54,378 bases of DNA, taken from IMG/VR virus record IMGVR_UViG_3300040985_000347, positions 1 through 54,378 of that record, one strand, 5' to 3'. Positions 1 to 54,378 of the stretch are shown in pieces. The stretch comes from a virus (taxonomy: Duplodnaviria; Caudoviricetes). Position 1 is the first letter of the stretch. The number at the start of each line of letters is the position of its first letter. The notes beneath the pieces were generated by a model. The model saw only the letters and a program-made list of their open reading frames with translations. It ran no database searches and was not told where the DNA came from. The position numbers were made by a program, and so were the translations under genes.

Positions 1-3000
1 GTACTTCTGTTAAATATTCTTTACCTCTTTCTATTAACTGCTCACTAGTTCTTCCACTAGCTAACCCTAAATTAAGATCAGCATGATTCTTTATATCTAG
101 ATTACCTATCATCAAGAATCTCTCTGCTCTAGAAGAGGCAGTATAAATTGCTCTATTATAAGATCTATTATCTTTAAAGTATTTTGGATCTTTAGGTAAA
201 TCTACATACACTTCAGATATACTCCTACCTTGAGCTTCTGTTACTTCTAGTACTTCAACTCCTTCTATCATTGCTTCTTTTAACAACTTTTGATAATGCT
301 GTATGCTTTCAGGTAAAGTTATTATAGCTCTTGTCTTTTTATCTTCTGCTGTAGTTTCTCTAAGACGTCGTATTATATTTTCTTTTAATTTATGCTCACT
401 AGTATTTGTACCCCAAACTCCAATTACTTCATCTGTTTTTCTAACTCCGTAAGGGTTAGTAGCATTCATTTTAACATCTATCTTATTAGCAGCAACATCG
501 TGCGTTTTACCTCTAAATAAATCTTGAAAGTTTGTTATTGCAGCAACATCTGTTCTATACACTGTCGAGATAGGTGTAACAATTTCTACTGTCACCGCAT
601 CAATAGGAGCATACTGCCCACTATAATCAGCTGTAATTTGATTAGGATCTCCAGTTACTACAACTTTAAGTATATTATCTTTAGATCTTTCTGAGTTTAT
701 TTTAGCAACAGCCTGGCCTAAATTTTCTAGTGTTATATCATCTATACCTGCAACCTCATCTATTATTAGTAATTTAATATCGTCACTTACTCCATTGTTA
801 GTTGCTACATCTAAAAACATAGGTATAGTAAAAGGCTTTTCTTTACCTAATGCTGAAGCAAGTGTTTCTGATGAATGATCATTATGACCAATAGCTAGTA
901 CATCTTCTAGTCCTATTCCTGAAGTGCTTAACATCCAAGGTAATATAACTTTAGTTTTCCCTGTACCTGCAGGAGATTTTAAATATACCCAAGGAGAGTA
1001 TAAATTTTCCTCACTTATTTTAGGAGTACTTTTTATAAACTGTACTAAATTTCTTATAGCTATTACTTGTTGCTTTGAAGGGTATGCTCCTTGCGGTGCA
1101 TTTTGAGAAGTAGCAAACTCATTAGCTATCTGAGCATCTATTCTAAAATCAGAATTTATATACTCATAAACCCCCATCTTTCCTTCTAAGCTTATTTGAG
1201 CTTGTATTAAATCTACTAGCTCGTCTTTAGTAAGAGTTTTATCTTCTGGTCTTTCTTCTGCTTTTTGTACATCTCTTAAAAACTTATGTAAATTTTTATG
1301 TACTGTAAAGTCTTGGTAAGCGCCTTGATCGTCTAACCCTGTAGCAGAGTCATTAACGTCCATTAAAAGATTAAGTATAAAAGAAAATTGATTTCTAGGA
1401 GCAGCCATGTACTCATCTATATTAGGCTGTATACTTTTTTGAGTTCGTCCTGTTATTTTTAATACTCTCTTTAAAGATTCACTTTTAATTATAGCTTTCT
1501 TTTGTGAGTCAATGTCTTTCTTTAATGTAGATATGCTTGTGTCTATTTTAGATTCGAGTGCCATCTGTATTAACAATAAAGCTGCAGCGTGCTTATCAGA
1601 AAGTTTACCAGATTTTACATCTTCTCTCCATTTAATTACATTCTCAGCTCCAATTGCTCTTTCTATATCTTCAGCCATTTGAGTCTTAGCTTCTAGATTC
1701 TCGAAGTCAAAACCTATTACATCCATTAAAGAATTAAAGACATCGTTTTCATATAGATATTGGTCCCTAGTTCTATCATTAACTCTGTCTGTTACAACTG
1801 TAAGATATTCTTCTAGCTTATCTATATTTGTGTCTATCTGTGCTAGCAACTCATCAGTAATCCACGGGTTCTGCTCTCTGTCTCTTAGAGTAAAAATATT
1901 TTTTAATTTCTTTAAACCTTTAAGAGCTCTTTCTACTATATTCTGATCTGAAAAAGTTTCATTAGCTTCTACATTAGATTGTATGTATTCTAAATTGTCA
2001 AATATAAATTGGTCTGCAACCATTTTTTTATATTGATCATCTGTAAGTTCTCCAAACTCTGAATCATCCATTAAGAATTGAGAGTAGCCACCATCTTTAT
2101 CTCTTCTATTTCTAAACTTTTTAATTAACTCAGAAGTTTTTTTAGCATCATTAGTAGCTTCTTGCTGACTGTCTATTGCTTCTTGAAGTTTATTTATATT
2201 AAAACTTTGTTCTGCTTCATTAGCTAGTGTAGCAAGTTCTCTCTCCTGCTCTTCTGTAATACTTCCTTCTTCTTTAAATTGTCTTAAGCTTTTTAATCTT
2301 TCTACTTTTTCAGTAGTCATTTTATCAGCTCCTAGCATAAATCTTTGGCCTTGGGCCTCTTGTAAAGAAGCTTCCATTTTCTTAGAGTAATGATGATAGT
2401 ATCGTTGTAGTTTACTAACCTCATCTAAAGTTATGTTATCTATCTTAATGTTTCTGTCTAACATTTCCTCAAGTATAGTCCCTAAATTACCTTTAGGATC
2501 TTCTGTCATTAATTGGGATATAGTAGATGCATTATATAAAGCAAGACTTCTTTTTAATTTTTGCTGCTTACGAAGCCTTTTAACTTCAGAAGCTTCTACA
2601 ATCATTTCATATTGTTCCATCTCCGCCTCTTGCTTTAAAGCTTTTAATTCAGACTCTCCTTCTGGAGTAAGCTTACCTTCTGTTTTTAACCTTTCAAGGC
2701 CTGCAATCTCAAACATTAATCCTGATGCTAGTTCTGGATTTCCTTCTGAATCTATTTCATACTTGTTAAGAGCTTCATATCTTTTTCTATTTACAGTTTG
2801 AATACCGTGAGCCCCCATAGTTAGCATATTTCTATCTCCTATAAGATCTACACTTTCTAATTGTAAACTTTTTAATTCTTGTTCTGATTCTTTTATTTTT
2901 AAATCAAAAGGAGTTTCACCTAAACCTTTTTCTTGTAGTGTATTTCTAACTTGATCTTTTTCGTCTTGGGACATAAAGTCACTTTCTAACCAAGACTCTG

Positions 3001-5266
3001 ATTGTTCTTCTTGGTTCTCTAACCACGACTGTTTCTCTTCATTTAAAGATGTTAAAGATTTTTTTAATCTAGCAACTTGCATAGCATTTTGAAACAGTTC
3101 AAATTGTTCCATTTCATTTAAAGGTTTAACGCCTCCTAATGATTTAGCAATACTCTTCCTACCGCTCATGCCTAATTGGTCTTGCATTTCTGAAGTATAA
3201 ATACTTTCTCCAAAACGCTTCTGACCTGCCCACATATCATACTGCTCTTTAGCATCTGATATTAAATCAATAGACTGTTCTGCCTCTTGCTCAGTCATAA
3301 GACCTTCTCTAGCAGATCTATATATAGCTGATAATAAATGTTTAACAGTACCATCTTTAAAATGTTTAAACATATTAGCTGCTTTAACCTTAGTATCTAC
3401 TTCAGCATCAAACGCTTCTCCGTCTTTACCTAGAGATGTAACTGCTTGTCTAAATCTATGATAGTCCATAATACCTCTACCTAGCCTTGGCCCAGCAACC
3501 ATCATAGTACCCATATCTCTACCTGATTGTACAGCTTCTTTAAAAGCATGGTTATTATATATATCAGGATTAGCTCCTATCATATCATGCATACTGTGAG
3601 GCATCATAGCTTTAGCTACTTCCTTACCATCACTCCAAAAATCTCCAGCTAAATCCATTACTCCATGATTTGAAGAGTACCCACTAAGAAAATCATTACT
3701 CCATTTCCATTGTTGGCCTTCTTCCCATCCTTCCATTTGTCTGTTCATATTAACAAACGTACCGTATCTAGCAGCATTAATTCCTATTCTACCTGGATAC
3801 GTTGCGTTTAATCTCCCATAAAGACCTTTGTTAACAAAGTTTCTTCCAAACGCTGTTCTGCTAAATCCTTTAAGAGCAAACCAAGTTAAAGCAAATTGTG
3901 CCATATCATTACCAACAAGCATTCTATTTTTAACACGCATGTCTCTCATACCGTCCATAGAATTTACACGTATCTCTCTTTTCTCTTCGTCAGATAAAAT
4001 CCTACCTAGCTTATCTTGTTGTCTAGCTATTTCAGTGTCTACTTTTCTCCAGTAAGATTCTCCAAGCTCCATACTTCCCTCAGCCTCTCTACTATATGCT
4101 AGACCTGACCCTATAGCTCCCATTTGAGCTGTCTGTGTAAGCAGTCTTCCTATTGTGGATTTAGGCAGTCCTAGTTTTTTTGCACCATATCCAACAGCTA
4201 AAGCTCCTAACCCTGCTATTATATGGCCTTCAAATGTAGACATAGTTCCTGCTAAATCTTCTCCAGATTGGTATCTAAAATAATTGTCTCCACCCCAATC
4301 AGTCTTTTTACCAAGACCTAAAAGGCCATTTATTTTACCAAGAATTGGAATAGAAGACATAAATGTCTCTTCATTAAGTCTAGATTTTGAAGCTCGATTA
4401 GCCCACTCAGGATTAACTCCAGCATAAGTACCTGTCCAATCAGGTCTTTCCTGATCAATCATACTTTTCTTATCATTAACCTGTTTACCTAGCTTAAGTA
4501 ATTGTTTTTGGAATTCTTCATAAGTTTTAGGCTGGTCTGCAAATATACTATTAACCCAATTGTCTGCTGTGTTTAAAAATGCTAACCCACTTCCTTGATC
4601 TTTATATCCTGCTTTAACTTCTTCTTGATTTTTTTTGGACATCTCATCAACAAACTTCCCCATAACTTCTTTGTTTAACCATTGAGATATATCCTTACTG
4701 CCAAATAATTGCTCATTCATATATTGGTTAAAAGTATCATCAAATCCTTGAGAGATTAAATCATTAAAAGCTCCAGCTTTTATTTGTTGTTTTAATTGAT
4801 CTGCTTCAAGTGAGCTAATTCTACCGCTCTCAGCCATTAAATTAACATCGTCCGTATACTTATCCATTAAATCAATATAGTTTTGGTAAGAAGCAGATTG
4901 GTCTTGAAGCTTCATAATCCTAAACTCTTTAACTCTATTTCTATGATCATTAATCATACTTGCAAAGTCACCTTGAAAATTTGTTTGATACCTTTCCGGA
5001 CTGTCCTCATACGCTATAATAGTAGGGTCAGTAATACCGTAGCTTACTAGAGGGTCTTTAAAACCACTAGTTAAATCTACTCCAGGAACTCCTGTAAAAG
5101 GACTACCACCACCTGAAGAAGATATATTGTTTATTTGATTAAATAGTATAGCTTGTTCGTCTGAAGCGCCAGTTAAATCTATCGCGTCGTTGGAAGGTAC
5201 AGAATTTGATTGAAGATTATTCTGATTCAATATATCTCCATTTTGAAACTTTTTAGTCTTACTCAT
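1..5266 (-). CDS. Giant virion (cargo) protein with SF1 (RecD/UvrD-like) helicase domain; 3' end outside the window; not in ORF track
   Basis: Manual translation from ATG at 5266 (MSKTKKFQNGDILNQ...). The same frame holds Walker A SPAGTGKT (953-976), Walker B LIIDEV (~752-769), GDPNQI (~635-652), VYRT, AQGRS (~221-235) and IYTASSRA (125-148). The N-terminal part has hydrophobic Gly/Ala segments and long coiled-coil regions. The frame was checked by eye, not computed. Confidence 0.85.
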   Translation of the reverse strand, partial: MSKTKKFQNGDILNQNNLQSNSVPSNDAIDLTGASDEQAILFNQINNISSSGGGSPFTGVPGVDLTSGFKDPLVSYGITDPTIIAYEDSPERYQTNFQGDFASMINDHRNRVKEFRIMKLQDQSASYQNYIDLMDKYTDDVNLMAESGRISSLEADQLKQQIKAGAFNDLISQGFDDTFNQYMNEQLFGSKDISQWLNKEVMGKFVDEMSKKNQEEVKAGYKDQGSGLAFLNTADNWVNSIFADQPKTYEEFQKQLLKLGKQVNDKKSMIDQERPDWTGTYAGVNPEWANRASKSRLNEETFMSSIPILGKINGLLGLGKKTDWGGDNYFRYQSGEDLAGTMSTFEGHIIAGLGALAVGYGAKKLGLPKSTIGRLLTQTAQMGAIGSGLAYSREAEGSMELGESYWRKVDTEIARQQDKLGRILSDEEKREIRVNSMDGMRDMRVKNRMLVGNDMAQFALTWFALKGFSRTAFGRNFVNKGLYGRLNATYPGRIGINAARYGTFVNMNRQMEGWEEGQQWKWSNDFLSGYSSNHGVMDLAGDFWSDGKEVAKAMMPHSMHDMIGANPDIYNNHAFKEAVQSGRDMGTMMVAGPRLGRGIMDYHRFRQAVTSLGKDGEAFDAEVDTKVKAANMFKHFKDGTVKHLLSAIYRSAREGLMTEQEAEQSIDLISDAKEQYDMWAGQKRFGESIYTSEMQDQLGMSGRKSIAKSLGGVKPLNEMEQFELFQNAMQVARLKKSLTSLNEEKQSWLENQEEQSESWLESDFMSQDEKDQVRNTLQEKGLGETPFDLKIKESEQELKSLQLESVDLIGDRNMLTMGAHGIQTVNRKRYEALNKYEIDSEGNPELASGLMFEIAGLERLKTEGKLTPEGESELKALKQEAEMEQYEMIVEASEVKRLRKQQKLKRSLALYNASTISQLMTEDPKGNLGTILEEMLDRNIKIDNITLDEVSKLQRYYHHYSKKMEASLQEAQGQRFMLGADKMTTEKVERLKSLRQFKEEGSITEEQERELATLANEAEQSFNINKLQEAIDSQQEATNDAKKTSELIKKFRNRRDKDGGYSQFLMDDSEFGELTDDQYKKMVADQFIFDNLEYIQSNVEANETFSDQNIVERALKGLKKLKNIFTLRDREQNPWITDELLAQIDTNIDKLEEYLTVVTDRVNDRTRDQYLYENDVFNSLMDVIGFDFENLEAKTQMAEDIERAIGAENVIKWREDVKSGKLSDKHAAALLLIQMALESKIDTSISTLKKDIDSQKKAIIKSESLKRVLKITGRTQKSIQPNIDEYMAAPRNQFSFILNLLMDVNDSATGLDDQGAYQDFTVHKNLHKFLRDVQKAEERPEDKTLTKDELVDLIQAQISLEGKMGVYEYINSDFRIDAQIANEFATSQNAPQGAYPSKQQVIAIRNLVQFIKSTPKISEENLYSPWVYLKSPAGTGKTKVILPWMLSTSGIGLEDVLAIGHNDHSSETLASALGKEKPFTIPMFLDVATNNGVSDDIKLLIIDEVAGIDDITLENLGQAVAKINSERSKDNILKVVVTGDPNQITADYSGQYAPIDAVTVEIVTPISTVYRTDVAAITNFQDLFRGKTHDVAANKIDVKMNATNPYGVRKTDEVIGVWGTNTSEHKLKENIIRRLRETTAEDKKTRAIITLPESIQHYQKLLKEAMIEGVEVLEVTEAQGRSISEVYVDLPKDPKYFKDNRSYNRAIYTASSRAERFLMIGNLDIKNHADLNLGLASGRTSEQLIERGKEYLTEV

Positions 5267-5274
5267 ATTTAGTT

Positions 5275-7383
5275 TTATTGAGTTAAAAGATTGTACAGAT
5301 TATTCAGCTTAGAAGTTCGCGTTTTATCATCCATCTTTTGCGAAACAGCCATCTTAACTTGGGCCAAGATACCGTAAATATATTTAGTAGACGTCATATC
5401 TTGAGGGTATTTTCCGTTACTTTTTAACACTTCAAACTGAACGCTTGCTTCAGGAATAGCTCCTATGATGCTTTGAATAATCCTATCATCATTACTACCC
5501 CTTGTGACATAAGGTCTTATGTTAAACTCTTTTAATTCGGTACCACTCAAATAAGGTAATACTCCATCGTTAGAATAGTTAGCAGTCATTATTGTAGTTG
5601 CTCTTTGCAGATCTTGATAGTATCCTACTTGATCTTTCATATTTGCAGCAGACTTTGCGGCATCAGTTGTTCCAATACTTGTTCTATCTTGATCAAGAGT
5701 TTCTTGTAGTTTTGTATTAACTTCTTTTGGCATCCATATATCTACATAATATCCTTCAGTTTCTTTAGCGCTATTACCAAATCTATACGTACCTTTCCTG
5801 TATATTAAATCATTTGTTCCAGGATACTTAAGTTCGTTTATGTCTACCTGCCCTATATCTTCTCCGGTAAAAGGTATAGAGAAGATCTGAGTACCAGGTT
5901 GTCCTACACCCCCACCTTTATCACCCCAACTGTTCTGTGCTTGTAAATCTACTTGATCATTTGTGTAAAAATGAGGAACTTTAGTATATACTACGGTCTT
6001 ACCTCCTTCATTAACTTTCTTTATTTCTAAGTCTTTACCTCCTGGAACTTGAATACCTCCAGACATATCCCAATTATACATCATACCCATAGATGCATAC
6101 AATTCATCTGCCTCTAATCCGCTAATAGTTTTAGTAAATTTTTCTATATCTATTAAGAGTTGCTCTTTATTCTTACCATATGCTTCTACAAAACCTGGAA
6201 GAGTTTTAGCTAACTCTCCAGCTTCTTCTTGTCTACCAGTTTGTATTAAATTAGCAATCTGCATTATTTCCATAACTTTAACACCTTTTAACTCGTCATT
6301 TAAACCTTCAAAAGGTTTCCACCCTGGAGTTAGTTCAAGGTTACTTGAAACATCGTTAAGATATCCTAAGCTAGGCATAGAAGCAAAGCTTGATAATAAT
6401 CTAGTACGAGAAGCACTAGTTGTTCCTTCTTCAATACCTAGACTAACTTGTTGGTCTTTATCTATTGTAGTTGTATTACCCCTCATAATATCTAATAATA
6501 TAGAAGGTTGTTTAAACATATCTCCGTCAGAACCTGAGTCAGTTTCTTGCGTTCTCCATTTACTTCCCCCACCTGTAAACCCAACTTGATTTTGAATTAG
6601 TGGTCTAAATTTATTGTATAATATTTTTAAAGCTTCGTCTCTATCTTCAGCTATAGGAGGCTTACCGTTAACCATGTCTGTAAGTTCTCTTAAAGCTTGA
6701 GCTCCTGCAGCAGTGTTTGAAACAAACTGCTCCATTACATCTTTTACTATTTTGTCTGCTCTACTATTACTAACTCCTTTTGCAGTAGTGTAATCAGATA
6801 TAACATCCATAATATCATCTCCATTTATATCTTCATACATAGTACCTGTACGTCCTCCTTGTTGAGCTATAGTTCCAACTAAACGTGTAAATTCTCCTGC
6901 TTGGTCTAGTCTCCCTTCAGCTTGATGTTGATATTTGTTTATACTACCATCATCATTTAATGTTCTAAAATAATTAGGGTCTTGGCCAAACATAATCATA
7001 CTAGAAAATCCACCAGGAGTTTGTATAGCCATCTGTTTAGTTATTTCATATTCTGCAGCGTTCCTTCTAAAAGCAGCAGCTTTAGAATCTGATGTATAAA
7101 ATTGCATAGCTTTATTTACACTAGATGTAGCCTCTTCAGGTGCTTGCATTGCAGAGCCTAATATATTTTCTATTCCCTCTTCTAAATACGTTCTACCATA
7201 TTCATCTCCTGGCATAAAGTTCATTTGAGCTACACCTTCTTTTAACAAAGAAGTTCCTGCTACATTTTTATCATATGTATCTCTTAAAGATTTAACTCCT
7301 TCAATATATTTATCTACACCTACATCATAATATAGAGATTCATAATCAGATAGTCCACTTGTTATATCGTATTTACTTGCCAT
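5275..7383 (-). CDS. Putative virion cargo protein (702 aa)
   Basis: Long ORF between the cargo genes and the giant protein, with tight spacing. No recognisable enzyme motif. Confidence 0.6.
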   Translation of the reverse strand: MASKYDITSGLSDYESLYYDVGVDKYIEGVKSLRDTYDKNVAGTSLLKEGVAQMNFMPGDEYGRTYLEEGIENILGSAMQAPEEATSSVNKAMQFYTSDSKAAAFRRNAAEYEITKQMAIQTPGGFSSMIMFGQDPNYFRTLNDDGSINKYQHQAEGRLDQAGEFTRLVGTIAQQGGRTGTMYEDINGDDIMDVISDYTTAKGVSNSRADKIVKDVMEQFVSNTAAGAQALRELTDMVNGKPPIAEDRDEALKILYNKFRPLIQNQVGFTGGGSKWRTQETDSGSDGDMFKQPSILLDIMRGNTTTIDKDQQVSLGIEEGTTSASRTRLLSSFASMPSLGYLNDVSSNLELTPGWKPFEGLNDELKGVKVMEIMQIANLIQTGRQEEAGELAKTLPGFVEAYGKNKEQLLIDIEKFTKTISGLEADELYASMGMMYNWDMSGGIQVPGGKDLEIKKVNEGGKTVVYTKVPHFYTNDQVDLQAQNSWGDKGGGVGQPGTQIFSIPFTGEDIGQVDINELKYPGTNDLIYRKGTYRFGNSAKETEGYYVDIWMPKEVNTKLQETLDQDRTSIGTTDAAKSAANMKDQVGYYQDLQRATTIMTANYSNDGVLPYLSGTELKEFNIRPYVTRGSNDDRIIQSIIGAIPEASVQFEVLKSNGKYPQDMTSTKYIYGILAQVKMAVSQKMDDKTRTSKLNNLYNLLTQ

Positions 7384-7389
7384 ATTTAA

Positions 7390-10300
7390 TTATTCTTTTT
7401 TATCCTCATAAAGTTCACCACCTCCAGCATTTCTAATCATATCTTCTGTAATGCCCATAGAGTTCATAAGTTTAATCATAGTTTGTCTTTCCGTCATACC
7501 AGTACCAGCTGTTAAAGCTGTTGATACCATTGCCATTATATTTTTATCTGAGTACATTTTTCTAGAATCTAATACAACTCCTGATATAGTTTTCATTAAG
7601 TTATCCATTATATCAATCTTAGCTTTCTTAGTAGCTGTTCTAAAGTCCATCTCCTCAAGTTTCATTTTAATGTTTTTAACTTGATTTTGTTTTTCAGCAT
7701 CCATATAATAACCAGCCGTTAATTTTTTACCTTCATTATCAGCTTTCATTAATAGATCTTGCTTCTGAGCTTCTAACCCCCTCACAGCTTCTCTTCTTTT
7801 CTTTTCTACTGATAGTATTGCTGCAGCGCTTGCTCCTTTTTCTTTTAGTAAATTAGCCGTCATTACAGCATCTTCATTAGTTGTAGCTATTTGTTGATCT
7901 ACTTCTTTTACAGGAGCTTTTATATTTACAATAGGAGACTCTATATCTGGAACTGCTCCAAATTCTCCTACTTCGCCTTCCATTAAGTTTGCTTGATTCC
8001 AAGCTGTAATGGCCGGTATAACACTCATACCTAAATCTCCAGCCATTTTAAATGCTCCTGCCCATTTATTTGTTTTTAACTCTGGGTTATCTCCTCCGCC
8101 ATTAGTAAAGCTATTCTCTGGTGGTCTAGGTATACAATTTCCATTACCATCATCCATCATTCCCTTTCCACAACTTCTATTTACAGCATTATTACCCTCA
8201 ACAATAACGTCATCAGTTGCAGGAGTTCCTGCTGTTCTATTTGATGTTGTCCATTCCCAAGCGCCTTGATGTTGTTTACCCCAATGAGTAGTGTTATCCC
8301 AATCATATTTACTAAAGTCTTTTTGTTGTTTCATAAAAGACCTCCAAGAGTCATAGTTTTGAAATCCATACTTATTAAGATCTGCCATACCAGGTTGTGT
8401 AAACCCTCCATAATCTATCATACCTGCATAAGTATTATCAGGAGTACTAATTGCTGGGTATGGAGATTCAACTCCTGTATATCCTTCAGGAAGCCCAGTT
8501 GCTTGACCTCCTTGGTATTTTAAAAGACCTCCTTTTTTAAACTCTTGTACAAACTGAGGTGTTTGTGCGTTTGGATTTACAAAGCCTCCACGTTGCTTTT
8601 TCTCTATCCACTCTTGCTCCGTTTGATCATATACCTTACCTTCAGTACCTGGACCTGTATAATCTGCGTCAAGATAATTAACAGTTCCATCATTATCATC
8701 ATCAAAAGTATGCCAATTCCCACTTTCGTAACTGAAAACATCTCCAAATTCATCTCTCTTTGCTTTATATCCAGACTCAAATTCTATGATTTCATCTTCT
8801 GGATAATAGGCTCTCAGATTCTGAAAATCTACAGAGTCTTGAAAATAGTGCTCTCCTTTACTGTCAAATAAATCTTGTTTTTGTTTGTTCTTGTCTGCAT
8901 CTGAACTATTAGATTGCATAATTTTATCAAACTCTGATATAAACTGTTGACTTTCTTCAGACCATATATCACCTGCATCTTTACCAAAAACAAATTCTCT
9001 TCCACCAGGAGTCGCTAAAAGTAAACTTATACGAGTACTATATCTAGTAACCATATTTTGACCAGTCTTCATGGTTATAACTTTCATCATATTATTTAAT
9101 GCGCCCTGATCTTTCCATGGAGTTTTTGCTACTTGCCTCCAATACTTTCCTCCTGTCCACTTTTGAAATCCTTCTCTTAGTTTATTAAATCTTGATACTT
9201 TATCGCTACCCCAATCTTTAGATTTAGCTAGTCTTTGTCTCCATCCTTTTTCTTTCTCAGGGTCTTTATTGTCTTCTGGTGGTGCTGGTGGCGGCCCAGT
9301 AGCAGTCATCGTAGTTTCACCTTCAAATACTACATTCCCAGCTTCATCTACTTCCTGAGGCCCATCTTCTACCTTTCCACTTGGGTATGCATCTTCGTAA
9401 GCACGATCAGCATCTGTCATTTGATTTGCTGAAGCATAAGGTACTACTTTAGCTATTTGTTCTCTAGACATAAACACTTCTCCTTGCGCTGTAGGCACCA
9501 TAATACCTTGCATGTTATTCTGCGTTGTCCATATTCTTTCTCCTAATGCAGTTTGAGTTAAAGTTTCAAAATTTGATTTTAAAGTATTTTGAGCTGATAC
9601 TGACAAATCAGAGTAAGCGCCTGTAGATGTGGTTTGATCCCAAATCTCTCCCCATGGAATTGCTGATGCTGATTCAACAGCCATAGCTGCTCCTACAAGT
9701 GGAATAAGAACATCATCAACAACTCCTATAACTGTAGCATCATCTGCAACTAACACACCTGCAACAGCTGCTAAAGATTTGTTAGCGTCACCTCCAAATA
9801 TACTTGAAAGAATACCTTTATTTTTACCTGAGGTAACAGGCGTTCCATCTGATCTTACTCCTGCGTCAACTCCTAATTGATTCTCTTTAGTAGTTTCTTG
9901 GTTAATTAAATTCTGATATGCGTTTTTTATTTCTGTATACGAAGGCTTTACCCAATTACCATTATTATCTTTATAAAATCCTTCTCCTTTTTCATTACCT
10001 TTTGTGTATATATAATCTATCTGTTTATCCTGATACACATTCAAATCTTCTTGGAATCTTTTAAGCTCTCCTTCTAAAGCAAAGTTATAGTCGCTTTTAT
10101 TAGGAGCATTCCCAATAGCTAAGATTTCTCTTTCTTTCTCACTTTGCAAGGACATGTTGTCACGGTCTTCTTGCGTTTCAACTCTTCCATATAAATATTC
10201 ATTAATAGGAATTGATAACCTTTCGTCTTCACCTTCATTATTTGTTCGTATGCCTGCAACATGCGTTGCTTTAGTAATGTCAAAAGTAAACTCATCTCCC

Positions 10301-10635
10301 TGTAAATACATACCATTAGAATATTGATTTTTATATCCATATTCTGCGGTACCAAAAGGAACCTCTGGAATAGTTCCTGCAGACCACATAGTATTATACC
10401 TATTTAGTCTACCATCTAATGTTTCGTACGCTGCCTCGTCATCCTCTGTATGATAAGTAGTTGGGTATCTTGATGTTGAAACTGGAACTTCTGGTAACTG
10501 TATAGGAGTAGCTGCGCTACCCATACCGCTTTCAAATCCTGTCTCAGGAGTTTCTTCAACTATATTAGTATTAGTTTCACCCTGATACTTTCTTAGTATT
10601 TTTCTTTGTTGTATTAAACTATTTAGATCTGCCAT
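7390..10635 (-). CDS. Putative ejected cargo protein (1081 aa) with hydrophobic hairpin and C-terminal coiled coil
   Basis: KYQG/GG motifs, hydrophobic LAAVAGVLVADDATVIGVVDDVLIPLVGAAMA segment, DDDNDGTVNYLDAD Ca-binding-like loop; lies downstream of the tail stabilisation gene. Confidence 0.65.
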   Translation of the reverse strand: MADLNSLIQQRKILRKYQGETNTNIVEETPETGFESGMGSAATPIQLPEVPVSTSRYPTTYHTEDDEAAYETLDGRLNRYNTMWSAGTIPEVPFGTAEYGYKNQYSNGMYLQGDEFTFDITKATHVAGIRTNNEGEDERLSIPINEYLYGRVETQEDRDNMSLQSEKEREILAIGNAPNKSDYNFALEGELKRFQEDLNVYQDKQIDYIYTKGNEKGEGFYKDNNGNWVKPSYTEIKNAYQNLINQETTKENQLGVDAGVRSDGTPVTSGKNKGILSSIFGGDANKSLAAVAGVLVADDATVIGVVDDVLIPLVGAAMAVESASAIPWGEIWDQTTSTGAYSDLSVSAQNTLKSNFETLTQTALGERIWTTQNNMQGIMVPTAQGEVFMSREQIAKVVPYASANQMTDADRAYEDAYPSGKVEDGPQEVDEAGNVVFEGETTMTATGPPPAPPEDNKDPEKEKGWRQRLAKSKDWGSDKVSRFNKLREGFQKWTGGKYWRQVAKTPWKDQGALNNMMKVITMKTGQNMVTRYSTRISLLLATPGGREFVFGKDAGDIWSEESQQFISEFDKIMQSNSSDADKNKQKQDLFDSKGEHYFQDSVDFQNLRAYYPEDEIIEFESGYKAKRDEFGDVFSYESGNWHTFDDDNDGTVNYLDADYTGPGTEGKVYDQTEQEWIEKKQRGGFVNPNAQTPQFVQEFKKGGLLKYQGGQATGLPEGYTGVESPYPAISTPDNTYAGMIDYGGFTQPGMADLNKYGFQNYDSWRSFMKQQKDFSKYDWDNTTHWGKQHQGAWEWTTSNRTAGTPATDDVIVEGNNAVNRSCGKGMMDDGNGNCIPRPPENSFTNGGGDNPELKTNKWAGAFKMAGDLGMSVIPAITAWNQANLMEGEVGEFGAVPDIESPIVNIKAPVKEVDQQIATTNEDAVMTANLLKEKGASAAAILSVEKKRREAVRGLEAQKQDLLMKADNEGKKLTAGYYMDAEKQNQVKNIKMKLEEMDFRTATKKAKIDIMDNLMKTISGVVLDSRKMYSDKNIMAMVSTALTAGTGMTERQTMIKLMNSMGITEDMIRNAGGGELYEDKKE

Positions 10636-10644
10636 AATTATATT

Positions 10645-12018
10645 TTAGTATTTCATAACCCTTCCTATGAAGCCTCCTTTTTTCATATTCGTGTCTTGAG
10701 AAAGATCCATCATCTCCTGATTTCCACTAGGAGTAGGGGAGTATCCAGATCCTCCTTGTTCTTGCATAATTCTATTAATTAATTCTGCTTCTTTATCTGT
10801 TCTTGTAGGCATAGTTGGTCTAGGGGTATCTAGATCTTTTTGAGGACCATTAGTCATAAAGTTAATCCATTGCATTTGTTCTTCGTTAGACATGTTTTCA
10901 AAATCCATTCTAACTTTATCTTGCGCTTCTTGTGGTAATGATTCAACACCTAGTCCTCCAGAAAACTTTAACATACCCATCATTTGCTCAACAGTTCCTT
11001 GACTTTGCGGAGGCATTGGCCCCTGTGCTCCTTGCTCTTGTTGCATTGGCGGCATAGCTCTTTCTACTCCTTCTCCTGAATTTGACTCCATATCTAAAGG
11101 CATTATATTACTAGATGTATCTCCTTGATATTTATAAGCGCCCCCATACCTCATGACTCTTTGTCCTAACATTGCTGGATTATCCGACGGCACGCCTTGC
11201 ATACCTTGCATTGGTTGTAAAGAATTCATAACTCCACCTCTTTGCCCATACCCCATAGCTTCTTGATCTTCACTAGAAACAAAGGACCTGTAATCAGTTT
11301 GATCATTACTCCAAGTATTACTGTTGTTCCATGCGTCCTCTGGACTCTCTCCTCCCATCGACATCCCTTGTGCTATTCTATTACCTCTATTTACTTGGCC
11401 TCCTAACCAAGTAAGAGGTTGCGCTATATATTTATCCACCCAAGTCCTTTCATCAACTTCTCCTTGTACAAGTTGTCGCATTCCTCTCGCTCTTTTTATA
11501 GCAGGACCAACATCATCCCCTTCGCCTGAGTATACATGACCACCTGTGTTATATTTCATTTTACCTCCATATCCGTATTTCATTATACCTCCGTAGTGGC
11601 CACGATTGTTTTTATTATTCATATCTGTATTAGTTAAATTGTTATAAGCGCCCCCTCTTTGTGCGGGAGTTACTTGTATATCGCCTGATTGTCTTTTAGC
11701 TTTACTGTCTTGTTCTGCCGCTAACGCGTCGACTTGCGTTTGTGGTGCATTTGAGTTAATTAGCGAGTCAAACTCATCTGCATAGGAAGCACCTCCTCTT
11801 CTTTTTACATACTCTGAAAAAATAAAAGGCTGCCTACCTTGATTAGTATTAACCTCGCCTACAGACTCTCCACCTTCTACTTCAATCATTCCACCGTTTC
11901 TACCAATCTGCGTTTTAATTCCATTGTTAGCGTGTTTAGGTCCATAGAATTTACCAGAGCGCGGCCCTGTTTTCTTATAGCTTCCTTGTCCTATTATATT
12001 AAAATTTAATTTAGACAT
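10645..12018 (-). CDS. Putative cargo protein (457 aa), low-complexity Gly/Met/Gln-rich
   Basis: N-terminal GPKHANNGI...EVEGGE...FIFSE motif of the kind seen in Bacteroidota phage virion proteins, plus many YGG/RGG/KYQG motifs. Confidence 0.65.
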   Translation of the reverse strand: MSKLNFNIIGQGSYKKTGPRSGKFYGPKHANNGIKTQIGRNGGMIEVEGGESVGEVNTNQGRQPFIFSEYVKRRGGASYADEFDSLINSNAPQTQVDALAAEQDSKAKRQSGDIQVTPAQRGGAYNNLTNTDMNNKNNRGHYGGIMKYGYGGKMKYNTGGHVYSGEGDDVGPAIKRARGMRQLVQGEVDERTWVDKYIAQPLTWLGGQVNRGNRIAQGMSMGGESPEDAWNNSNTWSNDQTDYRSFVSSEDQEAMGYGQRGGVMNSLQPMQGMQGVPSDNPAMLGQRVMRYGGAYKYQGDTSSNIMPLDMESNSGEGVERAMPPMQQEQGAQGPMPPQSQGTVEQMMGMLKFSGGLGVESLPQEAQDKVRMDFENMSNEEQMQWINFMTNGPQKDLDTPRPTMPTRTDKEAELINRIMQEQGGSGYSPTPSGNQEMMDLSQDTNMKKGGFIGRVMKY

Positions 12019-12021
12019 ATT

Positions 12022-12951
12022 TTATGAGTATTTAGTGTTCCACCAGTTATACGATAAAGGTTGAGTACCTTGAATTGTATTCATCTTTCTTTGCCCTCTT
12101 TGAAACGCTAACACTTTATTGTCATATTGTTTTTTAAGAGCATCTTTTCTTTCTCCAGCTTTTTTAGCTGCTTTTTTACCAGCGCTTGTAGAAATTAAAG
12201 CAGCTGCAATTGCTGCCGGTATAGCTAATATAGGCCCTGCTCCAGGTATCATCATAGCCACCTGAAATGCTGTTGAACCCCAAGACATAGCATCTCCTGC
12301 CGCCTCATTATTTGTATAGGTAGTAGGATCTTTATCATCAGCTAAATATTTTGTAGCAGCCCCAACAACTCCAACCCCAGTTGCAAATCCAGATAAACCA
12401 GTCACAGCTTGTGAGTATTGACTACCTGCTAATTTATTACCCCAATTTGCCATCCCTTTACTAGCAGTCCACTCAGCATTCTTTGTAACTAGTTTTCCAT
12501 CTACAATTTGCATGCCTTTTGGTGCCGTACCTGACTTAAATAGAAGTTGATCTGCTTCGCTAAGTTTAGTTACATCAACAGCATTAAACTTAGGTGTTGG
12601 TTTAAAAGTGCTGCTAGATGAAGTATTCCACCATTTACCAGCATTCTCTGGATTATTTACCCCCCACAACTTTGTAGGGTCATTTAGATTTTCAGCAGTA
12701 GTCTTAAGGTTTTTGCCTTTGTATTGGTTAAATGCCCATAGCTGAGCTTTGTTTCCTATTCCCTTTCTTCGTTGATCTCCGTAAAAATCAAGTTGTGATT
12801 GTTGTTGGCCTGTAGTATTTAACGCCGTTATTTCGTTTTGATACCCTTGATTTAAAGAGTATAAATCGTCTGCTCTTTTACCAGTCCAATAAGAACTACG
12901 CTTTTGATTGGTCTTATCTAGTAAATTATTATATGAGAAAATCTCTGCCAT
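12022..12951 (-). CDS. Putative cargo/ejection protein with predicted transmembrane segments (309 aa)
   Basis: Hydrophobic segments GLSGFATGVGVVGAA and FQVAMMIPGAGPILAIPAAIAAALIS followed by a basic coiled coil; directly follows the tail stabilisation gene. Confidence 0.6.
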   Translation of the reverse strand: MAEIFSYNNLLDKTNQKRSSYWTGKRADDLYSLNQGYQNEITALNTTGQQQSQLDFYGDQRRKGIGNKAQLWAFNQYKGKNLKTTAENLNDPTKLWGVNNPENAGKWWNTSSSSTFKPTPKFNAVDVTKLSEADQLLFKSGTAPKGMQIVDGKLVTKNAEWTASKGMANWGNKLAGSQYSQAVTGLSGFATGVGVVGAATKYLADDKDPTTYTNNEAAGDAMSWGSTAFQVAMMIPGAGPILAIPAAIAAALISTSAGKKAAKKAGERKDALKKQYDNKVLAFQRGQRKMNTIQGTQPLSYNWWNTKYS

Positions 12952-15900
12952 TATCTATAACTTATTTTTTTATATGCATCTACCGAGTACAAAGATACAA
13001 AATTATTTTGTATATTATGATAATAATATCTAATTCCTAACCATTTATCTGTAAATTTACTTCTTTCGTGCCATTCTTTAGTGGTTGATAAGTAATCAGT
13101 GTTAAATCCAGGTAACCAATCTTCTTCATCCCCTGCCCCAATTGATGATGTGTCTGGCCATGTGCTAGGCTGAATATAGTTATTAACCATAGGCTCACTA
13201 GAAGGTGGTGAATTAAGTACAGAGTAATCTGCATCATCCCTAAAGCCATTGAAAACCCAAGATCTTTCTTTCCTTCTGCCATTAACTCCTTCTTCATAAG
13301 GAAGTAGTTGAGACAACTGTCTTGAATTGTAGATCTGAAAGAAAGATACTGGAGGAGTAAGAGGCTGATCTCTATAACCTCCTGTAACTACGTCTTGATG
13401 AGTAGCTACCCAGTTAATAGATTTATATGTTTTTGTTAACTCAGGACTTACATTATCAATGTAGTCTACCATAAACCCGTAATTTGTATTATAGAACCGC
13501 CCAGGAGTTTGGTTAATTATAGATGCTTGTGGAGGTTGATGCACCCACACTTTATTATTAAAATTAGTAGTACTATCAAAAGTTTCCCCTTCTATACTAT
13601 AAAACCTATTTAGCCCAGTTAAATAGTGTGCAGGTTTATAACTATGAAAAGATACCCATGCTTTAGTTTGAGGATCATATGATGCCGTCCACTCTCTATG
13701 TCGTTTAAAGTATTGTAACCATAAACTTCCAAGTCCCGCTTTTTTGAACCATCTTGTATTAGGATCATAATAAACACCAGACCAACTAGCGTCTGGGTTT
13801 TGCTTTAAATCTTTTTTAGTTAATATAAATCTTTTAAGAGAAGGGTCGTACGTAGCAATTATACCTATTCCTTTAATAGGATTATCATAATTATGCGGCA
13901 ATCCATACTGAGTTAACTCTGAGCCAGTTTGAAGATGCTCTGCAAAAAAATGTTTTAATCCATGTGCAGAAACTTCTTCAAGTTTTTCGCCCATTAAAAA
14001 TACTTTTCCTGCATCTTTGTCTGCAAAAAAGTATCCAAACTCAGAAGATATGGCTCCCCATTGACTACCGCTACCACCATAACCTCGATCAGTAAGTAGT
14101 ATTTCTGCAGGATCTTTTTCAAATAAATCTCCAGTACCAAGAAAAGCCTCAGAAGCGTCTGACACTTGTAAAGTTTCTTTACCTTTAGTAAGATACATTG
14201 CACGTTCCATATGCGGAACTACAACATTATTCCAAGATTTAACTTTCCACAGCTCACCTCTATGCCTAGGAAGATCTCTATAATCTTCAGGTAAGTAAAC
14301 CCTAAAATTATCTCTTAATCCTGACTGGTTATATTTAATACTTCTTATTATTCTGGTAGGAAAATCTGTAAAACTTTGTAAAGGCTCATCTTTATCAAAA
14401 GCCTGCACAAGCCTAGTCATGTTTAATTTATTAAAATCTAAATTATATGCAGCTAGTTTTTTAGTTGGGGCTTCATGATCCATTAGTAAAGAATGGCTAA
14501 TAGGATAAGACGGATAGTAAGCGGTACCATCTGAGTCAGTATGTCTCATATACGGATTATGTCTAGACTCAGTCATAAAAACATACCCTGAATAATCCCA
14601 AATCTTGTCATTATTTATAAGTCTTGTCGATGATGGTGCAAATAATTCATCATGACTAAACGGCGTCCCTCCTCCTAAGATATGTTGATAGTAGTTTGAA
14701 CCACCAGTTGGATTAGTAGTGTATCTAGATGATTTTCTATATCTGTCGTATGAATAATACCCAAGAAAAATATCTCCTCCCATGCAGATATTTCCAGTAC
14801 CCTCCCACGAAGCTAAAGAATTTGGATTGTGTATATATCCTAAACCTCCACCGGGGTCAATAATATTTTGTGCATATCCTGTATATACAAATTGAGTTTG
14901 GTTATTAAATCCTAAATGAACATTTAACTTTAACGAATAAAAATTAGCTTGATTATGATATATAGCTGTAGATTTATTTATCTGATTTGTTGTAGTTAAT
15001 AAGGATGTGTATGTATCAGTATGTATACTAGCATCATGAAACCAATTATCAAACTCCCAAGTATCATACATCTCGAATGCAAGACATTCAGTTCCATTTT
15101 GATTATCTACAGTATTAGTAAACCCAGAAGGCATCATAATAGCTCCTCCAGGTACACGAGACTTACCTCTAATAGCAAATGACCTATGATAGGGTGGAGA
15201 CCCTCCAATATTCACCTGATTATGTTTACAAAAATCATAACTCAAGTGCGTTTCATTTTGCCTGTTACCAAAAGTTACACCATCAGAAGATACTTGCCAA
15301 ATAGAAAATCCATCTCCAATTATTTGATACGCCGATGGTTCAATTTGCACCCAATCTATAGAAGCAATAGAATCTCCACTTAACATTGAGTCTAAAGGTA
15401 AGGCTGTAAAAAAGGGAGTAGGTACTTCATTTAACCCAGGTGTACCAGCAGTGCCCGTGTCATCTAGCCATTGATGAGGAAAGCATACCCATACAGACCC
15501 AAAGTTATCAAAATGTTTACCTCCATTTTCTCTACCTCCTTGTATTGGAGCGTAATCAACACAAACTTTTTCGTTTGTAGTTTTTTCTAAATAATATATT
15601 TTATAAGCAACAACTAAATCTATAATCTCTGCAGGTACTGGAACATCATTAATACGGATCCCTAGAGGATTAAGAGTTTGATGCGATTCTGGGTTACCAC
15701 TGGCAGCGTCTCCATGGAATCCGCTTTCAGCATAAGCGCCATCTGCAGGAAAATGATGATGCCTAACTAGTTCACCGTGCAGACCTGTAGATCCTGCAAC
15801 TTCCACAGAATTACCAGACCCATCTACAATCCATTCTTCAAAATTACCTGCATAATTACCATCTATATCTACATCCTGGGCTATAGTAGGATACGTTTCA

Positions 15901-17444
15901 GTTTGATTTTCCCAATAACCAAAACCTCTCATTCCATTATTGCTATAAATACTTCCAGCGGAAAAATCAGTAAAATAATATAGGCTTTGACCTCCTAAAT
16001 GTGGTATTTGACTTATCCAAGGATGATCAGTATTTGATGTTGTTTGTGTTACTGTATCAACTATATCATTCTCCATCATTCCTCCATCTGCATCCCACGT
16101 TCCATTTTCAAACCATTTCCACGTATTTTGAGCTCTTCTACCTGGTATATGATAAGCAACACTTTCTGTACCATCTTTCAACACCCAAGTAATATAGAAT
16201 GCATATACCTCTCCTCTTTTATATCCTTTTAATGTACTAGCATAGCGATTACCTTTTAAAGCAAACCTGTCCATAGGTATGTTAGTATCATATGGCAAGT
16301 GCCATATTGTTGTCGACCCAGTAGTTGAATCATGACTAGAGTTTACTTGAGCTTTGTGTATTTGTATACTATTTGCATATTTTTGATACCCAATATCAGT
16401 TCTATTTTTTTCTAAATTTCCCCAGTATAATACATCATCTACTTGCGCAACTGATTTTGCTTTAGTGTAAGCTTCTTTAGGAACTTGAACAGCACCTATT
16501 ATCTCTGATGCAGCTTGTTCTAATCCTGTAAAGTATACATATGTTAAACCTCCTACTAGAGTGTTGATGTGCACTTTGTCAATAGTAACTGCATCCTGAA
16601 TGTTGTCTATTACTCTTATAATACAAGGTTGAATAAATTTATAATCTAAATCTAACTGCCGCACAGACCATCTAATAGCTTTAGATGTTCCTATACCCCC
16701 TGCACCTCCATTATACACACCATCGTTTAAGAGGTTGGTAGATCCCCAAGAATTTACAGGCTCTGCCGCAGCAGCCTCATTCTCATCATTTATATATACA
16801 GGATTACCTATTTCTAAATATGAAGTTACAGCCCCATCTTCTGTCATATATGCAATAGCTAACTGATAAGTTCCTAATTTAAGAGCACCTCCATTAGACA
16901 GTATATTATCTAGTACTACAATAGGATATGATTTTATTTGAGGAAATAAATTAAAAAGATCTAAATTATATGGAGATACAGGCACATTACTAAGATTCAT
17001 ATATCTTGGAACATTATTATCATCCGTCCAATATATTGAAACTTCTCCTGTGGAGTTGATTTTATATTCTCCTTCTATAGGAAACCCATCATTAAAATTA
17101 AACTTCTCTGTTGATGTGGCGTCGTTTATAAGAACAGTATACACACCAGATAAACTTACTGTACCTATTTCAGAAACACTTCCTGATTTTTTAAAAGAAA
17201 ACAAAACAAACTTTGTTTGAGAGGCTAAATCATTCACAACTATTGAGCCGATAACTTCATAGTCAGCAGTAATTGAGCAGTAGGTTAGGTTCCCTGACTC
17301 ATTTGAAATAGCACCTATATCTCTGCCCGTAGTAGCATTTAGTGCATACCTATACGTACCAGGCAATTGATCTATAGGATTTAAATCTCTATTGATGCCT
17401 TGAATAAGTTTTTGCTGTTTGCTGCCTTGTTTCTTCTCTGCCAT
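12951..17444 (-). CDS. Tail stabilisation protein (P22 gp10-like; crAss muzzle-type), 1497 aa
   Basis: GINRD...PGTYRYALNA N-terminus, YWTDDNNVPRYMNL, GYKRGEVYAFYITW, and a C-terminal beta-propeller-like region with WVSFHSY; follows the tail tubular gene. Confidence 0.8.
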   Translation of the reverse strand: MAEKKQGSKQQKLIQGINRDLNPIDQLPGTYRYALNATTGRDIGAISNESGNLTYCSITADYEVIGSIVVNDLASQTKFVLFSFKKSGSVSEIGTVSLSGVYTVLINDATSTEKFNFNDGFPIEGEYKINSTGEVSIYWTDDNNVPRYMNLSNVPVSPYNLDLFNLFPQIKSYPIVVLDNILSNGGALKLGTYQLAIAYMTEDGAVTSYLEIGNPVYINDENEAAAAEPVNSWGSTNLLNDGVYNGGAGGIGTSKAIRWSVRQLDLDYKFIQPCIIRVIDNIQDAVTIDKVHINTLVGGLTYVYFTGLEQAASEIIGAVQVPKEAYTKAKSVAQVDDVLYWGNLEKNRTDIGYQKYANSIQIHKAQVNSSHDSTTGSTTIWHLPYDTNIPMDRFALKGNRYASTLKGYKRGEVYAFYITWVLKDGTESVAYHIPGRRAQNTWKWFENGTWDADGGMMENDIVDTVTQTTSNTDHPWISQIPHLGGQSLYYFTDFSAGSIYSNNGMRGFGYWENQTETYPTIAQDVDIDGNYAGNFEEWIVDGSGNSVEVAGSTGLHGELVRHHHFPADGAYAESGFHGDAASGNPESHQTLNPLGIRINDVPVPAEIIDLVVAYKIYYLEKTTNEKVCVDYAPIQGGRENGGKHFDNFGSVWVCFPHQWLDDTGTAGTPGLNEVPTPFFTALPLDSMLSGDSIASIDWVQIEPSAYQIIGDGFSIWQVSSDGVTFGNRQNETHLSYDFCKHNQVNIGGSPPYHRSFAIRGKSRVPGGAIMMPSGFTNTVDNQNGTECLAFEMYDTWEFDNWFHDASIHTDTYTSLLTTTNQINKSTAIYHNQANFYSLKLNVHLGFNNQTQFVYTGYAQNIIDPGGGLGYIHNPNSLASWEGTGNICMGGDIFLGYYSYDRYRKSSRYTTNPTGGSNYYQHILGGGTPFSHDELFAPSSTRLINNDKIWDYSGYVFMTESRHNPYMRHTDSDGTAYYPSYPISHSLLMDHEAPTKKLAAYNLDFNKLNMTRLVQAFDKDEPLQSFTDFPTRIIRSIKYNQSGLRDNFRVYLPEDYRDLPRHRGELWKVKSWNNVVVPHMERAMYLTKGKETLQVSDASEAFLGTGDLFEKDPAEILLTDRGYGGSGSQWGAISSEFGYFFADKDAGKVFLMGEKLEEVSAHGLKHFFAEHLQTGSELTQYGLPHNYDNPIKGIGIIATYDPSLKRFILTKKDLKQNPDASWSGVYYDPNTRWFKKAGLGSLWLQYFKRHREWTASYDPQTKAWVSFHSYKPAHYLTGLNRFYSIEGETFDSTTNFNNKVWVHQPPQASIINQTPGRFYNTNYGFMVDYIDNVSPELTKTYKSINWVATHQDVVTGGYRDQPLTPPVSFFQIYNSRQLSQLLPYEEGVNGRRKERSWVFNGFRDDADYSVLNSPPSSEPMVNNYIQPSTWPDTSSIGAGDEEDWLPGFNTDYLSTTKEWHERSKFTDKWLGIRYYYHNIQNNFVSLYSVDAYKKISYR
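12990..12997 (-). promoter_or_regulatory. Candidate Bacteroidota-type -7 promoter box (TATCTTTG) for the cargo genes, inside the 3' end of the stabilisation gene
   Basis: Matches TAnnTTTG followed by TA, like the two intergenic boxes; about 40 nt upstream of the ATG at 12951. Could be a chance match in AT-rich DNA. Confidence 0.4.
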
Positions 17445-17445
17445 A

Positions 17446-18318
17446 TTAGTCTCTTACTAAGTCTTCGCGTTTATTTATATCTCTAAAATTGTTATCAAAT
17501 CTATTCATATTAGGAACTAATCTAACCCACTGATTTAAGAAAGATTCATATCCTGCAATATCAGGGAAATTAGCATTATTTCTAGCTTGTGTACAATAGT
17601 ACTTCCATTGCCCTTCAGCAACTTGATATGTCATACCATTATGGTTGGGTGCGTACCCCCCTAATAATAGTTTTTTATATATATACCAAAACAAAGCTTC
17701 TGAAAAACTAATGTCATCTGGTATTAAAGGATAGCAATCTTCATCTAAAGGAAAGGCTGTGTAGCTTAAACATAGCTTCCCATCTTTAAAAGAGGTTTTA
17801 ATTAAATTATTTTCTATTACATAAGATTCTGAAAAATCAGAAAATTCATTATCACACCCTAAAGAGTGTATGTCTTTTCTAAATGTAGGTCTTCCATATG
17901 ATAAAGTTTTAAGATTGCTAGAATTTGTATCAGCAAAATATATACCACTAAGAATTGCTACTTGATTGTTTAAATCTCTTAACTCGTGATTTAAATCTTG
18001 ATTAGGGTTAACAGCTAAGCTATCATTAATTACTTTTATTTTAGCAAGAACAGAATCAAGCTCAGTTGTTGTATTAGGAGTTATACCAACATTAATAGAA
18101 ACTTGATTTACATAATATAAGTCAGCTGGCATAGCAACTTTATAATCAACTGCTGTTAAGATTGTATTCTTCGTAACTAGTTGAGGGCTTGCCCCTATAT
18201 GCTCTAAAGCTTCACCTATCCACTCAATAGCATCATCAGTCCAATTATCATTAGTAGGTTTTAAATCTCTAAATACTTTTCTAATTATTGTTTGAGAAGA
18301 CTTATTTTTATAAATCAT
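17446..18318 (-). CDS. Tail tubular / ring protein (P22 gp4-like)
   Basis: IEWIGEALEHIG, IKTSFKDG, DEDCYPLIPD and WKYYCTQARN motifs; lies between the IHF-like and stabilisation genes. Confidence 0.75.
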   Translation of the reverse strand: MIYKNKSSQTIIRKVFRDLKPTNDNWTDDAIEWIGEALEHIGASPQLVTKNTILTAVDYKVAMPADLYYVNQVSINVGITPNTTTELDSVLAKIKVINDSLAVNPNQDLNHELRDLNNQVAILSGIYFADTNSSNLKTLSYGRPTFRKDIHSLGCDNEFSDFSESYVIENNLIKTSFKDGKLCLSYTAFPLDEDCYPLIPDDISFSEALFWYIYKKLLLGGYAPNHNGMTYQVAEGQWKYYCTQARNNANFPDIAGYESFLNQWVRLVPNMNRFDNNFRDINKREDLVRD

Positions 18319-18320
18319 AT

Positions 18321-18797
18321 TTAATTCTTTTTAAATTTTAAATAAGCTAAATCATCTTGCTTAAGTAAATTTGTTAATTTTTCTTTATTACCTTTAACTC
18401 CTCTAGTGGGCACAAATTTATATACAGATTTATTGGGTATTTTACATTTACCTTTATTCCAAGTATATCTATAAAAATCTTTATCTGTATAGTAGATATG
18501 CCATTTAGTTCCTTTCTTAGTTGCATTGTCATATAACTCAACACCTTCTTCTAAAAGCTCTCTCTTATATGTATTAGACTCACCCCAATCTATAGTAGGT
18601 TTAGAGTTATTTCTTTCGACTCTTTTAATACTTATAGATGATAAGTTGTTCCCTAAATTAACTTTGTGTCCTTTTAATATATGCTCAATAACTTTAATAT
18701 TAAATTCAGAACATATAGCTCTAAACAATTTACTATCAAGCGGCTCACTTTTATTAGCTTTATAATCTTTATATATGTCGTCTAATAAATAAGTCAT
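18321..18797 (-). CDS. IHF/HU-like conserved crAss-like protein
   Basis: Basic protein with ILKGHKVNLGNNLSSISI and IDWGES...YKFVPTR; conserved position upstream of the tail tubular gene. Confidence 0.6.
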   Translation of the reverse strand: MTYLLDDIYKDYKANKSEPLDSKLFRAICSEFNIKVIEHILKGHKVNLGNNLSSISIKRVERNNSKPTIDWGESNTYKRELLEEGVELYDNATKKGTKWHIYYTDKDFYRYTWNKGKCKIPNKSVYKFVPTRGVKGNKEKLTNLLKQDDLAYLKFKKN

Positions 18798-19498
18798 TAT
18801 TGTTGTGATTTAGATTGTGGCGGTATTTGCCCTGGAGTATCTTGTGCTGCATCATTTGTAGTGTCACTACTTGTTACAGCAAGCATTTTCATCTCTCCAT
18901 TAAGTATTCCAGCAGTTAGCATTTGAAGCATATCCATTGGTAAAGGATATTCTGAGTTATCATCATAACACACTGCTCCGTCACAATTATTATATATATT
19001 TAATTTTTCAGGATCTTCAAAAATACCCCTTACATTAATCATACCATCTCCATCTGCATTATATAAATAAAGGTAGTTCTCTAAAATATACACTTTCTTT
19101 CTATCTGCGGTATATTTATCCCAAGGCAAGAACTTAACCATATGAGGCTCTACTATTTGATAACTTCCTAACCCTGTTATATCTCCTGCATATGTAATTG
19201 CGTCATTAAAATTTAATCTTATAAATTTAGGTAAAGGCATTTTAGTTCTGAATACATCACAACTAGTTTTGAGATTGCAACATTTAGAAGCATCTATCTT
19301 TTCTAATTCTAAACACTTTAAATCTTGCTCGACTCCATTAGAAACAAATCCGTGTTTAGCCATGTCTCTTCTAATCATCATAGCTCTATAATACTTTATA
19401 GTAAATTTAACTTGATCTAAGGAAATATGGTCATTGTGATTTGACCTACCTCCTCGATAAGTATTTAAAATATTGTATGCAATCTCATTTAATGTCAT
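18797..19498 (-). CDS. Conserved crAss-like structural (ring) protein
   Basis: MTLNEIAYNI...YYRAMMIRRD, QDLKCLELE and VRGIFEDP...YPLPMDM motifs; expected position next to the IHF-like gene. Confidence 0.65.
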   Translation of the reverse strand: MTLNEIAYNILNTYRGGRSNHNDHISLDQVKFTIKYYRAMMIRRDMAKHGFVSNGVEQDLKCLELEKIDASKCCNLKTSCDVFRTKMPLPKFIRLNFNDAITYAGDITGLGSYQIVEPHMVKFLPWDKYTADRKKVYILENYLYLYNADGDGMINVRGIFEDPEKLNIYNNCDGAVCYDDNSEYPLPMDMLQMLTAGILNGEMKMLAVTSSDTTNDAAQDTPGQIPPQSKSQQ

Positions 19499-19503
19499 AA
19501 TTT

Positions 19504-20634
19504 TTAAACGTTAGTTTGTAAATATCCTTCGTATCCGCGTAGTTTATTCCAAATATGTGCCTGTCCTGTACGTTTAGCCTCGTATCCCATCATTTTATGC
19601 CATTCATCATTACCACAAATAGAAGGAATAAATCTAACTTTAATTCCCCTGTACTCATTAACCATCTCTTTATGTAAGTGGCCACAATGAACTTCTCTGT
19701 GAGTAGTTTGCGCAAACATTTCAGGCTGCTCTGTAGCCATAATTAATGGCATCTCTGCTTTTTTCTCTTTATCTCCGTGCGTAAACATAATCATATTTGT
19801 CCCATATTTATAATATTTTCTAGAGTCATAATTATTATCTATTGTAACTCCTTCATCATTTATATAAAAAGCTCTTAAAAACTCTCCTGAATAAAACATT
19901 CTTTCGTAGTCATGATTACCTTGTATAACAATCACATCTACAGGAGCTGTTCTAGCTAAAAAGTTTATTGCTCGTACCATTAAATTACAATATCCAATAA
20001 ACGTTTCTTGCCATCCCGCGGAATCATGTTGAGATGTTCCTTTAGTAGTGGCTCTTGAGTACCCTTCTGAATTCATACCGTCATTACCTATAGGTAAAAG
20101 AATCCTTTCTATCTTCAAGCCTGATGCCTTATTCATAAGATCTTTTATAGTATCCATATAAACATTTTCAGCTTCATCTAAAGTTTGTCCATCTAGTTTT
20201 CCATAATGTATATCTGGTAAAGATATCTCATACACTATAGGGTCTTCTACTGGCTCATACTTTCTCTCAACTTTAGGACTATATTGTTTAAGAGTTTCCA
20301 GAATCTCTTCTTTAACCTCTTTCATTATATTGTCCTCTCCTTTTGTAACTACAGAAAACCTACTTTCACCTCCCATGTTTTGCCAGTATTTAACTGATTT
20401 AACATCTTCTTCTGATATACCGTTACTGTCTAAGAACTTTTTAAACTCAGTGATTTCAGATTTACTTACATTATCTAAATCAAAATCACTTCCCTTTGCT
20501 TCTATTCTACCTTCTTTTAGTGCGTGCCTGCATGCTTCAACACTGCAGTCTAAACGCTCAGAAAGACGTTCAGCACCTTCTTTAAGGTAGCCAGGCCTGT
20601 CTTTCAAAAAGGCCTTGATTTCATCTTTTGTCAT
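19504..20634 (-). CDS. Calcineurin-like metallophosphoesterase with N-terminal HTH-like extension
   Basis: Motifs PDIHYG, GND, GNHD, THGD and GHLH in canonical order. Confidence 0.85.
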   Translation of the reverse strand: MTKDEIKAFLKDRPGYLKEGAERLSERLDCSVEACRHALKEGRIEAKGSDFDLDNVSKSEITEFKKFLDSNGISEEDVKSVKYWQNMGGESRFSVVTKGEDNIMKEVKEEILETLKQYSPKVERKYEPVEDPIVYEISLPDIHYGKLDGQTLDEAENVYMDTIKDLMNKASGLKIERILLPIGNDGMNSEGYSRATTKGTSQHDSAGWQETFIGYCNLMVRAINFLARTAPVDVIVIQGNHDYERMFYSGEFLRAFYINDEGVTIDNNYDSRKYYKYGTNMIMFTHGDKEKKAEMPLIMATEQPEMFAQTTHREVHCGHLHKEMVNEYRGIKVRFIPSICGNDEWHKMMGYEAKRTGQAHIWNKLRGYEGYLQTNV

Positions 20635-20655
20635 ATATATATATTTAGTTAGTTA

Positions 20656-21048
20656 CTACTTTTTGGCTTTTTCAAGTGAGCGACCACCAAAGTATGCACC
20701 TATTACAGTTATCAATACTAATTGTAATAAATCTGTCCATTTTGCTTCGACCACAAAGTTAATAACTCCTGCGTCAATAAATATTAATAATACAGTACTT
20801 ATCACCAAAAATATTAACACTAATGGTCTTACATTCTTACTTAACCAAGAATCAGACTTCATGTCTGCCTCCCATCTTGAGCTTATTTCTTTTTCCATTT
20901 GAACTTCATAACTAGCTATAAGTTCTTTAATTTTTTGTTCAGCAGCTAACTTTTCTTCATCAGATGTGTGTAGACTATCTATAACTCCACCCACTCCTTT
21001 AACTAGCTCAGTAGCTCCTGTTGAAAATATTTTTCCTAATATACTCAT
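20656..21048 (-). CDS. Holin (3TM/GTA holin-like)
   Basis: RWEADMKSDSWLSKNVRP motif, two strong TM helices, and an AYFGGRSLEK C-terminus; close to the endolysin. Confidence 0.75.
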   Translation of the reverse strand: MSILGKIFSTGATELVKGVGGVIDSLHTSDEEKLAAEQKIKELIASYEVQMEKEISSRWEADMKSDSWLSKNVRPLVLIFLVISTVLLIFIDAGVINFVVEAKWTDLLQLVLITVIGAYFGGRSLEKAKK

Positions 21049-21053
21049 ATTTT

Positions 21054-22148
21054 TTATTTTAATTTTTCTTTCTCTTTAATAACACGTTCTTCTCTTTCTT
21101 CTTCTTGACTGCCCGCAATCTCATCCGTATATGTAACCACGTCTCTGTACTCTTCAGGAACAATAGTGTCCTCTCCATATGATTCTTCTTCTTTGATTAT
21201 ATCTATACTTACTAGCGGAGTTATGCTTGCTAACTCTGGATGGTTAAGCACGTCAGCTCTTGCTTTTTCCCTTTCTTGATTTTCAATTTGTAATAGGCTT
21301 TGGTCTATCAAATACCCTTCGACTACCGTCGTTACAGCTACAGTTCCTAATACAGTTTCAATATCTATATTTATATCAGTCCCAGCAGGAAATAAATAAG
21401 GGTCATCAAAAATTAAAGCTGGTTGATTTTGAGCTTCAAACGTATTTGGTATCCTACCTTTATATATAGTTTGTAACGCTCCATGTATTCCGGCTTTTAA
21501 ACTCCAGGTACATACGTATAGTGCACTTGTCTGTAGTTTAATACTATGTATATACAAACTGTGGGCGCTAGGAACTGTATAATGAGAACTTAACATCTTT
21601 CCTTCTTCTGCTATAATCTTAGCGTAAATATTTTGAGTGGCTATCGGAACTCCTGAAGAAACAAAATCGTTTATATCTATTATATTATACTGTCTAGCGT
21701 CATCTAAAGCTGTAATATAAATATCTCCTTGATTTTTTAACAATCTTCCCGATGTAATTACTTTTATATCATTTATCCTCTTATAGTGCTTAGCTAATTT
21801 TACAGGGATTTGTCCAGCCAATCTAACTGTTTCTGTTTGAATACGATACGAAGATGTGAGTCCTGTAATTCTAACTTCTATAGCTCCTTTGTCTCCATGC
21901 CTATCTTCAACTACTTCTTGTCCTTCATCATAATTTCCATACCCTGTATCAAGAATACTAGAGCTAGATATAAAGTATGTTCTAGTATATAAACTGTCAT
22001 TAGTTAAAGTCCTAGGCACACTAATAGGAAACTTATAGTATCCATTACCATTAAGACCTAACCCACTACAAACACTTTCAGGGTCTGTACTAGTTGTTAT
22101 CTCAGGGTTATACCCAATCCTACAAAATTTAGTTTTATATACTGCCAT
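21054..22148 (-). CDS. Hypothetical protein (364 aa), beta-rich with acidic tail
   Basis: Tightly packed ORF between endolysin and holin; no family recognised. Confidence 0.6.
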   Translation of the reverse strand: MAVYKTKFCRIGYNPEITTSTDPESVCSGLGLNGNGYYKFPISVPRTLTNDSLYTRTYFISSSSILDTGYGNYDEGQEVVEDRHGDKGAIEVRITGLTSSYRIQTETVRLAGQIPVKLAKHYKRINDIKVITSGRLLKNQGDIYITALDDARQYNIIDINDFVSSGVPIATQNIYAKIIAEEGKMLSSHYTVPSAHSLYIHSIKLQTSALYVCTWSLKAGIHGALQTIYKGRIPNTFEAQNQPALIFDDPYLFPAGTDINIDIETVLGTVAVTTVVEGYLIDQSLLQIENQEREKARADVLNHPELASITPLVSIDIIKEEESYGEDTIVPEEYRDVVTYTDEIAGSQEEEREERVIKEKEKLK

Positions 22149-22151
22149 ATA

Positions 22152-22619
22152 TTATACGCTTCTATTTTCATAAACAGTTTTACCGTTCTTTTTTAGTGCT
22201 ACTGTCAATTTCTTTCTATTAGGTCTGTGAGTTACATAACTAACATGTATCCAATTAGGATTTTTATCTGTGCCAAATTCCCACACCATTTGATCAAAAT
22301 CTAAATTTTCTTTTATATAATAATACACTTCAGCATTTGTTTTATACTTAAATGTATCATCTATATCCATAGCTTGACCTTTCATATGCTGTGAGTTTTT
22401 AGATCCTCCTATTGCAGTGTTAACTGGCTCTCCTCTAAACATACTGTTTATTTTTATAGGACCTCCAGCCCACTCTCTTAAAGGTTCAAATATATTCTCT
22501 GCAATATCTTTCATGCATTTAATTTGATCTTCATTAGGAGTATTATCCAAATTCAATCTATCACCTGTTCTACTATAAGTTGCTTCTTTCCAACTTACAT
22601 GTTTACTTATTCTTTCCAT
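22152..22619 (-). CDS. Peptidase M15 family endolysin
   Basis: SMFR...NTAIGGSKNSQHMKGQAMD...WIHVSY Zn-peptidase motifs. Start moved to ATG 22619 (MERISKH) to remove the overlap with the upstream gene. Confidence 0.85.
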   Translation of the reverse strand: MERISKHVSWKEATYSRTGDRLNLDNTPNEDQIKCMKDIAENIFEPLREWAGGPIKINSMFRGEPVNTAIGGSKNSQHMKGQAMDIDDTFKYKTNAEVYYYIKENLDFDQMVWEFGTDKNPNWIHVSYVTHRPNRKKLTVALKKNGKTVYENRSV

Positions 22620-22623
22620 ATTT

Positions 22624-22998
22624 CTATGCAAATACTCCGTACTCAATAATTGTCTCCGCTGACTGTACATAAGTCTTATACGTTGCTTCTTTATTAAGTG
22701 TAAGCCAAATAGACTCTGATCCTGCTAATTTTACAAAGTTAGTATCATCAGAGTCATCTGTAAATATATACACATAATTAGAAGCTGTCGTATCTGTATT
22801 TTTAAGGTACAACCATACTGGACCAGTTTGATCGTTAGCTGTGTATAAAGTACTAGCCGCACCTGCTGTTGTGCCTGTTACCGCATACCTAATAATACCT
22901 CCTTGTGTACAGGTTAAACTTTGATTGTTCTCTACACTTAACGAGTCTGTTGTTAAATCTGTCGACGTTATAGTTAATTTTACTTTTACTGTTGCCAT
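22624..22998 (-). CDS. Small beta-rich protein, paralogue of 23033-23416
   Basis: Shares LTxTSTD..TDSLS, YLKN, FxxL..xE and IEYxVF with its neighbour. Confidence 0.7.
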   Translation of the reverse strand: MATVKVKLTITSTDLTTDSLSVENNQSLTCTQGGIIRYAVTGTTAGAASTLYTANDQTGPVWLYLKNTDTTASNYVYIFTDDSDDTNFVKLAGSESIWLTLNKEATYKTYVQSAETIIEYGVFA

Positions 22999-23032
22999 TC
23001 TTATTTATTTTAATTGTTATTAATTATTTTTA

Positions 23033-23416
23033 CTACGCTTCAAATACTGCATACTCTATTACAGGAGTTCCCGATGCTGATTCTACCCAAAGATAATCAT
23101 TTCCTCCATAAGGAAAGAACATCCATTCTCCTGAACCTAACACTGCAAATGTTTCTCCTACAGACCCGCTATTATCTTCTGCTACTATTAGCTTTTCTGA
23201 TGTGTCAGTGCTTAAATTTTTAAGATAAATATATGCTTTCTTGTCTGTAGAGTCCAAAACACCTACTGGTATCTTAGAAGCTGTTGTACTTGTTGTGTAT
23301 CTTCCTATAGCTTGCTCATCTCCAGACGCTACTATGTTTGCTGTCTGGTTGATGCTTAAGGAGTCTGTATGCCAGTCTGTACTGGTTAACGTTAATCTTG
23401 CTGATAATTTTGCCAT
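23033..23416 (-). CDS. Small beta-rich protein, paralogue of 22624-22998
   Basis: Same motif series as its neighbour; TAG TAA double stop. Confidence 0.7.
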   Translation of the reverse strand: MAKLSARLTLTSTDWHTDSLSINQTANIVASGDEQAIGRYTTSTTASKIPVGVLDSTDKKAYIYLKNLSTDTSEKLIVAEDNSGSVGETFAVLGSGEWMFFPYGGNDYLWVESASGTPVIEYAVFEA

Positions 23417-23430
23417 AATTTCTATTTTTA

Positions 23431-26100
23431 TTATTTGTTATTAATTTTTACTTTTCTAGTCACACTTCCATCATCATATATATATAATATAATTTGATTC
23501 TTAATATTATCTACAGGCCTACCTAATAGATCTGTGGTCATTATTAAATTTTTCTTTTCTGCTCGTTTAGGTAACGAAGTGGTCCAATTACTTGAGCAAT
23601 GTTCATATGTTAATTGACAGATTTCATCCCATTCATTATCACAACAATACTCATCTACTTCAATGACCCATGCATAACAAAGGTCATTTAACCAATAAGG
23701 TATACCAGGACCTGTAATACAACCAGCATCATAATTACAGCTAAGACTGTCAGGCGTATTAGCAATTGGGTCATAGTTATAGGCTGTTTGGTCCATACAA
23801 CCTTGAACCACATCCACACACGAACCATTATCAGTATTAGCTGTTGAATCGTAATTAAGAGCAGTGCTATCCATACACCCATAAATATAAGCAATACAAG
23901 AGAAATCTTCTGTATTAGCTTGGGCATTGTAGTTAAGCATACTAGGGTCAGTGCAGCCATAGATAAAAGGTATACAAGAATTATTATCAACATTTGCTAA
24001 AGGGTTAAAATTAAACATTATACTGTCAGTACAACCATATATAGGTAGTACACAACTAAAATTATCTGTATTGCATGAATCACAATAATTCAATGCAAGT
24101 GGATCTGTACATCCTAAAATAACAGGAATACAACTACCGTTATCTACGTTTGCTAGTGGGTTGTAGTTAAATGCCGTAGAGTCCATACAACCATAAATTG
24201 GTAGTATACAACTGAAATCATCAGTATTAGCTGAAGCATCATAATTTAATGCAATTGGGTTTGTACAACCATATATAAATGCAATACAAGAACTGTTGTC
24301 TGTATTAGCTAAAGGATCATAATTAAAAGCAGTAGTATCCATACATCCATAAACATGCTCTATGCAAGATCCATTGTCAGTATTTGCTGAGGCATTATAA
24401 TTAAACATTGTTGCATCTGTACACCCATAAACGTAAGGTAAACACCCCCCATCATCTGTATTTGCGCTAGGTGAATAATTCCACATAGTACTATCAGTAC
24501 ATCCTAACACTATTCCTATACAACTTCCATCATCTGTATTAGCTAGTGGGCCGTAATTAATAGCTAATTGGCTCATACATCCATATACAATAGCAATACA
24601 AGTATCAGGCGTATTAGCTTGTGGGTTATAGTTAAACGCTAAAGGTTGCATACAACCAAAGACTACGGCTACACAACCACCGTTGTCAATATTTGCTAAT
24701 GGATCGTAGTTAAAAGCAGTAGTATCTACACAACCCCAAACAGCTTGTGTTTGACAAGAACCATCATTATAATCAGCAGTAAATCCTTGACTATAATATT
24801 CTAAGAAAGATGAATTAGCACATCCTGGAAAGTAATAACAACTATTATCACTTGTATTAGCTGAATCACTATAATTTACTGCCAATGCATCTAAACATCC
24901 AAATACCTTTTCTATACAAGTATTACCACAATTTGTAATTACATTATACGGTAATAAAGGTTGTATAAAAGGAGGTTGAATATCTATAAGGATATTTCCT
25001 TCTGGGTTAATCAAAGTAAACCCACACTCTATAGTTGTTAAAGAAGCCTGAGCACTAATGAAAAACTTAAACGTTATAAGATCTGGAGCTGTTAATCCTA
25101 TGTTAAATGTATCAGTAAATCCACCTGAATGTGTAAAGTTATATACAGTATCAGGAGTTGTTAATTGTAAATTAGAACCTACCCAACCATTACCCATTAA
25201 ATCGTGTAATAACAAAGTATAACCACAACTATCTATAAGATCCATAGTATTAGCAGTAGAGTCATAATTAAACATTGTAGAATCTAAACAACCAAATATC
25301 TTTAAAGTAACACAACTACTATCATCAAAATTAGCTAATGGATTGAATTCCACATAATCAATATCCATACACCCAAGTATCGGTGGGCATGAATCAGATA
25401 CAAAAACATGTAACGTATCATAACCAAAAGCAGGATTTGTACCATATACTAATGTGTCATTACATTGTTTTAAATAATAAGAACCGTCTTGACCTTGCCA
25501 TAAAGCGCCATTTAAACCGTCTCCGTAACTATCATATATTGTAAATATTAAGTCTCCTTTAGGTATACACACAGGTACTATAATAGTAGCATAATCAGGG
25601 TTACCTGCGTATGTAACTGATTGTGCATAAATTGTCCCATTTGTATCTTTTATGTCCCATGATGTCTCACTTTGATATTGATCTAAGTTAATTATAACTG
25701 TAGCCGGCACACATGGAGGAGGGTTAGCAGCACATTGAGGTACAAGTCTGTTATGTATTAAACCTGTTGTAAATGTAGGGTTTGGGTAATTTACTATAGT
25801 ATCTTCACATATAGAAACATAGTAACTACCCCCTGGTATACCATCCCCGTAAGAATCATATATAACCCAAGATATAGTAGTTATACTATCTGCTATAGAT
25901 ACTGTATCTGTATGAGATGTATTAGAAGAATTGTAATGCCCATATTGTACTTCTGCAATAAGAGGACCTTGAAAACTATCTGCATATAGCACCCATCTTG
26001 TTTCAGATGGATAGGTATCAGTTGTTAAATGTATAAGAACATCTTTTTGCCCAAACATTAGTAAGGGTAATAATAAGATTATAAATAGTATTTTTTTCAT
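23431..26100 (-). CDS. Secreted Cys-repeat surface protein with signal peptide and T9SS-like C-terminal sorting segment
   Basis: Likely start at 26100 (MKKILFIILLLPLLMFG/QKD). Two DxYxSETxW...YDSYGDG domains, about 17 GCxD..A.NY...AN.D.GSC repeats, and a C-terminus TDLLGR...YIYDDGSVTRK. Confidence 0.8.
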   Translation of the reverse strand: MKKILFIILLLPLLMFGQKDVLIHLTTDTYPSETRWVLYADSFQGPLIAEVQYGHYNSSNTSHTDTVSIADSITTISWVIYDSYGDGIPGGSYYVSICEDTIVNYPNPTFTTGLIHNRLVPQCAANPPPCVPATVIINLDQYQSETSWDIKDTNGTIYAQSVTYAGNPDYATIIVPVCIPKGDLIFTIYDSYGDGLNGALWQGQDGSYYLKQCNDTLVYGTNPAFGYDTLHVFVSDSCPPILGCMDIDYVEFNPLANFDDSSCVTLKIFGCLDSTMFNYDSTANTMDLIDSCGYTLLLHDLMGNGWVGSNLQLTTPDTVYNFTHSGGFTDTFNIGLTAPDLITFKFFISAQASLTTIECGFTLINPEGNILIDIQPPFIQPLLPYNVITNCGNTCIEKVFGCLDALAVNYSDSANTSDNSCYYFPGCANSSFLEYYSQGFTADYNDGSCQTQAVWGCVDTTAFNYDPLANIDNGGCVAVVFGCMQPLAFNYNPQANTPDTCIAIVYGCMSQLAINYGPLANTDDGSCIGIVLGCTDSTMWNYSPSANTDDGGCLPYVYGCTDATMFNYNASANTDNGSCIEHVYGCMDTTAFNYDPLANTDNSSCIAFIYGCTNPIALNYDASANTDDFSCILPIYGCMDSTAFNYNPLANVDNGSCIPVILGCTDPLALNYCDSCNTDNFSCVLPIYGCTDSIMFNFNPLANVDNNSCIPFIYGCTDPSMLNYNAQANTEDFSCIAYIYGCMDSTALNYDSTANTDNGSCVDVVQGCMDQTAYNYDPIANTPDSLSCNYDAGCITGPGIPYWLNDLCYAWVIEVDEYCCDNEWDEICQLTYEHCSSNWTTSLPKRAEKKNLIMTTDLLGRPVDNIKNQIILYIYDDGSVTRKVKINNK
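23740..25385 (-). repeat. Degenerate ~78-nt coding repeats (GCxDxxAxNYxxxANxDxGSC, ~26 aa)
   Basis: About 17 copies counted in the translation, mostly in tandem with one intervening domain. Confidence 0.85.
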
Positions 26101-26101
26101 T

Positions 26102-26461
26102 TTAAAAATCACTCATTAATTGATTATCTATTTCTTCTTGCACTTCTTCTTTTGTTGCCACCATCTTAAAACTAAGATCAGCTTGAAATCTAGCAACCTC
26201 CTCCCCGTCTTTAAATATTATAATAGTCGGTATAACCGCTATTTTGTATTTTGTTTGTGCTTCTGCATCCTTAGCTATATCTACATAAGAATATGTGTTG
26301 CAATCCTTTAAGTCCATAACCCAAGAAACTTCGTTAGCACTATTCCAACCAGCGTTGAATTGAGTTACTTTCATTTGAGCAAAAGCACCACTAGCAACTA
26401 GCATGAAAAGAAGTACTAACATATACATACCAAATATTCTCCAAGTGACAGTCTCTTCCAT
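26102..26461 (-). CDS. Exported thioredoxin-fold protein lacking CxxC
   Basis: Signal peptide ending AFA/Q. FNAGWNSAN sits where FxAxWCxxC would be; VDI...KYKIAVIPTIIIFKDGEEVARF is a thioredoxin-type cis-Pro region. Confidence 0.7.
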   Translation of the reverse strand: MEETVTWRIFGMYMLVLLFMLVASGAFAQMKVTQFNAGWNSANEVSWVMDLKDCNTYSYVDIAKDAEAQTKYKIAVIPTIIIFKDGEEVARFQADLSFKMVATKEEVQEEIDNQLMSDF

Positions 26462-26742
26462 TATCTATCGTATAATTTATCCTCTATCTTTTCTAGAGAC
26501 TTTTTAATTTCATCAACATCATCTTTAGTTTCCATGATAGTATTACGAATCATTTGATCTTTCATGTTAAACTCCATACGAGTAACTTCATCTGGCGGTA
26601 TAACCGGCAGTTCTCTTGCTTCTGCAATATCCTCTTGTAGCATGAACCACATACTAATTAAAGTTGCCATAGCAAATCCTATAGCAATTAATGTTTTAAT
26701 GCTTAGTACAAAGCCTGTATCTTCGTTTAACTCTTTTGCCAT
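26461..26742 (-). CDS. Small membrane-anchored coiled-coil protein (93 aa)
   Basis: One N-terminal TM helix followed by heptad repeats; translationally coupled to the thioredoxin-like gene. Confidence 0.7.
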   Translation of the reverse strand: MAKELNEDTGFVLSIKTLIAIGFAMATLISMWFMLQEDIAEARELPVIPPDEVTRMEFNMKDQMIRNTIMETKDDVDEIKKSLEKIEDKLYDR

Positions 26743-26743
26743 A

Positions 26744-26953
26744 TTAATTCCAAAATGTTAGTTTACTTAATATACCTATTAATATTATCCATATAGACCA
26801 TAAAGTTTTTTGAGCTCCTTTTCTAAAAGCTGTATTTCTATTAACTTTAGATATTGTTCCTTTATCAGGATCTAATAATCTAATCTTAATGTCTCTAAGA
26901 TCTTGCTTCATATCAAGCATTTCTTGATGTAATTGTTGATTAGTTATAGGCAT
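26744..26953 (-). CDS. Small protein with C-terminal TM helix (69 aa), possibly holin-like
   Basis: Coiled-coil N-terminus and TLWSIWIILIGILSKLTFW C-terminus. Confidence 0.6.
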   Translation of the reverse strand: MPITNQQLHQEMLDMKQDLRDIKIRLLDPDKGTISKVNRNTAFRKGAQKTLWSIWIILIGILSKLTFWN

Positions 26954-27123
26954 TAAGCTTCGAATCCAAAGTTAAATACTATAATTCTAACCCTTTTAGC
27001 TGTACATTCTTCTGTGCAGAATAAACATGCTTTAATTTCTAATAAAGTTAATCTACCTAATCTTATACAGATTTCGTATTTTTCTTTTTTATTTCCTTTT
27101 GCCCAACTATTAATCCAATTCAT
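26953..27123 (-). CDS. Small hypothetical protein (56 aa), not in ORF track
   Basis: MNWINSWAKGNKKEKYEICIRLGRLTLLEIKACLFCTEECTAKRVRIIVFNFGFEA; fills the gap exactly with a TAATG overlap. Confidence 0.65.
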   Translation of the reverse strand: MNWINSWAKGNKKEKYEICIRLGRLTLLEIKACLFCTEECTAKRVRIIVFNFGFEA

Positions 27124-27134
27124 TTTATTTACTT

Positions 27135-28229
27135 TTAAAATATTATATAATTAACTCCAAATTTAAAATCATACCACTCTCTATTCCAATATTTATTATA
27201 TTTACCTTCTACAAAGTACCCTAAATTTTTGTTTACTTTTAGACCGTAAATAAGTCCTGTAGAGTAGTCGTACCACTGTTCTCCTTTATTATAATTAAAA
27301 TAAGAAAATTCTCCACCAGCATCATAATGATATGGTAGTAGGTTGCCCCATGCATGTAACCATGTATTCTTATTATATTTATAATAATCAAATCCTATAA
27401 TAATAGAATGTTGTATGATATTTTTTAATTCATTTCTTTTTCTTTCAGTATAATCAGCTAATACTTGCGGTATAACAACTTCTTTCCATACGTCTGCGCT
27501 ATTAGCTACTATATTTCCACTAGGGTCTTTATATTCATTTGCATATACATCTACGCTATAACCTTCTTGTATAGCTAAATACGTATAATGTAAATTACCG
27601 TTTGATAAAATCCATTCTTCTAATGGGTTATAACCATAAGGTTCTGCTAATCTGTGTGCCGCACCTACACTAAATGATAAAGTTTTGGTTTGTTTATATC
27701 TATATCTTTCTGATAATTCAAAATACTTTATATCAGCAAAGCCATCTTTTAAATATTCTACTTTAGCAGCAAAATGATTTATACATAAAGGCCCGTCACA
27801 ATCATCATCAGAACTGTATCTAATAAAGTGATGTTGATCTACATAATCAACTCCTTGCTGTCTTGCATAATCTACTTCAAAAAGATATTCAAATCCTTGT
27901 ACTTTACCTACAGTAGCTGCATCACTATAGTTAGATTCTGTCCCATCATAAAATGTGTTAGCTTTATTCTCATATCCAAATCTAGCTATTTTTCTAATAC
28001 CTAATGTAACAGAATAATCATACGGGGTTGTTGATAGTCCTTCTTCTAATTGCCCAGATGTTACAGAAAATGTTTTTACGTCTGACAAAGACGTTCCCCC
28101 ATTAACTGCTCCATATACTGTAGAAAATTTTAATTGCTCTTTTAAAATCTTCTCGAAGTTAATCCCTTCTTGAGCATTGACTGCAAAGTTAATTAAAAAG
28201 CTTAATAAAATATTTAGGACTTTATTCAT
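27135..28229 (-). CDS. Putative outer-membrane beta-barrel protein
   Basis: Signal peptide ending VNA/Q, Tyr/Phe-rich alternating strands, and a C-terminal beta-signal-like YDFKFGVNYIIF with terminal Phe. Confidence 0.7.
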   Translation of the reverse strand: MNKVLNILLSFLINFAVNAQEGINFEKILKEQLKFSTVYGAVNGGTSLSDVKTFSVTSGQLEEGLSTTPYDYSVTLGIRKIARFGYENKANTFYDGTESNYSDAATVGKVQGFEYLFEVDYARQQGVDYVDQHHFIRYSSDDDCDGPLCINHFAAKVEYLKDGFADIKYFELSERYRYKQTKTLSFSVGAAHRLAEPYGYNPLEEWILSNGNLHYTYLAIQEGYSVDVYANEYKDPSGNIVANSADVWKEVVIPQVLADYTERKRNELKNIIQHSIIIGFDYYKYNKNTWLHAWGNLLPYHYDAGGEFSYFNYNKGEQWYDYSTGLIYGLKVNKNLGYFVEGKYNKYWNREWYDFKFGVNYIIF

Positions 28230-28242
28230 TTAAGTTTATTAT

Positions 28243-29013
28243 TTATACTGCACTTTCCATACCATGCTTACACAGTAAATGGTGTTCTATTCTTTTTCTA
28301 TCCTCGTTACTAACTGTTCCTTCTATTATACCTACGTCATATATTTGGCCATCAAAAAAGTTAGCTACATCATTTTTAGAACCTAGATTTTGTAAATCAA
28401 ATTGTCCAGCATTTGTAATACTAGAATCAGCTCCTTTCCCGTTTTTATAACCTATAATAGTACCAGTACTAGTATTAGTTCTATGTACCATAATTACATG
28501 TTTCTCGCCAGTAGGCGTTTGAAAACCTCCATCATCATTAATAAGAATTTCAGTTGCAGTTCCCCCAGTTTTAAATCTATGCTTATTTTGAGTTTGATAC
28601 TCTAATACTTCTCCTCCAGAATCAGATAAGTAACAAGATAAAACAACATCTCTTAACTCTGCTACAATAAAACTTAAAAAATCAGTATTGGCATCAATTC
28701 TAAAACTAGTAAAATTCATAAAGTCAGCATTAGCGCCATCGGCATCATTATAAAAATCTAAACTACCATCTGCTGCTAATTGTGGTTCATTTTCATCCGT
28801 AGTTTGTGTTGCGTTATTACTATTAGAACTTTGATCCACCCAAGTTGTTACACAAGTTTTAGTACTAGTTGAATTATCTTCAGCTGTTATAGTAATAGAT
28901 TCTGAGGTTAGCCCTTCTTTCCATTGATAATATATCTGCAAAGTTGAACCAAAATTCAATGTACTACCATGTGGTATACCTCCGTGTGTTCTATGTCTGG
29001 ATCTTCCTGTCAT
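28243..29013 (-). CDS. Concanavalin A/laminin G-like lectin-fold protein
   Basis: WVDQSSNSNNATQ, FFDGQIYDV and IEHHLLCKHG pattern typical of phage LamG-like domains. Confidence 0.6.
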   Translation of the reverse strand: MTGRSRHRTHGGIPHGSTLNFGSTLQIYYQWKEGLTSESITITAEDNSTSTKTCVTTWVDQSSNSNNATQTTDENEPQLAADGSLDFYNDADGANADFMNFTSFRIDANTDFLSFIVAELRDVVLSCYLSDSGGEVLEYQTQNKHRFKTGGTATEILINDDGGFQTPTGEKHVIMVHRTNTSTGTIIGYKNGKGADSSITNAGQFDLQNLGSKNDVANFFDGQIYDVGIIEGTVSNEDRKRIEHHLLCKHGMESAV

Positions 29014-29025
29014 ATTAATTGTTTA

Positions 29026-30603
29026 TTACCAACTAGTGTCAGCTGTTAAACTTTCTCTATATTGTATGCTTACTCCTAATAAATGTGCGTCTTCATTCAA
29101 ATCATCAGCGCTTACATCTCTCATTATTCTGAAATAAACTAATTCATCGGCTCCTTCTACTGGACCTCCTGCTATTGTACAAGCTCCAGAAGCAGCTGTT
29201 ATATGTACTTTTTTAGGTGAATTTGTTGCTACAACATTATCCGCGGGCGCATCAGCAGCTACACCCCAAGGTCCTAATTCTCCTCCATCCGCATGGGATT
29301 GTCCAGATATTGACCAAACGACATCATGAGAGGTTGTAGTTGAGCTAGATGGTTTCCAATAAAACTTAGCTTTAACTGTGCCCCCATCCCATTGTTCTGG
29401 CATTACTAATTTAAATTGTACGTACTCATCAGTTGAGGCATCAAAAGCAAAATAATCATTCATTATATCATAAGCATCAGCACTTTCAGATGTACCAGCA
29501 GCAGCTCCATTGGTTACTTGTGGAACCATTGAACCCGCATCAACATATATTGTTCTATAATTTATTCCTGTAACTCCACCACTTGTTACTTGACCATAAG
29601 TAGTACCATCATCATCAAATTTGATTGTCCCTTTATCTGCATCTAAAGTAATATCTCCATCCGCATCTACTATAAAATGGGCATTAGTACTAGCATTATC
29701 TACTGTTGTGAATGTTGTTGCTCCAGCTGCTCCTACAGCAAGTGTATAATAATCATTAGCATCAGCAGAGCTCTTCCCTTTTATATCAAATCCTCCATCA
29801 GTTACAGCATATAGAGAACCAATTGATGTAGCTGGATCTCCACCCGTACATGTAATATCTATACCAGTTTGAATAATAGTACCACTAGCAGATGCTGATG
29901 ACAGATAAATCGAAGTACCTGTATGCGTCGTGGTTCCAAGGTTTGTCGCAGCATCTATCATGCTTATCTCGCATCCTGTAATACGATTTGCTTGACCACT
30001 TGCTGTTATTCCACTTTTATCATAATCTAGTATCCATAGACTGTGAGTTTTACCAGTCGTCCCAGCATCATCTATGTCACAGAATATAGCGCTTCCTGTC
30101 GTCAGTGAATTACAATCCATTTGAATAACATTCCCAGTAGTAACAGCCTCTGCTTGTATATCCAAAACATTATTTGTAAGTCCACCGTGATCTATTAATA
30201 AGGATGCTACAGCCCCTGTCTCATGATTCACGATCTTGAAAGCAGCACCTTGGGCAGCATCACCTCCCATATCATTTAAATGGTTAACTAAAACACCACC
30301 CCCACCAGATAATGTAGTAACTCCAGCCGCACTCACAGCAGATGACGCAGTTAAATTAAGGGCTCCGTCAGCAGAAATATTGAAATTTGAATCTGTTGTA
30401 CCGCTACCTACTGTCATAAGTGATGTTGTACCTGTAGAACCAACTGTACATGTTGTATAATTATTTGCATCATAAGATAATCTAAGCTGTTCTGTAGTTC
30501 CAAGAATATTTGCTTCTGTAAACCACGCTTTATCCCACCTTTTTGATGTTGTTCCTATCTCACCTTCTGCATTAGCTCTAGGTACTATATTTTTTGTTGC
30601 CAT
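29026..30603 (-). CDS. Putative tail fibre/spike protein (525 aa)
   Basis: Gly/Thr/Ala/Ser-rich beta-type sequence; IGTTSKRW N-terminal motif and MPEQWDGGTV C-terminal domain. Confidence 0.55.
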   Translation of the reverse strand: MATKNIVPRANAEGEIGTTSKRWDKAWFTEANILGTTEQLRLSYDANNYTTCTVGSTGTTSLMTVGSGTTDSNFNISADGALNLTASSAVSAAGVTTLSGGGGVLVNHLNDMGGDAAQGAAFKIVNHETGAVASLLIDHGGLTNNVLDIQAEAVTTGNVIQMDCNSLTTGSAIFCDIDDAGTTGKTHSLWILDYDKSGITASGQANRITGCEISMIDAATNLGTTTHTGTSIYLSSASASGTIIQTGIDITCTGGDPATSIGSLYAVTDGGFDIKGKSSADANDYYTLAVGAAGATTFTTVDNASTNAHFIVDADGDITLDADKGTIKFDDDGTTYGQVTSGGVTGINYRTIYVDAGSMVPQVTNGAAAGTSESADAYDIMNDYFAFDASTDEYVQFKLVMPEQWDGGTVKAKFYWKPSSSTTTSHDVVWSISGQSHADGGELGPWGVAADAPADNVVATNSPKKVHITAASGACTIAGGPVEGADELVYFRIMRDVSADDLNEDAHLLGVSIQYRESLTADTSW

Positions 30604-30623
30604 ATTTTCTTATTTTTATATTA

Positions 30624-30878
30624 TTAAACCGCTTCTGGCATTATATCGCCATTACTATCTATTTCCCAACATCCCCCCAGGCCAGGAGCTACTTCCGGCA
30701 TTATATCACCATTTCCATCTAAATCCCAAGTATCACAAAAATCTGTAATTGTAGCTTGAGGTTTAAGAGCTGTTGATCCGTCTGCCTCAAAAAAGCAACA
30801 CAAAGTGAATTGACTTAAGATCGGATAATTAGCCATTCTTATGTTACTAATACCTAATATGTTTTGTAATATAGTCAC
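30624..30878 (-). CDS. Small protein with duplicated WxxDxNGDIMPE motif
   Basis: WDLDGNGDIMPE and WEIDSNGDIMPE; GTG start overlaps the upstream stop. Confidence 0.6.
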   Translation of the reverse strand: MTILQNILGISNIRMANYPILSQFTLCCFFEADGSTALKPQATITDFCDTWDLDGNGDIMPEVAPGLGGCWEIDSNGDIMPEAV

Positions 30879-31177
30879 TATTTATAGTATGCTATTATTG
30901 ATCCATCTACTAAAGACACACATTTAAAATCTGCGTAGTATGGAAGTCCTGTTATTAAATCCATATCTGTAGTTACAGTATTAGTCCCATTTTCCTCCCA
31001 ATTTACAAGACATTGGGAAACATCTAAAGTTGTGTTATCTGCTATAGCTACTATACAATAAAAGTGCCCATAGTGTTTAGCTGTATTGTTTATTACATTG
31101 GCTCCTTGTTGTCCGTAAGGAGCTTTTAGTAAACTCTCTACTGTATTTGTTGTATCTCTATCGTTTATTAATGCCAT
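30878..31177 (-). CDS. Hypothetical protein (99 aa)
   Basis: Packed ORF with A-rich upstream region. Confidence 0.6.
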   Translation of the reverse strand: MALINDRDTTNTVESLLKAPYGQQGANVINNTAKHYGHFYCIVAIADNTTLDVSQCLVNWEENGTNTVTTDMDLITGLPYYADFKCVSLVDGSIIAYYK

Positions 31178-31190
31178 ATTTTCTTATTTA

Positions 31191-31601
31191 TTAATTATCT
31201 ATTACTATCTTACGAATACTCAGTATTTGTTTCGCACTAATATCAAAAGGTAGTTTATCAGAAAAAATAGTATAAAGTTGAATAGTAGCTTCTTCATCTA
31301 ATAGCTTATCAACTTCTTTTAACTGCTCCTGTCTAGCTTCTTCAAGATCTTTATGCTCAACTTCTAATTTTTTAGCTTCGGCTTCATTTCCCTCTTTATG
31401 TAGTCTTTGAACTTGCTCAGCTACTTTTTGAAACTCCTCTGTTGGTCTACCTGCCTCTTCAATGTGTTTTAATTCTTTCTGAATATTCTCTATGTTTTTA
31501 GCTACTACCATAGCGAATTTAACTCCACGTAAGTCTGAACATTCGTTTAGACCTTTCATTAATTCTACTAATTCTCTGTTTGTTACAGTTTGTTTTGCCA
31601 T
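31191..31601 (-). CDS. Coiled-coil hypothetical protein (136 aa)
   Basis: Charged helical sequence with GVKFAMVVAKN; possible fibre chaperone (inference). Confidence 0.6.
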   Translation of the reverse strand: MAKQTVTNRELVELMKGLNECSDLRGVKFAMVVAKNIENIQKELKHIEEAGRPTEEFQKVAEQVQRLHKEGNEAEAKKLEVEHKDLEEARQEQLKEVDKLLDEEATIQLYTIFSDKLPFDISAKQILSIRKIVIDN

Positions 31602-31630
31602 CGTTTTAAATTTATTTAGTTTATATTAGT

Positions 31631-32953
31631 TTATGCGGGTGTTGCAAAAAACGGAACCCACTTATCCGTACCATTTATATTTATTCTTACCCAACCATCA
31701 TTTGCGTTTGTGTGATTAGGAAATGTTCCATGTAAACTAGAAACGCACGTAGACGAATCTGTTGCTGATGTTCCAGTAAATATGATGAATGGCTCATCGT
31801 TATCATTTTGATCTAACTCTAAACAAGCAGCTCCAGTTGTATCATTTTGTATATCAACTACAGCATTATTGTTTGCTCCTGTACTACCAAAGGTAAAGTG
31901 TTTATTAGAGCCATGAATTTTCATAACTTGAGCAATTGTACCTCCATCAGTTATAGACATATTAATATCTCCATCTCCCGATCCTGAATTACCTGCTAAT
32001 AAATTAATAGCACCTCCAGCGCCAGTACCATTTGCAGCTCCACCAGTTAATGTTATAGCACCCCCAGCTGTATTAGTAGCTGTACCAGCAGAACCAGTTA
32101 CCTTAAATTCATTACCAGCTCCTGTACTAGGAGACATAACGTTTATTTCTCTTGTATCACCAGACGTAAAAGATATGTTATCCCCTACAGTTAATGCTGC
32201 AGTATTAGTAGTATCAAATGTTGCAGTAGGCCCACTATGTCCTATAAAAACTCTACCACTAGTATCAATGTTTAAACCTTCCGCTGAACCATCACCACTA
32301 AGCCATCCTGTTCCTAAGTCTAAATTATGCCCATTTAAACTAACTTCATTATTAAAAATTACTGAGGATGTAAATGTAACATCGTTTAAATCTACATTTA
32401 AAGTGTTTGGGGTAGTAGTAAGATCCCAAGATAATCCAGCACCTGCTGTGATTAAATTAGAAAGTGAGTCATATGTTGCATTTAACCCATCAGTTTTTAA
32501 AACTTGATTAGCTGTTCCTATTCCAGCCATAGTTAATGCGTTTATAGCAGATTGTTGATTTAAAGCTCCTGTACCTCCGTTTTCTATAGAGAGTACACTT
32601 TCTCCTGCGTCAACTGCTAAATCTATGCTTTTTAAAAATTTAGAACTTTCATTATTACACGCGTTTAGATCTAAAGATGCTGGAAAAAAACTTGCTAGAA
32701 TCGTTCCTGAAGAGCTATTAAAAGATAAAAGAGGTGAATTAGATTTCAGACTTTTTAATTTAACTTTATTCCCTGAGGTAGATTCTATTAATCCAGCTCC
32801 ATCGCCACTATTAGATACAGTTGTAGATAAATCAGATGCTTTAAATTTTGCTTCTCTATTATTTGAAATATCTGCTACATACACATACCAAGATCCAGAA
32901 TTAATTTGTTGTGATACTGCGTTTTGTAAATTTTTTATTTTTGTATTTGCCAT
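31631..32953 (-). CDS. Putative tail fibre protein (440 aa)
   Basis: LSIENGGTGA, Gly-rich GGAITLTGG/GGAINLLAG repeats, and a WVRININGTDKWVPFF C-terminus. Confidence 0.6.
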   Translation of the reverse strand: MANTKIKNLQNAVSQQINSGSWYVYVADISNNREAKFKASDLSTTVSNSGDGAGLIESTSGNKVKLKSLKSNSPLLSFNSSSGTILASFFPASLDLNACNNESSKFLKSIDLAVDAGESVLSIENGGTGALNQQSAINALTMAGIGTANQVLKTDGLNATYDSLSNLITAGAGLSWDLTTTPNTLNVDLNDVTFTSSVIFNNEVSLNGHNLDLGTGWLSGDGSAEGLNIDTSGRVFIGHSGPTATFDTTNTAALTVGDNISFTSGDTREINVMSPSTGAGNEFKVTGSAGTATNTAGGAITLTGGAANGTGAGGAINLLAGNSGSGDGDINMSITDGGTIAQVMKIHGSNKHFTFGSTGANNNAVVDIQNDTTGAACLELDQNDNDEPFIIFTGTSATDSSTCVSSLHGTFPNHTNANDGWVRININGTDKWVPFFATPA

Positions 32954-32964
32954 ATTTTTATTTT

Positions 32965-35900
32965 TTAAAAGTCAAAATTTTGTATGTCGTCTACTCCGTC
33001 TATTCCTGTTATTGGAGAAGAAGATTCATTTGGATCTGGTAGATAATCAACATCTGCATCTGTCTTAGCTTTACTTGCACAGTCTGGGCAGATCTTTGTT
33101 AAATAAGTGGTCCAAGTTAGTAAAATTTGTGGAGATAAGCAAGCCCCGCGGAACCCTAATGCGAACCTTTTTATTAAGTATCTTATTAACAATACTCTCC
33201 ACACATCTATAGTATTGTAACTAAAACTTTCTCTATCTAGTAATCCTCCTAGTAATTTATCATAAACAGTAGTAGCAAGATTACCTACACACCCTACAAT
33301 ATCTGCAAGATCATCTTCACATTCAGGACAATCTGGCTCTAATTCATTTGTTCCTGCGCATCTAAATATACCATTACAATATGTTAAATGCTGCCCTGAT
33401 GGACATTGATGTCCGACAAATTGATTAGTTGTATAATGAAAATCTCCATTTATATAAGACTCACTTGATATAGGAGTTCCCCCTCCATCTAGTACAGTTA
33501 TACTTTGAAGATCTGTAGCTGTAATTGTAGGGTCTGCTAAGTACGCAACTGTTGGTAGACCCCCTACATTGCTATTATATAATTCAAATGCAAAAGCTGC
33601 TGGTCCTGTTGTATTGCTACCATCAAATTTTAAAGTGTGTTTTCCTGGTAATAACGCTATAGGAAATAAATTCCAAAATGTATTATTTGATGTCTGGCCA
33701 AATAAGTGTATATACTCTTGACCGTCTACAGAAAACCTAACGTCATCATCTCCAGCTAAAGCTAATATATAATTAGTAGCAGATGGTAAATCTATAGTAC
33801 ATATTGTAATTCCAACTCTAGAATTAGTAGGCTCATGATTTGTAGTAGTAGAAGTATACTGAGTAAACCATTGAGGCCATATACCTATATCTTTCAATCT
33901 ATCATTATATACTGGGAAGTTCATAGTCCAAGATGGGTCTGTTTCTAATATTCCTGCTCCGACGTCTGAGACTTCACCCTCTCCTAACGTACCAGGATTT
34001 TGTGAGGTAAATGGTAATAAATTTAAATCTTGACCTATAGGAACCGGGGATACGTAAGTACCTCCACTCCATTGCCCAAATATTTTAGCTCCAACTTGCC
34101 CCCAAGTTAAAGTGTTTGCACAGCAAGGCATATTCTGAGCTACAGTAACTGCCGTCCAATGATTCTTCCACACCCCACCTGAAGCTAAACACTTTACAGG
34201 ATTATTAACACCTCCAATAACTGTACCTGCATTAGCATCAAAACATTTGCCGTATAGCGGAGCAACTTCATTTTCAAATCCTACACATGTATTAAAGTTT
34301 GGATTAACTAGTAGATCTCCAGTCCATACTCCTGCGGCGTTAGTACAATCTAAATAATTAGTATGACCCCCAATACTACAAGTACCACTATTTAAATCTT
34401 CTATATATTGATTCTCGTCTAACTCATAACCTGGAGGACATCCACAATCACAGTTTTCTGCTCCAAATATATCAATAAGATTTAACATCCCATTATCTAT
34501 AACAGCTGCTGCACAATTATCACAATTTTCTATTGGAGCTATCAGAGGAGAACCACTTGTCCCTCCATACGACGATGCAGGTGCATCTGTTACATTATTA
34601 GTAACTCTAACAATATACATAGCTTCTAGTGCTGCTGTTCCAAGCGGAGCGCCAACAGATAAATTTGTTAGAGTAAATTCTACTGGTGCGCCCATTTGAC
34701 CCGCTGTTGGTGCATAATAGAAATGTCCTTGAGAATCTAAATTACCATCTATTTCAGGGCATATTTCATTACCGGTACTAGTTTCTACTAATTGAAAACA
34801 CCATCCGCTATTGTTTGCGCTACATGCTGGAGTTCCACATTCATATCCTCCTTGTCCTGCCCCTGCGGTAAAGTCAAACTTTACTGGATGATCTACACAA
34901 CAATCTAAATTACAAGATCCTGTACCTGGAACATCACAACAAACATCTCCGTAATAAGGAGAAAATAAATTACTATCATAAGGTAAAGAGGATGTTCCTG
35001 GATCTTCTATAAATACTTCAATTGCCCAGTTCATACCTGTATACCAAAAATCTTCTTGAACCTGAAATGTAAAAGTACCATTAGTACCCCCCATAATAGT
35101 TACCCCTGTATGCCCTACTGTAGTAACATTTAAATTAGATATACTCTCTAACTCTACTTTTGTACCTCCATTCCATGTAGCTACTGAATGATCTGCAAAT
35201 ATATCTACAAAATCTGCATAACAATTATTCTGTGTACAATCTACACAAAAGTTAACACATGTAGCTGGTCCTCCAGGATTACAATCTTCTACAACATCAT
35301 CAAATACAGGGATACCACAAGTACTAGAATCATGAACCCATATTCTATATATGCCAGAATCTAAATTATCAAAACCAAAATATGTAATACCAGAATTAGG
35401 ATCTACTATAGAAGTCCAAGTTCCTGGTGTTGTTGTACTAGCATTATAATTAGTTATATTAAATATTGTAGGCCCACTATCAGTAGCCGTAGGATTAGTA
35501 TTAACCCAGTGTAAACCATCGTCAATACTGTAATATAAATCTCCTACTCCACCACTTGCAGAAATAGTTATAGAGCCGCATCCACAATCATTACAATAAG
35601 GATGAGTGTATTGTATGTCTTCAATAAGTACTGGGTTATTTGCTATAGTCCAAGTTCCTGTAACAGTTTCACCACAAAAGTCTGTAACAGTAACTTCATA
35701 ATCTCCAGGACATAGTCCATGTATGTCTTGTGTTGCAGCGCCTGGCCACACAGCAAGATTAGTTGTGCTAATAGGAGCTCCTGAAGTAGTTATCCATGAA
35801 TATGTAAATGGACCAACTCCATCGTGCACAGTTAAATTAATATCACCACTACATTCGTCGCAGCAGTTAGCATCGTCTACAACTGCAGATAAAGTCATAG

Positions 35901-37527
35901 GAACATATGGACTTGCAGGTATTTGATCTGATATTGTAGGGCCTTGACAACTATTAGCTACACTGATTAAATATATGTAAATATCTAATCCTCCAGTTAA
36001 GCTTAGGTTAGTTCCACTAACTGTTTCTGTCCAAGTGTTGTCTACTAAAAGATTTGCTAAATCTGCAGAAGTAAAAGATGATGTACCTACAGAATTTTGT
36101 ATTTGAACAAATGTAACATTGTCTGTACTAAACCATAACTCAAACGGAAAGTCTCCTATAGTATTTGTAACTGTAAAAGTCCCATCATCTCCAGTCACAC
36201 AAGTAGGTCCAGCTGTTGTTGTAATAGCAGTATCTTCAGAAGCATTAGGTAAAATAACCTGTGTTATTGATGCCGTACATCCAGTTGAATCTGTTACTGT
36301 CACAACATAAGTTCCTCCTGTTAAATTAGAAGCTCCTGTTGGTGAGGTTGGCGTGTATGCCGCTCCGTCTTTAGTCCATACGTATGTATATGAAGGAACC
36401 CCTCCAGTTGCTGTTACTAAAATTTCCCCGTCGTTTGTTGAATTACATGAAACGTCTGAGTATGTATGGCTTAATAGTATAGAGTTTGCACTTGCTAGTA
36501 CAAATGTCATATCACTAGTACACCCTGTAGCAGTTATAGTTATTGTAACAGTGTATTGAACAGAAGGTGAAAGTCCCGTTATTTCATACTCTCCATTTGA
36601 AGCAGGTGCGAGTATAGACCAACTTCCTACTGATACCCCAGTGTTAAAGTCAATTAAACTTGTAATAGTATAATCATTAGCACTTATAATAGCTCCGCTA
36701 TCATCTTCTGCAATAATTGTAAATACTGTTGGTGAACCAGAACAAGCAGCTGTAAAAGGAGGTATTGAAATTGTAGCGCCAGCTCCTGCAGTTAAAACAA
36801 TTCCTAACTGTTCAGCTGTACATCCATTTGAGTCTGTAACTTGAATATCCCAAGATCCAGCAGCTAGTCCTGTTATAATTGAAGTTGCGGAAACAATCCA
36901 AGTACTAGTACCATTTTGTTTGTATGCATATGTGTATACCCCACTACCTGAATTTGGAACTAATTCTATAGATCCAGTTTGATTACTACAAATAGGGCTT
37001 ATTGGAACATAAGCTAAATTTACAGAAGATACTGTTCCTATATTAAAAGTACCAGTTATATCACAACCATCAGGATCCACTAAACTCCAACTATAACTAC
37101 CAGCAGTTAAACCAGTAGCACTAGTTGATATTGTTGTACTACCACCAGATGCAATTGAAGTGTTAGTTTGATTTCCACTAGGACCACTAATATTAAAAAG
37201 ATATGTTGTATTAGTATCAACATTAAAAGATAAAGAATATGCCCCGTCAGAACCAAAGCATGTTACATCTGTAATAGAACTACTATCCAAACTGTGCGTA
37301 CCTCCTGTAACAATTAAATTATAAGTACCTGCAGTGTCAGAACAGCCATTGGCCTCTATGACCTGAATTACGTATTGCCCTGCAAAAAGAGGAGAAGCAG
37401 TTTGTACGGAAGCAGCAGTTGCTGCAGTACCAGAATCTACTACAGTACCTGCACCATCAGTAACAGTCCAAGTGTAAGGTGCAGTTCCTCCAGGACTACT
37501 AGGGTTATCGCAATTAACGTTATCCAT
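32965..37527 (-). CDS. C-terminal part of giant SprB-repeat fibre/adhesin-like protein, with PA14-like domain and Cys-rich tail
   Basis: Repeats such as VSCNSTNDGEILVTATGGVPSYTYVW...LTGGTYVVTVTDSTGC; GDDDVRFSVDG...GKHTLKF PA14-like region; the ORF begins in mid-repeat. Confidence 0.75.
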   Translation of the reverse strand: MDNVNCDNPSSPGGTAPYTWTVTDGAGTVVDSGTAATAASVQTASPLFAGQYVIQVIEANGCSDTAGTYNLIVTGGTHSLDSSSITDVTCFGSDGAYSLSFNVDTNTTYLFNISGPSGNQTNTSIASGGSTTISTSATGLTAGSYSWSLVDPDGCDITGTFNIGTVSSVNLAYVPISPICSNQTGSIELVPNSGSGVYTYAYKQNGTSTWIVSATSIITGLAAGSWDIQVTDSNGCTAEQLGIVLTAGAGATISIPPFTAACSGSPTVFTIIAEDDSGAIISANDYTITSLIDFNTGVSVGSWSILAPASNGEYEITGLSPSVQYTVTITITATGCTSDMTFVLASANSILLSHTYSDVSCNSTNDGEILVTATGGVPSYTYVWTKDGAAYTPTSPTGASNLTGGTYVVTVTDSTGCTASITQVILPNASEDTAITTTAGPTCVTGDDGTFTVTNTIGDFPFELWFSTDNVTFVQIQNSVGTSSFTSADLANLLVDNTWTETVSGTNLSLTGGLDIYIYLISVANSCQGPTISDQIPASPYVPMTLSAVVDDANCCDECSGDINLTVHDGVGPFTYSWITTSGAPISTTNLAVWPGAATQDIHGLCPGDYEVTVTDFCGETVTGTWTIANNPVLIEDIQYTHPYCNDCGCGSITISASGGVGDLYYSIDDGLHWVNTNPTATDSGPTIFNITNYNASTTTPGTWTSIVDPNSGITYFGFDNLDSGIYRIWVHDSSTCGIPVFDDVVEDCNPGGPATCVNFCVDCTQNNCYADFVDIFADHSVATWNGGTKVELESISNLNVTTVGHTGVTIMGGTNGTFTFQVQEDFWYTGMNWAIEVFIEDPGTSSLPYDSNLFSPYYGDVCCDVPGTGSCNLDCCVDHPVKFDFTAGAGQGGYECGTPACSANNSGWCFQLVETSTGNEICPEIDGNLDSQGHFYYAPTAGQMGAPVEFTLTNLSVGAPLGTAALEAMYIVRVTNNVTDAPASSYGGTSGSPLIAPIENCDNCAAAVIDNGMLNLIDIFGAENCDCGCPPGYELDENQYIEDLNSGTCSIGGHTNYLDCTNAAGVWTGDLLVNPNFNTCVGFENEVAPLYGKCFDANAGTVIGGVNNPVKCLASGGVWKNHWTAVTVAQNMPCCANTLTWGQVGAKIFGQWSGGTYVSPVPIGQDLNLLPFTSQNPGTLGEGEVSDVGAGILETDPSWTMNFPVYNDRLKDIGIWPQWFTQYTSTTTNHEPTNSRVGITICTIDLPSATNYILALAGDDDVRFSVDGQEYIHLFGQTSNNTFWNLFPIALLPGKHTLKFDGSNTTGPAAFAFELYNSNVGGLPTVAYLADPTITATDLQSITVLDGGGTPISSESYINGDFHYTTNQFVGHQCPSGQHLTYCNGIFRCAGTNELEPDCPECEDDLADIVGCVGNLATTVYDKLLGGLLDRESFSYNTIDVWRVLLIRYLIKRFALGFRGACLSPQILLTWTTYLTKICPDCASKAKTDADVDYLPDPNESSSPITGIDGVDDIQNFDF

Positions 37528-39743
37528 CCATTTGTACTACATTGAGGTTGCGTAAGAGCCACGTTACTTATTACAGGGGGTGCCCCTAGACTAGATATAG
37601 TAAAAAATTCTAGATGAGCACATCCTGTTGTCTGATCTATAATCATCACATTATGAGAACCAGGGCATACGTTCTGAATTTTAGCGCAAGGCGCTGCTAC
37701 AATATGTTGCGTACCGCCTGAATCCATCCAAGAACCACTTCCTGTGTGATTACTGTTAGGTCCAGCTGAAAATATGGGTGTAGACGTTTGCCCCGTTAAA
37801 CCCCAATGAATCTCACAATTTTCTATGTTCAATGTAGTAAGATCTGTATTTATCTGTACTTCTCCACTACATCCAGAACCACATCCTGGCCCATCTGTTA
37901 CAGCAAAAGTCAAAGAAAGAGGCCCCTGGTTACAGCCTGAAAAGCTATTGTAATATAGACTACTCATATTATAATTACGCTGCTCACCAGAAGATGTATT
38001 ACTAGTCCAAGGGGTATAGTCTATTCGATCAATCCTAACGATAGTTGGTTCTAGAAAATAATTATCACCACTATAATTACCTAAGCTAGTTGCTTCAATT
38101 TTATCAGCATTACTAGTATTAAAAGCACTTTGGTTGAGAGTACCAAACAAATCAAATGATCCTGCCAAAACAGGATGACGAGTAGCATTTGTAGTGGTAG
38201 CGCCTATTTGCAGCACCTGATCTTCTATTCCAAAGATCATATTCGGGTAAGCAGCGTTAGCCCAATTAGGAGATCCACTACCATACCCTTGACCATTAGG
38301 AAAATTAGCTCCTGGACCACCAGATAAATTATATAGCGAGTACGCGCCGTTAGTATTAAAGGCCCCATTGTTTTCGTCACCTTCCTTAGATAAACTAAGT
38401 ACCCCATGCGTAGGCTTATACCCTCCAGTTGGAGCTGCCCCAACATATCCGCTAGCACACAAAGGTGTTAGCCCAGAACGTAATCTGTCAGAAGATGTTG
38501 CACCCTCTAAAAGCCCACCTGCAATCGAATTACCCAAGGCGCTTCCTATAGGAGATAGATGATCTGCTCTTAGTGCTGACGTTCCAGTATTAGATGTGTT
38601 ATAGTACCAATACGCTGTACCACCTGTTACTTCCCAAAAAGTGTTTCCTACAAACTGTACATGCCCATCCTTGTTACTATGTATTATAAGATCCCACCCA
38701 CTGTTTCCTGTACTATCTGACCACATTCCAACATCATTAGTTGAGTTTGCTGATCCTCCTATAAAAAATTCGTTATAAATTTGCTCATGCACATCATTAT
38801 AAATTCCGGCATACCAACCTAGATCATGCTGCGAAAACATGTTCTGCTTCACATTACTTGCAGTTATATGAGCTGCTAAATAATGATTAGGAATATAATG
38901 CTCCCCTGTTTGTATAGGCTCTGCAGATATATATACACATTTTCTTTTATCTGCAGCTGACAGGTTATTCCACCTAGGATCTGTCTCGCTTATTTGAGAC
39001 CAAAGATTGTCAGCAAACTTCATTGCTTCAGTAGCATCAAACATGTCACCAACATTAAAATACTGAAGGAGTTGCCCGGTAAGAGAGTCTTGGTAAGTAT
39101 TCTCTATATTAGTATTAAGAGCAGTTGCATTTGCTGGAAAATTACCAAATAAACGCTTAAAAGGTACATAATAATCTAGCATATTTTCTTGACCTGCTAT
39201 ACTATAGGGTTGAGATCCGTTTACAAGCGGGTTAGCGGGGTCCCCACAAACAGAAATAAATTGGGACCAAGAACTAGGATTAGATGCAGACTTAAATCTA
39301 TAAGTCCCCCTTAAAGTAAAATCAAAATCACTAGTAAGTCCATCTATATTGTTAGATCCTACCATTCCGGCAGCAGTATCTTCTGGATACATTACAAGAA
39401 TTATATGCTGCTTTGCCCCATATGAACTGCAAGTAGCACCACCACCACCATCAACACAACCTACCGGTTCATTAGGAACCAGTGACGCACCACTATTATC
39501 TACTGCTGTACCTTGAAGCCATTCACAGTAATTATCTGAAGAGCCACTAACTCCCCATGTTGTTCTAGTTACAGTTCCTGTACCTCCTTGAAGTACGGCA
39601 GAGTTAGAATGTAAAGGAGCCATTATAAATCTCAACCCTCTCTGTGTAGATGTGTTCCCATCTGTCCAATTCCCAACAGTAGCTGAGTCATATCCTCCTG
39701 TATCCTGGAGGTTTAGAATAGTTAGATAATCTCCGTACGCCAT
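37440..39743 (-). CDS. N-terminal part of the same giant protein, frameshifted near 37518
   Basis: SprB-like repeats begin near its end (TQPQCSTNGWIT). The last ~26 codons overlap the next ORF in another frame. Confidence 0.7.
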   Translation of the reverse strand: MAYGDYLTILNLQDTGGYDSATVGNWTDGNTSTQRGLRFIMAPLHSNSAVLQGGTGTVTRTTWGVSGSSDNYCEWLQGTAVDNSGASLVPNEPVGCVDGGGGATCSSYGAKQHIILVMYPEDTAAGMVGSNNIDGLTSDFDFTLRGTYRFKSASNPSSWSQFISVCGDPANPLVNGSQPYSIAGQENMLDYYVPFKRLFGNFPANATALNTNIENTYQDSLTGQLLQYFNVGDMFDATEAMKFADNLWSQISETDPRWNNLSAADKRKCVYISAEPIQTGEHYIPNHYLAAHITASNVKQNMFSQHDLGWYAGIYNDVHEQIYNEFFIGGSANSTNDVGMWSDSTGNSGWDLIIHSNKDGHVQFVGNTFWEVTGGTAYWYYNTSNTGTSALRADHLSPIGSALGNSIAGGLLEGATSSDRLRSGLTPLCASGYVGAAPTGGYKPTHGVLSLSKEGDENNGAFNTNGAYSLYNLSGGPGANFPNGQGYGSGSPNWANAAYPNMIFGIEDQVLQIGATTTNATRHPVLAGSFDLFGTLNQSAFNTSNADKIEATSLGNYSGDNYFLEPTIVRIDRIDYTPWTSNTSSGEQRNYNMSSLYYNSFSGCNQGPLSLTFAVTDGPGCGSGCSGEVQINTDLTTLNIENCEIHWGLTGQTSTPIFSAGPNSNHTGSGSWMDSGGTQHIVAAPCAKIQNVCPGSHNVMIIDQTTGCAHLEFFTISSLGAPPVISNVALTQPQCSTNGWITLIAITLVVLEELHLTLGLLLMVQVL

Positions 39744-40327
39744 TAGCAGTTACAATTACATTCGTTATCACTACATAAACTTTTAGCTTTTAAATATTTT
39801 TTATATGCTTTTTTAAATTGATCTGGTGTCTGTAAACAATCTGTTGTATTTACTTTAGCTCCTTGAATTAATAAATATATTTTACTTATTGTATCAAGAG
39901 CTTTAGAGCACTCTTCGTCACAACTGCAGTCTATTAACTCAGTTAATTTACTTGCAATACAACAATCTATATCACAATGTCCTACAAGTCCTAAAGTAAA
40001 TGTTGTTGCTGGATCTACTGGGTCTTGAATAACTATCATAAAAACTCCATTCAAAGACTCTTCTGTTGCAGTAGCAATATTATGAAAAGTTAATTCTGTT
40101 GCTCCTGAGCCGTTTAAAGCTACAGGACTATTTAGTACATATCCATTTATAGTTAATCCTGTTGCAGGATCTATGTTCCCATTATAAGGTTGGGTCGGAT
40201 CTAGCAGTTCATATATTTCTGATGGACTGTCAAAATCGTTATGGAATAGTGTATACGTAGCACCTGAAGGAGCCCCCGAAACTTGCAAGGTTTTACAATC
40301 AGCACTTAGTGAAAAAGATACAGGCAT
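39743..40327 (-). CDS. Cys-rich structural protein (194 aa)
   Basis: CDIDCCIA...DCSCDEEC...LCSDNECNCNC; TAATG-coupled to the giant fibre gene. Confidence 0.65.
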   Translation of the reverse strand: MPVSFSLSADCKTLQVSGAPSGATYTLFHNDFDSPSEIYELLDPTQPYNGNIDPATGLTINGYVLNSPVALNGSGATELTFHNIATATEESLNGVFMIVIQDPVDPATTFTLGLVGHCDIDCCIASKLTELIDCSCDEECSKALDTISKIYLLIQGAKVNTTDCLQTPDQFKKAYKKYLKAKSLCSDNECNCNC

Positions 40328-40347
40328 TTAATTAAGGTTTTAAAGTT

Positions 40348-40382
40348 AAAAAAAAGGAAGGGGGACTAAGCCCCCGACCTTT
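40348..40382 (-). terminator. Rho-independent terminator after the 338-aa head gene
   Basis: Minus strand AGGTCGGGGGCTTAGTCCCCCTTCC followed by T8. Confidence 0.8.
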
Positions 40383-40394
40383 AATATACTATCT

Positions 40395-41411
40395 CTATGC
40401 AGAGAATAATATTGTTTTATCTGTTACAGCAGCTTGATCCATGAACATGTCATCTAACACAGTATCTCCCGCAACCATTGCAGTAGCACTGTCTCCGATA
40501 TATATTCTTATAGTATTCAATTCCCCTGCAGGAGCAATTCCTGTTGAATTAGGGTGGTTGTGTCTATAAGTAATATCCATTACATGATATTTCCATGTAG
40601 ATGTTGCAAATGTTTCAGCAGTCTTTGGAAGATATAATCTATTTAAATGACCATATCTACCTTGACATTTCTTCTCATCTGATAAAGCTTGGAAATAATT
40701 TCCAACTCCTACAGTAGGAGCATGACTTGTAAAGATGTTAGTAACTGCACCAGCACTAACTGTAATAGCAGTATCACTATCATCAATTACCTGAAACGAT
40801 GTTCCGTATTCTTTAGCAGTTATACTAAAGTCAGAGGTATTAGCTAAAGCTGCAGTAACAAACGCAGCTGTATCTGCATTAACAGCATCTACTAAACCTT
40901 GACAGATTTCTGCAGCTGTTGCTGTAGCATCTGATACATACTCATAGTTTCTAATTTCTCCAATTCTATCTGCTAACTCTTTCGCATTTGAAGGGTTTGC
41001 ATATTCAGAGTAATCGTTAACTGGTCCTACATATTTTAGTATTACTTTTATAGCAAACCTAGTGTTGTTATTAGTATTACTGATAGTATCAGTTGTAGTG
41101 TTTCCAGCTTTTACAGCTGTAACGTGCTCTTTCCAATCTACTCTTACAATATCTCTTGTATTAATGATTGGAGACGCTAAAGGATTTCCAGATGTTCTCC
41201 CTTGAACGAATTGTACTCTTGATTTAACCCATTGCTCTGTACCTCCTGTTGGCTTGTCTACATATAAATCTGCAGCAGCTCCGTCAGTGTTATTTGTACC
41301 TTCACCTAAAACACCTACAACACCAGATGCAATCGCGCTCATCGCTTGATTGTTTGATACTACAGCGTTTGAGATAAACACTTGAGATAAATTACTTCCA
41401 TTTCTTGACAT
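40395..41411 (-). CDS. Conserved head-module protein (crAss gene 73-like; possible auxiliary capsid protein)
   Basis: Third gene after MCP; Ala/Thr-rich; followed by a strong terminator. Confidence 0.55.
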   Translation of the reverse strand: MSRNGSNLSQVFISNAVVSNNQAMSAIASGVVGVLGEGTNNTDGAAADLYVDKPTGGTEQWVKSRVQFVQGRTSGNPLASPIINTRDIVRVDWKEHVTAVKAGNTTTDTISNTNNNTRFAIKVILKYVGPVNDYSEYANPSNAKELADRIGEIRNYEYVSDATATAAEICQGLVDAVNADTAAFVTAALANTSDFSITAKEYGTSFQVIDDSDTAITVSAGAVTNIFTSHAPTVGVGNYFQALSDEKKCQGRYGHLNRLYLPKTAETFATSTWKYHVMDITYRHNHPNSTGIAPAGELNTIRIYIGDSATAMVAGDTVLDDMFMDQAAVTDKTILFSA

Positions 41412-41447
41412 AATTTTTGTTTTTTAATTATTAATAATAAATTGATC

Positions 41448-42674
41448 TTATTCAGATCTCATCTCCTCCATCCTATTTGTTTGGTATCTTGGGTCTGCTA
41501 ATTCCTCAAGAATACTAGCTACAGCCATATCAACAATTTCTTGGTGAGTATGGTCAGCTAGTTCGCAAGTTATAACAGATCCTGTAGTACTATCAATAGC
41601 ACGAGGTTTTCTTAAATACGTAAGTTTTACCTTAGGCACAAAAAAAGTTTCATCAGTATATATATCTAAATTGCTCCCATTTATAGTCGAGAGCGGACTT
41701 GTATGTTTTGTTTTGTTAAAAGGGTCATCTAATAATGTGTATATATCATCTAACTGCGAAAATCTATTTACAGAAGATGCTGTATATTTAACATCATCAC
41801 AAGACCTACTAAGTATTTCGTCTTGATAGCCTAAACGATGAGGAACTAGATCTGCATTAACTAAATCGGGGTCAGCAAGAACATCACTAGTACTGCATCT
41901 ATATCTAAAAATCTTAATAAAACAATCAGGGTGTCCCAATGTCCCAGTACCATCATCTCTAAATGTCCAATAAGGAGGCAGCACTATCCCTACTATAGGG
42001 TTACCTGATGTAGGTGTATAAGATGGCACGTTACCTTGAGGATCAAGATTTATAAATGTAGTGATACCTGAACTATTTAAGTACTGCGGATTTGTATATG
42101 CAGACATATTAGAAGTAGAACAATTTACTAAAGCTCCCATAGGCTGATTGTACACATCTATTTCTTGTGGTGTCCCAGTTTCGTCATATACTTGTACTTT
42201 TATAGAGTCTATCCAAAACCCAGGTCCTGGAGACATGTTATAATAATTCTCCTGAGTAAAAGCTTGCATATCAACCATAGCCCATTGTATAGGGTATAAA
42301 GATCCTTGAATACAATCCATTTTTTGACAATTATTGTGATACACTAAACTTCTTTGATTCAACAAAAACATATAACCATTATCCTCAGGCAATACTATTG
42401 AATCTACAAATACGTTATGATCTATTTGTCCTTTATACACAGTGTCAATAGTTTCTTCAGTTATTAATCTTCTTAGGTCGTCTATTCTTTTTTGAGATTG
42501 TTCAAACCCTTTAGAATATTTATTTCCAAATTGATTATACCTGCCCTTAACAAATTTATCTTGAGCTTTATTAAGTTCAAAATCAATTTCTTGAGGTAAT
42601 AAAACGTCAACCTGGTGGGATGCAATTTTTTGCACCCCTTGGTTGACAGCTATATGCATTTCTGGTACGGTCAT
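41448..42674 (-). CDS. Conserved ring/head-completion protein (crAss gene 74-like)
   Basis: EIDFELNKAQ, GFEQSQKRIDDLRRL, YLRKP and CELADHTHQEIVDMAV motifs. Confidence 0.75.
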   Translation of the reverse strand: MTVPEMHIAVNQGVQKIASHQVDVLLPQEIDFELNKAQDKFVKGRYNQFGNKYSKGFEQSQKRIDDLRRLITEETIDTVYKGQIDHNVFVDSIVLPEDNGYMFLLNQRSLVYHNNCQKMDCIQGSLYPIQWAMVDMQAFTQENYYNMSPGPGFWIDSIKVQVYDETGTPQEIDVYNQPMGALVNCSTSNMSAYTNPQYLNSSGITTFINLDPQGNVPSYTPTSGNPIVGIVLPPYWTFRDDGTGTLGHPDCFIKIFRYRCSTSDVLADPDLVNADLVPHRLGYQDEILSRSCDDVKYTASSVNRFSQLDDIYTLLDDPFNKTKHTSPLSTINGSNLDIYTDETFFVPKVKLTYLRKPRAIDSTTGSVITCELADHTHQEIVDMAVASILEELADPRYQTNRMEEMRSE

Positions 42675-43477
42675 TAAATAATCACTTCTTTAAGTTTTGC
42701 TCTTAACGTTGTTAATGTTCCAGAATTCTTTTTATCTTTCATATATACAATAGTATCTTCTGTTGTTTCTCCAAGTACTTCATCTATATGGATAACTTGA
42801 TTTCCAATTTTTCTTAAAACTCCAGCTGAAACCATTTCTTCAATTTCTGCTTTTAATTCTAAGTTCTTATCTCTAGCAATTCTAATGAACTTTGCTGGCT
42901 CATTGTTTTTAATTTCATATAGAATTGTTTCCTTTTGATCGATATTTAGAGTTTCAGGCTTAGCTTTTGACATCATGCGTAACATTCTGTCCATTGTAGC
43001 AGGATCACTCGATGCTTTAATATATTCTTTATCTGCGTCTTTTCTTAATCTCACTTTCTTAGCTTTTGCCATTTCGTCGCTTTTATTATCATGGATATAA
43101 AACTTATGTGTGCTTAACATTTCATTTTTACTACTTGCACATTTAGGATGTTTTAAAGCAAATCTATATTGTAAATAGTGTTCTGCATTAATTGGCATCT
43201 CATTTTCATCTAGTCCTACTTCCAATTCAACTCCTTCAAACGGAACCTTAATACTTAGTTCTGTCCAAAATCGTCTTTCATGATGTGGCCAGTCCTGATG
43301 GTCTGGGTTAACATCTAAAAGCCCTTTCATTAATTTTTTAGCTTCCTCTCCTTCTATACCTTTTAAAGGTTGTCTTCCTACAAAACAACTACTTAACCTT
43401 ACTTGTGCTGCAACTCGTACAGCTTCTGGTAAATGGTCAAGCGTGTTTTCTTTTCTTCTTATCCAAATTTTTCTCAT
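42674..43477 (-). CDS. Conserved protein downstream of MCP (crAss gene 75-like)
   Basis: Position directly after MCP; FWTELSIKVP...LEVG and YLQYRFALKHP motifs. Confidence 0.65.
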   Translation of the reverse strand: MRKIWIRRKENTLDHLPEAVRVAAQVRLSSCFVGRQPLKGIEGEEAKKLMKGLLDVNPDHQDWPHHERRFWTELSIKVPFEGVELEVGLDENEMPINAEHYLQYRFALKHPKCASSKNEMLSTHKFYIHDNKSDEMAKAKKVRLRKDADKEYIKASSDPATMDRMLRMMSKAKPETLNIDQKETILYEIKNNEPAKFIRIARDKNLELKAEIEEMVSAGVLRKIGNQVIHIDEVLGETTEDTIVYMKDKKNSGTLTTLRAKLKEVII

Positions 43478-43550
43478 AATGTAGTACTTTTAAAGTTTAA
43501 ATTAGTCGGATGTAAAGTATAACTCTCCTAATTTTGTATTCTAGATATTT

Positions 43551-43580
43551 AAAATAGAGGGGGAATTTCACCCCCCACTA
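43551..43580 (-). terminator. Rho-independent terminator after the major capsid gene
   Basis: Minus strand TAGTGGGGGGTGAAATTCCCCCTCTATTTT. Confidence 0.7.
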
Positions 43581-43641
43581 CTTTAAAACTAAATATATAG
43601 ACTACGATGTAACACAGTGCTAGCTTCCTAGCATTGCTTCT

Positions 43642-45078
43642 TTATGATTTTACACATGTAATATCTAATGATGTATCGAATCGTCTTAGTACAACACCTG
43701 CTGTTTTAAGCATGTGTACACTAGCACCATCAATATCAGAAGCTCTAGCATTACCTTGGTCGAAACCTCTAGGCACTACAGAACCACCAACAGCCCAACG
43801 CATCATTTCACGACCTTTTTTATTGATCATTTGTACGTTAGCTTGTCCATCATAATTAGATTGATCCACGAAAACCATACGGTAAGACTCCATAGAGTAA
43901 CCAGTCACTGGATGCTTTTTAGCTGCATCAGCAACAGGACCATGATCAAACATAGGATGCTTAACTACATTTACTGAATGCCCATCAATATGGTCATATC
44001 TAGTAAAGTAACCAGTCATTCCTAATGATCTACCTGATCCAGTAATGAACTTACTATCAGCATTAATAGTCCAAGGTGTACCAGCGCCAGTAGTGAAACC
44101 ACCTGTATAACCTTTCATAGCGTTATCAAATTCTCTCATACCACCTGTACCTGTAAACAATGTAACTTGCTTGTCATTACCATCTGTCATTCCATAGAAT
44201 AAATCACCGATTATATTCTTAAGTTTTGTCTCTGTCATAGTAGAGTACGTGTCCTTATTAACAACTTGTTGTAAAAGACCCGGACCTGTAATTACAGGTT
44301 GAGCATTTTCATCAACCATGGTAGTTATACCATTAGCGTCATAAGTTTTTTCACCATACCAATACATCAACTCACATTCTTCTTTAAATTTAAGCATGTG
44401 TGTATACTCTTCATAATCCATCCAAAGCTTAGTAGTCTTACCACCTTTAACAGGTAATGAGAATTCAGCTACATAATCTTTAGCATTTCCTGCGAAATGA
44501 TAAGATTTTCTAACTGTACCAATCTTTGCACGAACCATACCTGGAGCAGACCAATTAGAAGCGTTACCTCTAGAAAAGTCTAATCCAACGTTAGCGTATA
44601 ACTGTGCCCAATTTGCTCCTGACTCAAAATCACCAGCTGATAAACCAGTAGATCCTGGCTCAACTAACTGCATTGAGTAATCATATCCAACACCACCAGC
44701 TGCAGCAGTAGGCTCAGACATAATTCTTGCCTGTGTTCCGTTTGCTGAAATTAGAGTGTATGGAAAAATAAACCACTTATCCGGAAAGGTTAAGGTAAAA
44801 GGAGCTCCACTTGCTCCATCACCTGAAGAAGCTGCTGCTACCAATGGACGTACGTTAACTTCATGAGTTTTTACGCGGTATTCATATTCCCATCTTTCGA
44901 TAGATTTAGTGTTACCAACACCCTCAGTTAGCATAGTCAATGGAAACTTTCTGTCTTCTCTTCCAGCTAAGTGCGTAATAATTGGAGATAACTCTGTTGG
45001 TCTCTCCAATAACGCATTTGCCAAACTATTTGAGTCTGTCATTTGCGCGTCATTATAATACGTCCTTAATACTTGCAT
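43642..45078 (-). CDS. Major capsid protein (crAss-like, HK97 fold)
   Basis: MTDSNSLANAL, WMDYEE, GPGLLQQ, LFTGTGGMREFD, GYFTRY.HIDGH and ASDIDGASVHML motifs; 478 aa; position after portal and the acidic protein. Confidence 0.9.
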   Translation of the reverse strand: MQVLRTYYNDAQMTDSNSLANALLERPTELSPIITHLAGREDRKFPLTMLTEGVGNTKSIERWEYEYRVKTHEVNVRPLVAAASSGDGASGAPFTLTFPDKWFIFPYTLISANGTQARIMSEPTAAAGGVGYDYSMQLVEPGSTGLSAGDFESGANWAQLYANVGLDFSRGNASNWSAPGMVRAKIGTVRKSYHFAGNAKDYVAEFSLPVKGGKTTKLWMDYEEYTHMLKFKEECELMYWYGEKTYDANGITTMVDENAQPVITGPGLLQQVVNKDTYSTMTETKLKNIIGDLFYGMTDGNDKQVTLFTGTGGMREFDNAMKGYTGGFTTGAGTPWTINADSKFITGSGRSLGMTGYFTRYDHIDGHSVNVVKHPMFDHGPVADAAKKHPVTGYSMESYRMVFVDQSNYDGQANVQMINKKGREMMRWAVGGSVVPRGFDQGNARASDIDGASVHMLKTAGVVLRRFDTSLDITCVKS

Positions 45079-45125
45079 TTTTATTTCAATTTTTATGGGA
45101 CCCTATCTCCCAATTCCGGGTACTA

Positions 45126-46241
45126 CTAAGACCAGTTACCTAAGTCTAATTCTAAATCATCAACATCAAAACTACCTGATGAAGCCCTTACGCCTTTACC
45201 TGCAGTTTTTATTTTATCTTTATTCGTCTTTAATCTAGATCTTAAGCTTTTAGCGGCTTGAGTCTTAGCTTTCTTTTTTACAATAGATGTTAAATCAAAA
45301 CCTTTGAATAACAAATAGTCTATTGCTAATTTTGTTTCTACGTCCGATTCTGCGTACATAGTGTCTCTTTTAGTTTCTCCTTGCGGATTAATAGGTTTAG
45401 ATAAGAAATCAAAAAAATCTGATTTGTCTCTTTCCTGTATTGAGATACCTTTAAATTCTTTATTTTCAGCTATCGTGTCTTTTACTCCATTCCAAAACTC
45501 TTTTTGGTTTTTTTCTAATTCACGATTTGTAACAGCCTGTTCCTCTAGTTGTTTTGACTTAACATCTTTCTGATATTTAACTAAAGCAACTTTAGCTTTT
45601 TGTGCTTTCTCAAATAATTTATCTGAGTCTGCATAGTCTGATATTAGATCAGTTATAAAATCTTGGTCATGCCCTTTTATCTTTAAGTATTCTGACATTA
45701 CAGCCTGTTGAGAAGTCACATCATTAACATCTACTTTAAAATCTGCTAGATCTTTAATAGCGTTATTACCCATTAAAAATTGTCTAGAATCTCCTCCGTT
45801 CATAACGTATTCTAAATGTTCTTTTACGTCTGGGTGAGTTTGAAACAATTTATCTAATTGACTTTCTGCTACTTTAGTTGCTAATTCTTTAGTCATATTA
45901 GTTAAACCTTCTGGAGTATCTTCATACTCATTTTCTAACTCAAACCCAAAAGTTGTAGCTATTTCAGATACTAATGTATCTTCTATAGTTTCTACTTCAG
46001 GTTCTACGTTTTTCTTTTTCTTTTCTAAAACAACCTCTTCTTTTACTTCTTCCTTTACTTCCTCAACTTTTTCTACTTTTTCTACTTTTTCTAGAATGTC
46101 TTCATCTAGTGTTACATCTTCTAGTGCAGCTTCTTTTACTTCTTCTTGAACGGGTTCTTCAACCGTCTGCGGGATACCATCACCTATTACATCTTCAAAG
46201 GTGATATCCTCTAGTTTAATTTTATTATCTGTGTTATCCAT
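45126..46241 (-). CDS. Acidic coiled-coil protein (crAss gene 77-like; possible scaffold)
   Basis: Glu-rich N-terminus with EKV/EEVK repeats; immediately upstream of MCP. Confidence 0.7.
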   Translation of the reverse strand: MDNTDNKIKLEDITFEDVIGDGIPQTVEEPVQEEVKEAALEDVTLDEDILEKVEKVEKVEEVKEEVKEEVVLEKKKKNVEPEVETIEDTLVSEIATTFGFELENEYEDTPEGLTNMTKELATKVAESQLDKLFQTHPDVKEHLEYVMNGGDSRQFLMGNNAIKDLADFKVDVNDVTSQQAVMSEYLKIKGHDQDFITDLISDYADSDKLFEKAQKAKVALVKYQKDVKSKQLEEQAVTNRELEKNQKEFWNGVKDTIAENKEFKGISIQERDKSDFFDFLSKPINPQGETKRDTMYAESDVETKLAIDYLLFKGFDLTSIVKKKAKTQAAKSLRSRLKTNKDKIKTAGKGVRASSGSFDVDDLELDLGNWS

Positions 46242-46262
46242 AGTTTAGTTATATTTAATTTA

Positions 46263-46335
46263 CAAATTTAGTTAAAATTTAGTTAATATTAAAATGTTTT
46301 TTCACTTTTACTCTAGTCTTTATTATATACCACTT
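46263..46335 (-). promoter_or_regulatory. Candidate late promoter for the scaffold/MCP operon
   Basis: TAAATTTG (-7 consensus TAnnTTTG) at 46263-46270 plus an upstream AAGTGGTATATA box, in one of the few intergenic gaps. Confidence 0.6.
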
Positions 46336-46336
46336 T

Positions 46337-47560
46337 TTATTTATTATTTTTTACTGAGTCTAGTTTCATCTGAACATTTTTAATGGCTCTATCTAAAATT
46401 AATTTCTGCTGCTCATTTAATTTTTTTGCCTTGTCATCTCTTTCTTTAATCAACTCATTATATTTTTTTTCTACTGCTTTAGCATATGCGTCACTCCCAG
46501 TACCATAATTCTTTACCATATTATATAAATGAGTATTGTCACTATCTTTATGTTCTTCTATTTCTTTTCTGTATCCTCCCTTTAACATTTCTACTCCTAA
46601 AAGCTTATACTTTTCTCTATCTTCATCTGTATCACCAAGAGATCCTTCACCTCCATATTCATATGTGCTTAGTATATCTTCTTTATCTAGGCCGTCGTAT
46701 TGTCCAGTTTCTTTATTATAGTACTTCACATAATCTCCTCCCCCATACTTAAGAAACAGTTTAGATTGATTTACCAAGCTTTTATGGTATTCAGTATCTA
46801 TATTTTCTACATCATAAAATCTTCTTATACCTGGTGTAGTTATATTTTTAAGTAAATCTCCAGTTAGCTGTATAGGGCCATAAGCAGAAGATCCTGATCC
46901 TTTTGCTTTAGTTCTAATAAAAGAGTTATACCCTTCTGTGTCTATTGCTCCTCTATGTTCATGAGACTCAACTGCATCATATAATAAATCAAAATCTATT
47001 TCACTAATATCAGTATCTTTAACTTCATAGCCATCTCTTGTGAATGTATAATCTGTATCAACCACTCCACTATCTTCATCTCCTTGATATTCTTTTACTT
47101 CTTCTTCTTGCATAGAAGCTATTACTTCATGATAATCTTTTAAAGATCTCCCTTCAATAGTAGGTGGTATTAAATTATCTAACTGGCTTTTTACTTCTTC
47201 TTGTTTAATTGCAACTCCTCCATATGTTAGCATAGGTGTTTCCTCTACTTCAGATGAAGTATCTACTATAAACTTTTCTTCTCCTGGAAATAATATTCCT
47301 TGATAATTTCCGTCTGCAGTAACTTTAACAGGATGATCTTGCCTACCTTCTAGAGAATGGGCTTCAAAAGTATCAAAATTTAATTTAGCAGATGCTCCAT
47401 AAGGCGCACCCTCTAATCCTCTTTGTATTTCTTTTTTTGAGTTTGCTTCTGTATGATTGTCTACACTAGAGTTGTGGCTTTGAAACAAGTCTATGTAGCT
47501 CCCAGTATACCCAGAAGATTTAGCCTGTTTTAATAACTCTAGTCTAGTTTTATTATTCAC
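46337..47560 (-). CDS. Protein with C-terminal lysozyme/lytic transglycosylase-like domain
   Basis: AVESHE...SSAYGPIQLT resembles the catalytic Glu plus SSAxGxxQ motif; late YGTG..Y motif. Confidence 0.5.
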   Translation of the reverse strand: MNNKTRLELLKQAKSSGYTGSYIDLFQSHNSSVDNHTEANSKKEIQRGLEGAPYGASAKLNFDTFEAHSLEGRQDHPVKVTADGNYQGILFPGEEKFIVDTSSEVEETPMLTYGGVAIKQEEVKSQLDNLIPPTIEGRSLKDYHEVIASMQEEEVKEYQGDEDSGVVDTDYTFTRDGYEVKDTDISEIDFDLLYDAVESHEHRGAIDTEGYNSFIRTKAKGSGSSAYGPIQLTGDLLKNITTPGIRRFYDVENIDTEYHKSLVNQSKLFLKYGGGDYVKYYNKETGQYDGLDKEDILSTYEYGGEGSLGDTDEDREKYKLLGVEMLKGGYRKEIEEHKDSDNTHLYNMVKNYGTGSDAYAKAVEKKYNELIKERDDKAKKLNEQQKLILDRAIKNVQMKLDSVKNNK

Positions 47561-49883
47561 CCGTACTCTTAGAATTTCTATCTGCGTTAGATGCTCTTTC
47601 GTCTGATTTTATTTTCATGATATCTATAGACTCGTCAGCTCTGTTAGACCTTACATCTTCTTTTTGGCTTTTGTCTTTTATAAATACGTCTTGCTTTTTA
47701 ATTTCTAGCTCTTTCTCTTTAACTTGTATCTCTCTATCTTTAATTGCTTTGTTAGAAATTATTTTTTCCATTTCTACTTCAGATTTGTCTGACACTTCTG
47801 CTGAAATTAAAGCTTTTTCAATTTCAACCTGTCTGTCTTTCTCTTTATTCATATTCTCATTCTCCAACTTCATTTGCTCCATTTGTAATTTCTTCTCTTC
47901 CATTTCTGCTTGAGCTTCTTGTTGAGCTTGAGATAGTTTTTCCATATGAGCTTCAGCTTCTTTAATTTTAGATTTAACTTGAGTAAAACTATCAGAATCT
48001 ATAGCTTCAGCAACTATAGAGGCAGGAACTCCGTTTTGAATCATAGACTGAGCTAATGATTCTACTTTCAATTTCTTTTCTAAATCAGCACCTCCGTCAC
48101 TTACAAATACTCCATATTCTGACTCCATGTGTGATAAAGCATCTACAGATAAAAACTCTGCTGTTCCATCAGGCATAACATACATAGTCTTCTTCCCGTT
48201 AATCCAAGCTTCTTTAGAATAGTCTAATATAGCTTGTAAATCTCTTTTTTCTAAAGAAGAATATTTTTTAAATAAATCTTCTGTTATGTGAGAGGATTGC
48301 ATAATTGCTTGTTGTGAGGTTGCTTTACCTTCATAACTTCCTACTTGACCTTGTCTTTGCCTATTAACTCCAGAAACTCTTTCCCACTCTAATACTATAG
48401 ATTCTAGTAATACAATATATTGTTCTATAGTTTTAATAGATAGATCTAATACAGATTGATGTTGAGGTGATAGCTGTATGCCTTCTTTATTATAATCTAC
48501 CCAGGCAATACCTGTAGCATCTACATAATACATAAACTTATCCATGTCCCATTTTTTAGGGATCATATTAATATCAAACTGCGCTATAATGTCTTTTGAT
48601 TTAGAAATAGCTACTTCTAATCTATATTTAAAGATATTATAATTTAATTGGTAAGGGATTCCCAGAGACACTAAGGATATGTTTTTAGAATTATAGTCAG
48701 AGTACCTCCTACCGTTAATAGGTAATTTACATTTAGAGGGATTATCCATGGACGTTCTCTGGTTTAATACGGGTTTTAAACCTACGTATATATCCTTACC
48801 AATTTTTGTTCCTTCCCAAACTTCATTTGTCCACTCCCATCTTAAAGTTGCTTGCGCTTCTTCTTCTAATCCTTCTGGCATTTCAAATCCATCTGGTACT
48901 ATTTGTTCTTCTTCTTGTCCTGTCATTGGGTCCATATAAGTTAAGAACCCTAATCTTTTTCTTGACTTCCAATATACAGTTATAACTTCTATTAGTCTAG
49001 ATTCATTTCTTCCGTCACGTTGTTGTCTATTACTCCAAATAGAACTTTCTGTGTCATATATAGTTGAATCTTCTAATTGAGATGTTTCTGCGCTTGTTAA
49101 TTCATCATGGTAGAAATCAACAATAGTTGACGCGTGTGCAAACTTTCTAACAGAAGCCCAGTCTCCATCTTCTACAAATTCTAAATCTGGATCAAGATCA
49201 TAATCTACATCTAATGGATTTAAAATTTCATAAAACACTTCGTCTCCTCTAACTCCTCTGTGCGTATACACTTCACCTGCTACTAAGAAATTAAACCAAC
49301 CTTTTCTAAACTTATCTTGAACTTCTTCTGCCTGCACAAGAAAATTTAAAGATTGTTGACCTTTAGTGGCTCTTATATCTACATATGAATTATCAAATTC
49401 TTTTACTATATTTTCTGGTAATGGTATTTGTTCTGGATCTTCAATAGGCATTCCTTCCATCTGCCCTACAGCTTGCATTTTAGATATGAACTGTTTATGC
49501 AAAGCGTTCATAATTTTTTGTTTCTTTTCTTCTTCCCTTTGATCCACAGCGTCAGAGTTAGTTACTATAACAGAGAAATTAAAAGGTCTTTTAGATTTTT
49601 CTCCTAATAACAAATCAATAACTGGTTTTATTATTGGATAGTTTCTAAGCCTTGAAGGAAAGTTTTTTCTTGATTTACCATAAGGTTTAAGAACATAGTT
49701 GTAATCATGCTCATCTATTTCTCCATTGTAGAAATCAAATAATCTTTTTAAATCTCCCCTTCTATTACTGACACTATATGTAGTACCATCTGTAAGGCCT
49801 ATAAAAGCTTCCACACATTTCTTAGCCCACTTCTTAGTTTTCTGTGCGCTTTTTAATTTTTGTTTTGGTATTTCTTGATTCAT
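47553..49883 (-). CDS. Portal protein
   Basis: NYPIIKPVIDLLLGEKSKRPF, WTNEVWEGTKIG, CKLPING, PYQLNYNI and SGVNRQRQG motifs; C-terminal coiled coil. Confidence 0.9.
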   Translation of the reverse strand: MNQEIPKQKLKSAQKTKKWAKKCVEAFIGLTDGTTYSVSNRRGDLKRLFDFYNGEIDEHDYNYVLKPYGKSRKNFPSRLRNYPIIKPVIDLLLGEKSKRPFNFSVIVTNSDAVDQREEEKKQKIMNALHKQFISKMQAVGQMEGMPIEDPEQIPLPENIVKEFDNSYVDIRATKGQQSLNFLVQAEEVQDKFRKGWFNFLVAGEVYTHRGVRGDEVFYEILNPLDVDYDLDPDLEFVEDGDWASVRKFAHASTIVDFYHDELTSAETSQLEDSTIYDTESSIWSNRQQRDGRNESRLIEVITVYWKSRKRLGFLTYMDPMTGQEEEQIVPDGFEMPEGLEEEAQATLRWEWTNEVWEGTKIGKDIYVGLKPVLNQRTSMDNPSKCKLPINGRRYSDYNSKNISLVSLGIPYQLNYNIFKYRLEVAISKSKDIIAQFDINMIPKKWDMDKFMYYVDATGIAWVDYNKEGIQLSPQHQSVLDLSIKTIEQYIVLLESIVLEWERVSGVNRQRQGQVGSYEGKATSQQAIMQSSHITEDLFKKYSSLEKRDLQAILDYSKEAWINGKKTMYVMPDGTAEFLSVDALSHMESEYGVFVSDGGADLEKKLKVESLAQSMIQNGVPASIVAEAIDSDSFTQVKSKIKEAEAHMEKLSQAQQEAQAEMEEKKLQMEQMKLENENMNKEKDRQVEIEKALISAEVSDKSEVEMEKIISNKAIKDREIQVKEKELEIKKQDVFIKDKSQKEDVRSNRADESIDIMKIKSDERASNADRNSKSTGE

Positions 49884-49910
49884 CCGCTCTGACTGGTTTC
49901 AATTAACTTA

Positions 49911-49984
49911 CAAATATAACACTTTATCTTGACACCTCATAGTGCTTTTAAATTTTTGGCGTGTACATTATTAATATAACACTT
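49911..49984 (-). promoter_or_regulatory. Candidate late promoter for portal, with a 12-bp direct repeat
   Basis: TATATTTG at 49911-49918; AAGTGTTATATT occurs at 49973-49984 and 49913-49924. Confidence 0.6.
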
Positions 49985-50315
49985 ATAAATAATCACATAT
50001 GTCGTATAAAGAGTATTTTAAAGTTAACTCTTCTCCTTGTTGTATTTTTTTTATTGTTTTTAATTTTTTATAATCAGTATCTTCATCTTCAATTAACTCA
50101 CAATTTGCAGTTTCAGAATGATTAATAAATCCTCCTAATGGAGTTCTAATATAATCATGTTGAAAATTTGGATCATATACATGACTAATACCTATAACTA
50201 CCTCTCCCGGAATATCTTCTTTAGCTAGAATCCCCGCTCCGTGAATTTCTGATGGACCTATCGCTAAGTATTCTGGTAGAGGGCTATAAGGTTCTTTATT
50301 TTTACATTTATTCAT
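49983..50315 (-). CDS. Stand-alone SET-domain protein (putative lysine methyltransferase)
   Basis: SEIHGAGILAKEDI, FINHS...NC and IQQGEELTLKY SET signature motifs. Confidence 0.85.
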   Translation of the reverse strand: MNKCKNKEPYSPLPEYLAIGPSEIHGAGILAKEDIPGEVVIGISHVYDPNFQHDYIRTPLGGFINHSETANCELIEDEDTDYKKLKTIKKIQQGEELTLKYSLYDICDYL

Positions 50316-52289
50316 TTAATAGTGATTTTGATCAAACCAGGCATTAGCAGAATTATCTTCTAAAACTTCTTTTACCTCTGCATTATAAAGTTCTCGCGTA
50401 TGATACATTCCTATCATCAACGACATGACTCTATCAAAGTTGCCTTTATGGTTAAATTTTATTAACTCTGTTATAAGCGCTGGATCATTTATAGTGTGTA
50501 GATTTAAATACGTGTTACCGTCAACATCTTTACTTCTAGGTGTAATTAACCAATCTCTTATATAAATCTCTCCCTGCCGCTTCCGTGCTTCTGTCATATG
50601 CATTCCATATTGTCGTCGTACTTTTCTAGATTGCAATTCTCTTTTATCTAACATTTCAAACTCTTCTTGTAGTCTGTGTAACTTTCTATGTCTTTTTGCG
50701 TAAGCAATTACTTCTCCTCGATCATTCTCAAATCCTATCTTACACCCATAGTAATCTGCTAGCATAAACATATTCCTATTAAACTCATCTGACGTAGATG
50801 GTCTTCCTACGTAAGAAGCTACTATCATATCATCAGGAGTAGATACATTGTTTGGGCGTTTTATAATAAATACACTACCTAAAGATTTAGAATCTGCTGA
50901 CTCACTTTGACCATATGGATCATGACATGCTACATATAAATTAACAGGTACTTGCTTTTTTGCATTTCTATATGGTGATTCCCAAATTACAACACATCCT
51001 GAATTGTCGTCATCTTTTTTATGTGGAAATTTATGAACTGGTTTTAAGTTAGGATTAGGTTTAAATTTTATTTCTGAACTTGCTCCATAATATAATTCTC
51101 CTGCTGTTCCTAAAGAATCTAAATTGTGTACTTGAATTTTATTATATTGCTCTTTTAAACTAGCTATATCAAATAAATTTGCACTTACTTGTAATGTAGC
51201 TTCATTAGGTGAATAAGGATGCTCAGCTATATATTGGTCTAATGCTTTTGGATCAGAACTCCCCTTTTTCTTTTTTCTTTCTGTTTCTTGAAAGACTCTA
51301 GATTCTGCTTCTAAAGAGTTTCCATCCTCATCCATGAAGCCATCTAAATTTTCATATATTGGTATAAAATATCCACACCTAGTTCCCATAGCTCCTTCAT
51401 CCCATTTATTTTCATAGTCCATGCAATCGTATGCTGCAGGATTATAAAATATTTCTTCCATAGCCTCAAAGTCATTCCCCTCAGTACCTCCCGTACCAAA
51501 AGCTACCATAGTACCCAATGTTTTATTTCCCTGTCTCATTGTTGGCATAGTTACTTCCCACGCTTTTAATAGTCCTGGAAACGATCCTGCCTCTTCAAAA
51601 AACACTAACTCTCCCGCTTTACCCCTTACTTTATCTGGGGCATCTTTTAACGACACTCCCATTATTTGAGATTTCATACCTAACTCTACCTCAACTCCAT
51701 TAACTTTCTTTTTATATCCAGACATTTTACTCATCTCTCTATCTCTTAACCTTGGTTGAGCCCAAGCTGTATTGTCGTCTATAAAAGATAAAAACTCCCA
51801 CGCTTTAGACAAAAGACCATCACCAATTAAATATTCTTTCTGCCCTGCAAATACAAAGTTTTTAGAATTTCTTACATGGAAATAATTACGTGCAAGCATA
51901 GATCCTGCTTTATAAGAATACCCTTTACGCCTTGCCTTCAAAACAATCATATGTCTGTCGCTTTTTCTAGCCTTATCTATCTCATGAAAGTATTTATAAT
52001 CTCCGTCGTAAAAAGATGGAAAGGTTCTATCACGTTTTGCTTGCATAGTTCCATCTGGTAGTAATACATCTACAGCTCTATCAATAGGACAATAATTTAA
52101 ATAAAAATAATGAAAGCCAGTAAGATGAGTGCCGTCAACTGTATGCCCATATAAACATCTCTCTCTTTCTCTATCCCAAAATTCAAAATAATCTTTAGTT
52201 CCAGGCAAAGCTGTGGTATATACTTTATGTTCTTTAAAGTAGTTTGCTGCTTCACTAAACTTAAAAGTATCTTTAAATTTCTTTTCCAA
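50316..52289 (-). CDS. terL: Terminase large subunit
   Basis: HYFYLNY, LKARRKGYS (Walker A-like), FEEAG (Walker B), FGTGG, HDPY and NFDRV nuclease-domain motifs. Confidence 0.92.
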   Translation of the reverse strand: MEKKFKDTFKFSEAANYFKEHKVYTTALPGTKDYFEFWDRERERCLYGHTVDGTHLTGFHYFYLNYCPIDRAVDVLLPDGTMQAKRDRTFPSFYDGDYKYFHEIDKARKSDRHMIVLKARRKGYSYKAGSMLARNYFHVRNSKNFVFAGQKEYLIGDGLLSKAWEFLSFIDDNTAWAQPRLRDREMSKMSGYKKKVNGVEVELGMKSQIMGVSLKDAPDKVRGKAGELVFFEEAGSFPGLLKAWEVTMPTMRQGNKTLGTMVAFGTGGTEGNDFEAMEEIFYNPAAYDCMDYENKWDEGAMGTRCGYFIPIYENLDGFMDEDGNSLEAESRVFQETERKKKKGSSDPKALDQYIAEHPYSPNEATLQVSANLFDIASLKEQYNKIQVHNLDSLGTAGELYYGASSEIKFKPNPNLKPVHKFPHKKDDDNSGCVVIWESPYRNAKKQVPVNLYVACHDPYGQSESADSKSLGSVFIIKRPNNVSTPDDMIVASYVGRPSTSDEFNRNMFMLADYYGCKIGFENDRGEVIAYAKRHRKLHRLQEEFEMLDKRELQSRKVRRQYGMHMTEARKRQGEIYIRDWLITPRSKDVDGNTYLNLHTINDPALITELIKFNHKGNFDRVMSLMIGMYHTRELYNAEVKEVLEDNSANAWFDQNHY

Positions 52290-52542
52290 TGCTATTCTTG
52301 ATTTTCATTAACTCGCTGCATTTTTCATATTCTTCTGTTGAAACAAAATACTCTAATAACATATCTATTATCATATCAGACTTACCATCGTCTGCATTTG
52401 GATTAAAAGGGAGTGCAACATCGCCTACCCCTCTATCTAGTGCGTCCATTAGGTTATCAAAAGACGTTCTATTTGTTACTAATAAATATGCGTTATTCAT
52501 AGCTTGATTAAAGAGTTCAAGGTCATTTTCAAATTGTGCCAT
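52273..52542 (-). CDS. Small protein with UVR-like C-terminal helix pair
   Basis: YFVSTEEYEKCSEL motif. Confidence 0.55.
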   Translation of the reverse strand: MAQFENDLELFNQAMNNAYLLVTNRTSFDNLMDALDRGVGDVALPFNPNADDGKSDMIIDMLLEYFVSTEEYEKCSELMKIKNSIGKEI

Positions 52543-53084
52543 TACTCATTATATTTATTTAATTCTACACCTCCTCGTGTGCTTGCTTTTTCTTGTTCTT
52601 CTCTTTTAACTATATCTTCTAATTTAGATAAACCTTGAACTACATCCCCCACTTTAGTTAAATTAACAACTAGGTCTTTCGCTGAATATATAGGTTTACC
52701 ATTATCATCTAATATTGTTAAATCTATATCTTGGAAATAAGCTTCTAGTTTCTTAATAGAACTTCTAGCAGCTTTTAATAATAACACCGCATGAGTATCC
52801 ATTAAATTTGTATATCTATCACAGGCAGCTTTCACTACTTTATCAGCCTTCCATTTACCTTCTCCAAATATACTATCTATTATCTTTAATTCTCTTTGCT
52901 CTCCGTCATAAACTGCATATGGTGAATTATGGTTACACATAAAATAAATATATGCAAACTCTTTTAATGCCGTTTCTTTACCTGAGCTTCTATCTCTCTT
53001 ATGTATCTTCTTAAATTCTTTTATTATTAAGGCATAAGGAGATGCAGATGCTAAATTATTATTTATTATTATCAGGTCTTGCAT
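52542..53084 (-). CDS. Conserved crAss-like protein upstream of terL (terminase small subunit candidate)
   Basis: RDRS..K..A.KEFAYIYF...SPY motif, helical C-terminus ending RGG; position suggests the role but does not prove it. Confidence 0.55.
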   Translation of the reverse strand: MQDLIIINNNLASASPYALIIKEFKKIHKRDRSSGKETALKEFAYIYFMCNHNSPYAVYDGEQRELKIIDSIFGEGKWKADKVVKAACDRYTNLMDTHAVLLLKAARSSIKKLEAYFQDIDLTILDDNGKPIYSAKDLVVNLTKVGDVVQGLSKLEDIVKREEQEKASTRGGVELNKYNE

Positions 53085-53265
53085 TTTCTAAAATTTTTAA
53101 TAATTGTTTATCTGTATACATTTTTTTAGCGTTCTTATATTTACTATATTCATCTGGATTAAATATCATTTTAACCTCAGTTAATATGTTATTAACTTTT
53201 CTAATAGTCCATCTTCTACCTCTAAGGGATCTCTTTAAAGCTTTTAATTGTAGTCTTAAACTCAT
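53059..53265 (-). CDS. Basic hypothetical protein (68 aa)
   Basis: Packed ORF with ATGA overlap. Confidence 0.5.
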   Translation of the reverse strand: MSLRLQLKALKRSLRGRRWTIRKVNNILTEVKMIFNPDEYSKYKNAKKMYTDKQLLKILENARPDNNK

Positions 53266-53402
53266 AGCGTAAATTTTTTATGCGTGTTACCAGTTATTAA
53301 ACAAATATACGTATTTTCTTCTGTATAGATGCGTCTTCTGCAATCTTTATTGTGTATGTTTAAGTAATGTAATAACTTAAATATCTTTAATATTTTTTTC
53401 AT
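53262..53402 (-). CDS. Small hypothetical protein (46 aa), not in ORF track
   Basis: MKKILKIFKLLHYLNIHNKDCRRRIYTEENTYICLITGNTHKKFTL; fills the gap with an ATGA overlap; possible His/Cys metal ligands. Confidence 0.5.
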   Translation of the reverse strand: MKKILKIFKLLHYLNIHNKDCRRRIYTEENTYICLITGNTHKKFTL

Positions 53403-53607
53403 TTTTTAAATTGTTTATATGTTTTACTCTGTTTTTATCTACTGTAAACTTCCCTAAATAAGGCAAACGTATAGTATCAAAATTTCCTCTCTTTATAATC
53501 TTAGCCGTAAATTTAAATTGAGAATTTACTATGTCTTCTACTTGTTTTATTGTTAGGCCGTATTTATTTGCTAAGTGGTAAATTATTTCTTCTCTATTTC
53601 TTTCCAT
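53377..53607 (-). CDS. HU/IHF-like DNA-binding protein (short)
   Basis: LANKYGLT...VEDIV...IRLPYLGKFTV resembles the HU/IHF N-terminal signature. Confidence 0.7.
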   Translation of the reverse strand: MERNREEIIYHLANKYGLTIKQVEDIVNSQFKFTAKIIKRGNFDTIRLPYLGKFTVDKNRVKHINNLKNEKNIKDI

Positions 53608-53822
53608 TTAGATTTTGGACAATTTGATGTTGCCCATGTGGCTTTCATAGGCATATAACACCCACACATTTTACATGTGGCTTTTTGTTGGTTTAAATGT
53701 TCACACGTTGAACATGTTTCTATTCTTTCTTTATACTCGTCTTCAGTTACGTTAGGTCTTCCTTCTTTAATATATTTGTAAGCCTCAGACGAGAAGTTAC
53801 TTATCAATTCAAATATCTTCAT
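53583..53822 (-). CDS. Small Cys-rich metal-binding protein
   Basis: RIETCSTC...CKMCGC...K...CPKSKW. Confidence 0.7.
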   Translation of the reverse strand: MKIFELISNFSSEAYKYIKEGRPNVTEDEYKERIETCSTCEHLNQQKATCKMCGCYMPMKATWATSNCPKSKWKEIEKK

Positions 53823-53914
53823 CTCTCTCTGTTATTAAGTCTATTAATTTTCCATTTCTATTGTATACTACAACTATAATGTATGGCAATCTAGTCCACA
53901 TTTGTATTATATAG

Positions 53915-54250
53915 TCAGTATCGTCTGAATACTGTAACCGTAATCTCTCCTCCATCGTCTGCTTTTAATAATTTATTTAATTTATATATAGAGTCTGTAG
54001 TATGTATAGCTTCTTTATCTTTTAATCTTTTAATATAATTATTTAAAGTATTGTAATCTTTAATACCTAAAGCTATTGCTACATCTTTTTTATTTTCAAT
54101 ACTGCACAAATTTCCAGTTTCTTTTTGATCTTCTATAGTTATTAAAAGGGCTAGTATTTGAAGTTCAGTCTTAGTTAAGTTAAACACACCATTCCAAAAG
54201 CTTATATATTTATAAGGACTGTTTAATGTTATTTTAATATTTTCACTCAT
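53915..54250 (-). CDS. Winged-helix DNA-binding protein (RepL/MarR-like)
   Basis: LTKTELQILA...VAIALGI...LNNYIKRLKDKEAI...YKLN. Confidence 0.65.
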   Translation of the reverse strand: MSENIKITLNSPYKYISFWNGVFNLTKTELQILALLITIEDQKETGNLCSIENKKDVAIALGIKDYNTLNNYIKRLKDKEAIHTTDSIYKLNKLLKADDGGEITVTVFRRY

Positions 54251-54378
54251 TTCTTTAATTTTCTTATTTCTATTTTAGCTTTCCCATCATTAATTAGTAT
54301 CTTAGCTTTAGTGGATTGTATATTATACTTTTCTATATGCTCATCCATTCCGTATCTTGTACATACATAAGATAAGAT
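54247..54378 (-). CDS. Partial hypothetical protein at the right edge
   Basis: Open frame ...MDEHIEKYNIQSTKAKILINDGKAKIEIRKLKK ending in an ATGA overlap at 54247-54250. Confidence 0.45.
   Translation of the reverse strand: MLSYVCTRYGMDEHIEKYNIQSTKAKILINDGKAKIEIRKLKK

Follow-up and report, generated by a model that had tools for sequence, protein, structure and literature searches.

Gene content of the locus

The window, that is, the whole 54,378-nt stretch analyzed here (IMG/VR record IMGVR_UViG_3300040985_000347), derives from a marine crAss-like phage, and ORF calling places six closely spaced genes, all on the minus strand and set −11 to +14 nt from their neighbors, at positions 23431 to 28229 in the late structural/lysis operon of this lytic-type genome. 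They encode a 364-aa outer-membrane beta-barrel (27135–28229); a 56-aa protein, p56 (26953–27123), with four Cys residues and, by hydropathy, no transmembrane (TM) segment; a 69-aa protein, tm69 (26744–26953), with an N-terminal helix and a C-terminal TM segment, as in tail-anchored proteins; a 93-aa type II inner-membrane protein, tm93 (26461–26742); a 119-aa periplasmic protein, trx119 (26102–26461), with a thioredoxin fold but no CxxC motif; and an 893-aa secreted, Cys-rich protein, here called the cargo (23431–26112), with a 43-aa C-terminal tail (23434–23562). An M15 endolysin (22152–22670; Peptidase_M15_3, 1.3e-13; phrog_894 endolysin, 6.7e-29) and a holin (20656–21048; phrog_3427 holin, 1.6e-32; GTA_holin_3TM, 1.5e-4) follow on the same strand.

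A first-pass annotation, made from the sequence alone, had described the six coupled ORFs, all of which were recovered, and three signal peptides ending before Gln. These are borne out by hydropathy and conservation across homologues, on which our assessment of signal peptides is based: a hydrophobic N terminus followed by a small residue and Gln occurs in 75/75 barrel, 64/65 Trx-like, and 53/58 cargo homologues from 79 related loci. The claim that the phage has a Bacteroidota host and exports these proteins to its envelope is likewise supported, as is the statement that no characterized system matches (PHROGs, PADLOC, Pfam, NCBIfam, and GenBank phages). The six proteins gave no match to PHROGs or PADLOC apart from a weak one between the Trx-like protein and DpdE (E = 0.0042), and the Trx-like protein alone matched Pfam and NCBIfam, through thioredoxin models and below their cut-offs.

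We distinguish clade A, the 79 related loci, from clade B, a second and divergent group of 80 loci. The expected co-occurrence in other genomes was found, with the same gene order in these 79 and 80 independent viral contigs; given this recurrence and a GC content of 0.30 to 0.34 in the six-gene region, within the 0.30 to 0.40 seen across the window, a chimeric host insert is excluded. A search of 50,697 GenBank phage records gave no match to either barrel clade; barrel, tm93, and the Trx-like protein as a set are known from sequence alone, and no cultured phage in those records carries them.

Features of the encoded proteins

The barrel protein begins with the signal peptide MNKVLNILLSFLINFAVNA, followed by Gln. 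Its AlphaFold2 model (51 sequences; pLDDT 77.4, pTM 0.72) has about 14 strands, a helical insert at aa 202 to 267, and a conserved loop at aa 82 to 109 that is modeled at low confidence, and in structural comparison it comes closest to 12-strand outer-membrane barrels (Tsx, Z = 13.9; EstA barrel, 13.5; KdgM, 13.2), in agreement with the fold first proposed for it. The beta-signal-like ending GVNYIIF did not hold up, as the terminal Phe is not kept across homologues: the last residue in 75 clade-A barrels is F in 51, R in 23, and L in 1, and 1 of 73 clade-B barrels ends in F. Barrel homologues number 3697 at E ≤ 1e-3 (435 viral stretches). The window's barrel belongs to no Pfam, PHROG, or NCBIfam family. 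A lipobox Cys and a CC motif occur in 24 of the 75 clade-A barrels, but neither the window's barrel nor any of the 73 in clade B is a lipoprotein.

Hydropathy and alignment give tm93 an N-terminal TM segment, then a Pro-rich linker whose length varies, and a helix in the periplasm that is predicted to form a coiled coil; the periplasmic part is about 55 aa long, and the protein has no Cys. It is present in 68 of the 79 clade-A loci, measures 92 to 110 aa in clade B (plus one 56-aa ORF), and in both clades is always encoded directly upstream of the Trx-like gene. Two single-TM proteins had been noted, and TM segments are indeed present in both tm93 and tm69; tm69 is sporadic (13/79 loci), as is p56 (21/79), which has no family match in Pfam or PHROGs.

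That trx119 is a thioredoxin fold lacking CxxC was confirmed by its family profile and a scan of homologues. The single sequence narrowly misses the Pfam Thioredoxin cut-off (E = 1.2e-4), and the family profile matches 141 thioredoxin-type sequences in the PDB (best 8.7e-9). FNAGWNSAN stands in place of the WCGPC region, and CxxC is absent from all 65 clade-A and 72 clade-B Trx-like homologues. The C-terminal S-x-F is invariant (S117 and F119 in alignment A6).

The cargo reads from a GTG at 26112 (893 aa) or an ATG at 26100 (889-aa form, P0271), and the GTG overlaps the trx stop, coupling it translationally to trx. Such coupling in clade A would also suit a chaperone-cargo relation. Behind a signal peptide ending in LLMFG before Gln, the AlphaFold2 model (pLDDT 84.7) contains three beta-sandwich domains (aa 20 to 420; 24853–26055) with folds of the C2/PLAT/CBM type (Z ≤ 7.5 in structural comparison), and about 17 disulfide repeats of 26 aa span aa 247 to 797. 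The protein has 51 Cys; among its 2033 homologues the Cys-rich C-terminal domain is conserved, and at least five types of N-terminal head occur.

Of the earlier description of the cargo as a Cys-repeat protein with a sorting-type C terminus, the repeats stand, but neither of the T9SS models, Pfam Por_Secre_tail and TIGR04183, recognizes the tail of the window's cargo. Searching with a tail profile (A4) instead gave 15 hits in one Flavobacteriales MAG (G006), all in unrelated reading frames and lying 1 to 3 residues short of the stop; an N-terminal signal peptide is seen in 11 of these frames. The same MAG encodes SprA (2384 bits) and 42 type A C-terminal domains (CTDs). In 19 of 120 cargo homologues, a Por_Secre_tail CTD substitutes for the tail at the same junction, and all seven of those that were rescanned match the CTD model, six at or above the 27-bit cut-off. 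By these comparisons, the 43-aa tail resembles a cellular C-terminal sorting tag, but because no profile-level homology links it to type A CTDs (hhalign probability, 3.3%), export of the window's cargo by the T9SS is put forward here by inference.

A conserved trio beside the lysis genes

Barrel, tm93, and Trx-like genes are all present in 66 of the 79 clade-A loci and 73 of the 80 clade-B loci, with the barrel placed either before or after the tm93-trx pair in both clades. Cargo is found in 58 of the 66 trio-bearing clade-A loci, where tm93, trx, and cargo always follow one another in that order and the cargo sits within the set; no clade-B locus (0/80) matches any of four cargo HMMs. Because the trio occurs without cargo in those 73 clade-B loci, the six genes probably do not form one system. 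The conserved unit is the barrel, tm93, and the Trx-like protein only, p56 and tm69 are sporadic accessory genes, and the 893-aa cargo appears from its distribution to be a clade-specific insertion. Hence, the proposal of a conserved multi-gene set is upheld for the trio and is not supported for six genes as one cassette built on a T9SS-type cargo.

The same proteins stand out in four genomes (G001, G003, G004, and G005) whose TerL is 21 to 37% identical to that of the window and whose MCP is 25% identical or undetectable. Identities to the window are 62 to 82% for the barrel, 51 to 74% for tm93, 54 to 79% for trx, 38 to 70% for the cargo, and 75 to 90% for the holin, as well as 63 to 76% for the endolysin and 56 to 60% for p56 (each in three of the four) and 52% for tm69 (G005 only). 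These are the sole window proteins to stand out there, i.e., to exceed 40% identity over >100 residues or most of the protein's own length.

Lysis genes lie close by in both clades. Among the 62 evaluable clade-B loci (those with ≥1.5 kb downstream), 57 have an endolysin/holin homologue downstream, 54 within 1.5 kb, and the median gap between trio and lysis gene is 200 nt. Locus L160 is ordered tm93-trx-barrel-endolysin-holin, where three junctions are overlaps of 1 to 4 nt and the remaining one is a gap of 2 nt; L087 is ordered endolysin-barrel-tm93-trx, and its operon ends right after trx. Lysis genes are downstream in 36 of 40 evaluable clade-A loci (33 within 3 kb). Counting against a lysis role, the holin and endolysin of G003 are 9 to 35 kb from the trio, and the ends of late operons, beside the lysis genes, also tend to collect unrelated accessory genes. 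A scan for canonical spanin candidates found no lipobox ORF on the window's coding strand. In the survey reported by Kongari et al. (2018; PMC6139136), no spanin was found in 91 of 677 phages, Bacteroides and Croceibacter phages included, and the T4 i-spanin is given as only 117 aa.

Proposed role of the trio

We consider it about an even chance (roughly 0.5) that this region holds two things, a lysis-cassette trio and a clade-specific cargo insertion. The trio is probably a new envelope-spanning component of the lysis cassette, a spanin equivalent for Bacteroidota hosts. Remodeling of the host surface or periplasm had been suggested for the whole region; of the options listed, an unusual outer-membrane lysis step best fits the trio, because the trio is cargo-free and directly against the endolysin/holin in clade B, whereas surface display or secretion applies to the cargo only. 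From the gene content, synteny, conservation pattern, and predicted folds and topology described above, we infer complex formation, outer-membrane disruption, and a route of cargo export. The predicted topology fits a bridge from the inner membrane through the periplasm to the outer membrane: trio members would be exported via host Sec, with BAM inserting the barrel during late infection, and the Trx-fold protein would act between the two membrane proteins as an adaptor and may dock by way of the invariant S-x-F at its C terminus. After peptidoglycan removal by the holin and M15 endolysin, the complex would destabilize or fuse the outer membrane, the job performed by Rz/Rz1 spanins in Proteobacteria phages. 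The cargo, putatively a binding or adhesin-type protein without enzymatic activity whose N-terminal heads can be exchanged, would leave the cytoplasm via Sec; its C-terminal tag, which may have been taken from secreted proteins of the host, would then probably direct it onto or through the outer membrane, with the T9SS as the likeliest route. Its roles could include masking of receptors or debris, or adhesion.

The close linkage to holin and endolysin would also suit a trio that regulates lysis timing, as an antiholin or lysis-inhibition sensor of envelope state or superinfection that signals to the holin; in T4, the periplasmic RI protein acts in lysis inhibition. Nonlabens phage P12024L and Vibrio phage 1.238.A, which have the same holin and endolysin families, carry cassettes with only a small TM and coiled-coil protein and neither a barrel nor a Trx gene, suggesting that the holin itself may be the partner of tm93-type proteins and that barrel and Trx are not a general requirement alongside these lysis genes. 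We nonetheless regard this alternative as unlikely: a sensor has no obvious need of an integral outer-membrane barrel, tm93 matches those cultured-phage proteins at only 4 to 8 bits, and no similarity to known antiholins was found in Pfam or PHROGs.

Less likely again is that all six genes form one surface-display/secretion system, in which the barrel anchors the cargo, the Trx-fold protein is its chaperone, and tm93 is an inner-membrane tether. The fixed clade-A order, the overlap of the cargo start with the trx stop, and the frequency of cargo in trio-bearing clade-A loci would follow naturally; the cargo's pattern of variable distal heads on a conserved Cys domain at the C terminus is what a surface-anchored protein would be expected to show, and redox-inactive Trx-fold domains can bind substrates, as PDI b' domains do. 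The barrel could act toward the cargo like PorP/SprF toward type B CTD proteins, for which PorP-like anchoring has been published (PMC9143113). Against such a system are the cargo-free trios of clade B, the L087 operon that stops directly after trx, and cargo homologues that carry a complete type A CTD, which needs no private anchor, yet still adjoin the barrel (e.g., in L053 and L059); nor do the barrels of the window and 21 clade-B members match PorP_SprF or any other Pfam family.

Still less favored is the barrel alone as the outer-membrane lytic agent, either forming a pore or lesion or degrading lipid or LPS in the manner of OMPLA, PagL, or LpxR, with Trx and tm93 keeping it inactive or aiding delivery and no bridge or fusion between membranes. 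Such enzymes are among the structural matches (LpxR, Z = 10.7; OMPLA, 10.4; PagL, 10.0), and polar residues E114, H292, D321, E341, and N360 are kept in both barrel clades, but these Z-scores fall below those of plain channels such as Tsx, within the generic barrel background, and no catalytic motif was found in the barrel.

Superinfection exclusion or receptor masking apart from lysis, with the trio and the lysis genes co-located only because both are host-specific accessory genes, has precedents in receptor-blocking outer-membrane proteins encoded by phages (e.g., T5 Llp and lambda Lom/Bor-type conversion genes) and would suit the high conservation across unrelated phages, but is highly improbable given a late structural/lysis operon of a lytic-type genome and leaves unexplained both the conserved inner-membrane and periplasmic partners and the 0- to 15-nt coupling to endolysin/holin in clade B.

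Comparison with known systems

Like T9SS type A CTD cargo (PF18962/TIGR04183), the window's cargo has a Q-rule Sec signal peptide and a sorting-type element at its extreme C terminus, but its 43-aa tail, roughly half as long as the 3+4 beta-sandwich CTD, is not recognized by any CTD model and recurs in 15 proteins of one Flavobacteriales MAG. As in thioredoxin and PDI b'-type domains, trx119 keeps the fold and the cis-Pro region (VPT); unlike thioredoxin, it is exported, its active-site CGPC loop is replaced or deleted without redox Cys, and its invariant C-terminal S-x-F has no counterpart in thioredoxins.

Phage-encoded proteins with Q-rule signal peptides also occur in Porphyromonas gingivalis prophages, where Matrishin et al. 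(2023; PMC10367356) leave their function unassigned and interpret the exposed N-terminal Gln as an adaptation to the Bacteroidota secretion pathway; those phages are temperate and oral, and the sections of that report drawn on here describe no homology, trio, or lysis-cassette link. The phiKT gp28 "disruptin," a cationic peptide, is reported to disrupt the outer membrane without being a spanin (bioRxiv 10.1101/515445), an indication that spanin-less phages use other lysis-cassette proteins for this step; it is a single small peptide, versus three exported, folded proteins in the trio.

The closest functional parallel would be the two-component spanins (lambda Rz/Rz1 and T4 PseT.3/PseT.2), which are needed only in didermic hosts. 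The trio shares with spanin families neither sequence similarity nor the embedded or overlapped gene architecture. Its outer-membrane partner is a 344- to 409-aa beta-barrel rather than a 40- to 80-aa lipoprotein, and we know of no precedent for a 364-aa beta-barrel as a spanin component; a periplasmic Trx-fold protein is invariably there as a third component, and tm93 lacks Cys altogether, unlike most two-component spanins, which have periplasmic Cys. As in those spanins, the trio joins a type II coiled-coil inner-membrane protein to an outer-membrane component, a lipobox with neighboring Cys residues occurs in 24 of 75 barrel homologues, and the genes are encoded inside the holin-endolysin cassette.

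Genomic setting of the six-gene region

Judged from its gene content, the window is a fragment of a marine crAss-like phage: PHROG matches identify a crAss-type MCP (43642-45078, minus strand; 3.7e-80), portal (5.3e-124), and TerL (2.7e-132), and of the 137 phage records that the MCP matches, most are crAss-like (27 to 29.5% identity for the 20 listed). This single 54,378-bp contig covers only part of a genome, and all of its long ORFs lie on the minus strand. Two giant ORFs, one running off the contig end (2-5266, >1755 aa) and the other matching phrog_15100, a “virion structural protein” (12951-17444, 1497 aa; 4e-64), are typical crAss-like virion or cargo proteins. A 767-aa ORF (37440-39743) and a 1520-aa ORF (32965-37527) overlap by 88 nt (37440-37527).

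The six genes (23431-28229, minus strand) are spaced by -11 to +14 nt. Three of them, hereafter the trio, encode a 364-aa barrel (27135-28229), the 93-aa membrane protein tm93 (26461-26742), and a 119-aa thioredoxin-like (Trx-like) protein (trx, 26102-26461); the others are a gene for an 893-aa Cys-rich secreted protein (the cargo, 23431-26112) and two sporadic small genes, p56 and tm69. The first-pass annotation had described six tightly spaced ORFs, three of them with signal peptides, a barrel, and a Trx fold devoid of CxxC, all of which our analysis bears out. Downstream of these genes lie an M15 endolysin (22152-22670, minus strand), a holin (20656-21048, minus strand; phrog_3427, 1.6e-32), and an exonuclease gene, with the trio ending 3.4 kb before the endolysin. 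Between the cargo and the endolysin sits a pair of paralogues (124 and 127 aa; 22624-23416), present in 6 and 13 of 79 related viral loci, and between the endolysin and the holin a 364-aa protein (21054-22148), present in 2 of the 79; none of the three has a signal peptide or a family match.

Conservation and linkage to lysis genes

We compared every window protein with four module-bearing phage genomes (G001, 95 kb; G003, 68.7 kb; G004, 68 kb; G005, 56 kb). Identity to the window is 21 to 37% for TerL, and the MCP is either 25% identical or undetected. The only well-conserved proteins are the barrel (62 to 82%), tm93 (51 to 74%), the Trx-like protein (54 to 79%), the cargo (38 to 70%), p56 (56 to 60%, three genomes), tm69 (52%, G005 only), the holin (75 to 90%), and the endolysin (63 to 76%, three genomes). 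Such conservation amid low TerL and MCP identity indicates that the trio moves, and is constrained, like lysis genes, a pattern expected for proteins having to fit the envelope of one host.

Window proteins were also searched by tblastn against the 79 related viral loci (clade A), all of which contain a barrel homologue (79/79). Matches were obtained for tm93 in 68, trx in 66, cargo in 64, holin in 33, p56 in 21, and tm69 in 13 of these loci, and for the flanking fibre-like genes in 4 to 10. All three trio genes occur together in 66 of the 79. The order tm93-trx-cargo is fixed across clade A, with the barrel either before or after it. Lysis genes lie downstream in 36 of 40 evaluable loci, within 3 kb in 33 of them (median gap, 990 nt).

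A second, divergent clade of barrels (clade B), 31 to 35% identical to that of the window, turned up first on MAG contigs and later on viral contigs, in no fewer than 590 stretches. Annotation of 80 clade-B loci with HMMs built in this analysis recovered barrel, tm93, and trx together in 73, and a match to any of four cargo models in none (0/80). Where at least 1.5 kb of downstream sequence was available (62 loci), an endolysin or holin homologue follows in 57, within 1.5 kb in 54, and the median gap between trio and lysis gene is 200 nt. The trio occupies the position of spanin-type genes, in a lysis cassette with holin and endolysin: the clade-B locus L160 reads tm93-trx-barrel-endolysin-holin, with three of its four junctions overlapping by 1 to 4 nt, and locus L087 reads endolysin-barrel-tm93-trx, followed by the end of the operon.

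Given the cargo-free cassettes of clade B and the downstream lysis genes of clade A, the cargo appears to have been inserted into a cassette of the order tm93-trx-barrel-endolysin-holin. The first-pass annotation had treated the six genes as one system remodelling the host surface or periplasm, with an unusual outer-membrane lysis step among its options, and had proposed a search for conserved synteny. The trio recurs across clades A and B, and the clade-B counts separate the trio from the cargo. The assignment to the envelope stands, and the lysis option fits the trio. Our verdict is that the unit consists of a trio belonging to the lysis cassette and of a secreted cargo inserted beside it, rather than of a six-gene system for surface remodelling.

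The trio is very common, with 3697 homologues of the barrel and over 1000 stretches on viral contigs. GenBank phage records (n = 50,697), searched with both DNA and protein, contain no match to the region, the window barrel, or a clade-B barrel, and no cultured phage carrying the trio is among them. A barrel scan of MAG contigs returned 12 loci, and the MAGs that hold them disagree in taxonomy (Parvibaculum, Rickettsiales, Nitrosopelagicus, Pelagibacter, and Woesearchaeota, with four in Bacteroidota); we rejected them as host genes and consider them mis-binned phage contigs.

Predicted features of the trio proteins

By hydropathy, the barrel, Trx-like, and cargo proteins each have a hydrophobic N-terminal segment. 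Among homologues in the 79 related loci, all 75 barrels have a signal peptide followed by Gln, as do 64 of 65 Trx-like and 53 of 58 cargo sequences. This combination is the Bacteroidetes Q-rule, as given in two papers (PMC5837995, PMC10653852), and its retention across homologues argues that these are genuine substrates of SPI and that the host is a member of Bacteroidota.

The 364-aa protein is predicted to be an outer-membrane β-barrel: it has a signal peptide, and its amphipathic strands would form a closed antiparallel barrel. Its AlphaFold2 model has about 14 strands (pLDDT 77.4, pTM 0.72), and its best structural matches are the 12-strand outer-membrane barrels Tsx (Z 13.9), EstA (13.5), KdgM (13.2), and NanC (12.8). 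Foldseek returned 128 matches at E ≤ 0.001, those listed being generic outer-membrane barrels (TM 0.25 to 0.36). The structural matches are generic barrels of 12 to 14 strands, PorV is absent from the 50 listed, and neither the window barrel nor 21 clade-B members match PorP_SprF or any other Pfam or NCBIfam family. A loop at aa 82-109 is strongly conserved and of low confidence in the model.

The signal of the window barrel is of SPI type (VNA|Q). In 24 of 75 clade-A barrels (e.g., L005:8001-9035 and L009:8001-9098), a signal of this type gives way to a lipobox Cys and, after it, xxPKxCC[SAG]Q, so that some phages probably make the barrel as a lipoprotein whose N-terminus bears two additional Cys; no lipobox occurs in any of 73 clade-B barrels. 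At one divergent locus (L086:8001-9699), the barrel signal peptide is not followed by Gln, and the tm93-like protein is extended at its N-terminus by a long cytoplasmic stretch that includes a poly-Pro run; this version may be adapted to a non-Bacteroidota host.

As judged from hydropathy and charge only, tm93 has the predicted architecture of an i-spanin, with an N-in N-terminal TM and a periplasmic coiled-coil domain: a single hydrophobic segment (aa 9-36) precedes a Pro-rich linker, and the C-terminus is helical and heptad-like. The linker varies in length, and clade-B ORFs span 92 to 110 aa, except for one of 56 aa. Many clade-B cassettes have two tandem tm93-like genes between barrel and trx (e.g., L127:8197-8777 and L146:8188-8755). 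Hydropathy also places a TM at the C-terminus of tm69.

The Trx-like protein has a thioredoxin fold recognizable by profile: a 37-sequence profile matches 141 thioredoxin-type PDB sequences at E ≤ 0.01 (best, 2vim_A, 8.7e-9), and the single sequence reaches 22.4 bits in Pfam, below the 23.5-bit cut-off. The PDB alignment has a gap at the CGPC position, with FNAGWNSAN in place of WCGPC, and CxxC is absent from all homologues (0/65 in clade A, 0/72 in clade B). The protein terminates in S-x-F, with S117 and F119 invariant in the family alignment; in clade B, 58 of 72 end in SxF and 70 of 72 in F. Together, this terminus, the barrel loop at aa 82-109, and the variable tm93 linker hint at candidate interaction surfaces.

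PADLOC found only a weak DpdE match to the Trx-like protein (E 0.0042). ESM Atlas returned only viral “hypothetical protein” clusters for tm93 and the cargo head, and its leads to MAM (0.80) and DUF2730 (0.82), falling below 0.9, were set aside. A single 340-aa fused Trx-like form, on a 1.9-kb contig, is taken as an assembly or gene-call artefact.

The secreted cargo and its C-terminal tail

The cargo begins with a signal peptide with Gln at +1, and AlphaFold2 models aa 20-420 as three β-sandwich domains (pLDDT 84.7, pTM 0.42) of the C2/PLAT/CBM type. Because the best head-fold score (Z 7.5) lies within the β-sandwich background, we propose no specific ligand, and no enzyme domain was seen in the protein. 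About 17 repeats of 26 aa, with two Cys each, follow. Across homologues, at least five types of N-terminal head occur, and the C-terminal Cys domain is conserved. GenBank phage matches are confined to the Cys-repeat part, in a “virion structural protein” of cyanophage S-CAM3 and in one marine virus. The 26-aa repeat (GCxDxxAxNYxxxANxDxxSC) occurs in the cyanomyovirus protein at L092 (Synechococcus phage S-CAM3, 36382-37932), so that it is a shared module of marine extracellular stalks.

The cargo ends in a 43-aa tail without a match to Por_Secre_tail (PF18962) or TIGR04183 at E ≤ 1. Among its 120 best homologues, 97 end in this type of short tail, 19 in a Por_Secre_tail CTD, and 4 are truncated; seven CTD-ending homologues, when rescanned, all match, six of them reaching the 27-bit cut-off. 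In the phage protein, the short tail and a T9SS CTD are thus interchangeable; the profiles of tail and full CTDs have no similarity (hhalign probability, 3.3%).

A 41-position tail profile has 15 matches on 13 contigs of the Flavobacteriales MAG G006, each in a different ORF and 1 to 3 residues before the stop. An N-terminal signal peptide is present in 11 of these 15 ORFs, and three of the remaining four are truncated where their contig stops. The consensus, of about 40 aa, is KKLIxITDLLGRxxxxxxNxxLFYIYDDGTVEKKxIK (loci L109-L121, e.g., L109:2044-3138, L111:418-2004, and L112:2238-3137); neither Por_Secre_tail nor TIGR04183 recognizes it. Pfam domains in five G006 tail proteins and in the single match in a second MAG, G007 (CotH), include PKD, Exo_endo_phos, LRR, PI-PLC-X, and Cu2_monoox_C, and none of these six proteins has a CTD match. 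G006 also has 42 type A CTDs and encodes SprA (2384 bits). Of 401 sampled genomes from the same class, 18 have at least one tail match and only four have more than one (14, 8, 3, and 2). From the G006 distribution and the CTD swap in phage homologues, we read the tail as a C-terminal sorting tag used by cells of a restricted lineage. It looks like a sorting signal absent from current catalogues, with T9SS the likeliest export route of the cargo. Prediction of a complex between the mature barrel (aa 20-364) and the last 105 cargo residues, run without controls, scored 0.15 and 0.01, where the mark is 0.32, and speaks neither for nor against such a complex.

A candidate envelope-spanning lysis device

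The trio would provide a protein for each envelope compartment: one in the outer membrane, one in the inner membrane with its helix in the periplasm, and one in the periplasm itself. No lipobox or spanin-type lipoprotein ORF was found on the coding strand of the window, and this, together with the topology and the spanin-like gene position, leads us to read the trio as a spanin-equivalent device that would span the envelope and disrupt the outer membrane.

Another possible role for tm93 is to act with the holin, or for the trio to serve in lysis timing more generally. The cultured phages Nonlabens P12024L and Vibrio 1.238.A, which share the same holin and endolysin families, have a cassette with a small TM plus coiled-coil protein only, as this role would allow; however, tm93 matches those proteins at a nonsignificant 4 to 8 bits, and we rejected homology in favor of likeness at the level of architecture. 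That the Trx-fold protein is a chaperone of the cargo is compatible with clade A but does not fit clade B.

We give roughly one chance in three to the full version of the spanin-equivalent reading: that marine Bacteroidota phages finish lysis with outer-membrane-disruption machinery of a third class, unrelated in structure, in which inner-membrane coiled coil, Cys-free Trx-fold adaptor, and outer-membrane barrel would form a three-protein bridge; that this bridge is transferred horizontally, in company with holin and endolysin, among phage families that are not related; and that one lineage has an inserted, adhesin-like secreted protein copying an undescribed C-terminal tag, of about 40 residues, of its Flavobacteriales host. 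Were the trio an outer-membrane lysis step, it would represent a new lysis-protein class, a marker for lysis cassettes in marine viromes, and a candidate tool for lysing Flavobacteriia; it is conserved like holin and endolysin over phage families that share almost nothing else. The tail, common to the phage cargo and 15 host-type secreted proteins, may serve as a sequence handle for host prediction.

A literature search, covering mostly titles and abstracts, found no paper on a phage-encoded T9SS cargo or on the trio. The spanin survey of Kongari et al. (PMC6139136) reports no spanin in 91 of 677 phages, including phages of Bacteroides and Croceibacter. Compared with the two-component spanins, the trio differs in its outer-membrane partner: the o-spanin is a small lipoprotein with a lipobox Cys, whereas the corresponding protein in the window is a 364-aa barrel with an SPI-type signal.
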